A DNA stretch of 64,000 bases from Yuukianura sp. NJ FZ-2021. Lineage: Eukaryota. Below the pieces are notes generated by a model. That model had not been told where the DNA came from and ran no database searches. It saw only the letters and a list, made by a program, of their open reading frames with translations. Of this stretch, positions 1 to 64,000 are shown piece by piece. Made by a program: the position numbers and the translations under genes. The stretch's first letter is position 1. Each line of letters begins with the position of its first letter. The stretch covers positions 1,364,001-1,428,000 of the forward strand of contig CM102286.1 of the NCBI GenBank assembly GCA_046563655.1, in the 5' to 3' direction.

Positions 1-2060
1 GTTTCATTTTGACTAAATTTTGAAAAAACGCCAGACTCAACAAACGCTTTCACTTTTTGTACAAGTAGTGAACTAATACTTGTTACGCCAACTATGTGAA
101 ATCCCGTCATTTCGTTGGCCAAAACCGCAGTGACGTCATCAACCCCATACAAATCAGCGCCATCAACTGAAAATTTACTTCGTATGAGCAGTGACCTCAC
201 TTCTTCTGCTGGTCCAACGTAAATTGCATTTTCATTTAAAATTTTTGAGGTCACTGTTCCAGCGCAGTGGCATGGTAATGGTTCCGCTGACGAAATCATT
301 TGAAAATTTAGTTTCTCACTTTTAGATTTCGGCATGAAAAAAGTTGCCAAATTTTTACGCCCTTGGGCCTCAGTCATCATAGACAAAAAAGTAATGAATT
401 TATGTGACATTTGGCCCATTAAGTACCGACCAAAATATAACTGGGTAAATTCAAAATCGCTTGATTTCCGTTGCCATGGAAACCCTTTAAGGTGATAATA
501 ACCACCCTTTTGTGCATGAATCCTTTGAAACATTTGACCAAAAGTATTTTCGCCGGTGCAGAATTGTTTGTGGAATGACTCTCTCACTCGGTCATAGTAG
601 TAAAGCGTGTAGTTTTTGTCCAACGCTTCTTCTAAATTTGAAATTCCACTTGGCGTCAATGGTTTCATTAGAGACATAACTGCAAGACCTTTGTAACTAT
701 TGGTCAATACAATTCCCGCCAAAAATATTACACAAATGAAGTAACGCACTCTATCGTTTGACAACTTGTTTGAATAGGAGCAATTTTGTTCTATAAAGAT
801 TTCAAAAACTAAAATTGTTGCGGAATCTTGAAATTTTTTAAACTGAAATACTTTGTGTAGAGCAGCTGTAAGTAAAAGTGTGACTAGGATGAGTGTGACC
901 CAAGCAAATGTTTGAAATGGACACAAGTAGTCCCGTAGAGTGTGCAAATATGCGAATTCCAGTCCAGAAGATGTCACTACCAGCATAGTTGAATGTGTCG
1001 TAGGTTGGTAGTAAGTGTTAGTTCCGGCGTTACGGCGCAAGGTCAGTGGTATCGGGTACATGATTGTAATTTGTGCCAGACGCCTTGCTCTCGTGCTGTT
1101 GCCTATTCTGTCATGCGATTGAACAGACTTCAAACATTCTCCTTTTCCTACCAGGAAACTTTTCAAACCTGTTTCGAATTTGTGGATATGGGAATTTCCG
1201 AAAGTATGACAAAAGTCGTTCATATGCCACCGCTCACGTTGTTCAATTGTCAACACTAAAAATTAAACGTATGAATTTGTGAAAAAAGAAACATGAAAAT
1301 GTGTATTTTTGAGTAACTTACGCTGGTGTTTTTGTAGTGTTCTCCACTTGAATAAATTTCCTTTATATATCAAGTAGTACAGATTTATACAACTGGATTC
1401 AAAACTCAAATTTTTGTTCAATTGGACAACTGCGACTGCTTGAAAATTTACGACAGTATACCTCGTCTCAGTATTTCTCCACTTTCGTATTGTAACCACT
1501 TCACCTAGTTTTTGATTCGTTAAAATTTGAACAAACGTGCGTGCAGGATAAAATGAAACCTGAAAATCGAACGAGGTGATGTTTGTTTTTTCCACTGTTC
1601 CGTTTCGTAATTTTCTGGAATATTGAATTTGACTCATGGAACGATACCGGTTCCAAAATTTGTAAATGTACAAAAAAGCGTCTTCTAACAAGTTGTCACT
1701 TGGTGGTAGCAGTTGAACAACAGCTAAGCAATTCACACCTCGCAGATGAAAATTTGAACGCACGCGCGGACAAATGCCGTAGTCGGGATCAACGCCCTCT
1801 GCAATTTCTGTGCTTAATAAGTTGCAATCTCTGTCGGTGTAATTTCGGACGAACTCTGGTGATGAAATTGACATAGGAAAAGAAGAAACGAAGAAATTTA
1901 AATTTGGCTCGTGCAGAACGGCGTTAATGTAACAGTTTCCGAAGCTTTGAAGATAAGGTTCAAACTTTAAACTTTGACCTTTTACTTTCCATGTTCCAAT
2001 AATGTGGATGGTGGCACACAATAGACCATACGTGAAAATTTGAATTTTAGAATAGAACAT
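1..2060 (-). CDS. Divergent ionotropic (iGluR-derived chemosensory) receptor, 3' end beyond the window
   Basis: ATG at 2060 with a hydrophobic N-terminus. A 66-nt GTAAGT..TTTTTAG intron (1321-1256) removes the TAA at 1263-1265. The same frame continues through an M1-like segment (YLCPFQTFAWVTLILV) and an M2-like segment (FLAGIVLTNSYKGLAVMSL) typical of IRs. Confidence 0.75.
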
Positions 2061-2473
2061 TATTATAATAGCGAAGCTATTATGATAAAAGAGGTTTGTC
2101 TGTCTGTCTGTCTGTCCGTCTGTCTGTCCGTCTGTCCGTCTGTCTGTCCAGATTAATTATCTCAGAAACTACTCGTCCGATTTGATTCCGGTTTTCACCA
2201 GTGACCATGTCATGAGCCGGGCTTGGTCACTATTGAATATGACCCCCGGGTGTCAACTCCTTCCGGGTCAAAGGTCAAGGTCAACCGGTTTCATCCCCGG
2301 TAACATGGAAAATGACTTCTACAAAAGTTGTTCATCTCATTGAGACTAACAACTTTTGTGTGTAATGTGTGACCCTAGGTCACCTGCTTCCGGGTCAAAA
2401 TCGATTTCAAAGGTCATTTGTAATGCAAGTGTGTGTAACAAAAACTCTGCTTGTGAGACTGGAAAGGCAATTG

Positions 2474-3137
2474 GGTCCATGCCAATACATCGAAAAAAAG
2501 ACATCGAAACGAAAGACATCGACACAAAAGACATCGACACGAAAGACATCGACAATAGAAACACATCGGCAATGAAACACATCGACAAAAAAGACATCGA
2601 CCAAAAAGACATCGACAATAGAAACACATCGACACAAAAGACATCGACAATGAAAACACATTGACACAAGGGACATAATCCGTATAATTAAATAAGCAAG
2701 GAAGTTTACGTAACCTAAGTGAAAAAAACACTAGTAAAATTTTGAAAAGTCCACCTAAGCCAGACCTAACAAGTGACCCTACCGACGTAATCACTATGGC
2801 GTGCTTTACCAAACCTAACGCCGCGCCTTCGGCGCGGTACCGCAAGCTAAGCTAGCCATACGTCATCAGTATTGCCAGACATATTTTTTTTTCAAAATTT
2901 GAAGAATACGCAATTTCATTTCCTGGTATAAAAAATAAAATTTCTGTCGATGTCTTTTGTGTCGATGTGTTTCGTTGTCGACGTATTTCTATTGTCGATG
3001 TCTTTTTGGTCGATGTCTTTTTTGTCGATGTGTTTCATTGTCGATGTATTTCTATTGTCGATGTCTTTTGGGTCGATGTCTTTCGTGTCGATGTCTTTTG
3101 TGTCGATGTCTTTTTTTCGATGTAATGGCGTGCTTCG
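2474..3137. mobile_element. Mutator-like foldback MITE nested in the HINE
   Basis: Long inverted arms built from GACATCGACACAAAA-type units (2478-2670 vs 2944-3132). Flanking 9-10 bp direct repeat AGGCAATTG(G) at 2465-2474 and 3138-3147. ACCTAAC motifs in the spacer. Confidence 0.8.
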
Positions 3138-3220
3138 AGGCAATTGGCATGGGACTTGGTTCTCTGCTTAGCAAAAAATCTATTACGCAGTTGACATAAC
3201 ACTTTACACACTCATGCACT

Positions 3221-3480
3221 GTGTCCACCGGGTGTCACCTGTCACCTGTTGATTGCCGGGTGTCACCTGTCACCTGCCGGGTGTCAGTTGTCACCTGTCA
3301 CCTGCCGGGTGTCAGTTGTCACCTGTTAATTGCCGGGTGTCACCTGTTACATACCGGGTGTCACCTGTCACTTGCCGGGTGTCACCTGTCACCTGTCACG
3401 TGCCGCGTGTCACCTGTCACCCTCAAGTGTCACTTGCCGGGTGTCACCTGTCACGCCTCAGCTGTCACGTCTCACCTGTC
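3221..3480 (+). repeat. Central tandem repeat of the HINE (about 21-bp unit TGCCGGGTGTCACCTGTCACC)
   Basis: Repeated TGTCACC heptamers within a ~21-bp higher-order unit; explains the spurious ORFs at 3221-3707. Confidence 0.9.
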
Positions 3481-4526
3481 AAAACCCCCTGGGGGCGGGA
3501 AACTGGGGGGAACACACCCCCACTACTCCGGGGGGGGGGCGGGAAAGTGGGGGAAACAAACCCCCTTCGGGGGGCCTATTGCTTCGCTATTATCAGTATG
3601 GGCGGTTTACAACCGGTTTATTTAAGTTCAACAATTGGATTTCAAAATTTCAACCTTCTCTACAGTATATGGTCCGTAGCGTGACACCAATATTCTTGAC
3701 TTCTTAACTTATGTTAAAAAAGACGAAAAATATTTTTTGAAATGCCTTAGCATGATTTTCTTTTAGATTGGTCACGTAGATCTACTTCTGGAAGGGCACT
3801 GAGGCATGCCACCATGCCAGGGATTGGTTAAATCGTTCCCTTCCACAACGTCTTGTTGATCTTTATCTCAGACGAAGACAAACAACAGACATTTTTTGGT
3901 GGACTTTTTTTTTCTGAATTTTTCATTGTTTTTATTTTGAATCGAACCAATAGTGTGTCACTGTGTTTCATTCCATGAGCGTTTAACCTTGAAAATCTAG
4001 GTCACATTTTGTGAATGTTTATGAATTTTTAGTTCTCTACTCTACATTCAACCAATTTTGTAACTGGAGCGCTAACTTTGAAGAAAACGTTATGACCCCT
4101 AGCATAGTAGGTGTTTTTTGAAATTGAAAAACCGTTTAACCGTTGCGAACTGCAACATCGTTGTTCGTTGCTTTATTTTTTGTAAAAAAAAATTTAGGCA
4201 CAAATCCTTTTGAAGAAATGCGACGTAGAAGCTTTTAATTTTTCAACATTATAATTTTACTCTAATTTCTAACATCATAATTTGTTTTTTATGTATTGAA
4301 TAACACGACTCCTGGTCAATGGAACGTAACTGAAACTTAATCTAATCTTCGTTTATCAACGTATTTTGAGATTTTACAGTGATGTAAAAAGTCGACGGAG
4401 GTCACAGCAGTGAGGACAGAGGAACCATATGGTCGTTACACAACCACGGTGTACCAGTCCTCATCTCTTGATTCTCATAACATCGATCATTCGTGGGAGA
4501 TCAATCGAATACTTTGCCATATTGCA

Positions 4527-7364
4527 ATGGAGAACAAGTCTAATGGAGAAACTCTCAAAATCTACGTCAGTCATACCTTGTCTTCCTGGGGAGATCGTAT
4601 GTGGACATTTGCTGTTGGATTGTACCTCATCATCGTGTATCCGACGTCGCTTCAGGTAAAACTGCCATTAGTAGCCAACGAGATCTATCGTTTAACATTG
4701 TGTGTGGGGGGGGGGGGAACATTTGATAGGAATTTTTATAATGCAGAAACTCCTGACATTCAATTCCTAATGCAGAAAATTCCTAACATTAATCAGAAAA
4801 TCTCCCCCCATGTGTTTTTTTTAGCTGACTGCCGTGTACGGACTGTGTACGTGTATCTCTGTGATTATATTTGGAGCAACTCTTGGAAAGTGGGTTGACA
4901 AAACTAAACGAATTACTGGTAATCATTGGTAGAAATTAATTTCTGTATCATATTTCTTAACTTATTGAGTCCTTTACTGTCTTATGTTATGTTCTTAGCT
5001 GCTCAAGTGGCTCTGCTAGTGCAGAACATAGCCGTTGTGGTTTGCTGCGTTACGTTGATCTGCCTCCTTTACTACAAAAATACTTTCGATCTTTCCGAGT
5101 ATTCGGGTGTCAAAACTGTTCTGATAGCATCCGTCATTGTGTTGGCTGTGATTGCTAACCTCGGTTCTGAAGCCAGTAAAATGACACTAGAGAAAGACTG
5201 GATCGTAGTTCTTGCTGGAGGGAACGAAGTCAAGCTTGCCAGTAAATTCATGTTCATTGGGCACATTCAAAAGTTATTTTTTAAAACTAAATTGAATCAA
5301 TTTGCTTAGGAATGAATGCGACGATGAGAACAATCGATTTGACAACTTACATTTTGGCTCCCATTTTAGTCGGTCAAATAATTACCTATGTTTCTCAAAT
5401 TGCTGGTGCGTTGTTTATTGCCTGTTGGAACGTAAGTGTTGTTTAAAATCAAACCATTTATTTGCTACACTACAATATACGCTGAGAAGAATTAATATTA
5501 TAATTATAATAATTAATATGTATATTTCAGATTTTTTCCGGATTCTGTGAATACGGCTTGCTAACCAATATTTACAAGAGAGTCCCCGAACTGGCAATAA
5601 AGAATAATCCACTGATTCACAGTATCTCATCAATTGATTCCACTGCCAAGGAAGAAGAAACAAACCCAACAGCTGCTGAGCCCCACATCGGCACCCAAAA
5701 AGTTAACACGGAGCTACCTTTGGATGAAGCCGCCGCAGGAGAATCTCTCAACATTTCAGTAGTTACTTCGAATTCATTTGTGGACAAAGATAATCCAGCA
5801 GATGCTGCTGGGAGACGTACCAAAAATTGTTGTGGAAAAACGTGGTCTGGACTGAGGCGACGCTGGAAGGAATCGCTGGCGGGCTGGAGAGATTACTTTG
5901 CTAGCCCAGTTTGTGGTGCTGGAATTGGATTGGCTTTTCTCTACATGACCGTCTTGGGTTTTGATTCCGTTACGACCGGTAAGTAAAACCAAAAAGCAAA
6001 TTGAAAACTAATATTTTGTGTCGTAAATTGTTTGCTAACATTTTTTTAAAGGTTACGTATACTCACAAGGAGTTAGTGAATCCTTACTGAGTATCATGAC
6101 AGCTATAGGTGCAGTGTTTGGAATTCTTGGCAGCGTTTCCTTTCCATATATACGCAAGAAACTTGGAAATTGCAGAACCGGTATTCTTGGATTTGGACTG
6201 GAAACTTGCTGTTTGGTTTTGTGCTTAGTTTCAATCGTTGCTCCTGGATCTCCATTTGTTTATAAAGACTTCCTGCTCAACGAAAATCCTGAACTGCAAT
6301 CACCAACCGATGCTAACACAACTACCGCCGACTATACTAGCCTCACTCCTTCCGAACTGTGGGATTCTAACAAGTCCGTTATAATTCTTATGGCGGGAAT
6401 AATTACTGCTCGTTTCGGTAACAAATGCTGCTAGAGTCTCTCAATGCGCAACACGCATTGGTTGGTTTGACTAAATATTTTGGCGGGTACCATACGGCTA
6501 GCTAGGTCTACCTTGCTTACTAGGTCTAACGGCAATCCCTCTAAAAAGAAGTTTTATGGTATCGAGCTAAACGTTGCGCATTGCGCATTGAGAGATTTTA
6601 CTGTTCTTTTGATAGCATTGAAGAAAGCATCGGCCTGCCAGGGCAGGTTGAAAAGACAAGGGTATGTACCCCCACGTAATAGTGTTTTTATAAATAGGTT
6701 TAGATATGGAACCAATCAGGTTGTCAGAATTCGCCTCCAACAGCCAATCGAAGCGTCAGAATTCGCCTTCATATATCACCATATATCCGGTGATGGCGGG
6801 AAGAGAAATCACTCCACATTACACCTAGGCTATATCAGTGATCACCCCATATTCCAAAATTCCACTCCACTCGGTGAAACTCGTGAGGCCGAGTAAACAT
6901 CGGAGATCCTTTCTCCACCCTTTGGCGATTCAATGAGGATGCTTTCTTCAATGTTTTGATAGAAAGTTTGAAGAAAGTTGTTGTTTCGCAGGACTTTGGG
7001 TAGCAGACTTAAGTGTCGTTCAAATTTTCCAAGAAGAAGTTTCAGAAGAAAAGCGCGGTGTGCTCAACGGTGTTCAAGGTTCGCTCAACCAAGGAATGAA
7101 CCTGCTCAAATTCATTATCGTCGTTATTCTCCCGAATCCTGACACGTTCGCGTATTTGATTGCCTTATCGTGGAGTTTCGTTTTCGCTGGGTATAACTTA
7201 TTCCATCTCTTCTTTTTGTGACGTATTTCCTAAGCAATTTTTAATGATTATGTACTTGTCAACATTGTCTTCACAGATGGATGTCATTTATCATTTTCAC
7301 ATGTAAGTTTAATCGTCTTCATAAAGCCAGCGAACGTCAAGAAAACGTTGAGTACTACCACTGA
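4527..7364 (+). CDS. SLC40A1: Ferroportin (SLC40A1) iron exporter, about 8 coding exons
   Basis: Motifs IYVSHTLSSWGDRMWTFA, LEKDWIVV, MNATMRTIDL, GLAFLYMTVLGFD, ARFGLWVADLSV, GVLNGVQ. ATG at 4527, TGA at 7362-7364, GT-AG introns. Confidence 0.95.
6437..6595. mobile_element. Small MITE in a ferroportin intron
   Basis: 15-bp inverted repeat TCTCTCAATGCGCAA (6437-6451) and TTGCGCATTGAGAGA (6581-6595); no clear TSD. Confidence 0.55.
6616..6953. mobile_element. MITE with 16-bp TIR and 9-bp TSD in a ferroportin intron
   Basis: TIR CATTGAAGAAAGCATC / GATGCTTTCTTCAATG; perfect TSD TTTTGATAG at 6607-6615 and 6954-6962. Confidence 0.85.
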
Positions 7365-7917
7365 AGTAGTGACTCAAACAGGACCAAGGCAACAACAGTG
7401 ACAAAGTGAAGAAATGCAAAAAAAATCTCCGAAGTATCAAGTTTAACGCAAGTAATTCCAAATACATGCGGTTTGCGGTACTAAAAAGCCTTACCTGATT
7501 CAAAGAAGACCATCGTACAAATTCACGTGATCCTTTAGATTTATGAGCCCAAATTATTATCTTGGTGGAACTCCGACGTTTTGATAAATTTTTACATTTA
7601 AAATTCGGAATCGCTGTGAAGTTAATTATGTAAATGTTATTCCGATAGTAAAAAATATTTATTTTGTTATTTAATTTAATTTATATGCTTTTATGTTTTA
7701 ATTTTTTTTTCAACCTCTCATAGCACTGCTTCTAAGTTTCAATTTGGTAGTGTTCGTGAAGATTTTGCGTTGGACGATGATGTGAGTACCAAGAGAAGAC
7801 CGGTACCAAGTACCAAGAACGTTTTATAACAAAAAATAACCAAATTGTGAATTCAGAATCAATAGAGATTGTAAAATTTTGAAATTTTTGTAGTTCGACC
7901 ACAAATGGTGGTTCACA

Positions 7918-8453
7918 ATGTCGTGGCTAAGCCATCCAGTCTCTGGCTTTCTTCTAGATATTTCCGGAGTTTTGAAAAACGGTGACACTCCTATTGACGG
8001 ATCGATTGAGGTCATAGAGAAGTACGTTTTTCATTTTTCAAAACTGACACTTTTACCATAACTTCCAAAATTAATGTTTGTGTTATTTTAGGTTAAATAC
8101 AATTGGCATTCCGTACCGACTGCTGACAAATGAAACGCAACTTTCGAAACGATTGATCTTTGAGCAATTAGTTCATATGGGGTATCCAATTCCATCGGCC
8201 AATTTCGTTTTATCTCCAGCTCCAGCACTTGCTAAATATCTCACCAAGAATGACCTTCGACCTCAATTGTTGGTGCATGGAGTAAGTTATGTTTTCCAAA
8301 CAAAAATTTTGTTGTTCAACCTTTCTTAAATTGGTTCTGTTATTTAGCTGCTCGAAGACTTTGAACAAGTCTAGAACAAATACAGAAGGATCCAAATTGT
8401 CTGGTCGTCGGCGATGCAATTGATAACTTTACTTATGAAAATATGAACAAATT
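7918..8453 (+). pseudogene. LHPP: 3'-truncated duplicate of LHPP (exons 1-2 and part of exon 3)
   Basis: Near-identical to 19741-20273 including introns. Carries small indels (end of exon 2; extra bases near 8370-8382) and breaks off after YENMNK. Confidence 0.9.
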
Positions 8454-8807
8454 TTTTTACTACTACTCACATTAATACAAAATTTTTCATGCATCAACGA
8501 TGAAACAGTAAGTCTGCCTCCAAAGATTCCGTTGCAAAAAGTATTTCAAACTAGTGCCTGAGAAATGTTAGAAAAAATTTCCGGAATTCACAAATATTTT
8601 GAAAATAATTCTCTTCAATGATTTTTACGGTTTCTGCTGCCACCACAAAATTGAGACTCAGTAAGCACATCGCCGAGGTCACTGTGGCACTCCGCGTTTG
8701 AATTGAATTGAAGTTGTGACCTTTGACATTCTTTCCAGATGACTGGGCAAAATACTTTCCAGTAAAACAGCATATCCAGCTCATCGGAATGGCCATCATT
8801 CATGACC

Positions 8808-10420
8808 AACTACACCAACGCCGTTTTTCCAAGTATATTATTTAACCAGTAATGTTTTACATGGGAATGGCCACAGTTGACACCGCAACTCGGCGACGTG
8901 TGAGTCATCCGTGACACTGGGTGACATGCGCGACATTTTTTGGAAACATACGTTTAAAAAACTTAATCATTCCCTGATAAATTTTGTTTAAGCATCAGAT
9001 AAGACAAAAAATACACCACAGCTCAAATTGATGAGGGGAGACGTGTTCGGAATGTTAAACAGTTCATATTTAACTGTCAAATTGTAAAAATAGAGTAGCA
9101 TTAAGGTCTATAAACCTTTGTTCCAGTTTTTGTAAAAATTGACGTGGCAGAAATTCGTGCAACGTGGCTAACGTTTATTTGTAGTTTATTAGTAGTTTAT
9201 TATTAGTAGATTAATTTTAGCGTAGTAGGATATTTGTTCATAAACATTCTAAATTAACTTTCTTAGAACGTGCTGCTGATTTGTTTAAACTTGAATTTTT
9301 TGATGAAGTATGCCTACTTAAAGTCTCATTTAGCGTTGTCTCGCATTTTTATTTTGGAAAATGTGCTTTCTAAATAGTAATTTTTTATGTTCTAGTTTCA
9401 GTAGAATTAAAGCTACGCTTTACACCTATACGCTTGCACGACGAAGGTGCAATTAGACTCCTTATTGAATTGAATTGATTTATTTGACATAAGGCGCGCC
9501 CCAAGCAACATGGTAAAATAAGGGGATGTGTTAGGTAAAAGGTAAAAGTAAGGTAAAAGTGCGGAACATCGGTAGCGACGCGATCCAGATCCAGTTCCGC
9601 CAATGTGTCAATGCTTCTAATTTTTTTGTAAATCCAGCTCGCATTTATGCAAAACTAACCGTCGAAGTGTAAAACCATTATGAAATCATTGTAAAGTCAT
9701 TATGAGACAACTACACCAACGCTGTTTTTCCTAGTATATTATTTAACCAGTAAGCTTTTACATGGGAATGGCCACAGTTGACACCGCAACTCGGCGACCT
9801 CTGAGTCATCCGTGACATTGGGTGACATGCGTGACATTTTTTTGAAACACTCGTTTAAAAAAATTTAATCATTTCGAAATAATGTTGTTCGAAAATCAGG
9901 TAAAACAGAAAATACACCACAGGTCGAAATTGATGGGGGGAGACGTGTTCGGAATGTTAAACAGTTCATATTTAACTGTCAAATTGTAAAAATAGAGTAG
10001 CATTAAGGTCTATAAACCTTTGTACCAATTTCTGTAGAAATTGACGTGGCAGAAATTCGTGCAACGTGGCTAACGTTTATTTGTAGTTTATTAGTAGTTT
10101 ATTATTAGTAGATTAATTTTAGCGTAGTAGGATATTTATAAAAAACGTTCATAAACATTCTCAATTAACTTTCTTAGAACGTGCTGCTGATTTGTTTAAA
10201 CTTGAATTTTTTGATGAAGTATGCCTACTTAAGGTCTCATTTAGCGTTGTCTCGCATTTTTATTTTGGAAAAGCTGCTTTCTAAATAGTATTTTTTTTAT
10301 TTTCTAGTTTCAGTAGAATTAAAGCTACACTTTACACCTATACGCTTGCACGACGAAGGTGCAATTAGACTCCTTATTGAATTGAATTGATTTATTTGAT
10401 ATAAGGCGCGCCCCAAGCAA
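8808..10420 (+). repeat. Direct duplication of a ~700-bp segment (8808-9508 and 9708-10420)
   Basis: Both copies run from CAACTACACCAACGC to AAGGCGCGCCCCAAGCAA with scattered substitutions and indels. Confidence 0.9.
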
Positions 10421-10513
10421 GGGGCGCGAGAGAGCAGCTTTTGGAGAGAAGCCTCATGCGTCCACTCTAGTTAAAAGAAAAAAAACCGGAATCACCTTGA
10501 CAACTCGATGCCC

Positions 10514-10600
10514 AGTGCGCGGTTCCCAGTACTGGGTGGGCGGTTCCCAGTACTCGGTGTGCGGTTCCCAGTACTCGGTGCGCGGTTCCGAGTACTCGGT
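10514..10600 (+). repeat. 21-bp tandem repeat, about 4 copies (GTGCGCGGTTCCCAGTACTCG)
   Basis: Directly visible; probably the internal array of a non-autonomous element. Confidence 0.85.
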
Positions 10601-11203
10601 TTTTTGTCTTCAAAACTTCATTTCGTGCCAATTTTTTTATAAAGCGAAAAAGATGGCGATAAAAAAGATTTTTGCAGTTTTTTAGAACTTTTTTGGACTT
10701 TTTAGGTTTATCTTTTAGAATTAAAGATCTTATACGACTTTTTCTGGAACTGTATTTTCCGGACCTGGGTTATCATGTATGCAAAAATGAAAAACCCGGA
10801 TTGCTAATAGGAAGCACCATAGTTACTGTTCCGCAACCCCGCATAGTACATCAATTGACCCCGAGACTGAGGTCATTGCAAACATTGGCGAATTTTAGGA
10901 TAAACGCTGTTTCGTCCTTAAATAACTGTTTGGCTTTAATAAAACTCAGTTCATCAGCAAAAGTGATTCTGGAACAAATTCCAATAAACGTCATTTCGGA
11001 AAACTTCGGGTCCTTTAAAAAAAATTTCAAACGAGAAATTCTTCAACCATCCTATTGCTCTCTTAAAAAATAAGTTTCCATGCTAATGATTCACATATTT
11101 CATCGGCTGAAGCGTGTTTTAGAATTGAAATTACATAGCTCGACCTCAAAATATCAGTACAACTAAGCATTAACAGTCTCTGGGTTTTAAACTTAAGACT
11201 TAA

Positions 11204-11209
11204 TATAAA
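11204..11209 (+). promoter_or_regulatory. Candidate TATA box of the cysteine-rich gene
   Basis: TATAAA about 70 bp upstream of the inferred split start codon at 11275. Confidence 0.45.
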
Positions 11210-11274
11210 TACACCAAGTTTTAACAATCTTCGACGTTGACTCTCAACGGTGCACTCCGATAATCTCCTTCATC

Positions 11275-14200
11275 ATGTAAGTATAACTTTATAAAATTGC
11301 TGATTCTTGAATTCACACTTCATAATATAATTTGCATTATCAAAGTTCTTATTAGAAACATGATTTTTTCCCTGGGATTGATTTCATAGTTTATTGAATT
11401 ATGAAAAACTTTTAAAGGTATTTCGCAGAGTTCAAATATTGCCTATTTGGACTCACGTTGATGTGTAGCACTATCCTCACTGTGACCTCTGGCGAGAAAG
11501 TACATCAGCCAACTGGACTCTGTTATTCCGTAAGAAACGAAGTTTTTGTCGATGTACTAGTGTAAGTATTTTGCTGCACCAGAATGACATTTCCTTCTTC
11601 TTTTTTCTAAAACATCCCTTTCTATCAGATTAACATTTGCAAAGTTGCAACACGTTTTTCCTAATATTGCGGTTTGAAAGAATGACTTTGTCGCATTTAA
11701 GTGTGTAAGAAATGTTTGGGAAACATATGAGGTAATCTTATAAGAGGCAAACGCACCAAGAGATAAAAAGAGATTAAACAGTTTACTGTACCAGCACCAG
11801 CTCAGCACCTCCAGGTCTGTTCGCCTATTTTTGAAAAATTGAGAAAACAGAAATTGAGAAATTGAGAATCAGAGGAATCAGAATTTGAGGAAAAAGAAAT
11901 CAGAAATTGAATATTCCGTAACTCACAGTCAAGGTTGCTATAGCAACCAATCTACAAATAGTCTACAAGAGGTTATCCCATAGAGTTACCAAGCCGACTT
12001 GATTTTTTTTCTTTTAACTAGAGTGGACATAAGGCATTTTTTCAACAAAATTTTTGAAGCAAATTAAAAGAGGTTAAAAGAGGTAAAAAACCGCTTTCAT
12101 CCGAAGTTTAAGCAAGGTTCACACAAAAAATGAAATTTAGAATTTCAATCTTCATTTGAATTTATGAATAAAATTACGAAAAGCAGGGGTTTTGAGACAA
12201 AATATCCGCCCATATCTGTCACGATACAACTGGTGACTAGTAGTATGTCTTCGGAGAATTGAGGATGATCAGCATGGACGAACACACTTTTGAGTCTTCC
12301 CACGTGCTTACTTTGCTTTGCTTGGTCATTAGACAATACTGTAAGATTAGGTTTCATTCCATTGCCAGACAGGAAACCATTAAGCTAAACCCAACTACTA
12401 TTCGTAACACTTGTAACAAAACTGTAATTTTCAGAGGTCAGTAGTGTTAGATTCAGAGTATTTCCAATTTTCCAATTTAAACTCTGCTGTAAAATAAAAT
12501 CTCCCTTAATTCCAAATAGTTTCAAGTACTTAAACACAGCTAAAGTAAATTTAAACGTTAAATTAACTAATCTATAGTTACTATCTACGTCCACACCACT
12601 ACTAGTAGCATTTTCCAGAATCACAGATTAGGGTTGAAAGTTTTTCTGAAAAACAAAACCCTAGATTTAACTTTTTCAGTAATTCGCGAAAATTTTTAAA
12701 TGACACCTGCAATCCATAGTTTGTGTGTACCTGGCTTAAACTTAAGATGAAAACGGTTTTTTTTCCGCTTTGTAAATGCTTCAAAAATTTTGTTGAAAAA
12801 ATGCCTTATGTCCACTCTAGTTAAAGGAAAAAAAATCGAATCGTCATGGTAACTCTATGGGTTATCCAGTAGTTCGGGGCAAGGTAACTAAACATAAATA
12901 CACACGCTCTTTCTAAGGTAGTCTCACGAGCGGTTTTTTCAGCTATTTTTGCGATATTTTTTGGTGGGGCGGATTGTTTGTTTTTTAAACATTCCTCTGA
13001 CAACGTTTTCCTTCGGTCGGAGTACAAAATCAAATTCCTCCATTGTGACCATCCAGTGTACCCAATCATCGTGCTAGTGGTTTACATTGATTTTAGGATT
13101 GGAAAATGGAGTAAACAAATTTTACGCTTATAATTACTACAAATTCAATGCAACTCAATGACAAGTAGTTGATTTGCGTAAAATACTGAACGCTGGGTAC
13201 AACTAATACATCATTGTTACCTCAACCAACCTTTGCACGAATTTTATACAGTTTTATTTCCTTGGAAACCGAACAATCCGCCCCACCAAAAAATATCGCA
13301 AAAATAGCTGAAAAATCCGCTCGTGAGACTACCTTAGAAAGCGCGTGTGTACTTATGTTTAGTTACCTTGGTTCGGGGTTTGCAAAAATCTTCCTTCAAA
13401 CAATTTTTCCCCCAATTTTCCCCCAATTCCTATTAAATTACATACAAATCATTACCATAGAAAGGCACGGCGACGCAAGTTTTGAAAATTATTTGAGAAA
13501 ATTAAAAACATCGACTTAATGGATAACCTGGTGTAGAATAAACAATTTGTTTTTTTTTTTGTTTACCCACCTTGCTCACAGTAGTAATGACATCACCGAG
13601 GGGAAAAAATTATTGTTTATTTTTATCGACTGTATTTAGTAGTAGTATTCTATTAACCTTGAATTCGAACCAATATATAAAAAACTAACTCTTTTTTTGA
13701 ATCTCCAATTCTTTTTAAACTAAAGCATTTGCATTGTGCAATTAAATAATTCATTTGATTATACAGTGCAAAAGTGAATCCGACTGTAAACGAAAACTTT
13801 CGGAAAGCCAATATGGGTTTGCATGCGAGGACTCCGATCCCTTTTGCAACAAGGGACGTACCGGTTCCCCTGACAGCTACATTGAAAGCATTTATAACGC
13901 CTTTAAAGAAAATGCTACCAATTTTAACGAAGGATGCTGCTATTGCAAAACGGTAAGTTTGGGACACATTCAGCTTAATGTTCGTCTAAAAACGCAAGAC
14001 AGTTTGTTTATCTAAATTTTCACTGATTTCTTACTTGTTGCCATACGTTACTGAAATGTTGAACACAATCTGCGCTACATCGTTTGTACATGCGCAACCC
14101 AACCAGCGCCGAAAAATTCAAAAATATTCAATTTTGAGAATAAATAAACTGTCTTGCGTTTTTAGACGAACATTAATCCGTTTTTATTGGAAATGTTGGT

Positions 14201-17200
14201 GACAAGGTATGCAAATAGTTTCCCTAGTAACTTTAACGTTCCTTTTGAATTTAAAGGCTACGGCGTAAATTCGACAAAGGATTGCCTAAAAACGATTCGG
14301 ATATCATACTGTAATTGACGACCACTCCGTATGTCCCAATGTTAACAGCATGACCATGCAAACTATATGTGCAAAAAACTCTCTCTGCTTGGAAGAGTGG
14401 AACGATCCTGGGGTGTCCCTTTAACATTGCTTCTCCAAGCACAGACTTCCACAAATTCCATCTCAACTGAGAAACCAAAAAAAAAGGTGGGGGGGGGGGG
14501 TCTGGGGGGGCTTGCCCCCCCCCCAGCCTTTACAATACATTTTCGATTCAACTAGACGGAACCCGTGATGTTTACACATCACGAAATTACCTTTAAGCAC
14601 TAGGTCATACCTCGGGTCAAACGAAAAAGCTAGCGGATTTTTGACACAATGTTCAAAATCATCCTTCCTTCATGTCAAAAATCCACTAGCTTTTTCGTTT
14701 GACCCGAGGTATGACCTAGTGTTTAAAGGTAATTTCGTGATGTGTAAACATCACGGGTTCCGTCTAGTGATTTTAACTTTGCATTGCTTAAAATGAGTCT
14801 CAACAGTTGTGTAACAATTCAAATTCTGACTAACCACATAAAGTTTATTTCCACAAGCCATCGGGCTTTGGGTCAGAATATATAAAATATGGGACCTTGA
14901 AACAACATTCTCAAACGATTTGTGATTAGGGGTGTGTCTAACTCAACTGTGCAACGGATTAGACTCAGCGGTTTTGATAAATAATGATATCAGTTGGGTT
15001 AATATGGAAGAGATTACAACATATGCAATTAATTCAATTCGAAAGTAAAGTAATCACCTGTTTTAATTGAAGATACTTATTCATTGCCGCGTTTTGAAAA
15101 TAGGACCAACAAAAAATTAAAAAGTTCGCAGGTTAAAATGTTTGCACACCTTAACGACTATTGTTTAGTCAAAATTTCCATTAGCTTTGAGTCACCTCAC
15201 CTCGTAACTTCTATTCTGCTTACTGTTTGGAATAACTTATTAATAATAACTTATTATTTATTTGCCGTTCTAGTGTGATCAGCATTGTAAGAAGGGGTGC
15301 GCTGCCCCCGCCGTTGATCTTTGTGGTCATGAGACGAGGCGCGAGTGTAAGTGCGCTCAAAACCCAGTAAGTAAACAACAATTCCTACATAAATTTTCCT
15401 ATTAGGGTTACATATTTGATTAGAAATAATGCTGTGCACTTGATCTTAGTGTTCTGCACATACAGACTGCAAGGGACGTTGTACTCTCAAGACCAACAAA
15501 GTGTATTGCAAAGGCGGCAAATGTAGTTGCGTAGACAAAGGCTACGTAAGTAAAAAAAAATTGTTCTCGTTTTTCGATTCTCAATGGCATGTAACCAATG
15601 GATCACTATTATTGCAAACAGTGTGAACATACACACGAATGTGGAAACTATTGTCACGGGAAGGGTAAGTATACCGTTTGCAACGTGTTCAAAAGATGCC
15701 TCTGCACGGACGACGTCAGACACGTAAGTTTCAGCATACATAAGAAATGTTTTATAAATATATTATTAATTAACCATTATAACTATAAAGTCAAGCGACT
15801 TTTGGGAGATACATGTGGCGATTGTTACTTTTCCTTTAAATCCTATATTGAGCCGTTGTTTTACGACGTTTGACGTTTGCTTATGGTTGCATTTTGTTAC
15901 CGCAAAATACTACAAAGCATAACGGGTCGCAATTGAAATTCAGAATGAGACAGGATGGGCGGGACAAGGCGTGCGAATTTCGTGCCCATATTCTATTCCA
16001 TCTTCTTTTTCATCCTCAGCACAAACAATGAGTCAGGGAAAGTTGTTGTTGTGGTTTATGGGTAAAGTAAAATCGGTGCCCGAAAAGTACCAGTTGAGAC
16101 ATTCTGGCAGACGTCTGCTGTTTCGAAACGTGGAATTGACAAAACCGGAAGTCAGATCATTTTAAACTGGAAGGGGTGCCACTTTCTACAATCTGCTGCA
16201 TCATCAAAATGCACGGAAAAGATTTGAACAGGAACCCGCAGTTCTGGGAGAATCCCGGTCATAATGACTCCTGATGAAAGGTAAAATGGTAGTCCGAAGG
16301 AAAATGGTGAAAGATACGTAATCATAATAAATTTTAAGCGGTGAATACGGATAATTGAGCCACGTAATTTAGAAATAATTCTAACCTGGAATAACTTGGC
16401 TCTCAAGTTTGTACGCATTTCGAGTTACCAACCAGAACCACACGTTAGACATTTTTCTAAATTAGCATGTAAGGGTAACCATTCGTTTGTGATTTGTTTG
16501 CACAGGGTGAAAAAAATACCTTATATGGTATTCGGGTATTTATGTAAACGCCGTACAACATATTGCCATATTTATTATATATTAATATACCCAGTGGGTG
16601 TGATACAGACCAAATATTTACTAATTTCATTTTTGTTGATCACAAAGTTAATACTACGAATCTCTTTCCTCTTCAGTGCTCAACTGACCAAGAATGTAAA
16701 GACAGAAGAGCAACATTTACAGACCACCCTCAGGCAAAATGTACAATTATAAGCAGGGCTTGCTGTCTCTACGACGTAAATGCCACAATTGGTTCTAAGT
16801 GACAAGGGCCCATCCACTAAGGGCTAATACAAAAAAAAGGTCCTCCTAAATCAGCGTCGCTAATGTTAAATAAGCTTAGCCTTACCTAACCAAATAACCT
16901 TAACATGATAACTCGAAGCATTAATCTGAAATATTCTAACCACACCCTAACCAAACCTAACCATAACCATTGCCAAACATAATGATAAGCTTAAATCAAC
17001 CTATGGTGTAATTAAGACTAAACTTAACCTGGTCCAATTGAGCCTAACCTGGTTTAGCCAAGCCTAACTAACGAGGAGAGGTTTTCAGTTGTTTCTCCAG
17101 AGAACATTCTTACACCAGTTTCGTGTCATAACATCAAGAAAAAGTTAAATCGACATAGCGTCGAACACCAGCCGAGTATACATGTTATAAAAACAACGAA

Positions 17201-17999
17201 AATTATTCAAAGATAACCATTCCTCATAACAGGCAACTAAACGATAAAGCATATAATTTTAGCGTTTATGCTATCGCTTGAAAATTGGGAAAAACTTTTT
17301 TGAACCTATATCGCGTAACCGTGGTTCGAATCAACCTGGGGTAACCTTATTTTTTCGGGTTGAACTAGTGTCCAAATTTTTCTTTAATTATAACAAATTT
17401 TTGGGAATTGTCCCATCATTTATTTTGAGGAACGGCTGAAAACCTCTCCTCGTAAGTTAGATCTAACTAAGTTAGATCAACAAATCTTGAATCGATTCAA
17501 GATTTGTTGCGTAAAATTAGCGCTTATTGGAATATTGGCCTTTATTTTTTTTAGCTCTTGCTGAAAATACCCATTATTGAATTGGTCCTTATAGGTTTGG
17601 CCCTTGTGACCTGCGACGACCACAATTTATTTTAAGTTATACTGATTGTGTTGATTATTTTAAATACTGTATTGATTTCAAAAAAGGATGCTGTCTATCA
17701 CCGAGGAATTGGCTCATGTGGATGTATTAGAGTTGAGGAGTGTCCCAAAAAGCAGCTTATAAGCTAGCCGAATCACCGATTGGGTGTAAAATTGTCAGTT
17801 AAAAATTTGTTTATTTCTTTGCTACTAATCACCCCTTCGGGTCCAAAGCCCATGGGATGGGAGTTCGAGTGATTTAATTGTAAGCAATGTTTTTTGTTTG
17901 TTACAGTGTGGAGGAGTACAGAAGAGGTGTTGGAGCAGATCGGAAAATTGTCATGTATTTAAAGTTATGACTTTGATTTGGTTTAATAGTTACCTTTAA
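11275..17999 (+). CDS. Secreted multi-module cysteine-rich protein with CS-alpha-beta (defensin/scorpion short toxin)-like modules
   Basis: Exons 11275-11276 (AT), 11418-11529 (G + signal peptide YFAEFKYCLFGLTLMCSTILTVTSG), 13767-13952, 15274-15366, 15450-15545, 15622-15723, 16677-16775 and 17907-17999 splice GT-AG into one open ~260-aa frame. The last six exons all begin AG|TGY in phase 0. AATAAA near 18021. The exact exon set is uncertain. Confidence 0.7.
11971..12867. repeat. Inverted repeat with ~90-bp arms (11971-12061 / 12777-12867)
   Basis: TTAACTAGAGTGGACATAAGGCATTTTTTCAACAAAATTTTTGAAGCA and its reverse complement, with similarity extending outward. A related partial copy lies at ~10460-10510. 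Confidence 0.8.
12880..13370. mobile_element. MITE with ~100-bp TIRs and 8-bp TSD (P-element/hAT-type termini CAAGG)
   Basis: TIR CAAGGTAACTAAACATAA... / ...TTATGTTTAGTTACCTTG; perfect TSD GTTCGGGG at 12872-12879 and 13371-13378. Confidence 0.9.
13975..14176. mobile_element. TTAA-bounded MITE in an intron
   Basis: Inverted repeat TTAATGTTCGTCTAAAACGCAAGACAGTTT / AAACTGTCTTGCGTTTTTAGACGAACATTAA. Confidence 0.75.
14549..14769. mobile_element. Near-perfect palindromic MITE with CACTA-like ends (CMC superfamily)
   Basis: Arms of about 96 bp with few mismatches and a short spacer. Right end CCGTCTAGTG (CACTAG on the - strand), left end CAACTAGACGG; ATT on both sides. Confidence 0.8.
16798..17612. 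mobile_element. Degenerate Mutator-like MITE
   Basis: Imperfect TIRs GTGACAAGGGCCCATCCACTAAGGGC / GGTCCTTATAGGTTTGGCCCTTGTGAC; internal ACCTAAC repeats. Confidence 0.55.
17072..17452. mobile_element. Mariner-like MITE nested in the preceding element
   Basis: TIR CGAGGAGAGGTTTTCAG / CTGAAAACCTCTCCTCG; TA on the right flank, AA on the left. Confidence 0.65.
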
Positions 18000-18306
18000 G
18001 GTCAAAAGAAAGTAAATTAAAATAAAGGAACTCGTAGATTATGCCTAGGCCGCGCGTGTGTTTAGCACTTCTTGTTGTCTACACGTCACTATTGTACGCT
18101 TGTGTCGTTGTTCTTTGCGTGCATTGGAGATGACCTGGAAGTTGATGTACAGCAGAAGAATGAGGGTGGTCGTCATCATCACATGCTAAGAAGGCGCAGA
18201 CTACAGCAAACTTTAAAGTAGAGGTGGCCAAATAATAATTTTAGATGTAAAATTGTAAGTTTTAAATGTAAAATTTTGAATCTAAAATTTGAAGTCGTCA
18301 ATTTAC

Positions 18307-18545
18307 CATTTTTCTGAACCAAACTTTTGAGCTGCAGCCAAAAATTCACTCTAGAACGCACATTCCTATTCCATTTCCTTTGATTTCCCTCATAAATTTT
18401 TGATGACTTGGGTTGTCTGATGAACTTTTAAGAAATAAATTTTGAATTTCGCCGCCAGTGAATTTGACCTGGACGTAGACAGTTTCCGTTGCTAAGTGTT
18501 CTCCTTTTAGCTCTTCTGGGAACTTCACACCAACTTTTTCCATAT
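18307..18545 (-). pseudogene. Ecdysteroid-kinase-like (EcKinase/CHK) N-terminal exon fragment
   Basis: KGEHLATETVYVQV...LFLK...HQKFMRE, then after a frameshift EME*ECAF*SEFLAAAQKF (TAG at 18368-18366 and 18353-18351). This resembles the EcK N-lobe pattern KGENY.S...K...E..FY. Donor GTAAAT at 18306. Confidence 0.5.
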
Positions 18546-18586
18546 TTCCCAATTTCAATTTCTCTCAAAATTTTACAAATTTCTGT

Positions 18587-18873
18587 ATTTTTTTTTATTT
18601 AATCTTGTCCAACCCCTTTCGAGGTTACCCGCCCTGCAGGCCCGAAGCCTATGGCCGTCTCCCGTTACCGGGAAGACCCCTCTTCTGCCCTGTCCCTCCA
18701 GTGTTCGTTGAGTCTTTCCGCTGCTTCTACTAACTGGAGCCGTCCTGGTTTCGTTGAGTCTTTACTCTGCTTCTACTAACTGGACCATGGACAGGGGCGA
18801 GTGTCCTGCATTCGCACTACGCCTAGTGGAAAACCTTTTGGTCTCTGAGTACCACAGGGAAAAACACACTAGG
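18587..18873 (-). mobile_element. Probable 3' tail of a 5'-truncated non-LTR retroelement
   Basis: GC-rich, hairpin-rich block in AT-rich DNA, ending in AATAAAAAAAAA on the - strand; internal ~45-bp duplication; no TSD identified. Confidence 0.4.
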
Positions 18874-19740
18874 AGACACTCGCAAAATTCCACGTAGAAA
18901 TTTTTGTTTCAACGTCGCTCAAATTTGATTCCTTGGTCATGAAAGTTTTTATGAGAAATAAGGTTTGCACCACGGTATACCCAGAATTGTACAACTGTTT
19001 TCAAAATTTGGTTTATTCCGTTTGTTTTAAGGTGGAAGTTTATCTAATCTCATGCCCGTGCCAAAACCCAATCATCAACTTAACAAGTACTCGTGAAAGG
19101 TTAGCGACACCTAAACGTAACACACGTTATTGTTTAAAATTGGTAACATAAAAACAATGAAACGAGGTTTACACATAAAATAACGAATTTCAGTTGACCT
19201 TAGATGACTTGTAAATTTTTTTGAACGCTTAACCTTGAGCTCCATTTAACCTACACACCTACAGTTCATGTCGCTATTTCCCAGAAGCTTCGATTTAAGT
19301 TCGTGTATACATATTAGTGCTTCAGCTTCTAAACCTTAGAGTTTGAACTTCCGAAACTCGAACCATTTTCCTGGGTTCGAAATTCGAAGTCGAGCCAAAA
19401 GAGTTGGGAACTTACATGGCCGTATTAGCAAAATATCCAGCAATGTATGGACTTCAACTGAAATTGTTGTATTTCGATAGTAAATAATATTTTGTTATTT
19501 AATTTAGTTTATATGCTTTTATGTTTTAATTTTTTTTTCAACCTCCCATAGCACTGCTTTTAAGTTTCAATTTGATACTGCTCGTGAAGATTTTGCGTTG
19601 GACGATGATGTGAGTACCAAGACCGGTAGCGGTAAGTCAAAAGTTTTATAACAAAAAATAACCAAATTGTGAATTCAGATTCAGAATCAATAGAGATTGT
19701 AAAGAAATTTTTGCAGTTCGACCACGAATTGTGGTTCAGA

Positions 19741-20757
19741 ATGTCGTGGCTAAGCCATCCAGTTTCTGGCTTTCTTCTAGATATTTCCGGAGTTTTGAAA
19801 AACGGTGACACTCCTATTGAGGGATCGATTGAGGTCATAGAGAAGTAAGTTTTCATTTTTCAAAATTGATACTTTTACCATAACTTCCAAAATTAGTGTT
19901 TGTGTTGTTTTAGGTTAAATACAATTGGCATTCCGTACCGACTGCTGACAAATGAAACGCAACTTTCGAAACGATTGATCTTTGAGCATTTAGTTCATAT
20001 GGGGTTTCCAATTCCATCGGCCAATTTCGTTTTATCTCCAGCTCCAGCACTTGCTAAACATCTCACCAAGAATGACCTTCGACCTCAATTGTTGGTGCAT
20101 GATAAAGTAAGTTATGTTTTCCAAACAAAAATTTTGTTGTTCAACCTTCAAATTCTTAAATTGTTTCTGTTATTTAGCTGCTCGAAGACTTTGAACAAGT
20201 GGAACAGAAGGATCCAAATTGTCTGGTTGTCGGCGATGCAATGGATAACTTTACTTATGAAAATATGAACAAATCTTTTCGTTTTCTCATGGACGATTCG
20301 AATACAAAGTTTTTCAGTATGGGAAAAGGAAAGTTCTATCAAGAAGATGATCAACTGAAGTTGGATTTTGGAGCATTTGTAGTTGGGCTTGAGTATGCTA
20401 CGGATAGGAAAGCAACGATTTTTGGAAAACCGTCTTTAGATTTCTTTGATGCAGCAGTGCAGGATATGGGCATACCAAAGGAAAACGTAAGTTGATCGTA
20501 AATGATTCTACTAAAACTGAAATTTTGAAATGTTGGCTATATTTCAGGTTGTGATGATTGGCGATGACATCTTCGGTGACATTGGAGGAGCTCAAGCAGC
20601 TAGTATTCGTGGAGTGTTGGTGAAAACAGGAAAGTACCGTGATGGTGATGAAGTGAAACACGGAATTTGTCCAGACGGTGTAGTTGAAAACCTCAAAGAT
20701 GCTATAGAACAATGCTGGCCAGTGGTTTCGATGAATTCGAAATCACAAAGGATGTAA
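19741..20757 (+). CDS. LHPP: Phospholysine phosphohistidine inorganic pyrophosphate phosphatase (HAD IIA), 4 exons
   Basis: Motif I LLDISGVL (LHPP type rather than HDHD2 DLSGTL), LTNETQ, GKPS, VMIGDDIFGDIGGAQ, VKTGKYR. Confidence 0.9.
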
Positions 20758-20922
20758 TTTAGTTTTGTATCTCTTTTAATTAATAAGATAAGTAAAGAAT
20801 TTTTCCAAAAATTAAAATGAAATGAATATTTACAATATGCTGGATATTTTTGATAGACAGACTATTTATATCTTGATCTGTATTTGCCTCTGTAACGCCC
20901 ATACACGAGTCATCCATTGGAT

Positions 20923-22293
20923 TCAGTGAGAAGAAGAAGAAGAGGATCTCTCGTAGCGTCGTTTCCTTTGAGGTGGTGGTGATCGACGAACGCGTGCTGC
21001 TGGCGGAGAAGCACGACGTCTGTCTCGCAATGGAGAGCGATTTCGAGGTGGTGACCAACCTAAGGCATGGTTTCAACGTTTTAATTCGCAATTCAGTAAT
21101 AAACACTTATTAAGTTGAAAGTTATTACCACGACGGCCTCCACCTCCGAATCCTCCGCGACGACGCGGTGGGCTTCGACGCATTCCCCTGGGGTTAAAAT
21201 TTTGTCGCATCGGAGGACGATTGGCTGTCATCATGTGAAGTACAGGTGCTGCTGTAATTTCCTGTCCACAAGAAACGCACTCATGATCTTGTGATACTGA
21301 AGATTCATACAACAAATTACGTACAAAACATCAGATCAATGGATCAGTCAATACCTGTCCATCAATTTGTCCACCGTCCATGTGTTTCATAGCGTTCTCT
21401 GCTTCTTCTGGTGTTGAAAATTCAATGTAAGCCAAATTGGATCCTCCGTGCATAGTATCTTGTGGATTGGTAACATTCTAGGAGAGGAAAAAGTAGTTTC
21501 AGTTCAGCATATTCTTCCTCAGTGGAACGGAATTAACTTACCTTGATCGTTCCAAAACAACTAAAAATCTCATGAAGATGGTCCTTTGTTACGTTTCTCG
21601 TCAACCTTCCAACATGGATCTTCACCGGCTTTGGAGTGGGACTCCTTTCTTTCCTGGCTGTTTACCAAACAAAACGGTTTATTACAAAATAGAATGACAA
21701 TGCAAAATCATAGGAGGTGTACAGATTTGCGTTCCGAACCTCTGCGTGGAGAACGAGATGTACGACGACGAGGAGACCGAGACTTGGATTTAGAAGACCT
21801 CCGCCTTCTTCGATCTTCACTTCGACCTCCAGCAGGCGACGTCCTTGGAGATCGTGCTTTTCTGCCTCCTGACCTGGATCTTGATTTGCCTTTAGGAGAA
21901 CGAGATCGTGCCTTCAATGGAGAACGTCCACGTCCCGCTACTCTCGGAGACCGTGACCTGCTTTTTCCTTTGGGTTTGGGACTTCGACTTTTGGCTTTAT
22001 CTAGCGATGGTTTTACGTCTCGCTTATCGACTCGTTCTCTTCCACGTCGTGGCTGCGGACTTGCTGCTGAGCTTGATGAAGAAGAAGACGAAGACGAGGA
22101 ACTAGAAGAAGAGCCTGAAGACGAAGAAGAAGAAGAACTAGACGATGATGAGCTTGAAGAACTGGAAGCTCGACGTTTCCTGTCCTCTGCCTTGTTATTT
22201 GGTTTTGCCCTAAAATACAGTTAATGATTAGTCACAACGTTCATCCTTGTTTTCAGCAACTATGCATGTAAATTACGCGTGTTAAGCTTACAT
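20923..22293 (-). CDS. RNPS1: RNA-binding protein with serine-rich domain 1 (ASAP/EJC component)
   Basis: Split start AT|G (intron 22291-22210), poly-Ser, RS region, RRM KIHVGRLTRNVTKDHLHEIF...KHMDGGQIDGQEITA, R/P-rich tail; TGA at 20925-20923. Confidence 0.93.
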
Positions 22294-23475
22294 GACGTGG
22301 TTTGACGGATTAAAAGAAGTGTAGTCTAGAGGCACAGGAACGTCTACAGCAATTAGATGTCGATGTAGACTTCTTAATTAACAGTATTTGAGGTAAAATT
22401 ACCAAACGTTTATCGATTAGTTAATTGAAATACCGGTCAAAACAAAAAATCAATAACAAATTGGAAAGACAGCATAACATAAAATTCAACCCCTTTGCCG
22501 CCAGGTCTCACTTTTAATAATAACACGTTTCACGAACAACACCGTAACGCCCCATAACTTGGGGTAAAATAAGAACGGTAACTAGATTTATAATTGAAAG
22601 TAAATCAGCTTTAACAACTCCTGATTAACCTCATTTAATTAAGTGTACAACTTGATTAACACTTAACAACTAATCTGCGTATTCGTTACATTTTTAACTA
22701 GTATTAAGAATGCCCAGCTGTGTAGAGCCGGGTGTGGTTGGACTATCGGGAAAGTATTACACTTGCCGCAAAAATTATTTTGAAATTTGAAATTTAAATG
22801 TCCCGCGCTATTGAAAGGCAGCCTTTTATGGGGTACAACAAATTTCGTTCTTTGTTACGTTCTCATGAACAATAAACGAATTTCCAAACGCATTTAACTT
22901 TTAAATGACGGTTTTCAATGTAAGAAATAAAAGTAAGACTGTTTTTAGTCCAACAAATGTGAAAACTGTAAACTGAACATCCTTGGACAGCGGGTTTGTA
23001 TATGGGAGTTAACTTTTAGTCATTTTAGGTAATATCTTATGCTTTATATGAAAAGTTTTGTTTATAGCCAACACGAAGTGAAAGACAAAGTGAATTTTGG
23101 CACTTGGCGGATGATCTTTGTTTATCTGTAGAAGATGTGAGAGTCTTTAGTCTGGAGTTGGGAAGGATGGAAGAACGCATAACTAGAAAAATCACTTCCT
23201 GTCCAGCCTAAATCTCTAAAAGTTCATTCAAAATATTCATTGTGACACCAATTTTAACAACGGCCCTGCTTATATCTACTAAAATTTTCATTCTCAAAAT
23301 TATTGTGAAAACAAGCATCTTTTTGTAAACGTGAGGGTGAAAACCTTATGGTTTGTACATCAGCATAATCAATAGTGTCTGATTAAAGTTAGTAATCTGA
23401 CATTGTTGTATTCAAAGACGACTTGAGTAATGTGTTGTACGTTATGAAATAAATTTTACAACAATAATTTAAGCA

Positions 23476-25885
23476 ATGTTATTGAAGGAAACAATGGTGA
23501 CGCTTAAACGTTTTAAGAGGCAACTTCCAATTGCAATTTCCGCTCAAATTTTAGTCTTTTCCTTTTTAACTATTGTTTTCTATACGAATGCTGAACATGT
23601 CAATAGAACAGAACAATTTTCCGATCCACTCCGAGCGGACCCGACTGTATTCATTGCAACTTTTGTAAGAAACAAAGCTCATACGCTTCCATACTTCTTA
23701 ACACTTTTGGAACAATTGGATTATCCAAAGGACAGAATTGCAATTTGGTAAATTCTATTACACAAAATTTTGAAAAAAAAAATCAAACTAGATTTGAAAT
23801 TTTGATTGAAATTTCTTAATAAAATTAGGATTAGAAGCGACCATAACGAAGACACTACAGTTGATGTACTCTCGACCTGGAACAAACGAATTGAAAGTAC
23901 TGCCGAATACCATTCGTTTTCCAGCCAAGTTGTAGACGCTCCACCATTTAGACAAAGTGACCAAGATAATTCACCACTAAAATGGACACCAAAACGATTT
24001 CGACACCTCATCCGACTCAAAGAAGAAGCACTGCGAGTAGCAAAAAAGATGTGGGCTGATTATATTTGGGTAAGCTGACCTCGTGACCTCACAATACATC
24101 TTATATAGTTCAGTTTTGATTTAAGACTGTCTAATTCTTATGTTTTTTGTTCGTAGTTTCTAGATGCGGATGCATTTCTCGTGAACAATCACACACTGAG
24201 AGAATTGGTGTCCAAGAATAAGCGAATTGTAGCTCCCATGTTGATTTCTGGTGACCTCTACAGTAACTTTTGGGCTGGAATGGTTGACTACTACTATCAA
24301 AGGACAGATCGATACAAACAAATTCTACAACGGAAAGTAATTGGTTGTTTTGAAGTTCCCATGATCCATAGTGCAGTGCTTATGGATTTGAGATACAAAG
24401 AAATACCAGGATTCAAAGAACCAAGGAATTCAAACACCTCCAACCCAGTACCAGAAGATGACATAATCCGATTTGCAATTAATGCAAAGAACATGGGAAT
24501 TCAAATGGAAATTTGCAACGATTTGGAGTACGGAGCCATTTTGGCGCCACTGGAAGACGATCAGGATCTAGCCAGAGACGATGAGCAACTGCATAATCTC
24601 AGAGTCGAAGTGGCGTGTAAGATTCACAATTTTTAAAATTACTTTTGTTTAAAAAACTGATTTAAAAAACTTATAAACTTAATTTTTTTTTTCAAATAAT
24701 GGGTAATAGCTTATTGGTATCCACCGATGAAGGCTGCTGAAGATTTGAAAAAATGGGCTCAAGTTGATCCTAGTCCGACTACTGTCGGTTTTCACCAAGT
24801 TTACATGATCAATTTAAAGCGAAGACCGGATCGGTTGAACAAAATGACACAAGTGCTTAAAACTTTAGGAATTGAATTTCAACTTGTAGAAGCAACGGAT
24901 GGAAAGTAAGTTTTTGAAAAGAAATTCAGAAAAACATCAAACACTAACTAATTTTTGAATTTGTTTTTCCAGAGATCTGAATCCAGCCAAACTAGAGCAA
25001 TTGGGGATCAAACTTTTAGCGGAATACCGGGATCCGTATTCTAAACGAATCATGACCTACGGTGAAATCGGATGCTTCCTTAGTCACTATAGAGTTTGGC
25101 AAGATGTAAGTTTGTCAAAATTAAACTTTTCAAAATTTTAAATTCTCATGTTAAAAAAATGTAAATTCTTGATTTTGTGTTCAGATGCTCAAGAACCATT
25201 ACCAGACTGCATTAATTTTAGAAGATGACATTCGATTTGAGCCTTACTTTGTCTTTCAACTCAAAAGACTCTTTGAAGAAGCGGGTGACCTCAAACTAAA
25301 CTGGGATTTAATGTGAGCTACTAAAGATTTTTCAGAAATGCCGTAAAAACTCGAGTGAAAATGAAAATGAAATGGATTTTATACAAAGGTAAAATTTTAA
25401 TACTTTGATTTTTGTACACTTCAGATACCTTGGTAGAAAACGACCTTCGAATGCTCAAGAGGAATTTGTGCCAGGTTCAAATTTAATTGTACAATTAGGC
25501 TATTCGTATTGGACTCTGGGATACGCCATAACATTAAGAGGCGTTAAGAAATTGATAGAAGCCAAACCACTAGAGAAGATGGTTCCCATTGACGAATTTC
25601 TGCCAATCATGTTCAATCGACATGCAAAGTAAAAAACTCAAACCAGTTAATGGCTTATAAAGTTTAAGTAATTAAGAAATAACTTTGTTATTTTTAATGT
25701 TTTGTCTTAGTTATGGTTGGATGGCATCGTTTCCAGTGAGAAATTTGAGGGCCTACTCTGCCGAACCACTTTTGTTGTACCCTACTCACTACACGGGTGA
25801 AGTCGGATACATTTCTGACACGGAAACATCGTCTACCGTCAAATGTAGCCAAACGAAAAACTGCACAATCAAGGACGAGCTTTAG
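23476..25885 (+). CDS. COLGALT: Procollagen galactosyltransferase (GT25 family)
   Basis: RNKAHTLPYFL..LDYPKDRI, DHNED, FLDAD, YSNFWAGM, INLKRRPDR, GEIGCFLSHY, LEDD, YSYWTLGY, PTHYTGE.GYISDTE, C-terminal KDEL. Confidence 0.95.
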
Positions 25886-26127
25886 ACAAACAACGTTTGT
25901 GTTTCTAGTTTTAAGCACAGTACGTATGTGCAGTAGCGTCTACTACTTACAGTTCCTAACTGTGCCATATACTCATTTTTTATTTTGGTCAGTCTACTTT
26001 TGTGTTCTGTGTGACTTTTGTTACCCACTTTTTCAGGAACTTAGATAAAATGTGACATTAAATGTAACTTTTTAGCACACTTCTATTCTTTTCATAACTA
26101 TAATTTTTGTGACTTTTTCATTTCTTT

Positions 26128-28972
26128 TCATTGTTCCAAAAGTCGCAGGACGAGAGCCTTGAGAAGTCGGGCTTCATATGTGACTGTGTTCTTACCAAGA
26201 TGTGTTGGCGATGCTTCCAATGGAGATTCGATTACTGTCTTGACATTTCGTCCATACGCTAAAAAATGTTGAGTTAGCGCAAAAATTCAAACTCTAACTT
26301 CAAAAATACGTAATCTGTTAACTTACTTTCACAGTGTTCCAGAAATTGGATGCAGTCGGCAAAAACACTTTCACGAACATTGGTCAAGTGCTTGACTCCT
26401 TTTTCAATCATGGAGATGAAACATCGTTTGGCATAAAACCTAGTTTGGAGGAAAGTAACTATTATCCAACTAGTTTCATTGTATAAAAAGTGAAGAATTT
26501 TTTTGAAAAGTGCTTTTTTGTCTAACCAAGTGTCAGTTCCAAGTTTTTTGTTGTAGGGTTCCAAGCTTTTGATGATCCGCGAAATGCCAAAATCGTAGTT
26601 CCCTTTGGCACAATACAGCGTTCCAATGACCATGTTCACAATGCAGAGATGAAACAACTTTTGATCAGGATTTTCAAACGCAACTTGCTCCTCTTCCCGC
26701 TCAATCTTACGCATGAGCTCTTCCGCTTCTTCGTTTTGGCCTGTCATGATGTACGACACGCACAAATTGGCCAAAACTATGGCACTCACATCTAAAATCT
26801 AAGAAGCAAAAATATATACATGAAATTGAGAATTTTTAGTTATGTTTTTAAGTTCTTACGTGGTTGTAACTTTTCTTCACGATTGATTCATAGAAACTGG
26901 CTGCTTCACGAAATTTATTTTCCTGCATGAAAATGACATGAGCCACATTCAGTTTCCAAATGTCCATTTCGTTACAAAATTCAACAGATTTTCGAAAAAT
27001 CTGTTCCACTTGAGGGTAGTTTTCCTTCTCCCAAAATATTTTTGCCTGAGCCATCAACACTGGAATGTATTTGCTAAAACACAAAAATCAAAATTTCAAA
27101 TTAGAATAAGTTTTTTTTTTTCTGTTTCAAAAGCAATACCTCGTAAGCGTTTCGTCATATTCAGTACAAAGTTTGCTCGCCAGTGCATCTTGCCCACTGC
27201 CTTTGGCTTCTTGAACCTATATAAGTACAGTTTCAGAATACAGAAAAAAAATTTTTAACACAACTTTTTTTTGAATCTTTACCTGTTTTGTCTGTTTTCG
27301 CAAAGTCTCGCCAGTACGATTCGCCAAGTCATCAAATTTTCTGTACGCTTCTTCCGGAGATGTTTGTTGCATGATGAGAGCGTCGAAGAAGTCATACATA
27401 AACTTTGGAACAGGAAGAACAAAACACATAAATCAGCATATTAATACAAAATTGCATAGGTCACGCGCGGAACGGATCTCACCGGCGTCAAGTACTTGTA
27501 AGTCAAATGAGCATAATCAGCCATGATGTCTGCAGCCATGTCGTAGCACTCGTATTTACAGTACAACAGCAGCAAGTTTCCAAAAGTTTCCGGTGGAAAT
27601 GGATTCTGAGATAGCAAAAATTGAAGTTTTTCGAATCCTTCTGTCGGATTGTTCTCCATGTTCAAAATGGCTTGATTGTGCAGTGTGATCGCATCCAACT
27701 CGGATTCATTTCTAGGCGGCATGTCTGTCAGCGCTTCTCGGGCTCCTTTGGCTAAAAAAAATTACTATTATTTTTTTGAAAAAATTGTATTTACTTTTTT
27801 TTTAGAATATGTTTGTATACGATTTTGAATGTCGAATTCAAATGCTGCTTTGAGGTTGAATGCTTCGATGAACGCGGTTTCATGAAGCGTCAATGTGTTT
27901 CCGACGCTAGGAAGTTCAATTCCTTCCGTAATGACTCCAACGCCCATCTCCGGATGTTGTCCAACTTCATTCTGAATGATGTCAGCTACATAAATCAAAG
28001 AGTGGATAATTTATGGCACTTAATTAACAAACGTTAATTAATCAATTTTCAATTAACGGAATGCATACCAATGTGTTTAGCAGCCATCGGAATGTTTTGG
28101 AGTCTGTAGTAGGAGAGGGCGATGTTGTAGGACAAATGAGGGTCATAGCCAATCACTTGTGACGCTGCCAAGAATCGCTGCAGACCCTCCTCAAATCTTC
28201 CTTCCTGTTCCAAAAAGTATATAATTAAATAAATTATTTAAAAATAATATATATTTTTTTCAATAACCTTATACAACAAGCATCCACGGTTGACCTCCGT
28301 GTCAGGGTCATCTGCTGGACATTTGTCAACTAGTGATTTTGCATTGGCCAGTTCGTCCGCCCCGTATTTGATTGCTGCTTGCAGTTTCAATACCTTCAGA
28401 AAGCAATTATTTTTATATATCAAAATCACTTTTTTTTTCAAAATTTTTAAATTTTTGTAAACTTACTTTCCCTTGAAACTCGGGTGATTCAATTTGGCAA
28501 GTGACATCCATGGCTTCGTCGTAGGCGCAGGCGTGGTAGAGTGCTTGGGCATAGAACAGTCGGTAGCCTTCGATTGCCGGGAAAAGTTGAACGAGGCGTT
28601 CGTAACACAGAGCGGCATTGTTGAATTCCTGTGAATGAAAGTAGCAGTATCCAAGAAGTGACAAGGCTGAACGACTCTGAAAAAAAAATTAAAGGTCAAA
28701 GGTCAATGACATTTCTTCATAAAAACAGCAGTTTTGGTAATATTTACATTTGAGTAGTATTCCAATTGATCTTCCAGAAGAGAAATGGCTTCTGTGAATT
28801 GTTGTTCCTTGATCTGAAATTTCCCAATTCAGTTCAATTAGACTTAACTGCAAAATGTCACCATCCAATTGGGAAGTGATTAACAAATGGTTATTTAATG
28901 ACAGTAAACATTAGTTACCAAATTGTAGATAATCTTCGTGTGATCTCCCTCTCGAATGTCAGCTTTACTCAT
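26128..28972 (-). CDS. TTC30: Intraflagellar transport protein IFT70 / TTC30 (fleer, DYF-1)
   Basis: MSKADIREGDHTKIIYNL, LSLLGYCYF, EAFNLKAA, DMPPR.ESELDAITLHNQA, PFPPETFGNLLLLYCK, SAIVLANLCVSYIMT.QNEEAEELMRKIE, TVTYEARLL. Confidence 0.96.
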
Positions 28973-29172
28973 GATTTCTTCGGAAAATATCAAAATTCAG
29001 CAAAGAAACGAACTTTGAACTTTTGCCAAGATCTTCAAGGTTGAGTTCACAATGTTCTTAAAAATTCAGCCGTAAATTATTCAAAACCCTCGCTAAAGTT
29101 TTATTTCCTCTGCAAAGTGGCAAGGTTAGTTTACCTTTTTGCAAATGTCTGTTTGTTGTGTTTCTGTTTGAC

Positions 29173-29186
29173 GTTTCCATGACAAC
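29173..29186. promoter_or_regulatory. RFX X-box upstream of IFT70, with an adjacent forkhead-like TGTTTGT site
   Basis: GTTTCC-AT-GACAAC matches RYYNYY-N1-3-RRNRAC, about 200 bp upstream of the ATG of a core ciliary gene; TGTTTGT at ~29150. Confidence 0.7.
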
Positions 29187-31303
29187 ATAGGTTATGTTCT
29201 GTTATGTTATGCTGAAACATGGACTAAAAACCTAGGTTTGTGATTGGTGGATTAAAAACCTGTCAAAATTCAGGCCAAATTGGATATCGATGTTATGTGT
29301 ACATGAATAACTGAATAAATTCCATTTGCTCGTGTTCGAATCCAACCATCAGACAAGATTTATTGCAAAAAGCAAGAATATCGATTCATTCCATAAAAAA
29401 TTCTAAGTTCTAGAGAGAAGTTTTCAAAATTGAGTGTTTGCCAAGAAAAAATGTTTTCCGAGTTTTGGGAATGAGCAGGTGAATTTTCAAATGACGCAAC
29501 CTCCAAGTATTTGACTTTACTATGTATACTCTGCTCAAAATGTTTGTCATCTATAAAAAAAAAGTGCTAAAATACATTTCGAAAGAAAAAAATAACATTG
29601 TCCTTGAATTTTTTTTTCTTGAGATTCCTAGATTTAAAGTCATGTTCGCTTCTAGCCATAACGATCAATTAACAACCACGTGAAAAACAAATTGTAAGAT
29701 TCAACGCACATATTCTCGTAATGTGTTTGTCTATTGTCCACAAACACATAATACATTGCAACATTTCAGAAGCACCACGAGGATTCGCTGTAAAAAAGTG
29801 AAAGAAGTTACAGATGAATGCTTGTTCCACCAAAAGTCATAAATCAGCCATTATGCATCGACCAAATCTCCTACAGTCAAAAGCTAGAGGTCAAAGTCCC
29901 AAAATAGAATTTGTTTTGAAAAACTAGCAACAAGCTTAACATAACACACGAAAAAGAGGAACAGCGCAAGGATCAAGGGAATTACAAGACTAGTCGTTCA
30001 TTTGTTAACGACTCATCATCACTTCCCAGCAACATCATATAAACAAGTCACACGCTTTTTCGAAATTTTACAAGTTCTACGGAAAAAGTGAAACTCAAAA
30101 GTCAAAATGTAAGTTCCATTAAGAAAAAACACACTCTAGATAAGTTACAGTTTAGTCTTGTGCAAGCGCTTGACCTCTGACATTCTGCACTCAACAAATC
30201 TGTGGCGTGTGCCTGCTATTTGAAATGTTACATTCATGCACGTTTTTTTGAAAACCAAAAGTAGTTAGTGCACTTTGGGAGGTCACAGCCTCCACTACCT
30301 TGAATCTGTTTTTTTGCTGCATGATTTCTGAAAAAAAATCATGCGTCACACTTTTTTTTTCAGTGACTAGTGAACAATTCATCTTCATCACACGAATCCA
30401 AATTCAGTTTTTGTCAGATTCGTGTCAAAGTCAATACTGTAGTTGTTTACTAAAACTTTTTTGAAACTTTTAAAAAGTTTGTTGATCTATGCTCGAAAGT
30501 GGTTCACCGTCGTAAAAAAGTTGAGTTTGTTCAACGTGTGCGAAATTTCGATTTCGCAAAAAGTTTACAACACTAAAAAAGTTGTTACTCCTTTTACAGT
30601 TACCGTATTTTCGTGTGTGTCATCCATGCCGCCTTACTTTTGCTCCGTTTCATAAAACGGAACATTTTTTTTTAGTTCAGTGTGAATTGTACAGTGGATT
30701 GGGCGGTTCGGAACCTTCAGCTTTGTGTTTGTTCGTCAGTTCCAGTTTGTTTGGATTTTAGTCACAAAAGATTAGATTAGAGGACAATTAGGCCGCATGG
30801 ATACACAGGAATATTGTGGAAATGTCTAATTTCACAAAACATTCACACGGAAAGTAATTTCTCATGTATTGTTCAACTGTTGTGTGAAAATTTCAAAATG
30901 GATTTGAAAAGTGAGTCATAGGTGAGAGTTCATCATAAAGGCAAAACTACCATCGAAAAACACCTTACGGGACAAAATTTTGCCTCAAATCAAAAAATTC
31001 AACATATGGAATAAAAAATTTGGAAATTTCGAAAATTTGTTGACTCAAAGTTAGTGTCAGTGACGCGCCCAAAACGGTTCCAAATTGTTTTTGAACTGAT
31101 TAGACCATTTGATATCAGTCCGGAAAAAGATTAGTCAAAATGATCGTCCAGGATTTATCGTGCACCTATCAGTCTAACATAGTCATCGCTTACCACTGGA
31201 AGTGAAAGTGGTCCAAATTTCAAAAAGCAGAAATTCAAAAACATTTTTTGAAATACTTTTGAAAAAGTGATTTTGGAGTGTGTCATTGCATGTAAAAGTT
31301 ACA

Positions 31304-33118
31304 ATGTCGTGGTCAGTCATTTTCATTTTCGAGTTTTTGCTACTTCTCAGCCAAAAAGAACAAATTCTGGGCAAAGAATGGCCAAAGTGGATGGACATTC
31401 CATCGGACGTTGACAACTTAGGTGACCTCTGTGACCCTGGGAATGACACGATTGGACGTAAGTTAGGTTGTGACTGTCGTCACCCTGTCATGACCCCTGG
31501 TCGCAACTTATACGCCGACTGCAGTGGTCAGTCCATTGACTCCGAAAGTATGAAACTTCCTCCCAAAATCAACATTTCTATGCACGTCCGCCGCCTAATT
31601 TTTAGTGACAACTTCCTGTCGGCCGTTACAGAAGAAACTTTCGGTTCAGTTGACGGCGTCACAGAAGCCAGTTTCAGCCGAAATCGAATCCAGACGTTCA
31701 ATGGCGCCATGTTCAAACGCCTTGCCACGCTGGACTTGAGTTACAACCAAATTCAAAATTTGAGTTCCGATGCATTTTCGGGGTGTCTCAAACTTGAAAA
31801 CCTAGATTTGAGCTACAACCAATTGTCATACATCGATAGTGACACTTTTAGTCACTTGTTGTACCTCCGCGTGTTGAATTTGGGGTCAAACTTAATTGGA
31901 AATGGAGTTGAACTTTTTGATGAATATCCATTCAAATTGGAACATTTGGAGCGTCTAGAAGAAATTGACTTGAGTAACAACAGTCTCCAGGACTTTCCGA
32001 CTTCAATTCTGGAGGGATCGGATCATATCAAAAAACTGGATTTGAGAAATAACAGAATTTTGCATATCCCGCCTGGAGAGTTTTTGATGCTGGAGAGTCT
32101 GGAGGTCCTTGACCTCTCTGGCAACTTACTGAACATTCTACATGCAAATTCGTTCCAAGGATTACTGAACCTCCATACGCTGGTTCTGGATGGAAACCAA
32201 GATTTAGTTCTGATTGAAGAGCACGTGAGTCAGAATAACTTTAGTTTTAATTATAATGCAAAATTATTCCGGAAGTTTTAGTACTAAAACTGGGCCAACT
32301 TTTAGGCTTTCGCTGGGTTGCCTTATCTAAAAGAACTTTCGTGTCAAAGGAATCATCGTCTGGTGGCCATTGACCCCATGGCATTCAAGGTAAAAAAGCA
32401 TGCACATGAAAGTGCAAGGTCAAAGGTCAAAGGTCAAATTGAAACTTTTACAATGTAATTTTTTTTTAAAACTTTTTTGATGCAATTTTTAGGCCGACAT
32501 TACAGCTAAAACGAACACCTCCAATCCTACTACTGTTCGACTTGGCGACAACGCTTTGACATTTTTTGACGAAAATTTACTTGATTGGAAAAATTTGGAA
32601 TTTCTTGACCTCGTTCGAAATCCGTGGATTTGCGACTGCAACCTCCAGTGGGTCGCTACATTTCGAGAACAAAATTCAGCCGAAGCAGCCATTTTGATCG
32701 ACTCTGACTTCAAGTAACCCCAAAATCAAAAATTTCAAAGTTTTAGAAAAACATTTCCAAACTTTATAGCTTTTGACTAAATTTTTGTAGATGTGCTGCT
32801 CCAGAACCACTGAAGGACCGTGCCGTAGCCACTTTGGAGTCTAGCGAACTTATGTGCTACTCTGCAACTGCAGCCATCATCGGAGTCATTGCCATTGTCA
32901 TCGTTGGTCTCATTCTAGTCACCTTCTGTACAGTGGTTGGCCTCAACGCCTTTGGCCTCATGCCAGAGTCATTCAGAAAACTTAACGTTTTTGGCCAGTT
33001 TCACTCTCTGCCAAAATACGTTCGAGTGAGAGCCAGAAGCAGTGCCAGTTGCACTTCGGAACCTCCGCCCCCTGACATGGAGTGGGACACTGCAGATGTG
33101 GGGCATTTCGGAAAGTGA
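31304..33118 (+). CDS. Extracellular leucine-rich-repeat single-pass membrane protein (LRRNT-LRR-LRRCT-TM)
   Basis: Signal peptide MSWSVIFIFEFLLLL, Cys cap CDC..ADC, many LxxLDLSxNxL repeats, LRRCT NPWICDCNLQW..CAAPEPL, hydrophobic TM AIIGVIAIVIVGLILV, short tail; 4 coding exons. Confidence 0.88.
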
Positions 33119-34129
33119 AATGAATGACCTTGTGACCTACAGCTATTATTTTGTGCATTTTGCATTTAAACCCGCACTTGAATCCTAAAATGTAGTTTTA
33201 CAAATTAAAATGCAGGAAAGGCGTGCCAAATTTTTACAACGCATGGACAGTGATAAGAATGAAACCTAAAATGCAGTTCAAAGTTAAGTTATTTATAATT
33301 GAATAATAATTAGTTGAATAATTAATAATTAGTTAGTTTCGATATGTAAAAATATAAGTTTTTAAGTAATTGAGTTTATTTTAACTCAATCAGTTGCATA
33401 ATAGTATTAGTAAAGTAAGTGACAAAATAGGTGACATATTCTTTACATTAAGCACAAAACGGAATTAGGAAACTAAGCATCCGTGTCGCCCGCAACCACA
33501 GCTCTGAAAAAAAGCAAAAGCATAGGAATTAGGAAGAAGGGAAAAGCAAAAATTAAACATAAAGCAAGGAATTGTATTGAAACTGAATAAAATTTAGTAA
33601 TAAAAACGTAAATTAGCACAACATAAGATAGCGTTGTAGGTCATTAACGCAAAAAAATATAGCAAGTTGACAACAGTGCAACTGAATTGGGGGTCGGTTA
33701 GATTTAAAAGGCAGTGTTAGATTTCATTGGTAAGTAGGGTCAGTTCTGCCAACTTGTCGAATTCGCGCTTATTGTTTTCGCTCTTATGACCTGGAACCCC
33801 AAACAACAGCAATAAAGAACTAAAATACAAATATCAAGAAATTAACACACTTTGTTACTTTTTGAGACAAAAACCTGAAAATATTTTGAAAAGTAGAGCA
33901 AAAGTTGAACTCTCTGTTCAATTGATTTCTAATTTACACACAAAAGGAGGCATTTGTTATGGCCACTTTCACTTCTGTGGTCATTCACTCCAGCATTTTC
34001 ACCGGCATCATAAAAGTTTGTTTCCATGCAAAAAAGTCGTTGAAAAGAGAAACAAGTGGAAACGGAAACAAAAAGAAACACAAACCCAAAAACCCAGAAG
34101 AAATCGAAAGTCAAAATTCAAGTCACATT

Positions 34130-34143
34130 ATTCTCTTGGCAAC
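34130..34143. promoter_or_regulatory. RFX X-box upstream of ARMC9
   Basis: ATTCTC-TT-GGCAAC fits the X-box consensus, about 170 bp upstream of the ATG. Confidence 0.55.
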
Positions 34144-34314
34144 GCTTGACCAGAAAACTACAAAGTTACAAAAAACAACACAAAGTATCTCTGAAATCTG
34201 CTGTTTTTTCGTATTGAACCGGTCGGTCCAAAAAATTCTGTAAATTTTTGGAAGTTCCTCGAAAAGTCTCCAATTTGAACTTCCACACAATTTGAGCACA
34301 ACTAAAAAGATAAA

Positions 34315-37300
34315 ATGGCGTCCACGTCGCCTTCGCTGTCTCCGACTGGACCAAATTCAGGACAACGCAACTCGTCCATCTTCTCTGAGCTGAATGGGCT
34401 CGTTTACGAGGTAAAACTTGTTCTAAATTTTTTTAAACAAGCTGTTCTAACAATTGAAAACACATTTTTGTTCTAAACAGTACCTGAACATCACTGGAAT
34501 GACCAAAACCATGGCCTCATTTCAAACAGAATGTCATGACAAGTCTTTGCCGTGTGCTCCAAAGGAAGCCCTTGCCAAGTCAACTTTTACTCAGGCCGAC
34601 TCCAACCAACTTTTGGAAAGTTTTGACACCGGTGACATGTCAACTTTCATACAGGTACAAGAATACCATCAAAATTTTAAAAATTCAAAAATTCGAACCA
34701 AAATTATATAAAAAAACACCAAATTTTTTAGAAATGGACCCTGTTCCTGTCTCACATTCACATTACGAGTGACGACATGAAAAAACTGGAAGTGTACCTT
34801 TACGTTTACTTTGGACTTTGGCCAAGAGCCAACAATCTTGCAGAAGATCGACAGGTCAAGGCCATGGCCACACTCAAAGCCTATTTTGAAGAAAATTCAG
34901 CCGAACTTTCAAAAGATTCTACGATTCTGCCGCTCTTTGCTCTGCCCTTCATCCATGACCCCAAGCAACATCCAGTCTTCCAGGAACTTATGGAGGTCAT
35001 ATGATCATAATTAAAAAAAAAGTCACAAGTTTTCAAATTTTCGAAATTTTGATTTCCACTTTCAGGAAGTTTGGAGTGAGAGACTCCGGACCCAGTTGGA
35101 AGCTACACTTCTGAAGTACTTTGAACTTCTCCAAGAAAATATTGGGCACCATTCGAAACTTGCCGCGGTGGTACTGCGAGCACAGCACGGATCCAAGAAA
35201 TCTTTTGGACCAATCGACGCTACTATTCAGTACCACCAAGACAGATTTTTCCAACTCATGACAACATATCGCAAAGTACGCAAACTCCTGCGTGGAACCC
35301 GCGAAAGCTACGGAAAACTGCTGAGTAAGCTACAAAATCCTACAATTTTGCAAAATTCAAACAAAGTTTCTCGAAATTTTCAGAAACAAACAATTTTCCT
35401 ACTTTTTTTGCAGAGGTTTCAAACGAAATGGTTACCGGCCTAGAGGAAGCTGTGAATGGAACAGTAGACAGTCTGGAACCGACTATGCAAAAATGCTATG
35501 CCATTTTCCCTGAACTTTTTACACCAGATCTTCCTTCGAACGTAACTTTTCGCAATTTTTCTAAAAGTGTTCAAATTTTTGAAATTTTAAAACTGTTAGG
35601 GAAAACCGGACAAAGAATATTTCAAAAAATTAGCCGGAGCAGCCATTTTCAACAACATTTTGGATTCAGACGTGAGCCTGTTTTTCATTGGAATCTCGGA
35701 CTTGGGCCCTGAATCTCTCAACTATCCGAAAATCAAAGAAACTTTGGTTTCGGACCAAGTCAGCCAATCACAGAAACTTTGTTTACTGCAATCACTACGT
35801 TGGGTAAAAACATAACTTCAAAAAAAAAGTTTTTCCAAAAAGTCGAAAATTCAAAATCAAGAACCAAAATTTTCATTTTTAAAGCTCCTAACCAAGACTT
35901 TTCCAAAATGCCGTGAATATGCCATGGAAGCTTTCACCGGTGCTGATCTGCTTGGACTCAATGCAAAAACGAAGGAATATCGGAACAAGCTCTTCGCTTG
36001 CATGGTTACCCAAACGCCGACGTACATGAAAGAGGTACAAAATTTAAAAAAAAAATCCCATTTTTTTAAAATGTAGTTTTTGTGTTCTAAGTTTAACTTT
36101 TTCTATAAAAAGTGTTTCGCCCGTCTCCTAAATTCCTTTGCTTCAATCAAAATCGGACGTTCGTATCTTGCCAGTAGTACGCACACTCTGGACGTTTTGG
36201 TCACAGCGCTCGTGACATGCAAAAGTGACAACGAATCCTACATTTGTCAAATGATCATCGCCACGCTCCAGAAATTAAGCTTGAGGTAAAAATTCCAAAT
36301 TACAAAACATTTTTTTTTAAACTGGCACTTTTTCTAAAATTTTGAAGAAAGGAGATGCGACTGGGCATGATTGAGCGGAAAGTGATTCAGTGGTTGGCAG
36401 TGTACCTGAAGGCAGAACTGGCAAAGAAACAAGTACCATCGTCAGCGGACAATGGAAACAACATGGAAGTGAGCTACAATCCGTACTTGATGGAATACGG
36501 TTGGGCACTTCTCATGAATCTCTGTCTCCACGAAGAAGCCAAACCAGCATCAGCAGCCTTCGCAACGGATATTCTCACTTCAGTCGTCCAAATGCTCTTT
36601 GCTAAACCGACTCCAGACGTAAAGTTTCTCAAAATTTATGAAAGCATATAAACTTTAACAACTTTCATAAAATTTCAAAAATTTTGCCTCAGGTTGCCCC
36701 ATACGTCGTCAGCACTTTGTACAGCCTACTCCGGAATCCAGAAGTTTTCAACATTGCCAAGAGAATGTGCCTCCATGATACACTCACCCAAATTGTTGGA
36801 AACGTAAGTCCCACAAAATTTCTAAAATTTTGAAAAACTTTTGAAAACTACCTCAAAGTTTCAAAAACCTTTTTTTGTTGCTAAATCAGAGCAAGACTGA
36901 AATGGCTCATCACTTACGGAAACTCATCGAGGTGCTGAGCACAAAAGGACATGACCGGATCACGACTACTGGAGAAGTGGACTATGACGATGATGACAAC
37001 GTACTAAAACATGGTCAACTTAAATGTTAACCTAACGTTATTTAAACTAACGAAAACCTAACTTTAGGCTGATCCAGAAGAATTTGAACCTGAACTGGAA
37101 GTTAGCGAATGCTGGACAGCATCGCTGGACGCCGGAAGCCACATTGGAGACGACCTGCTCGTACGAGAGTATCTGCTTCACCGTGAACTCGTTCTTCCTG
37201 AAACTCCGCAGCAAAAGTACCAAAACATTCTAAAAACTTTGAAACAATAATTTTTTTTTAAAATTCGAAATTTTTTAGAAACCAAATTCAATCCGTCCAT

Positions 37301-37915
37301 ACGCGGCCCACCACTCCGAAGAGCTTCTCCCTTGCCGCGCAAAGTCCAATCACTCAATGTCAACCAGTTAAATCTTCCCGCCACGTCCCCACTCCTTCGC
37401 GTCGTGAAAGTCTGTCCAAGAAGCCTTTCAATACAAGTGCTGAACGGTTTGCTACTGCGCAGAGCAAACGGAACGACAATTCGAAACGGAAAGTTCAAAA
37501 TTCTGAAACGTCTAAACCGGCTTTCCCTCCAAAACCTGCCAGTCCAATTCCATCTCAAGCAGGACCGTCATCTAACACTGCTGTCAGTGGCGGAACCGGA
37601 CTCAAATCAAAATTGAAATCCACCGGCAGCAATGAAATCGGAGTCAAAAAAGTTCAAAAAACTCCGCCAACGCGTTTTGAACAGCCCGCCGTGACCCTGC
37701 CTCCGCTTGGTCCAGAGAAACAAAACGTTTACTACAATGGGTCTGTACTTATGAACCTCGTCAAAGGAAACTACAAAAACTTTGACGCTCAAATGTTCAC
37801 TGATGACATTTTTGCTAGCGTCCCACCACCGCCCCACCAAATTTTGGACTCTGAGCAAAATCAACAAGCCAACAACTTTGCACCTCCGTCTACCAATCAG
37901 AACACGGCGTCCTAA
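34315..37915 (+). CDS. ARMC9: LisH-domain armadillo protein ARMC9 (ciliary)
   Basis: N-terminal LisH (SELNGLVYEYL...TMASFQTEC), KLEVYLYVYF, LPLFALPFIHDPKQHPVFQEL, LLQSLRW, ARLLNSFAS..GRSYL, ATLQKLSLR, YLMEYGWALLMNLCL; multi-exon; low-complexity C-terminus. Confidence 0.88.
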
Positions 37916-39008
37916 ACTTCTCTCCACCAATCAGAATACGGCGTCGTAAACTTCCATCCACCAATCACAATACGGCGTCTTACACACTTCAAAAAACAAA
38001 CCGCGAAAGAGATTTTAAATTTTAGCGGCAAGAAGATTTCAAAATTCCAAAATTCAATATTTCTATCCCACTTTAACATAAACTGTATAAAACTAAACCA
38101 AAATTTCACATTTGCAGAATTTGTGACTGAAGGCGAATTTATTATACTTTTACAAATTCGAAAAAAAAAATCAAAATTTTTAAGTTGTGCTTGCTGCTGA
38201 TTTTGTGCTAGAGTTTTGAACGCTAAAGCTTGAGCGAAAATTTTTGCTTCCAGAGCAGTTTTCTACTAAAATTTCTGTTAAAATTCTGCTAAACAAAAAA
38301 TTCAGTTTTAGCTAAATATAAAATCTGTTTACATTTTTAAAATCTAGAATAGACTGTTTCTAATTATCTCTAGTTTTCATCAACTAAATACATTGTACTA
38401 TTTTTTTTTAAATTAAAATTCCATAAGTTAAAGCCATTATAGGGCACTTAAATTTTTCAAACAGTAAATTACAAGGCAACGACTAGAAGGTTTAGGAGCA
38501 GAAAAGCTTCAAGTGCTTTAAAAGCTTCCCGAGTATTTTGAGTATTCATCTGCAATGGAACTTTTCTCATAATTTTGAAGTGTCAAATAGTACAGCGTTT
38601 TAAAAAAAAAAGAAGTTTGTTTTAAGCTGCCATATGTATCACACCGTACATTTTAGTTCGAAATTCTTAAACTTTTAAATATTTTATAATTTAAAATTTG
38701 TCTTAAAAGCTTCTAAATTTTATATTTAGCTACACAAAAATATATTGTTTCATTAGTATGTTGTGTTCTCAAGTTCATATTAAGTGCATATAAGTTCATA
38801 ACTTTTCACATTGCCATATGTGAAACTATTTTCTAAAAAAAAATCTACCAAAAAACAAAAATTTCAAAACAAACAGCTAACTGCATTGCCCATAAAACTT
38901 TTCAAAATCTCACTCTGAGGTCTCACTTTTTTTTTCTCTAAAATTGAAAATCTCACAATTTTACCACAATTCATTTCTAAAGAGGCCTAAAACAACTTTA
39001 GTCGACTA

Positions 39009-42000
39009 TCAATCACACTCTAGGGACACTCCATTTTGATGCGGCGTCTCTTCAAATTCAAAATTCCCACCACTTTTTCCAATTTTCCCACCACCGCAAC
39101 TCCCATTTTTGGCTAGAAAAGAGTCATCTTCCAGAAGAGCCACTTTACTGTCCCTAATACAGGCGAGGATGAACGACGGACTAAAATTTCCAGCTATCCA
39201 TTTCGATCTTTCAAAAAAATTACTCAAATTAACACCCAAATTCACCAGAAAACTAAAAAAATTCACAAAAAAGCACCAAGCAGCAGCATAAAAAAGTACA
39301 AACGAGGAAATGTCATGACCTCAAATTTCACAAAAATTTCCTAACACGCAAACCGATAATTGGAAACCAAAAACCTCAAAAAACTTCGCACTAAAAATTT
39401 GGAAAAAGCCCAAAAAGCAACCTTGCATGGAAGCGAAACAAAAAAAAATTTTTTTTGACCAACCTGTCGTTCGTTTCAGAAATCATTTCACGAACAGCTC
39501 GACTAATAAATGAATTCCACGGCGACGTTTTATAGTAAGGCATTAGGATTCCCTCGAGCTCACTGCCAGACAAACTCCTGTCCATCCAATGTCGAACCAC
39601 AATGTCGACAAACCGGTACGTCTTAAACAACAAACCGGTACTTAACTATAGGAGCTCCAAATACTTTCCAAATCGGTCAAAACCGGCTAAATTTTTACAT
39701 TCTCACCAAACCAAAACAAATTTGAACTTACCTCTTGCAGACAATTCGTTTCGCGTTCTTTTGTCTGCGCATAATCCGAAATCAAGGCAGCTTCACCTCC
39801 AGGTTGATCTTTAGCTTTAAGTCGAGATCTCAACACACCTTCATAGTCCTTCTCCATCATGTACACTGTAGCCGCTGCTTCATGATTTCCATACTTTGCA
39901 CACTGAAAAAAATCAAAACTTTTAAACAAGGAAAATTTTTAACAAATTGCATCATTTCTACAAAAACTAGCAAAACAACAATTTGTGCTTACTTACCAAA
40001 GTTGCAACATAAGTCGCACTATAATTTCGATGAAACGTTTGAAGAACCCAACTGAGCAGTTCATTTCCAACGACAAGTGTTGGCGGTGCAATTTGAATGC
40101 TCGGTAAAATTGAATTTTCAGTTTCCGCTACTTGTGACTTTCTTGGCAATCCAGTAACTTCTTTCGGTTTGTAATGAACGTTTGCCGGTTGTCTCACCCG
40201 CAACACCCGCTTTTTCGTTTTGATCGTTAGAATTGACGAGTCTTGGTCCGTGTCCATTCTTCCAAGCTAAAATTTTCAAAAAAATTCAAAATTTTCAAAA
40301 AACGCTTCTAAAATATGTGGTGCCAAAACCTACCTGTCCAGCAGAATTAAATCCATAACCAAACACACGTCCACTGTCTCTTTCCACAACCCAACTACAT
40401 TCACCAGCACAAACGACGTCCGATGCCACCAAAACTCTGTCTTCCGAATCAATCAGTTCCAGCCCCTTGCAGTCGTCATCAGCTCGCATCAGCTGACCAT
40501 TCTTGCCCAACCTGTAAAATTCAAAAATTCGTTGTTTCGAAATTCAAAAATTATGAAGTTTTGAAAAATCAAAAACCGAAGGTAGCATGCCATTTCGTCG
40601 AATTAATTACAGCAAAGTCGAACTACTGTAAGAAGTAAATTACTGCGAAAGGTAACAGCAAACTTTTCGAAGTAATTTGACTTTTGAAGAAATTCGTTTA
40701 GCAGTAATTCATTCGACGAAATGGCATGGAACCAAAACTCAACAACTCCATCACTTTTCCTTTGAGTTATCGTAGTTTCTCATCTTACCCCCAACTGTAC
40801 ACCAATCCAGGAGTAGTCAAAACAGCAAAATGCGTTGTTGCCAAATGTGCTTTGACAATATCTCCCGCCAAATGACTCGCGTCAATCAAAGTGGGACTAA
40901 AAAAGTCTTTTTCTTCAACAGTTTCTGTCGCCTGTTGTGGAGTAGAATTCCGACCATCCGCGGCCGCCTTTTTTCTTGCTCCAGACAACATTGTTCGAAT
41001 ACAACTCGGATTTATACCAGCATAAAAAATTCTATTCCTCATCGTCACAAAAGCCTAAAAAGAGAGAAAAACACACACAAAAGTTAGCATCCAAATCACG
41101 AAATTTAAAATTCAACAACTACTTCAAACTAAACTATCATTATTTCATATCAGTCGTTTTCCAAACCATCAAAGTCCCGACCATTTTCAACTTAAAATTC
41201 AGTTTTCAAAATTCGGGTATTTCAACTTTCCCACTTTTTCCAATTTCGTACATGTCCTCCCCCTTGTAAAAGCTAAATAATAAATTTAGCAAAGAGCAAC
41301 AAGCAACCACCACTTGGAATGTACCAAATATTTTATTGGAAATTGAGCTGAAGGAAAAGTAGTCTAAATTGTATGATTGAAAAGCAAAAAGAAAGTATCA
41401 ACAACGCAAAACCTTATAAGCGTAGACAACTTAAAAAAATACTTTTACCTCCCTGCAAAAATATATTCCATTTGTAGCTCATTTTAGCACTATTACCAAC
41501 AGTCGCCTTTTACTTATAGTTTTCTAGAAAAAAAAACGAAATATGAAATCCACATGCATTAATAAGTAAAAGATTATCAAGATTGAAGTGAACCTTGAGA
41601 AAGTTCTAAAATGGCACAAAAAGTCCTACGTTCCATGACCAGAACTTAGAATTCCTTAAGAGAGGAAGTAGGCAGGGCGGACATAAAACAATCCAAAGTA
41701 ATTTAAAACGGGTCAACTAAAAGGCGGAGTTGACTTTTCAATCGTTTCGAAAACTTATTTTGCAAAGTGCAGAACCAGAGTGTTAAATTCGCTCAAAAAC
41801 TTCACAAGCATTCGCCATTTTTTGAAAATGGCTGGTTAAGTTTTGACGCGAAACGCAACGCAACATTAAAAACAATTCGAAACTCAAAACAGATCTCTGC
41901 TTTCTAATTTTTTATTTGGAAAATGTTCACAAAAAGGTTCTGTTGCTCAAACAATCCTGCTACAGTTGCCAAAATGTTGGCCACAATTGACATGGTAAGT

Positions 42001-45000
42001 CCAAATTTTGAAATTTCCTAAAAACTATACACCACATTTTCAAAAAATTTCAAAAATTTCTAAATTTGTGCAGGTCTTCTCCGTCCTAATGCTCTTCATC
42101 CTCAGTTCCTTCGTCCACATCTTCCTCAACTACCCACAAACCCTACGAACAATGACAGAAGAAAATCCTGAAAAACAGGAAGATCTCAGAAAATTTCTCA
42201 TATGGGGACGTAAGTTCAATTTTCAAATTCAATTCCAAAATTTTTCAAAAACCCAATATTTTTTTTAAAATTAGCTCAAAAGAAAGCCTTGATGCTCTCC
42301 GTTCCTTTCATTGGAAGTATTTTCAACGGACTCAAAGGCGGTCTGCTCTTCTTCGGTGCTCAACAGGTTAGCATTTCCCGCAAAATTCAAAATTCAAAAA
42401 ATTAATTTGAAGGTAAATGACCTCTCCAGAAATCATGAGCTAATGTAGCGTTTGGGAATAGCCCCCAGCCAACCCGCCTGTGTAGCCGAGAGCATGATAG
42501 CTCAATGGTTAGAGCTCTTCCCGGAGTGTAGAGATGTGGGTTCGAGTCCCACTCGGTTCTTTATTTTTCACACTATCATTCATTGTCTCTCAAGCCATAT
42601 GAGCACAGAACCTCACACTAACCAACCTCTGTCTTTACAGCGCAGTCTCACAGCCATCAAAATATGGCTCATCCTCACTTTCATATTCCTAATGACCAGT
42701 TTCTTGGCATTTGTGCCCGAAGTGATCTTCACGCAAGACAAATGGATCGTCGTCACTCTAACTCTCATGGACTGGATCTACGAAGCCTACTCCATATGGA
42801 TTGTCAAGTGCCTGTTCTTCGAACTCCTGCAGGAAGCCCGGGTAGCAAGCAGAAGTCATGACACCATGGAAACACATCTCTCCCCCACCCCCAATTCACT
42901 TCCGCCCCCCTCGCACTCCCCCTCCCCTTCACCCTCATCTGCCAAAAGTCAGCCCTTCCTCAACATCGTTACTGAATTTCCTCCTAGGACTCCTAGTCCC
43001 GCATCAAATCAATCAAAAACTCACAAAAACAAGACGTCAACGTCCTGAAAATCAAAATTTCCACAAAATTTACTTCGCTCCATCAAACAACTGAAAACTT
43101 ATAAACGAAAATCTATCGAAAACGAAACTATTCGCACTAAACACGCTGTTATAATTTTTAATAAAAAGGACAAAATATTCGTCTTTTTTTGTTCAAGCCA
43201 AACTCAAATTCATATTTCCCATTGATTTCAAAAATTTTGTAATTTGAAAAATTTAAAACAGCTTGATCTTTTTAAGTCCAATCTTCACGAATACCTAAAA
43301 TTTCTTCTTGATGCAATCTAGCTGTCTCAGGAATACCTAGAATTATTTCTGGTTTACTGCTTTTCACAGTTTCAACTGTATCATTTATCAATTTCCCATG
43401 CTTTCACTTTACTAAATTGAATCATTATTCCAATTTACTTTCTCTGTCTTCACCCAAAAATATTTTCTTCCCGAATTATCTTCAATTTTCAAACGACATT
43501 TCATTACTTTTCCTGTCAATTCGTAGTTTTTGTGCCATTCACCGCCTTTTTGTGCCAATTCGAAAACTTCCGCCTCTTATTTTATTAAAGTTTCTCACAT
43601 CCATTTATTGCAAAAATAATCACGCAACATTCAACCTCCGTCCATTCCAAAATACATTTTGACATCAATCGAACTTTCTCCACTCCACTTTCACTTGCAA
43701 CCTTTTCAACCAGGATATTGTACTAGTCCTTTCATTTCTCAGAAGTGTATGACATCATCCTACACAGGTTGATGAACCCAACGAAAAAAGCTTCCTGAAA
43801 CCTACTTTTACTTTTCAATTTTCCAATAGTAGCCACCACCTCAAACAGAAAAGCTCCACTTTCTCCTCATTTCCACTTCAATTACGCTACTGAACACTTT
43901 CGCATCCACTGCCCAGTATGACCCAGCATGACAAACATGAAGATCCAGTACTGCGGAGCAGACACGGCCTTCGTTCCAGTCATCGTCACTTCCATCCTAG
44001 ACATGGTGAGCCTATTTTTAAGATCTAATCTAAAGATCTGAAATCTAAAGATCCTTTTAAACGAACTTTTTAAATTTCACAATTAAAATTTTGAAATTTT
44101 AATTTTGTTCCTTTTCAGCTTTTTTCTGCCATTGTAATTGGTTTCCTGTCCTACATAGCTTTTATGCTAAGTCATCCACAAGATCTGGAGCAAGTGGTGA
44201 CCAGGATAGACCCAGAAAGAACCGGAAACCTTGCCACTTTCCTTCAACACACAAGTACGTTGCCTAAACTAACGCAAACATAATCTAACAATTAATCATT
44301 TTACGTTAAGTCATATTAATGAAAAACCCATTCAGAAAGTTGTCACTTTGTTGACTTTCACTTTACTTTCACCTCATATTTCAGCCGGTGAACAGACGAT
44401 GATGCTAACAATTCCCTTTGTAAGCAACATACTCGGAGTTCTCATGGCCATCTTCCTTCTCGTTAGTACTCTCAAGGTATGAAAAACTAACCCAACTTAA
44501 GCTAGATACACTAACTTTTTACAGTAAAACACTAAATTTTACACTAAAACACAAATTTTACACTAAAACACTAAATTTTACACTAAAACACTAAATCTTT
44601 GTAATTTTTTCAGAAACACGTGAATGCACTTAGGATTTGGTTCATCCTGACCATGATCTTCATGATTCTCCAAATGATCATTTTCATTACACAAATTACA
44701 ACAGGAAGGAACTCTGCCGTATTCATAGTTCCCGGAATTTTTGAATATCTGTACAGAATCTACGTTCTCTGGGTCGTACGCTCTTACATAAAAGAAATCA
44801 ACTCTATTGAAGAAGACAAATCAGAGGAAACGTCAGTTGAAGCTGAACCAGAAGCAGAGTGAACAAAATAAAAAAATAAAAAATATTTGAAAAATTTCAA
44901 AAAAAAAAAAAATGCAGCCTTTCCCTCAAATTCTGGAATTTAAGTACCTCTACCCGTAAATTTGTATTACTAAAACGGAATGGGAACAAAAACTTTAGAA

Positions 45001-48000
45001 AGCTATTCTAATAAAAACTATTATTAAAAAATAAATTAAAAAATGACTAAAAAGTAGTTTAAGAAATGCTAAAACTGTGCGTTGCACATGCGCAGACTAT
45101 AAATCCGAAATGCCACGGTCAAACGGTCACCTTGAAATTGAATTCCCGGGTAGTGTGCAACAGGAAAATGGTAAGCGAACAAAACCTCCGCCGAGATTCT
45201 AATCCTGTCAGTGCCACAATCGATCTCACAAAGTTCACAAATCGCGGGAAAATCACGCCTTACTTTGCAAGCCATTTTTAAAAATAGTGTAAGAAAAATT
45301 TTTTGGAAAAAAAAATTAAAATTTGCTTAACTAAGATTAACTGCGTCGCTTTTAGCACAATGACTGAAACCAGGAAATACTGTTGTTCCAATCGAGCTCC
45401 ATTTGAAGCAGTTAACTGCGGTACAGTTGACCTAGTAAGTTCAACCAAAAATTTCCGACTTTTTCAAAATTTCAAAAAAAAAATAATTTTTTTTTGAAGA
45501 TCATAAGTCTAATTGGACTGTTTACTACCGCTGTCTTCACATATTTTTACGTGTCAAACTCAAACAGCCTACACACAGCTACACAAATGTTCGGACCTGT
45601 CAAAAGATTTGTGCTTCTGAACGGTATGTTTTCGAAATTCAAAAATGCAAATTTTTAAATCCAAAATTTTATCACAAGTTTTTAAAAATTCTTTTAGAAT
45701 CAGAACAAAGTGGCCTTCTTGTATGCTTCTTCATACTCACTTCACTCAAAGCCGCACATTCTGCACTTCTCCTCGTAGCGTCAATTTCGGTACAGGAAAA
45801 AAATTCTCAAACTTTCCCTTCTCTAAACAAAATTCCAAAAACCGTAAATAAAAATTAAAAATTCTACTTTTCATAGATAGATACATATCCAATTACCTTT
45901 TCTAGCAAAATTCTCTCCTTCTCAAAATTTGGATAATTTTTTGCGTTCCTGTTGGACTATTGGCCTCCTCTGCAGCTTTCTTCCTCGCTTACTACGCCCA
46001 TGAAAAACTTTTCTGTGGATCACTAGCTCTGTTCTACGTTCTGTTTCAAATCTACACAATTTGGATCATTCGGGAATACGCTGTTGAACTCACTAGCGTC
46101 ACTGTTTCAGATAGTCAAACTCAACTACAACTCCAGTCTCCCTCAACAACAACCACACAAGACAATTTACAGACTTTACAGTGTTCAAGTCACCAGTGCA
46201 CAAAAGAACGATTTTAAAACTTCCATTTCAAACAAATAAAGGCTTCTAAAAAACTCAAAAAACAAACAAACAAGAAAACTCAAAAGCAAAGTCAAGAATT
46301 TTTTGTCTAAATCTGCCAACTACAATAAACAAAATCCCAAAAGAATTCGGACAAAACACAGTCATTTCATTACAAAAACTCATTTCGAAAATGAACATTT
46401 CACAAAATGTTTTTCATTGAATGACACCAAAAAATTGTGTCACGAGATAATTTAAGTAAAAAGTTCTGCTCGGAAATTGAAAAGGGGAGAGACGTTTTCA
46501 ACAAATTTTCCATGAATTTTGATTTTTGCCGTACTTTAATCATCCCATAACCCATAGCAAAAACTTCCTTATGGTTTTCGCACTTTTAAAAAATCTGGAA
46601 AGCAGTTCCTAGAATGTTCTCTAAACGCTTAGTACAATAGGGTTCCTAGACTATGAAAATTTGACAGAAACACGCAAATTTCTCATTAGCTCTTTCACAT
46701 TCAGCTTTTAAGCTCCACTGCTTCGACTCAAAGTGATCCAAATCTAGGAAACTACAGAAACGTACCATGAAAAGCGCCAAATTACAAACGTAAAAAAACT
46801 TCTAGGAAGCCTGTGCATTTTAGGCTAATCCAATTTTTTTTTCAAAAAAGTCAAGGCCGAAATCAAACGTCCAGTGAAAGTTCTATCACGGAAAAGTAAA
46901 AGTTCCATACAAGTAACTCACAACGTCGCAATAACTTTCAAATTTTGTTAGTTGGCGGTTAGAAAGTTGTCACAAAATGGTGTACACTAATCGCCCAATA
47001 ACAAAATTTTGCTGCTCAGACACTCCGCAGCGGGAAATTCGAATACTCGCTATCTTCAGTATCGTAAGTCAAAAGATCAACGTAAAAAAACTTTCACTTT
47101 CACATTTTTTTTTAAATTCTCAAATTTCGTTACTCGAATCCACTTTTCAGATTTCGACTTCTGTGTGTCTGTTCCTCATTTTCATGGCATTTGCAAATTT
47201 GCAACAACATCATCACGACTACTACATGAAAGGACTTACGGCGCTAACAGAAGCTACGGGAGCCCAAACTCCTTCAAATTCTAGCAGTTTTGTTTGCAAC
47301 GGTTCGATTCCTGTTGAATCCACTCTAAACGACACCGAATTAGTCGAAACGACTACAAATTGCACCGAAAATGTAATTTCGAGCGAAAAGTTAAATGAGC
47401 CAATCACAGCTCGACATTCGACTGCTCCCCCACCTAGCGGGAACGTTCAAACTACAAAACGTTCTGAAACCTCTCACAAAGACAAGAAAAAGAAAAAACC
47501 TTCTATGTCCACACTAGACTGGCTCATGAGTCTCCTACTCTGGGAACGTAAGAACCGGTGCAATCCAAAAATCCAAAATTTTCAAATTTCGAAAAATAAA
47601 AAAATCAAAAGTAATCTTTCTAAATCTACTCCAAATGCTGTATTCCAGGAAACGTCGATATTTTCTGGATAGTTCTACCATTTTTGTGGAACTTTTGCGA
47701 CGGCTTGAGAGCTCTCCTCCTGCTACACGCCTCAACAACAGTTAAGTCCAAATCACACGACAAAATCTAACCAAAAACTCAAAAAACGGCGGGAATTTTT
47801 TAATTTCTTCAGAAACAACCATGCCTTCTCAAACTATGGTACACTCTGACCTCTACGAATGTCGTCACTGGAATCATCATCTTCTACCCTATCTTATCCA
47901 ACTACAAATCCGGAGACCTCATCATCACATTCATAGTGATCTACGTTATTCTCTTATTCTACAACTGCTACTCCCTCTGGATCGTGTCACTCTTCATCAA

Positions 48001-51000
48001 AGAAATTCAAACCACCACGGAAAGACGCCCCTCACACTTTCACCGCAACTGGGATTCCACCCCAGAACTCCACCAAAACAACCCACCCTCTACTCCAACT
48101 CCCACCGAACGCTTTTAATTCAAAAGGCGGTCACCCCTTGACCCCAATTGACCTCTTACTCAATTAATTACTCACTCAAACACACTTTCACGCCCACTAC
48201 TTAATAAACTAAATTGTAAGTACAAGCGAAAGCAAAAGAGTGCAAGGAACTACGTTGACACAAATGACTCAATCGCCTGACTACAAAGAAAACGCCATGT
48301 CTGGAACGCCATTCAAATTTCCAAATTCATACAAAAGTGAAAGTTTCCTGGAAAATATGAAAAAAAAACAGAAAACCGGAAAGAGAAAGTTCTTGAACCC
48401 AGGAAGTTTTAGTCTCAGAAAAGCAAGGGAGAAAGGGCTTGTATGACAGGAATCTTGGCATTCCTTTCATCCTTTCACTTTTAGTCTATCAACCGAACAC
48501 ATCAGACAAGTTTCAAAAAGATAACAACAAAAACACACAAAACATTTCAAAAAGATTTCCTAAGCACTTCATAAAATTAAGCAGAACATTTCAAAAGTGA
48601 AGCTTTTCTGGACAATCTGAGAAAGGAAAAAAAATGCAGAAACGGAAATATCTCTTCTCCAATGACATCTACAGAGAAGCCACAATTTTGGGAACTCTCA
48701 AAGTGGTATGTATTTTTTCAGAGATCTAGATTTTAAGTTTTCGTTTTCAAAAATTTTGAAACAATAACCCTACTTTTTTTTAATTTTTAGGGCATAGGAA
48801 TAGTGAGTTTGGGCCTGTTAATTTTTTACATTCACATGTACGCAACCATAAACAATGCAAAAACAAGTGCTAAAATCATCAAGGTCTCAGAAAAGACAAA
48901 TGATGAACAAAGAGATCGAAATGCAGTGGCGAATTTCATAATTTGGGGATGTAAGGGAATGGAATTTGAAAATTTTGTAAAAATTTTCCGAGACTTTAAA
49001 TTTTTCGAAAAATCCGAAACGTTATTTTTGATTTCCAGCGGACAGAAGAGCACTGATGCTCGTTTTGCCATACTTGGATTGCATTGCGTTTAGTGGCGTA
49101 ATTCTAATCTGGGCTGCGTATCGGGTAAAAACAAAACTTTTGAAAAATTAAAAATTGAAAAATTGGGTTCGAAATGACTTTTTTTTTCAGCGAATGATTG
49201 AATTGTTTCAACTTTGGATAATTTTCGCCATTATCTTCGGCATGGCTGACATGATTCTCGTAATCCCATCAATAGTTTACGCCAACGACAAAATTTTGAT
49301 TCTCGGGAGCTACGCTTTCAGTTGTGCCAGAAAATTCTACGCAATTTGGATCGTCAAGCAAATCTTGGTGGGACTCAGAGCAGAAGTAGAAGCACAAATC
49401 GACTCTGACTACGAAACTTCCAGTTTCAAAAGATATTAAACAGGGCCGGCAAAATTTAAAATAAAAACTCACAACTTGTAAAAGCTGTGCAAAGAAAATG
49501 CTCTACTCATCAGTTCGTTAACTTAACTTCGTAACATAGTTTTTTTTGTATCGATACTTGGCAGTATCAGCATAGAAAAGCATAAAGCTAGAAAATACTT
49601 GACAGTTTTTCTTACCGTAGAGCAGAGACCACAGTCAATTGATCTGACGACGACGCCCGCTGGAAGGTCAACGGCCCTCGGTTGTTTTACTTTCACATTA
49701 GGCAGCCCGTGACCCACTTGACCTAAATTAAAAAAAATGTTTTAAAAACTAACATTGTCAACAACTTTTTTCAAATACCAAGCAACCACAGTGGGCTTAC
49801 CAAAATGGGCACACCCAAACGTCAACGCTTTTCCATTGGCAGTAAGCAAGGCAGTATGAGAGTGTCCAGCAGCAGCCATCACAATTTTGTCCTAAAAATT
49901 CAAATCGAGAAACACTTAAAATTTCAATTTGTGTATTTAAAACTTAAATTGAAAGTAGCATTGCTATTAAAATTTACCTGAACTCGTATCCTTGTAGGGT
50001 AAAACACGTTTTCAATTTGGTTGTCTCCCAACTGACCGTAAATTCCCCAGCCCCAAGTCCAAGGACGATTCAAGTGATCAACTGCAACTGAATGGTAACC
50101 ACCAGCAGCCACACAGATGAACGTCACCGTTGGCACAAACGGAAACACCGCAGTTTCAGCCAGCACACACTGTCGTCCCACTCCCAACTGACCTACAAAA
50201 TTCAAAAATTCAACACTTCAAAAACTGAAGCCCAACGCAAACAAATGTTTTTAAAAATTTGATTGGTCGTACCGTATTTGTTACTTCCAAAAGTCAGTAT
50301 GGTCTAAAACACAGCAGAAAAGAAATCATAACAAAAAATTCTTTACAACAAAATCAAAATTTCGGATTTTTTTTCAACACACCCCTCCTGTAGTAAGAGC
50401 CACCGTATGTGTTTGTCCGCAAGACACAGACGCAATGACCAGTTTCAACGTTGGAGATAGGCTCACAGGGATCGGAATTTCAATTGGCCCAGCGAATTTT
50501 TCACGATTAACTTTCAAACCTGTGTGAAAATGACACTGTGAAGGTTCTAAAATTTTGAAATTTCGAAATTATGAATGTTTTTTTCTTACCTAACCGTCCC
50601 ATTCTATTCTCTCCCCAGCTATATAATCGACCATTACGTATACAAACGCAATGCGAAGCTGAAGCTGAAAACGTTCTATTGGACGTCGGTGTAATCACAG
50701 CATGTTCACCAGAACCGTCTGAAAGTTTTCGTTTGAGTTTCCTTGTTTCCCATTGGTAGAAAAGTGGAGCGAAATTACAAGGTTCTGGTTGTTCTAAAAA
50801 AAAACATAATTTTCAAAAAACTTCAAAAACCGAAACATTTATTATAAAAACTACCGAAAATCTTCGACTTACTTCGATTTATGGCTTCCAACATGACATT
50901 TATGAATAGATTCAAGTAATCCTCATTCGTAATCTTCTTCGTTCCGTGCGTTTGTGTAAAGTCGATACTTTCCGTTACATCCGACACATCACAAAAGTAT

Positions 51001-54000
51001 TTCCTTAGAAGTTCTCTTCGCCAAGGCATTAGACTTTTGCATAAACGACAAATCGTTTCGTACTCCAAGGTTTCTATCACCGCCAGCAGAAGTTCTCTGA
51101 ACCAGCAGAAAACAGGCGGACTTGCTCCATAAATTGCTTTCCAATCAGCTACTAACAGCGACCAAAAGGCTAAAAATCAATTAAAAAAAATTAAACACAA
51201 CAAAAATTTTTAAATTTAAAAACACAACTCACGTGGTTTGAAATCCTTAACGCTATTGAAATTATCTTGATGCAAGTAGAGTCCTTGAAAAATATCAGCG
51301 TAGCACAACCGTGTTTCACAGAGGCTTTTGGCAGCCCAGAGCATTTGAGGATACGATAGCGAATTTGCAGCCATTTCCGAAGAGTAAAACTCATTTCGTT
51401 GTATAAATTGCCTGTAAAAGTTACGTTTCAAAAAATTTTGTGTGTAACTTTAAAAAAAAAAACAAAAATTCAAAATATACAAGTTTTTGAAAGTTACAAA
51501 ACGATTCCGTACAGCAGGAGTGTTTTGGGGTCTTTCGCAGGATCGGCCTTCGTACCATGACGCAAGTACTGTTCAATTCGACCTTGCATGATGAGGTCAG
51601 CCATCATGTTCTTTTCAGCCAAACTTCCACTAAACTTTGTTTTTTCGTTGTCAATAAGATCATAGAAGCACAACATCGCAGGAATCATTCTCCTCGATCC
51701 AAACTTGGCCACAATTTTTGAATAAGTCATCTAAACCAGGAAATCACCAAGTATAATAATTCAAATACTTAAGGTCCTGTTAGCTCGGCAACGAAGAGGT
51801 CTGATAACTACTGAAAATTGACCATTTTCTAAAATCAGTTAAAAATCGTAGGGTCAACGCAGAACGTTAAGTAAGGTATCAAAATTTGCGGAAAAGCATG
51901 GCGGGGTTTTCAACGGTGTCGGATTTGAAATATCTTAACACACTTAAAAGTTATAACCGATATTAGAAAAGTAGTCGCGAATAATCGTTGTTTTTTAGTT
52001 TTCAACGTGAGAATTTCTAAATTTTTTTACCGTTGAAAACCCCGCAATCGTATTTCACAAATTTTGATACCATAAATCGTTTTTCTATGTCCACCCTAGC
52101 GTGCTCTGGCACTCATTTTACAAACTGACCAAAAATTCTCGAAGTTTGACTGCAAATCGACGCAAATCACCAAGACATCGGCAATTGTTTATATGTTTGT
52201 ACGAAAGATACAACGAATCCCCACGGGTGGATTTGAGTGAAAACGAACAAATATGCCGACTTCTGGTGTCAAACAAAAACCAATTTTGCAGTTGTTAACG
52301 GAAACGATTGGTGTAAATTAGTCAACAATAAGCCGTCCTTAACGTCAAAATTCCTATGTTAAAAGCTTACGCCAGCGACTTTGTAGTAGAGAATTGTCTT
52401 AGCAAACTTCCCTTCTTCAGCACTTTTATCACCAGCAAGAATATAAACTTCATTCTTCGGCACGTTTAGAGCTGTACAAAATACATCAAACAAAGTGCTT
52501 GCACTTTCGCCAACCAGCAGATCTGCACATGTTTCCTTTGGAGGCTTCCTAACAGACAGTAAGAAAAAAAAACTTTGAAACTTCGAAAATGAATCTCCAT
52601 AATTAATCGGATCCGGAAAAGTAACTTTTTTTTTTGTCATCGATGTTTTTTTCCGTTCTTTTCACTTTTTATGATGTTCCAAGTCATTTTTCAAATCGTT
52701 TCCAAAAAAAAACAACTTGTTGTTGTAGTTTGTGTGAAAACTTACTTTAGTGCAAGAACATAAACTCCGGAAGTAGAAATGAGAAAAACGGAAAGTTGCT
52801 CGACGTTGCCCAATTCACCGGCTGGTTCAACAGCCAGAACTTTAGAAGTAAACGGAATTATGGCAAACTCCTTCAACTGAAACCAATTACAAAATATTAC
52901 AAATCAATTTAACATCACAATGATTACTTGCTAGAAAAAAAACTGTTCACCTTACCATTTGATTGTGAATAACAGAAAGTCGAATGCAGTTGCTTTCTGG
53001 GTCAACTCCATAAAAAACTTTCTGGATCACGAAAAGTTTGGAAATGTTCTCTGGAAGGCTCATTGACGCAATTTGACGAAAATCGGCTTCAAAAATCTGA
53101 AATCAATAAACAGTTCAGAATTTCTGTCCTAAAGAGAAAGAAAATCACTCGGACTCACATCTAGCTTTGTTCCAATGTGACGGAAAAACTGGTTCCTTCC
53201 ACAAATTTTCATCATTGTTCCACGAGAACTCAACTCTTCAACTGTTGTGAACTTGATATTAGTAGATGATGACTTTGAAACAGGCACTGTATTTGTGCTG
53301 GCGGACTTAGAAGATGGTACCATCGTCGTCAAACTTTCGGTACTTGCTACTGCAATTTCCAGAGTACTTCCTAAATCTCTGCTTGTTCTTCGTCCAAAAA
53401 TCAATCCTTTGTCAGAGTCTCCAAATCGCGAAATAATGTTTTCCTTGGCTCTTCTAAAAATTGACTTTTTCACAACCGACTCCTCCTGTGCTGGAACGTC
53501 CAGATCGTCCAGCACTGTCGTAACATTTTGATTATTTTGAAGGCATACCTGAAATCCAGATTTCCGATTCAACTCAACTGTAAAAAACTCAAAAAAAGTG
53601 AGTGAGAATGAAAACTGATGCTTACCAATACAGAACTTAGACCGGCGTTGTTAATGAAAAGATGCATAGTAGTAATTGGAGCGTTGAAGGTGACAAGAAC
53701 GGGTAAAGAGTTGCTGTAGATAAATATGAACTTCCCTCCTCCTCCATTGCACATGACAATCTTCGTGGTTTCACGAAACCATATGAGTATATCAATTATC
53801 TAAAAAAAATCACAAAACGATAAAAAATCGTAAAATTGAAAATTTCTGCCTAGAATCGGTACCTTGCATTCATCCAAGTGAAATGTTTGTCGCAGGTCTG
53901 ACTCATTCTCTGAGTGCTTATTTCCAGCGGATACTATTACATTGATATTTAGTTCGTAAAGCGTTCCGTTGTCAGCTATGAATCAAAGGCAATCGTATTA

Positions 54001-54469
54001 TGGAATCATAATTGATACCAATTGAGTAGAATACAACTTGACTAACTTCCAATATAAAGTAATCCTTCTTCATCAAAAGACAGAGCAGTTATCTTTTTTG
54101 AAAGATCTTCAAACCATGGAACACGTTTGAGTTTCCAAATGTTGTCGGATGTTGTTGAAGATGTCTCAGGTTCGTCGACGTGTTGACAGCACCCAGTACC
54201 CGAAAGTAGTAATAAATCTCCTAACCTGAAACGTTGAACATTAACGACCATTGACAATATCAACGATAATGAATGTCTTACTCCTTCAAAGTGAAAGCGA
54301 AGTAATTCAAACGTCCTACAGAGTACTTGGTTTGAAGGTCCAACTCCGAAAGCCTGCTGAGGCCGAACTTTTGTGCCAAGTTGAATATATCACCCACTTT
54401 ATCATCTTGAACAGACCGAACGTTAAGTCCGTCATCGTCGTCACTAGTAGTTGTAGTCGTAGAGCTCAT
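39009..54469 (-). CDS. Large RCC1-repeat protein, probably a claret/GLO-4-like Rab GEF
   Basis: About 20 exons. RCC1 blades: LYSWGENRMGRL, SVSCGQTHTVAL, FGSNKYGQLG, VAAGGYHSV..WTWGWGIYGQLG, AAAGHSHTALL, VYSWG..KNGQL, FGYGFNSAGQ. The long non-RCC1 N-terminus and C-terminal extension fit claret-type architecture; orthology is inferred. Confidence 0.75.
40581..40733. mobile_element. Mutator-like MITE in an intron
   Basis: TIR GGTAGCATGCCATTTCGTCGAATTAATTAC / GTAATTCATTCGACGAAATGGCATGGAACC; imperfect 9-bp flanks AAAACCGAA / AAAACTCAA. Confidence 0.75.
41923..43048 (+). CDS. Nested four-TM protein 1 (LAPTM/DUF4728-like)
   Basis: Four exons: MFTKRFCCSNNP..., LLFFGAQQ, AIKIWLIL, YEAYSIWIVKC; Pro/Ser-rich tail. 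Confidence 0.8.
42489..42560 (+). mobile_element. tRNA-derived SINE or pseudo-tRNA in an intron
   Basis: A-box TAGCTCAATGG and B-box GGTTCGAGTCC with an intact T-stem; acceptor and anticodon stems are mismatched. Confidence 0.65.
43928..44862 (+). CDS. Nested four-TM protein 2
   Basis: Four exons: MTNMKIQYCGAD...ILDM, IFLLVSTLK, ALRIWFIL, YRIYVLWVVRSY; acidic tail. Confidence 0.8.
44519..44597 (+). repeat. About 21-bp tandem repeat (TTTACACTAAAACACTAAAT), ~4 copies, in an intron
   Basis: Directly visible. Confidence 0.8.
45360..46217 (+). CDS. Nested four-TM protein 3
   Basis: Four exons: MTETRKYCCSNR...VDL, ALLLVASIS, LLKIWIIF, FQIYTIWIIREY. Confidence 0.78.
46977..48118 (+). CDS. Nested four-TM protein 4 with an expanded Ser/Thr-rich loop
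   Basis: Four exons: MVYTNRPITKFCCSD, a long exon 2 with NSS/NGS/NDT/NCT sequons, LLKLWYTL, YNCYSLWIVSLF. Confidence 0.78.
48634..49439 (+). CDS. Nested four-TM protein 5
   Basis: Four exons: MQKRKYLFSND...LKV, ILIWAAYR, LFQLWIIF, RKFYAIWIVKQ. Confidence 0.78.
51769..52342. mobile_element. Possible Kolobok-like non-autonomous element in an intron
   Basis: TTAA|GG ... CC|TTAA ends with weak TIRs; internal inverted repeats GCGGGGTTTTCAACGGT / ACCGTTGAAAACCCCGC and GGTATCAAAATTTG / CAAATTTTGATACC. Confidence 0.45.
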
Positions 54470-55145
54470 TTTGACTTAATCGCCTGTAAAACGTTAAAAC
54501 TTATTAGGTTACACCCCAAAACATTTCAGTAGGGAAATAGACAAATTTCAACAAACTGATCAAAGTGCGTTAAATTCAACAAAAGATTTTACCTGATTTC
54601 CCTGGATTGTGAATTTGAGAATTTGACGTAAGCAGTTAATATTTAATTACTAACTCACCAACAGTAGTTACAAAATCAATTATACTAATCACTTCCGGTG
54701 AACACTGCAAAATAAACCATACCTACTGGTCACTCAAATACGATGGTCCGAGAGTAGCCAGTGCTATGGAATTCCTCCGTTCTTGTCCAGTGTCAATCGA
54801 TTCCATTTGTCACCAAACGAAGAAGTTGATAAGGACGAAAACTCATTCCAGTGTCCCAGCTGACACTATTATTCAATGGCATGTTACTCAAAAACTCACA
54901 TTTTTGAAGTTTAGTCACCCGCGCTTCACACATGGGCAAATCAAGAAACACATTCAGAGTGCATAACCTACGTTTTATTTACGTTTCATTGCGATTTTAT
55001 ATTTAAATTCGCACACACTTAATTATGGAATTAACTAAATTCAATTAGAAATGAAACCTAATGTGATTCACAACAATATCATTTTTATTTGGCATAAAAA
55101 TTTTGAGAGTGCCCAACTATGAAATGGCATCTTTTGTTTATATTT

Positions 55146-55245
55146 NNNNNNNNNNNNNNNNNNNNNNNNNNNNNNNNNNNNNNNNNNNNNNNNNNNNNNN
55201 NNNNNNNNNNNNNNNNNNNNNNNNNNNNNNNNNNNNNNNNNNNNN
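55146..55245. other. Assembly gap (100 N)
   Basis: Run of N; true size and adjacency across the gap are unknown. Confidence 1.
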
Positions 55246-56287
55246 GTTTATATTTGAATAAAAATACAATTTTCGCGCCCATACATTTTAATACACACGA
55301 AAGTCGCATAGATGGCACCAACGAAGTAAAAAATCATTTACGGCCCGTTTTTTTTTTTCAAATCGATACTTTCAACATTCCGCAGGTCAGGTCAAAGGTC
55401 ACAGTGTCCTAACTTGTGTGACTTTTTTACATCATGGCTGGTATTTCTTTCGCGTTTTTGTTTATAAATTATAGCATCTCCATCTTGTAATTTCATCTTG
55501 AGGCTGCTGCTGTTTTTACCAGGGGTGGACGGACAGTCTGCCGTACGACCGAATCTATTTTTAGTCGATTAATAAATCATTTAATCGATTGTTAATTATT
55601 AACAGTCGGATCCACTCAAGGTGATTCTTTTGCGTTGATTTATCGTAAAACACAGACATTTGTTGGTTGATTTGAATGTTCGTGTGCGAATGTTTTCAGT
55701 GTACCGCACTACTCCGGGTGCGGTTCGTTCCTTGGAAAAGCAAGAAATGGCGGGTGGTTTTAAATTTATTAGTGAAACGGCTCCATCAACAACGTAAAAC
55801 TTGAACATAGGTCGGGCATATAGTGTAAATAAAGTGTTTTAGGAAATGGGTAGGACTCTGGGTACATATGCATATTATACGATAATATTTAGGTAGTAGC
55901 ATAACTTGAATATTAAATATGAGTAACGTAAAAAAATCCTCCAACCTCCACTATTACTGTTTACGTTTTTATATAAATTCCATATATGCAGCTTAGATTC
56001 AACTAGTATCGCTACAGGAAATCCGGAAAGTAGCCCTTAGGTGAGGAAGGGAAGGAAAATTGCTAAAAAAACGAAAATTCGTACCCTGAAGTCTTCAAAA
56101 ATTGTACATCTCTCTAGTTTAAACAAGTATACAAGTATGTATAACATTAATTCGACCCATCATGTAGCATGCTTACCCTCCGCTCGATTCCCGAATCCCG
56201 ACTGACCCACTAATTAAACCATTCTGAGTAAATATTTATAAAACAACTTAACATTATTAACCATATTAGTATTCTGTTCTCCACTGT

Positions 56288-59200
56288 TTATCTCCGTGAG
56301 CTCAACAGAATGTTGACCGTTTCACAGAATTGACCTGTCCGATTGTACACGTCTACTCCACGGACAATAAAGTGGTAGCGATACTCGTCGGTGAACTAAA
56401 GATAAAAAACGTAACATTAGAACAAGATAAGATTGGATAATATGGCGATAAGGTACTTACTACCTGAGATAATGTACATGCCATGGGCAGAGGCAGTGCT
56501 TTGACATCACCGACGCGTTTCCACTGTGGAGTGGGTGCGGGCTTTCCCGCTCCGGCAATCGGTTCTTGACAGGCAAATATTTGATAGCTTTGAATTTCAG
56601 CGTAAATGGCGCTGGAAATGTGAGTCCAAGAGAGTACAATGCCGCCCCCTTGCTCTTGAAGGGTAAGGACGGGACGTGGTGGTGGATCCTTGGGTTTCCG
56701 TGGCTGTGGCGACATTGGTGGCAGTTCTGGCTGAAATGTCCATTCCACGCAAAAAACAGTTAGCCAAACGAAAAAACATTTTTTTTGTCGAAAATTAAGA
56801 CATAATATTGAGGTTGCGTTATAAACCATTTATAGGATTTATAGAAAGTATAGGTCACTTTTCAATTTTTTTCTGGTTTATAAACGCACTATAATTCCTA
56901 TAAATGAGAAACGCTTTAAAAGTGACGTCACGGAATTGAAATCGACCAATCACAGGAGCCGTAACAAAAGGAGGGAGTTGCTAAATATATTTTATATAAA
57001 TTCTAAATGATAAACGCAAACTCCCTAATAATTAATTATAATAAAAATAATAAATTATAAATTAATAAATTACCAGAATGAAGAGTGGAAGTGATGCAAT
57101 CGATCCTTGTCTCTGAGATCCTTGAGTTCTAGCCACAACGGCTGGATTAGCTACTTGGGTTCTGGTGGGTCCAAGCGGCCGCGTACTGTGGGGTGCGGGA
57201 TTATTTGGACGTACTTGCCCCCCAATTCGATTTGCCCCCATTGAAGGTGGCAAAACAAGTATGGGTTGTTGTTGACCAGAATTAGGATTTGGTGTCTGTT
57301 TCTGTTGAACCATTAAGCGGCGTGAAGTTGGTTGACCCGATGCCGATGTCGTTGGAACCAAGTGATACGATGCTCCTGTATTTGATGTCAACTGCATTCC
57401 GGCTTGTAAAGTGCTAGGGTTGACCACTCTGTATTGAACTCCGTTCTGGTGCACAATAACTGAAACGAACAAAAAACGTACCCGGACCGGATGTAAGTCG
57501 GTTGCACTGAATATCATACGATTCCTGCGAGTGGATTCAGACGAACCTTCGAGTTTCACTTACCGTTTTGGTGGTTCGTCGATGCCAAGTCGATTAACGG
57601 TTTCGGAACGGAATTAAGTTGTGATACACCACCAGTCCCGTTTAGAACAATAGTGGCTTCACCAGTATGTACATTGTGATTAACGTAGTTATTGGCCTCT
57701 GCTGCAGCTCGGACGACTGATGCCGGCCCTGCACGTCTTGCAACTTTCGGTGGAACGTCCGTTTGAACTTGGTTTCTGCCGACGCCATCAACACTCTGCC
57801 GTTTTGTTCCGTTTGGTGTAAGTTGGGGTGGTGAACTGGTGTTGTTAACTGCTGTAGGTATGACTCCATTTTTAGTTGCTGGAATTCCAGGTTTCGTTCC
57901 ATTTGAAGGAGAGAGTGCTGGAGCATTCAGAATTCTTGAATTGCACAGTGGAGGATTCTTGTTGATTCTAGGCAATGGGTCGGTACGGCACTGAATTCCA
58001 ACTGTACGTTGGAATTTGAGTGGTGAGGGATTGCATGCCATAAGTGGGGTACTTTTAGGATGTCTAGTCAACTGATCCGAGACAGTGGCCATAGCTTTGG
58101 CTGAGTCGATCAACTGTAATCAGAAATAAATACCCGGTAATCCTAAGCTAAACTCAATGAGCACACCAGTTCCCTATGCTATGCAGGTATGCTAAAAAAA
58201 TCGATTGCGGAAGTCTAACATAATCAGGTAATCAAAGTGTTACAACTTCGATGTGTTAACTGCTTTAACATTGTCACTGCTTTAGCTCCGACATGTGGTT
58301 CATTTCTCCTCATTGTTACCAAAAATTTGGTTAATTTTGCAGTAATCGTTTGTTTCTCTGATTGGGTCATGAGTAGAATTTTCATGACACTCTCTGTACT
58401 TTTTAAAAGTTCGGAGTATTATGTGGGGGGAAAGATGGTGTGAGTTCAGCTTTAGATTTCATATAACCTGTATCTGCTGCACAAGGATCACGTTGCCATG
58501 CAGCCACACGTTAGTAACTTTTCTTTTCTCTATAGAACTTTGTTTTGGGCATGGGGGAGCTTATTCACCAAAAACTGGTTGGAGAACGTTACGGCCCTGA
58601 AACTGTAAAAATTGAAGAGATCTGCCGTTAGGAGTACCGAGTCATTACTTGAAACGGGGCACTACTTTAACTGCATTTAGTAAAATATTTACACCGAATT
58701 ATAGCGATGTAAGGGGGGATTGGTGTAGAGTAATGCTAGCAATATGTTCGACTAGCTAAAATAAAAATAAAAAGGTCACTCACCTGTCCCTGTAAGCACT
58801 GGGCTTTAAAGGTCACACGGTCCTTATACAACAGAAAGCTCGTGACCTTTGCCTCGAACTTTTTAAGCGATGCTTCAATTTCAAGATTCTCTTCAATTTT
58901 TGCATACAGCATATCCTCAAGGACGTCTCTGGGTAGATTAGCAATCGCAATTTTGATTTTTTCTAGAACATCAGCTGATTGCTGCAAGGACAGAGACTTG
59001 AGTAATCCTTTGAGACTTTTGGCTGGTGTCTTCTCAATGTTTTCCTTTGAATATTCTTCTTCATCATCTGACAAATCAATTACAATCGGCCCATCCTTCC
59101 CCTTCTCCGATGAAACTTCGCGCGGTTTTTCGTCAGGGCCGTCCGCCATTTTGGTGTCGCCAGACTCCACTTTGGTCTGGTCACTCGGTACATCTTCAGT

Positions 59201-59416
59201 ACCGGATTCTGTAACTTTAGATGTAACTTCTACAGTAGCCGTACCTATCTCAACCTCCATGGCTGACACTGTAGTTTCGTCTTTTCCCGCTTCGACGTCC
59301 ATCAGTAGTTGGCCCATTGTGCCTTCCACTGCTTCGTGGATGTCTCGACTATTTGAATCGTCTGCGCATGCCCCGTGCCCAATGTCTTGACTGTCTTCAG
59401 TACCGTCACCTTCCAT
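56288..59416 (-). CDS. ATF7IP: ATF7IP/MCAF1 (windei) SETDB1 cofactor
   Basis: Acidic N-terminus with a SIM-like IVIDLSDDEEE, coiled-coil region, R.VGIQC motif, and C-terminal FN3 GIVLSW...SYQIFA.QE...[21 protein letters not shown]...YHFIVR..D; 5 exons; TAA at 56290-56288. Confidence 0.92.
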
Positions 59417-61481
59417 AACGGAGAATGACCACAATATAACGTAATAACAGCGTAGGTCGGTCGAACTTTGAAAACTGAGGTTCCTGGTCGGTCACCACCT
59501 ACTTCACAACTGACGTAGATAGTTATGTAGGGGTTTCATGTGCGCGCGCACACGTCTACCCTGCCTCTTGCGGCGTAAACTTCCTCAAAGAGAAAGGGAA
59601 GAGAGTTTTACTGTACTACTGACAGCGAGGTTCGAACTTACGTCCCTCTCCCTCTCTGCTGGGTGTGTGGGGTTCAATCTCCTCATGGTCTGCTTTTGTC
59701 TCTCCACCTCTCTTGTCCAACAAGAGGGGCAGGGACCAACCGTCTGCGCAGAAAGTTTCTACGCATCTCACGTTTTCAGTAATACCAGGTTGACCCAGTG
59801 ACCTTGAACCCCTCCCACAGGTCATGTCGCCTTTCAAACGTTCACTTTTCCCCAAAAATCGATTTTCCAGAACAATCGATTTTTAACATTCAAGGTCGTC
59901 GGGTCAAAGGTCATCTACAACAAAAAACACCAAGAAGTCCGTCGGATTGCATAGGGAAATTTTCCCGCGCTAGGAAAGCGAAGTTTAATTTGAAGCGTAA
60001 ATTCAGTCCCGGCCAACTGCTCTATTTCATCGCACTGAAATTCTTTAATTTTATGACGTTAGTACATGGGGTAAGGTGCAAAAAAAGTAAATTAAAATTA
60101 CGCATTTTTTCCAATGATAAAAAATTATACTTATCATATTCATAAACATAATACTAGGTACCAGCAAATATTTTCAGATAGAAAATAGCATTGAACAGAA
60201 TGGCAGATTAAATTTTCAACTGCTGAAAGTCTCAGAGAGTAAATTCAAAAGGAAGATAGCAGACAGAAAGTGTTATTTCCAAAATACATAGAGTAGGGAA
60301 GGGAGAGGGAGAAAGAGGGAGGGGGTGGGGACAAATGGGGGCGGTGGGGTCGTGTCTTCCACTCAAACTCACTCAGCAACAAAAAAAAATACTTTGGCAC
60401 AAATTTTTGTGTTGGAGGTGCTGCCTCCTGGTGGTCGAAACCGCCAAAACTCAAACTCTGCTGATCGATCGACGTGGTAAGCTCACGCGAAAAAGCAGAG
60501 TAACGCTCACCCTATGTTATATTATGCAGCTATTCATAAGCGCTAAAAATAGCGTCATTGTTGCAATAGTTGCCAGTTAGCGCAAAGTGCATAACCGCAA
60601 CTCAACGTCTCATTAATGAATTTTCACGCGCGTGAAAATTTCACGTTAACGAATTGCCAAAAATTAAAGAACCAACGATATTTCCCATTTAGCGCCAATA
60701 TTTCCCATTTTGAAAAAGAATTATAATAATTTGGTCACTTTTCGTCAATTTTAAGTTAGAATTTTTTTTTGTAAATTTTATTTGATAAGCCTAGTCCAAT
60801 GCTAAAGCAAGAAACTGAGTTGACAATAGTAAATAGTGAGGTGTATTACAAGTCGTCTGTTTAGCCTTACTTCCTCGAAGCTATGTTGTTAATTAATTAA
60901 TCAATTAATGCCTGCGTCAGCTACCCTTAAATATTTCAATTTAGCGTAAAGTTGATGACCTAAAATTGCATGCAATTCCTGATTTGGCTTTTAGGTGGGA
61001 TTTTTATTCTCATATAAATTGACCACCACTTTTGCTCTTTTTAATAAACATTTTGTTAAATAATATAAAAAAAACATCCAAAAAATCTTTTCACAGACGT
61101 TTCTCTGCTTTAAAAAGCAGTTTGTGCGCCTTTTCACTCGTTTCATCTCCTAGCATTTGCCTTTTGTAGTAAAAGTGTTTGGTGCACATGAAGCTGCTTT
61201 GTGGTTTCACTTTGGAGCACGTTGAGAAAAAATTCGTGCAGAGTTGATGGTGCCGGGGCGTTTCGGGACGGGACGGCGCGAAACCGTACAAAATGCTGAG
61301 TGCAAGGTGAAAGGTCACCGCATTTGTAAAAAGAAGCAAATGACGTTATTTGTCTGTACAATCAACATTAGAAAAAAGTACAAAGACATCTACTACTGTT
61401 AACTGTTGTTGTGGGGTCGGTCGGTCGTTAAGGCCTAAGGGCATTCATGAAACTAACTACAAAGTATTTCCTATAAAATCA

Positions 61482-63824
<2,343 letters not shown>

Positions 63825-64000
63825 CTACAAAAATAAACAATTCAATTAATCAATTAATCCTAAGTAGGTATAGATTCACTGAAGACAAGATCAGGACAGT
63901 GAAGGGAAAAGCGTAACATTCCAAATAAAGCATAAACGTAGAAAATACGTTCACCGAAAATAATGAAAAGTAAATGCAACAAAACAAAAATAAAAAACAA

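Follow-up and report, generated by a model that had tools for sequence, protein, structure and literature searches.

Gene model

Within the window, by which we mean the whole 64-kb stretch of DNA that was analysed, eight exons on the + strand between positions 11275 and 17999 join into one open frame of 783 nt, which comprises 260 codons plus a stop codon and includes 36 Cys residues. This agrees with the frame of about 260 amino acids proposed in an initial annotation of this DNA, the exons of which are all present with canonical splice sites; the start of exon 2 (11418) and the coordinates of the last exon (17907-17999) were added to it. All seven introns of the gene are of the GT-AG type, and the donor GTAAGT is found at five of the seven junctions, as compared to 37 of the 3587 GT sites (1.0%) on the + strand of the window. 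The GC content is 44.6% in the exons versus 35.8% in the introns. When codon usage was scored after training on 1479 codons from other genes of the window, the exons received values from -0.04 to 0.22, with frame 0 scoring best in six of seven, while the introns averaged -0.21 (sd 0.165).

At the 5' end the frame is modelled with a split start codon. Exon 1 ends with AT (11275-11276, + strand; A at position -3) followed by the donor GTAAGT, and an unspliced transcript would read ATG and then directly TAA. A candidate TATA box, TATAAATA (11204-11211, + strand), lies 64 nt 5' of the split ATG; its putative promoter role is deduced from this position only, and the motif has eight matches in the window over both strands, three of them on the + strand. 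Exon 2 (11418-11529, + strand) opens with the G that completes the start codon, which is followed by a signal-peptide-like N-terminus (approximately residues 1-26) and 12 further residues with one Cys. The N-terminus is hydrophobic, the Kyte-Doolittle mean over nine residues exceeding 1.5 for segments starting at residues 8-16, and the small residues T-S-G precede the predicted signal-peptide cut.

Exons 3 to 8, all on the + strand, encode six Cys-rich modules, M1 to M6. M1 (exon 3, 13767-13952) is a diverged unit of 62 amino acids with seven Cys. M2 (exon 4, 15274-15366; 31 amino acids), M3 (exon 5, 15450-15545; 32 amino acids) and M4 (exon 6, 15622-15723; 34 amino acids) contain six Cys each, M2 in a CxxxC...CxC variant and M3 in a canonical short-n-loop CS-alpha-beta array, while M4 is modelled as a short helix followed by a beta-hairpin (see below). 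M5 (exon 7, 16677-16775) has 33 amino acids and five Cys, the second Cys of CxxxC being absent, and M6 (exon 8, 17907-17999) has 30 amino acids (17907-17996), three Cys and a hydrophobic tail, with the stop codon TAA at 17997-17999. The exons of M1 to M5 are 186, 93, 96, 102 and 99 nt long, each divisible by three, and the internal module exons are in phase 0. The introns of the gene hold five inverted-repeat insertions.

Both the split start codon and the terminal exon were placed by signals alone. In a scan of positions 8500-11417 no exon other than exon 1 combines an initial ATG and the correct phase with a strong donor. At the 3' end, reading through the donor of exon 7 would lead to a stop at 16800-16802, and an alternative exon of 26 codons with three Cys exists at 17687-17767; moreover, exon 8 has the lowest GC content of the exons (0.34), and its codon score falls slightly below zero. 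The acceptor of the alternative exon, however, is poor and A-rich, whereas that of exon 8 is strong (tttgtttgttacag), and exon 8 results in an even Cys total of 34 for the mature protein. A candidate polyadenylation signal, AATAAA (18021-18026, + strand), is located 22 nt 3' of the modelled stop; it is the first on the + strand after exon 7, the preceding one being at 16326 with none in between. The gene model is coherent and, as far as can be read from the DNA, predicts a secreted, Cys-rich, multi-module protein.

Cysteine arrays of the modules

[quoted passage not shown] M3 and M4 contain this array, their successive Cys being separated by 5,3,8,4,1 and 5,3,8,5,1 residues, respectively, exactly the C-x5-C-x3-C-x8-C-x4/5-C-x-C spacing that had been recognised initially. 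M2 (gaps 3,3,7,7,1) shows the same order of motifs and is indeed a six-Cys variant, as had been suggested. M1 (gaps 5,12,6,29,0,1) and M5 (gaps 5,14,6,0), which had been called more diverged, do not have the array and neither does M6, leaving the canonical form in just two of the six Cys-rich exons. The spacing of M5 is also compatible with a beta-defensin array in which the third Cys is replaced.

A regular expression for the strict CS-alpha-beta spacing, applied to the entire window in six frames, matches only 15450-15545 and 15622-15723 and gave no match in any of 30 shuffled windows. A search for exons of the form AG/TGY.../GT with at least five Cys yielded five start sites within the gene and two elsewhere in the window, and between zero and three rows in each of 20 shuffled windows. 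One of the two sites outside the gene is a low-complexity repeat.

Around the fourth Cys (C4) the sequence is L-C-G-H in M2, Y-C-K-G in M3 and V-C-N-V in M4. The Lys preceding C4 is thus replaced by Leu, Tyr and Val in the three six-Cys modules, and the K-C4-X-N signature reported for alpha-KTx channel toxins (PMC5004176) is absent from all of them, so that channel blocking is not implied; the initial annotation had drawn this conclusion from the missing Lys in the two best modules. The glycine of the gamma-core G-x-C motif, which is usual but not universal, is found at C4 in none of M2 to M4, the residues at -2/-1 being D-L, V-Y and T-V.

Apart from the Cys residues and a short N-terminal motif we detected no module-to-module similarity at the DNA or protein level. 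The first 10 residues of M5 are 50% identical to M3. The likeness of M3 and M4 outside the Cys residues, three identities at 26 non-Cys positions, is at shuffle level, since 6078 of 20000 shuffles reach the same score. MAFFT alignments containing M2 were set aside as the last three Cys of M2 were misplaced. A profile built from M3 and M4 recovered only M3 and M4 from 2071 six-frame pieces of the window, with M1, M2, M5 and M6 remaining undetected. Net charges of the modules span -2 (M1, which also has one N-x-T site) to +5 (M3), M6 having +3, and the mature protein has a pI of 8.4.

Sequence searches

Scanning the six exons against Pfam-A at E<=10, a setting at which the HMMER filters discard most rows above E ~0.1, gave no family at its gathering score and listed no defensin or toxin family. 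The best relevant row was Nodulin_late for M3 (E 0.85; 10.5 bits versus a cut-off of 30.4). Thus, membership in Toxin_2, Defensin_2, Gamma-thionin or Nodulin_late, the families named in the initial annotation, was not borne out for any of the six exons, all of which are far from the cut-offs. Six sequence searches of the PDB with exons or modules, including M1 and M2, returned chance-level rows only (E 0.17-4.7), and TPR designs, sarafotoxin, albicin and iRhom were rejected as relatives at these E values.

The M3+M4 profile had no true match at E<=0.001 among 1.84 billion representatives; two proteins that it retrieved are tandem-repeat proteins in which 17 of the 34 profile positions matched, and they were rejected. 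Comparison of M1 with longer proteins gave one candidate, and none scored. In metagenome contigs 122 and 242 stretches fit the patterns, and none was confirmed as a relative. Hence, the protein has no detectable sequence relative in Pfam, the PDB, the 1.84 billion representatives or the metagenome contigs.

Predicted fold of M4

An AlphaFold2 model of M4, built on a two-sequence alignment, has a mean pLDDT of 79.6 (five models, 62 to 80) and consists of a helix at residues 4-7 and strands at residues 17-20 and 26-29. The first strand holds C4 and the second one C5-x-C6, whereas the helix as assigned by DSSP does not span the CxxxC motif at residues 7-11. Alignment of the model with 48,161 PDB representatives by VIA-align gave 10 chains with Z>=2, the top chain having a Z of 2.6 and an rmsd of 2.2 over 30 residues. 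Six of these chains are titled defensin, drosomycin, plectasin or scorpion-like, and one is Ah-AMP1, which we take to be a plant defensin. The titles of the remaining three (two cystine-dense peptides and Dg3b) are not decisive, and no chain is titled as another fold. Overall, the structural neighbours of M4 have Z values of 2.0-2.8 and rmsd values of 1.7-2.8 over 27-32 residues.

Foldseek, the comparison that the initial annotation had in view, likewise pointed to neighbours of the defensin and scorpion-toxin type at low scores: of the 11 PDB rows at E<=10, 10 belong to scorpion K-toxins, to defensins of plants or insects, or to peptides of this kind, with TMq values of 0.37-0.62 (at least 0.49 in eight of the ten), all at E>=3 and none at E<=0.001. 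A contrast set of viral structures produced only partial, unrelated rows (TMq 0.25-0.47). With the exception of follistatin at Foldseek rank 11, EGF, WAP, knottin and EB folds are missing among the structural neighbours of M4, and they are missing from the Pfam results; this fold evidence covers M4 only and says nothing against such folds in the other modules. The modelled M4 shows the helix plus antiparallel sheet by which the CS-alpha-beta superfamily is recognised, its absolute scores being weak.

Host lineage

Two exons of Src42A in the window were used to place the host. The first is 96% identical to both springtails compared, Allacma and Folsomia, versus 86-90% to Lepidoptera, and the second is identical to Allacma in 92 of 95 and to Folsomia in 89 of 95 positions. 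Judged by these sequences from neighbouring genes, the DNA belongs to an arthropod that is closest to springtails. A homology-based survey of springtails reports classical defensins in one of five species, and its authors suspected that further peptides, not orthologous to any described so far, await discovery (PMC10051947). The terms 'x-tox' and 'tandem' do not occur in the main text of that survey, and in the main texts searched we found no published multi-domain CS-alpha-beta protein of springtails.

Comparison with known CS-alpha-beta proteins

The architecture, which the initial annotation had considered possibly undescribed, is already in print for X-tox and for nasonin-2 and -6 (PMC2728511; PMC4558851; PMC2853521). 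X-tox proteins of Lepidoptera are described as multi-domain CS-alpha-beta proteins with a signal peptide and imperfect tandem motifs (PMC2728511), each motif being encoded on a separate exon, as cited in PMC4558851. The protein predicted here resembles Spod-11-tox and Gall-6-tox in its predicted signal peptide, its exon-wise tandem motifs and its spacers without cleavage sites (PMC2728511; PMC4558851), and M3 and M4 share with X-tox the short n-loop and the K/R before the fifth Cys (PMC3224240). It differs in spacing, as the X-tox consensus is given as C-x4-C-x3-C-x7-G-x-C-x3-K/R-C-x-C whereas the gaps here are 5,3,8,4/5,1 without G-x-C, only the K/R being common to both. In addition, canonical arrays are confined here to two or three of the six Cys-rich exons, the library search gave no sign of sequence similarity, and X-tox is reported to be restricted to Lepidoptera, unlike the springtail-like lineage of the window.

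In Nasonia, nasonin-6 is described as having one repeat per exon and no protease signals, and has been read as a product of exon duplication (PMC2853521); nasonin-2 is reported to be up-regulated upon infection (PMC3873987). Compared by description, nasonin-2 and -6, with four to five short-n-loop CS-alpha-beta repeats and no processing signals (PMC2853521), are similar to the present protein. They are hymenopteran, however, their repeats resemble single-domain nasonins of their own genome, and for nasonin-1 and -2 an intron of phase 1 is described that follows the signal peptide, whereas the introns here are in phase 0 save for the split start codon.

Two-domain defensins are known from fungi and plants (PMC5234102; PMC5700942). 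MtDef5 and Bizyarsin also combine CS-alpha-beta domains, two in each case, through a short linker in one secreted chain (PMC5700942; PMC5234102), but they come from other kingdoms, and their two domains hardly differ (84% identity in MtDef5) whereas our modules have only the cysteines in common. The bi-domain MtDef5 is reported to act intact, with a potency above that of its separated domains (PMC5700942). Single-domain peptides (arthropod defensins, drosomycin, plectasin, plant defensins and short scorpion K-channel toxins) share the C...CxxxC...C...CxC array, and the M4 model aligns with them; they usually possess the G-x-C gamma-core and, unlike the modules here, are recognised by Pfam.

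Discussion

The sequence makes it very probable that the gene product is secreted and consists of several modules of the CS-alpha-beta-like type. The multi-domain defensin- or toxin-like protein envisaged in the initial annotation is thereby upheld with regard to the secreted multi-module chain, the arrays of M3 and M4 and the fold of M4, whereas only two modules proved canonical and the fold scores are low. We give slightly better than even chances to the reading that this is a real arthropod gene whose chain of CS-alpha-beta modules is secreted and works intact, as a 'defensin rosary', in defence. The mature protein of ~234 residues would then be a string of small modules braced by disulfides among its 34 Cys, one module per symmetric phase-0 exon, with both secretion and Cys pairing as predicted properties. 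M3, M4 and probably M2 would adopt the cysteine-stabilised alpha-beta scaffold of cis-defensins and short scorpion toxins, in which the Cys pair as C1-C4, C2-C5 and C3-C6, and M1 and the C-terminal M5+M6 may be diverged eight-Cys derivatives of it. Linkers of 2-6 residues join the modules, and each of the seven dibasic pairs falls within a module, none in a linker; we therefore infer that the chain is not cut into separate peptides. Similar to X-tox and nasonin-2/-6, the intact chain could have a part in humoral or surface defence as an extracellular binder with several binding sites, the cationic M3 and M6 being the modules most likely to touch anionic microbial or membrane targets. The defence role is argued by analogy because X-tox has no known function itself. 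The antimicrobial activity proposed initially does not follow from the fold, as Spod-11-tox is reported to be neither antimicrobial nor processed into defensins (PMC2728511).

Gene and modules might also be real and serve a purpose other than immunity, for instance as a toxin-like ligand that is bi- or multivalent, an inhibitor of proteases, or a secreted protein with a structural, adhesive or reproductive task, with some modules possibly not of the CS-alpha-beta type. A six-Cys CS-alpha-beta sequence by itself is reported to be insufficient to separate toxins from antimicrobial peptides (PMC5116183), and double-domain toxins are described as bivalent ligands (PMC5577568). Searches with kappa-B-like consensus motifs gave four and two matches in the window, which is chance level, and none near the gene, so that the promoter has no such site nearby. 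The modest overall charge, the failure of the M3+M4 profile to find the other four modules and the restriction of the fold model to M4 are likewise in line with a non-immune role. On the other hand, M2 to M4 lack the channel-toxin signature, no exon matches a protease-inhibitor or structural Pfam family, and the proteins so far described with such an architecture have a link to immunity or are induced by infection (PMC2728511; PMC3873987). We consider a non-immune role unlikely.

Less probable still is a polyprotein precursor that is cut between the modules into several defensin-like or toxin-like peptides. Multi-copy antimicrobial-peptide precursors are reported from invertebrates, e.g. the mussel multi-MgCRP-I (PMC4558851), and the range of module charges is what a mixed cargo would show. 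The short linkers devoid of dibasic pairs argue against cutting, however, as do the closest analogues, X-tox and nasonin-2/-6, which are described as lacking processing signals, Spod-11-tox yielding no defensins (PMC2728511; PMC2853521). Moreover, the odd Cys counts of M1 (seven), M5 (five) and M6 (three) mean that their Cys need partners in neighbouring exons. Least probable of all is that the locus is not expressed, is in decay or has been joined wrongly, above all at the split start codon and the terminal exon. Eight open, in-phase exons whose splice sites are strong and canonical, a pattern that shuffles fail to give, outweigh the missing homologues in the searched libraries, the inverted repeats in the introns and the weak composition of exon 8.

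Within the reading of an intact defensive chain, the protein might represent a third, independent arthropod origin of the 'defensin rosary', in a non-insect hexapod lineage and by exon duplication into phase-0 cassettes, and would then be a lineage-specific immune effector missed by homology, an extension that we regard as possible yet somewhat doubtful. If so, the cassettes are symmetric and alternative splicing could therefore generate a repertoire of secreted CS-alpha-beta arrays.

The architecture as such is known from X-tox and nasonins; what this gene would add is its occurrence in a springtail-like lineage, in a protein that has no detectable sequence relative. Genes of this kind escape homology-based surveys of antimicrobial peptides in springtails. 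A second or third independent 'rosary' would provide comparative leverage on the function of these proteins, not an answer alone. If expressed, the gene would be a case of tandem CS-alpha-beta modules, one per exon, outside Lepidoptera and Hymenoptera, and would speak for repeated multimerisation of this scaffold through exon duplication.

Gene model of the Cys-rich gene

The Cys-rich gene (11275-17999, + strand) is predicted to encode a secreted protein of tandem Cys-braced modules, M1 to M6, in eight exons. As read from the sequence, exon 1 ends with the AT of a split start codon (11275-11276, +), followed by a GTAAGT donor, and is joined to exon 2 (11418-11529, +); all junctions of the gene were checked. 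Six module exons follow on the same strand, all having a Cys codon straight after the acceptor AG: exon 3 (M1, 13767-13952, 186 nt), exon 4 (M2, 15274-15366, 93 nt), exon 5 (M3, 15450-15545, 96 nt), exon 6 (M4, 15622-15723, 102 nt), exon 7 (M5, 16677-16775, 99 nt) and exon 8 (M6, 17907-17999, including the stop codon TAA). The five internal module exons are all in phase 0 with lengths divisible by three, and the introns measure, in order, 141, 2237, 1321, 83, 76, 953 and 1131 nt. The computed join comprises 783 nt, i.e. 260 codons plus TAA, and contains 36 Cys codons.

Upstream of the split start codon lies TATAAATA (11204-11211, +), and a motif search located an AATAAA 22 nt beyond the stop (18021-18026, +), the first on the + strand 3' of exon 7. 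Scanning 8500-11417 revealed no further ATG-started exon with the right phase and a strong donor, and comparison of 10 ORFs from both strands of the gene region with Pfam (none with E <0.05) indicated no other gene or transposase. Two alternative 3' ends were noted, an exon of 26 codons, 3 of them for Cys, whose acceptor is weak and A-rich (17687-17767, +), and read-through of the exon 7 donor with a stop after 8 codons (16776-16802, +); neither has a + strand AATAAA close by.

The introns carry five inverted-repeat (MITE-like) insertions at 11971-12867, 12880-13370, 13975-14176, 14551-14768 and 17064-17460, with arms of 37-109 nt that are 83-98% complementary, one being a near-perfect 96-nt palindrome with a 26-nt loop. 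Beside the palindrome, in intron 3 (14480-14530), a G run is followed by a C run (approximately G10, TCT, G7, CTTG, C10).

Cysteine spacing and predicted fold of the modules

Residues 1-26 of the product are hydrophobic and resemble a signal peptide, leaving 234 residues for the predicted mature part, which contains 34 Cys and has a pI of 8.4. The gaps between successive Cys residues are 5,3,8,4,1 in M3, 5,3,8,5,1 in M4 and 3,3,7,7,1 in M2. M1 contributes 7 Cys and exon 2 one more ahead of it; with 5 in M5 and 3 in M6, the two terminal units hold eight each. Beyond their cysteines, similarity between the modules is not significant: for M3 and M4, with 3 of 26 non-Cys identities, the observed score was reached by 6078 of 20000 shuffles, and a profile built from both does not detect the remaining modules. 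M3 and M5 are identical at 5 of their first 10 residues.

M4 was modelled with AlphaFold2 on its own, with M3 as the only partner in the alignment, giving a mean pLDDT of 79.6 (62-80 over five models) and a pTM of 0.42. The model contains a helix (residues 4-7) and two strands (17-20 and 26-29), the first predicted to carry the fourth Cys and the second C5-x-C6, matching the rule of the cysteine-stabilised alpha-beta (CS-alpha-beta) scaffold of defensins and short scorpion toxins; the helix is short and CxxxC lies outside it. Structure comparison, as proposed by the initial annotation, returned defensin/toxin-type neighbours with low scores. Foldseek found nothing in the PDB at E<=0.001, and of the 11 rows at E<=10 we class 10 as scorpion K-toxins, defensins of plants or insects, or peptides of this kind, the other being follistatin. 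VIA-align, run independently of Foldseek against 48,161 representatives, gave just 10 chains with Z>=2 (top Z 2.6), six of which are titled defensin, drosomycin, plectasin or scorpion-like; three titles are undecided and one chain we take to be a plant defensin. When the Foldseek rows were re-examined, the highest Z was 2.8, at an rmsd of 1.7 over 29 residues; comparison with viral structures yielded partial, unrelated rows only. Low scores are unavoidable for the 34 residues of M4, and the fold signal of the model is the exclusivity of its structural neighbours. The fold is a prediction, and AlphaFold may be responding to nothing more than the Cys pattern. M3 is provisionally assigned to the same scaffold by its near-identical spacing.

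The defensin/toxin-like multi-module reading of the initial annotation is partly supported, by the spacing of M3 and M4 and the predicted fold of M4; M2 has a variant spacing and the terminal units are diverged, and the Pfam search that it proposed for defensin/toxin families brought no Cys-rich exon close to a cut-off. We regard a non-immune role, or other folds, as unlikely. The channel-toxin signature K-C4-X-N, the potassium-channel motif around the fourth Cys, is absent from M2-M4.

Six PDB sequence searches with the modules gave rows at chance level only, and neither a comparison of M1 with longer proteins nor two metagenome scans for the modules produced a relative. Two tandem-repeat proteins from the M3+M4 profile search among 1.84 billion representatives were rejected, only half of the profile being matched. 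By our own estimate, E 0.001 in a set of this size corresponds to ~40 bits for a 34-position profile, so that diverged single modules would escape the search.

Linkers between modules are 2-6 residues long (last Cys to the first Cys of the next module), and none of the seven dibasic pairs falls outside a module. Cleavage of a polyprotein into separate peptides appears improbable; we favour, by a modest degree, a chain that would be secreted, stay intact as a multivalent array of disulfide-braced modules and act in extracellular defence.

Tests of the gene model against chance

Six frames of the whole window were searched with a strict CS-alpha-beta expression (C x4-7 C x3 C x6-12 C x3-6 C x C), which matched 15450-15530 and 15622-15705 only, and nothing in 30 shuffles. 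The exon set, the single frame and the two strictly spaced exons of the initial annotation are confirmed. Exons of the type AG/TGY.../GT with at least 5 Cys have five start positions in the Cys-rich gene and two elsewhere in the window, one at 45288 (+) and the other within low-complexity repeat sequence near 2730 (-); 20 shuffled windows gave 0-3 rows each. GTAAGT accounts for 5 of the 7 donors, compared with 37 of the 3587 + strand GT sites in the window, and GC content is 44.6% in exons versus 35.8% in introns. Trained on 1479 codons of the window's other genes, a codon-usage score is highest in frame 0 for 6 of the 7 exons and exceeds that of intron windows by 1-2.6 sd, lending modest support to the gene as coding. 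That the gene is mis-modelled or dead is improbable.

Genomic surroundings

Also in the window are exons of ferroportin (4.9-6.4 kb), an LRR gene, an fn3_4 gene and Src42A. Of two Src42A exons compared, the first shows 96% identity to Allacma fusca and Folsomia candida, both springtails, against 86-92% for insects, mites and shrimp; the second shares 92/95 residues with Allacma, 89/95 with Folsomia, 87/95 with Penaeus and 82/95 with Nilaparvata. None of the Src42A exon matches in the protein library was 100% identical, hence the species' own proteome is apparently absent from it.

The Cys-rich gene has a copy of a HAD-like hydrolase gene on either side, one truncated and one full. It is flanked by a segmental duplication (7660-8457 / 19488-20279, 93-97% identical, 11.82 kb apart) including the 5' part (Hydrolase_6) of the hydrolase gene; the downstream copy runs on into a Hydrolase_like exon (20521-20757) and the upstream copy is apparently truncated. 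Directly upstream of the promoter region lies a tandem duplication of ~0.9 kb (8807-9508 / 9708-10420, 92-98% identical) with no recognisable coding content.

Region 34000-50000 shows strongly negative GC skew (-0.14 to -0.36) and, on the + strand, several open frames rich in Ser/Thr/Pro with no Pfam match. A solitary open exon at 45288-45434 (+), bounded by AG/TGY and GTAAGT and containing 6 Cys without CS-alpha-beta spacing, may be part of a gene in this region, or chance. An Rfam tRNA match at 42496-42554 (+; 33.8 bits, model positions 6-65 of 71) lacks the acceptor-stem ends and was not called by ARAGORN; it probably represents a tRNA-derived repeat or a pseudogene. The interval 2487-3504 contains minisatellite arrays (repeat periods 15, 21, 28 and 63 nt), blocks 2478-2634 and 2976-3132 being mutual inverted copies (93%), and 21708-22220 (-) holds an SR-protein-like low-complexity exon, rich in Ser and Arg-Ser repeats, with no Pfam match.

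Relation to known tandem defensin-like proteins

Tandem CS-alpha-beta architecture is already described, and the suggestion of a possibly undescribed protein is not supported as regards its architecture, since X-tox, nasonin-2/-6 and two-domain fungal and plant forms share the design. Lepidopteran X-tox proteins are portrayed as 'defensin rosaries' of 3-11 CS-alpha-beta motifs encoded by separate exons, with spacers that have no conserved cleavage sites; they are reported to be secreted after infection and to be neither antimicrobial nor processed to defensins (PMC2728511; PMC4558851; PMC3224240). The Cys-rich gene falls outside X-tox by motif consensus and by lineage. In architecture we liken it, from published descriptions, to Nasonia nasonin-2/-6, described as 4-5 short-n-loop defensin units with no protease signals, nasonin-6 having a single unit per exon (PMC2853521) and nasonin-2 being infection-induced (PMC3873987). 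Fungal and plant two-domain forms are also on record (PMC5234102; PMC5700942). In springtails, a survey of defensins reports them from just one of its five species, Sminthurus viridis, and its main text has no occurrence of 'x-tox' or 'tandem' and no mention of tandem forms (PMC10051947). The Cys-rich gene is chiefly an orphan example of a known tandem design from a non-insect hexapod.
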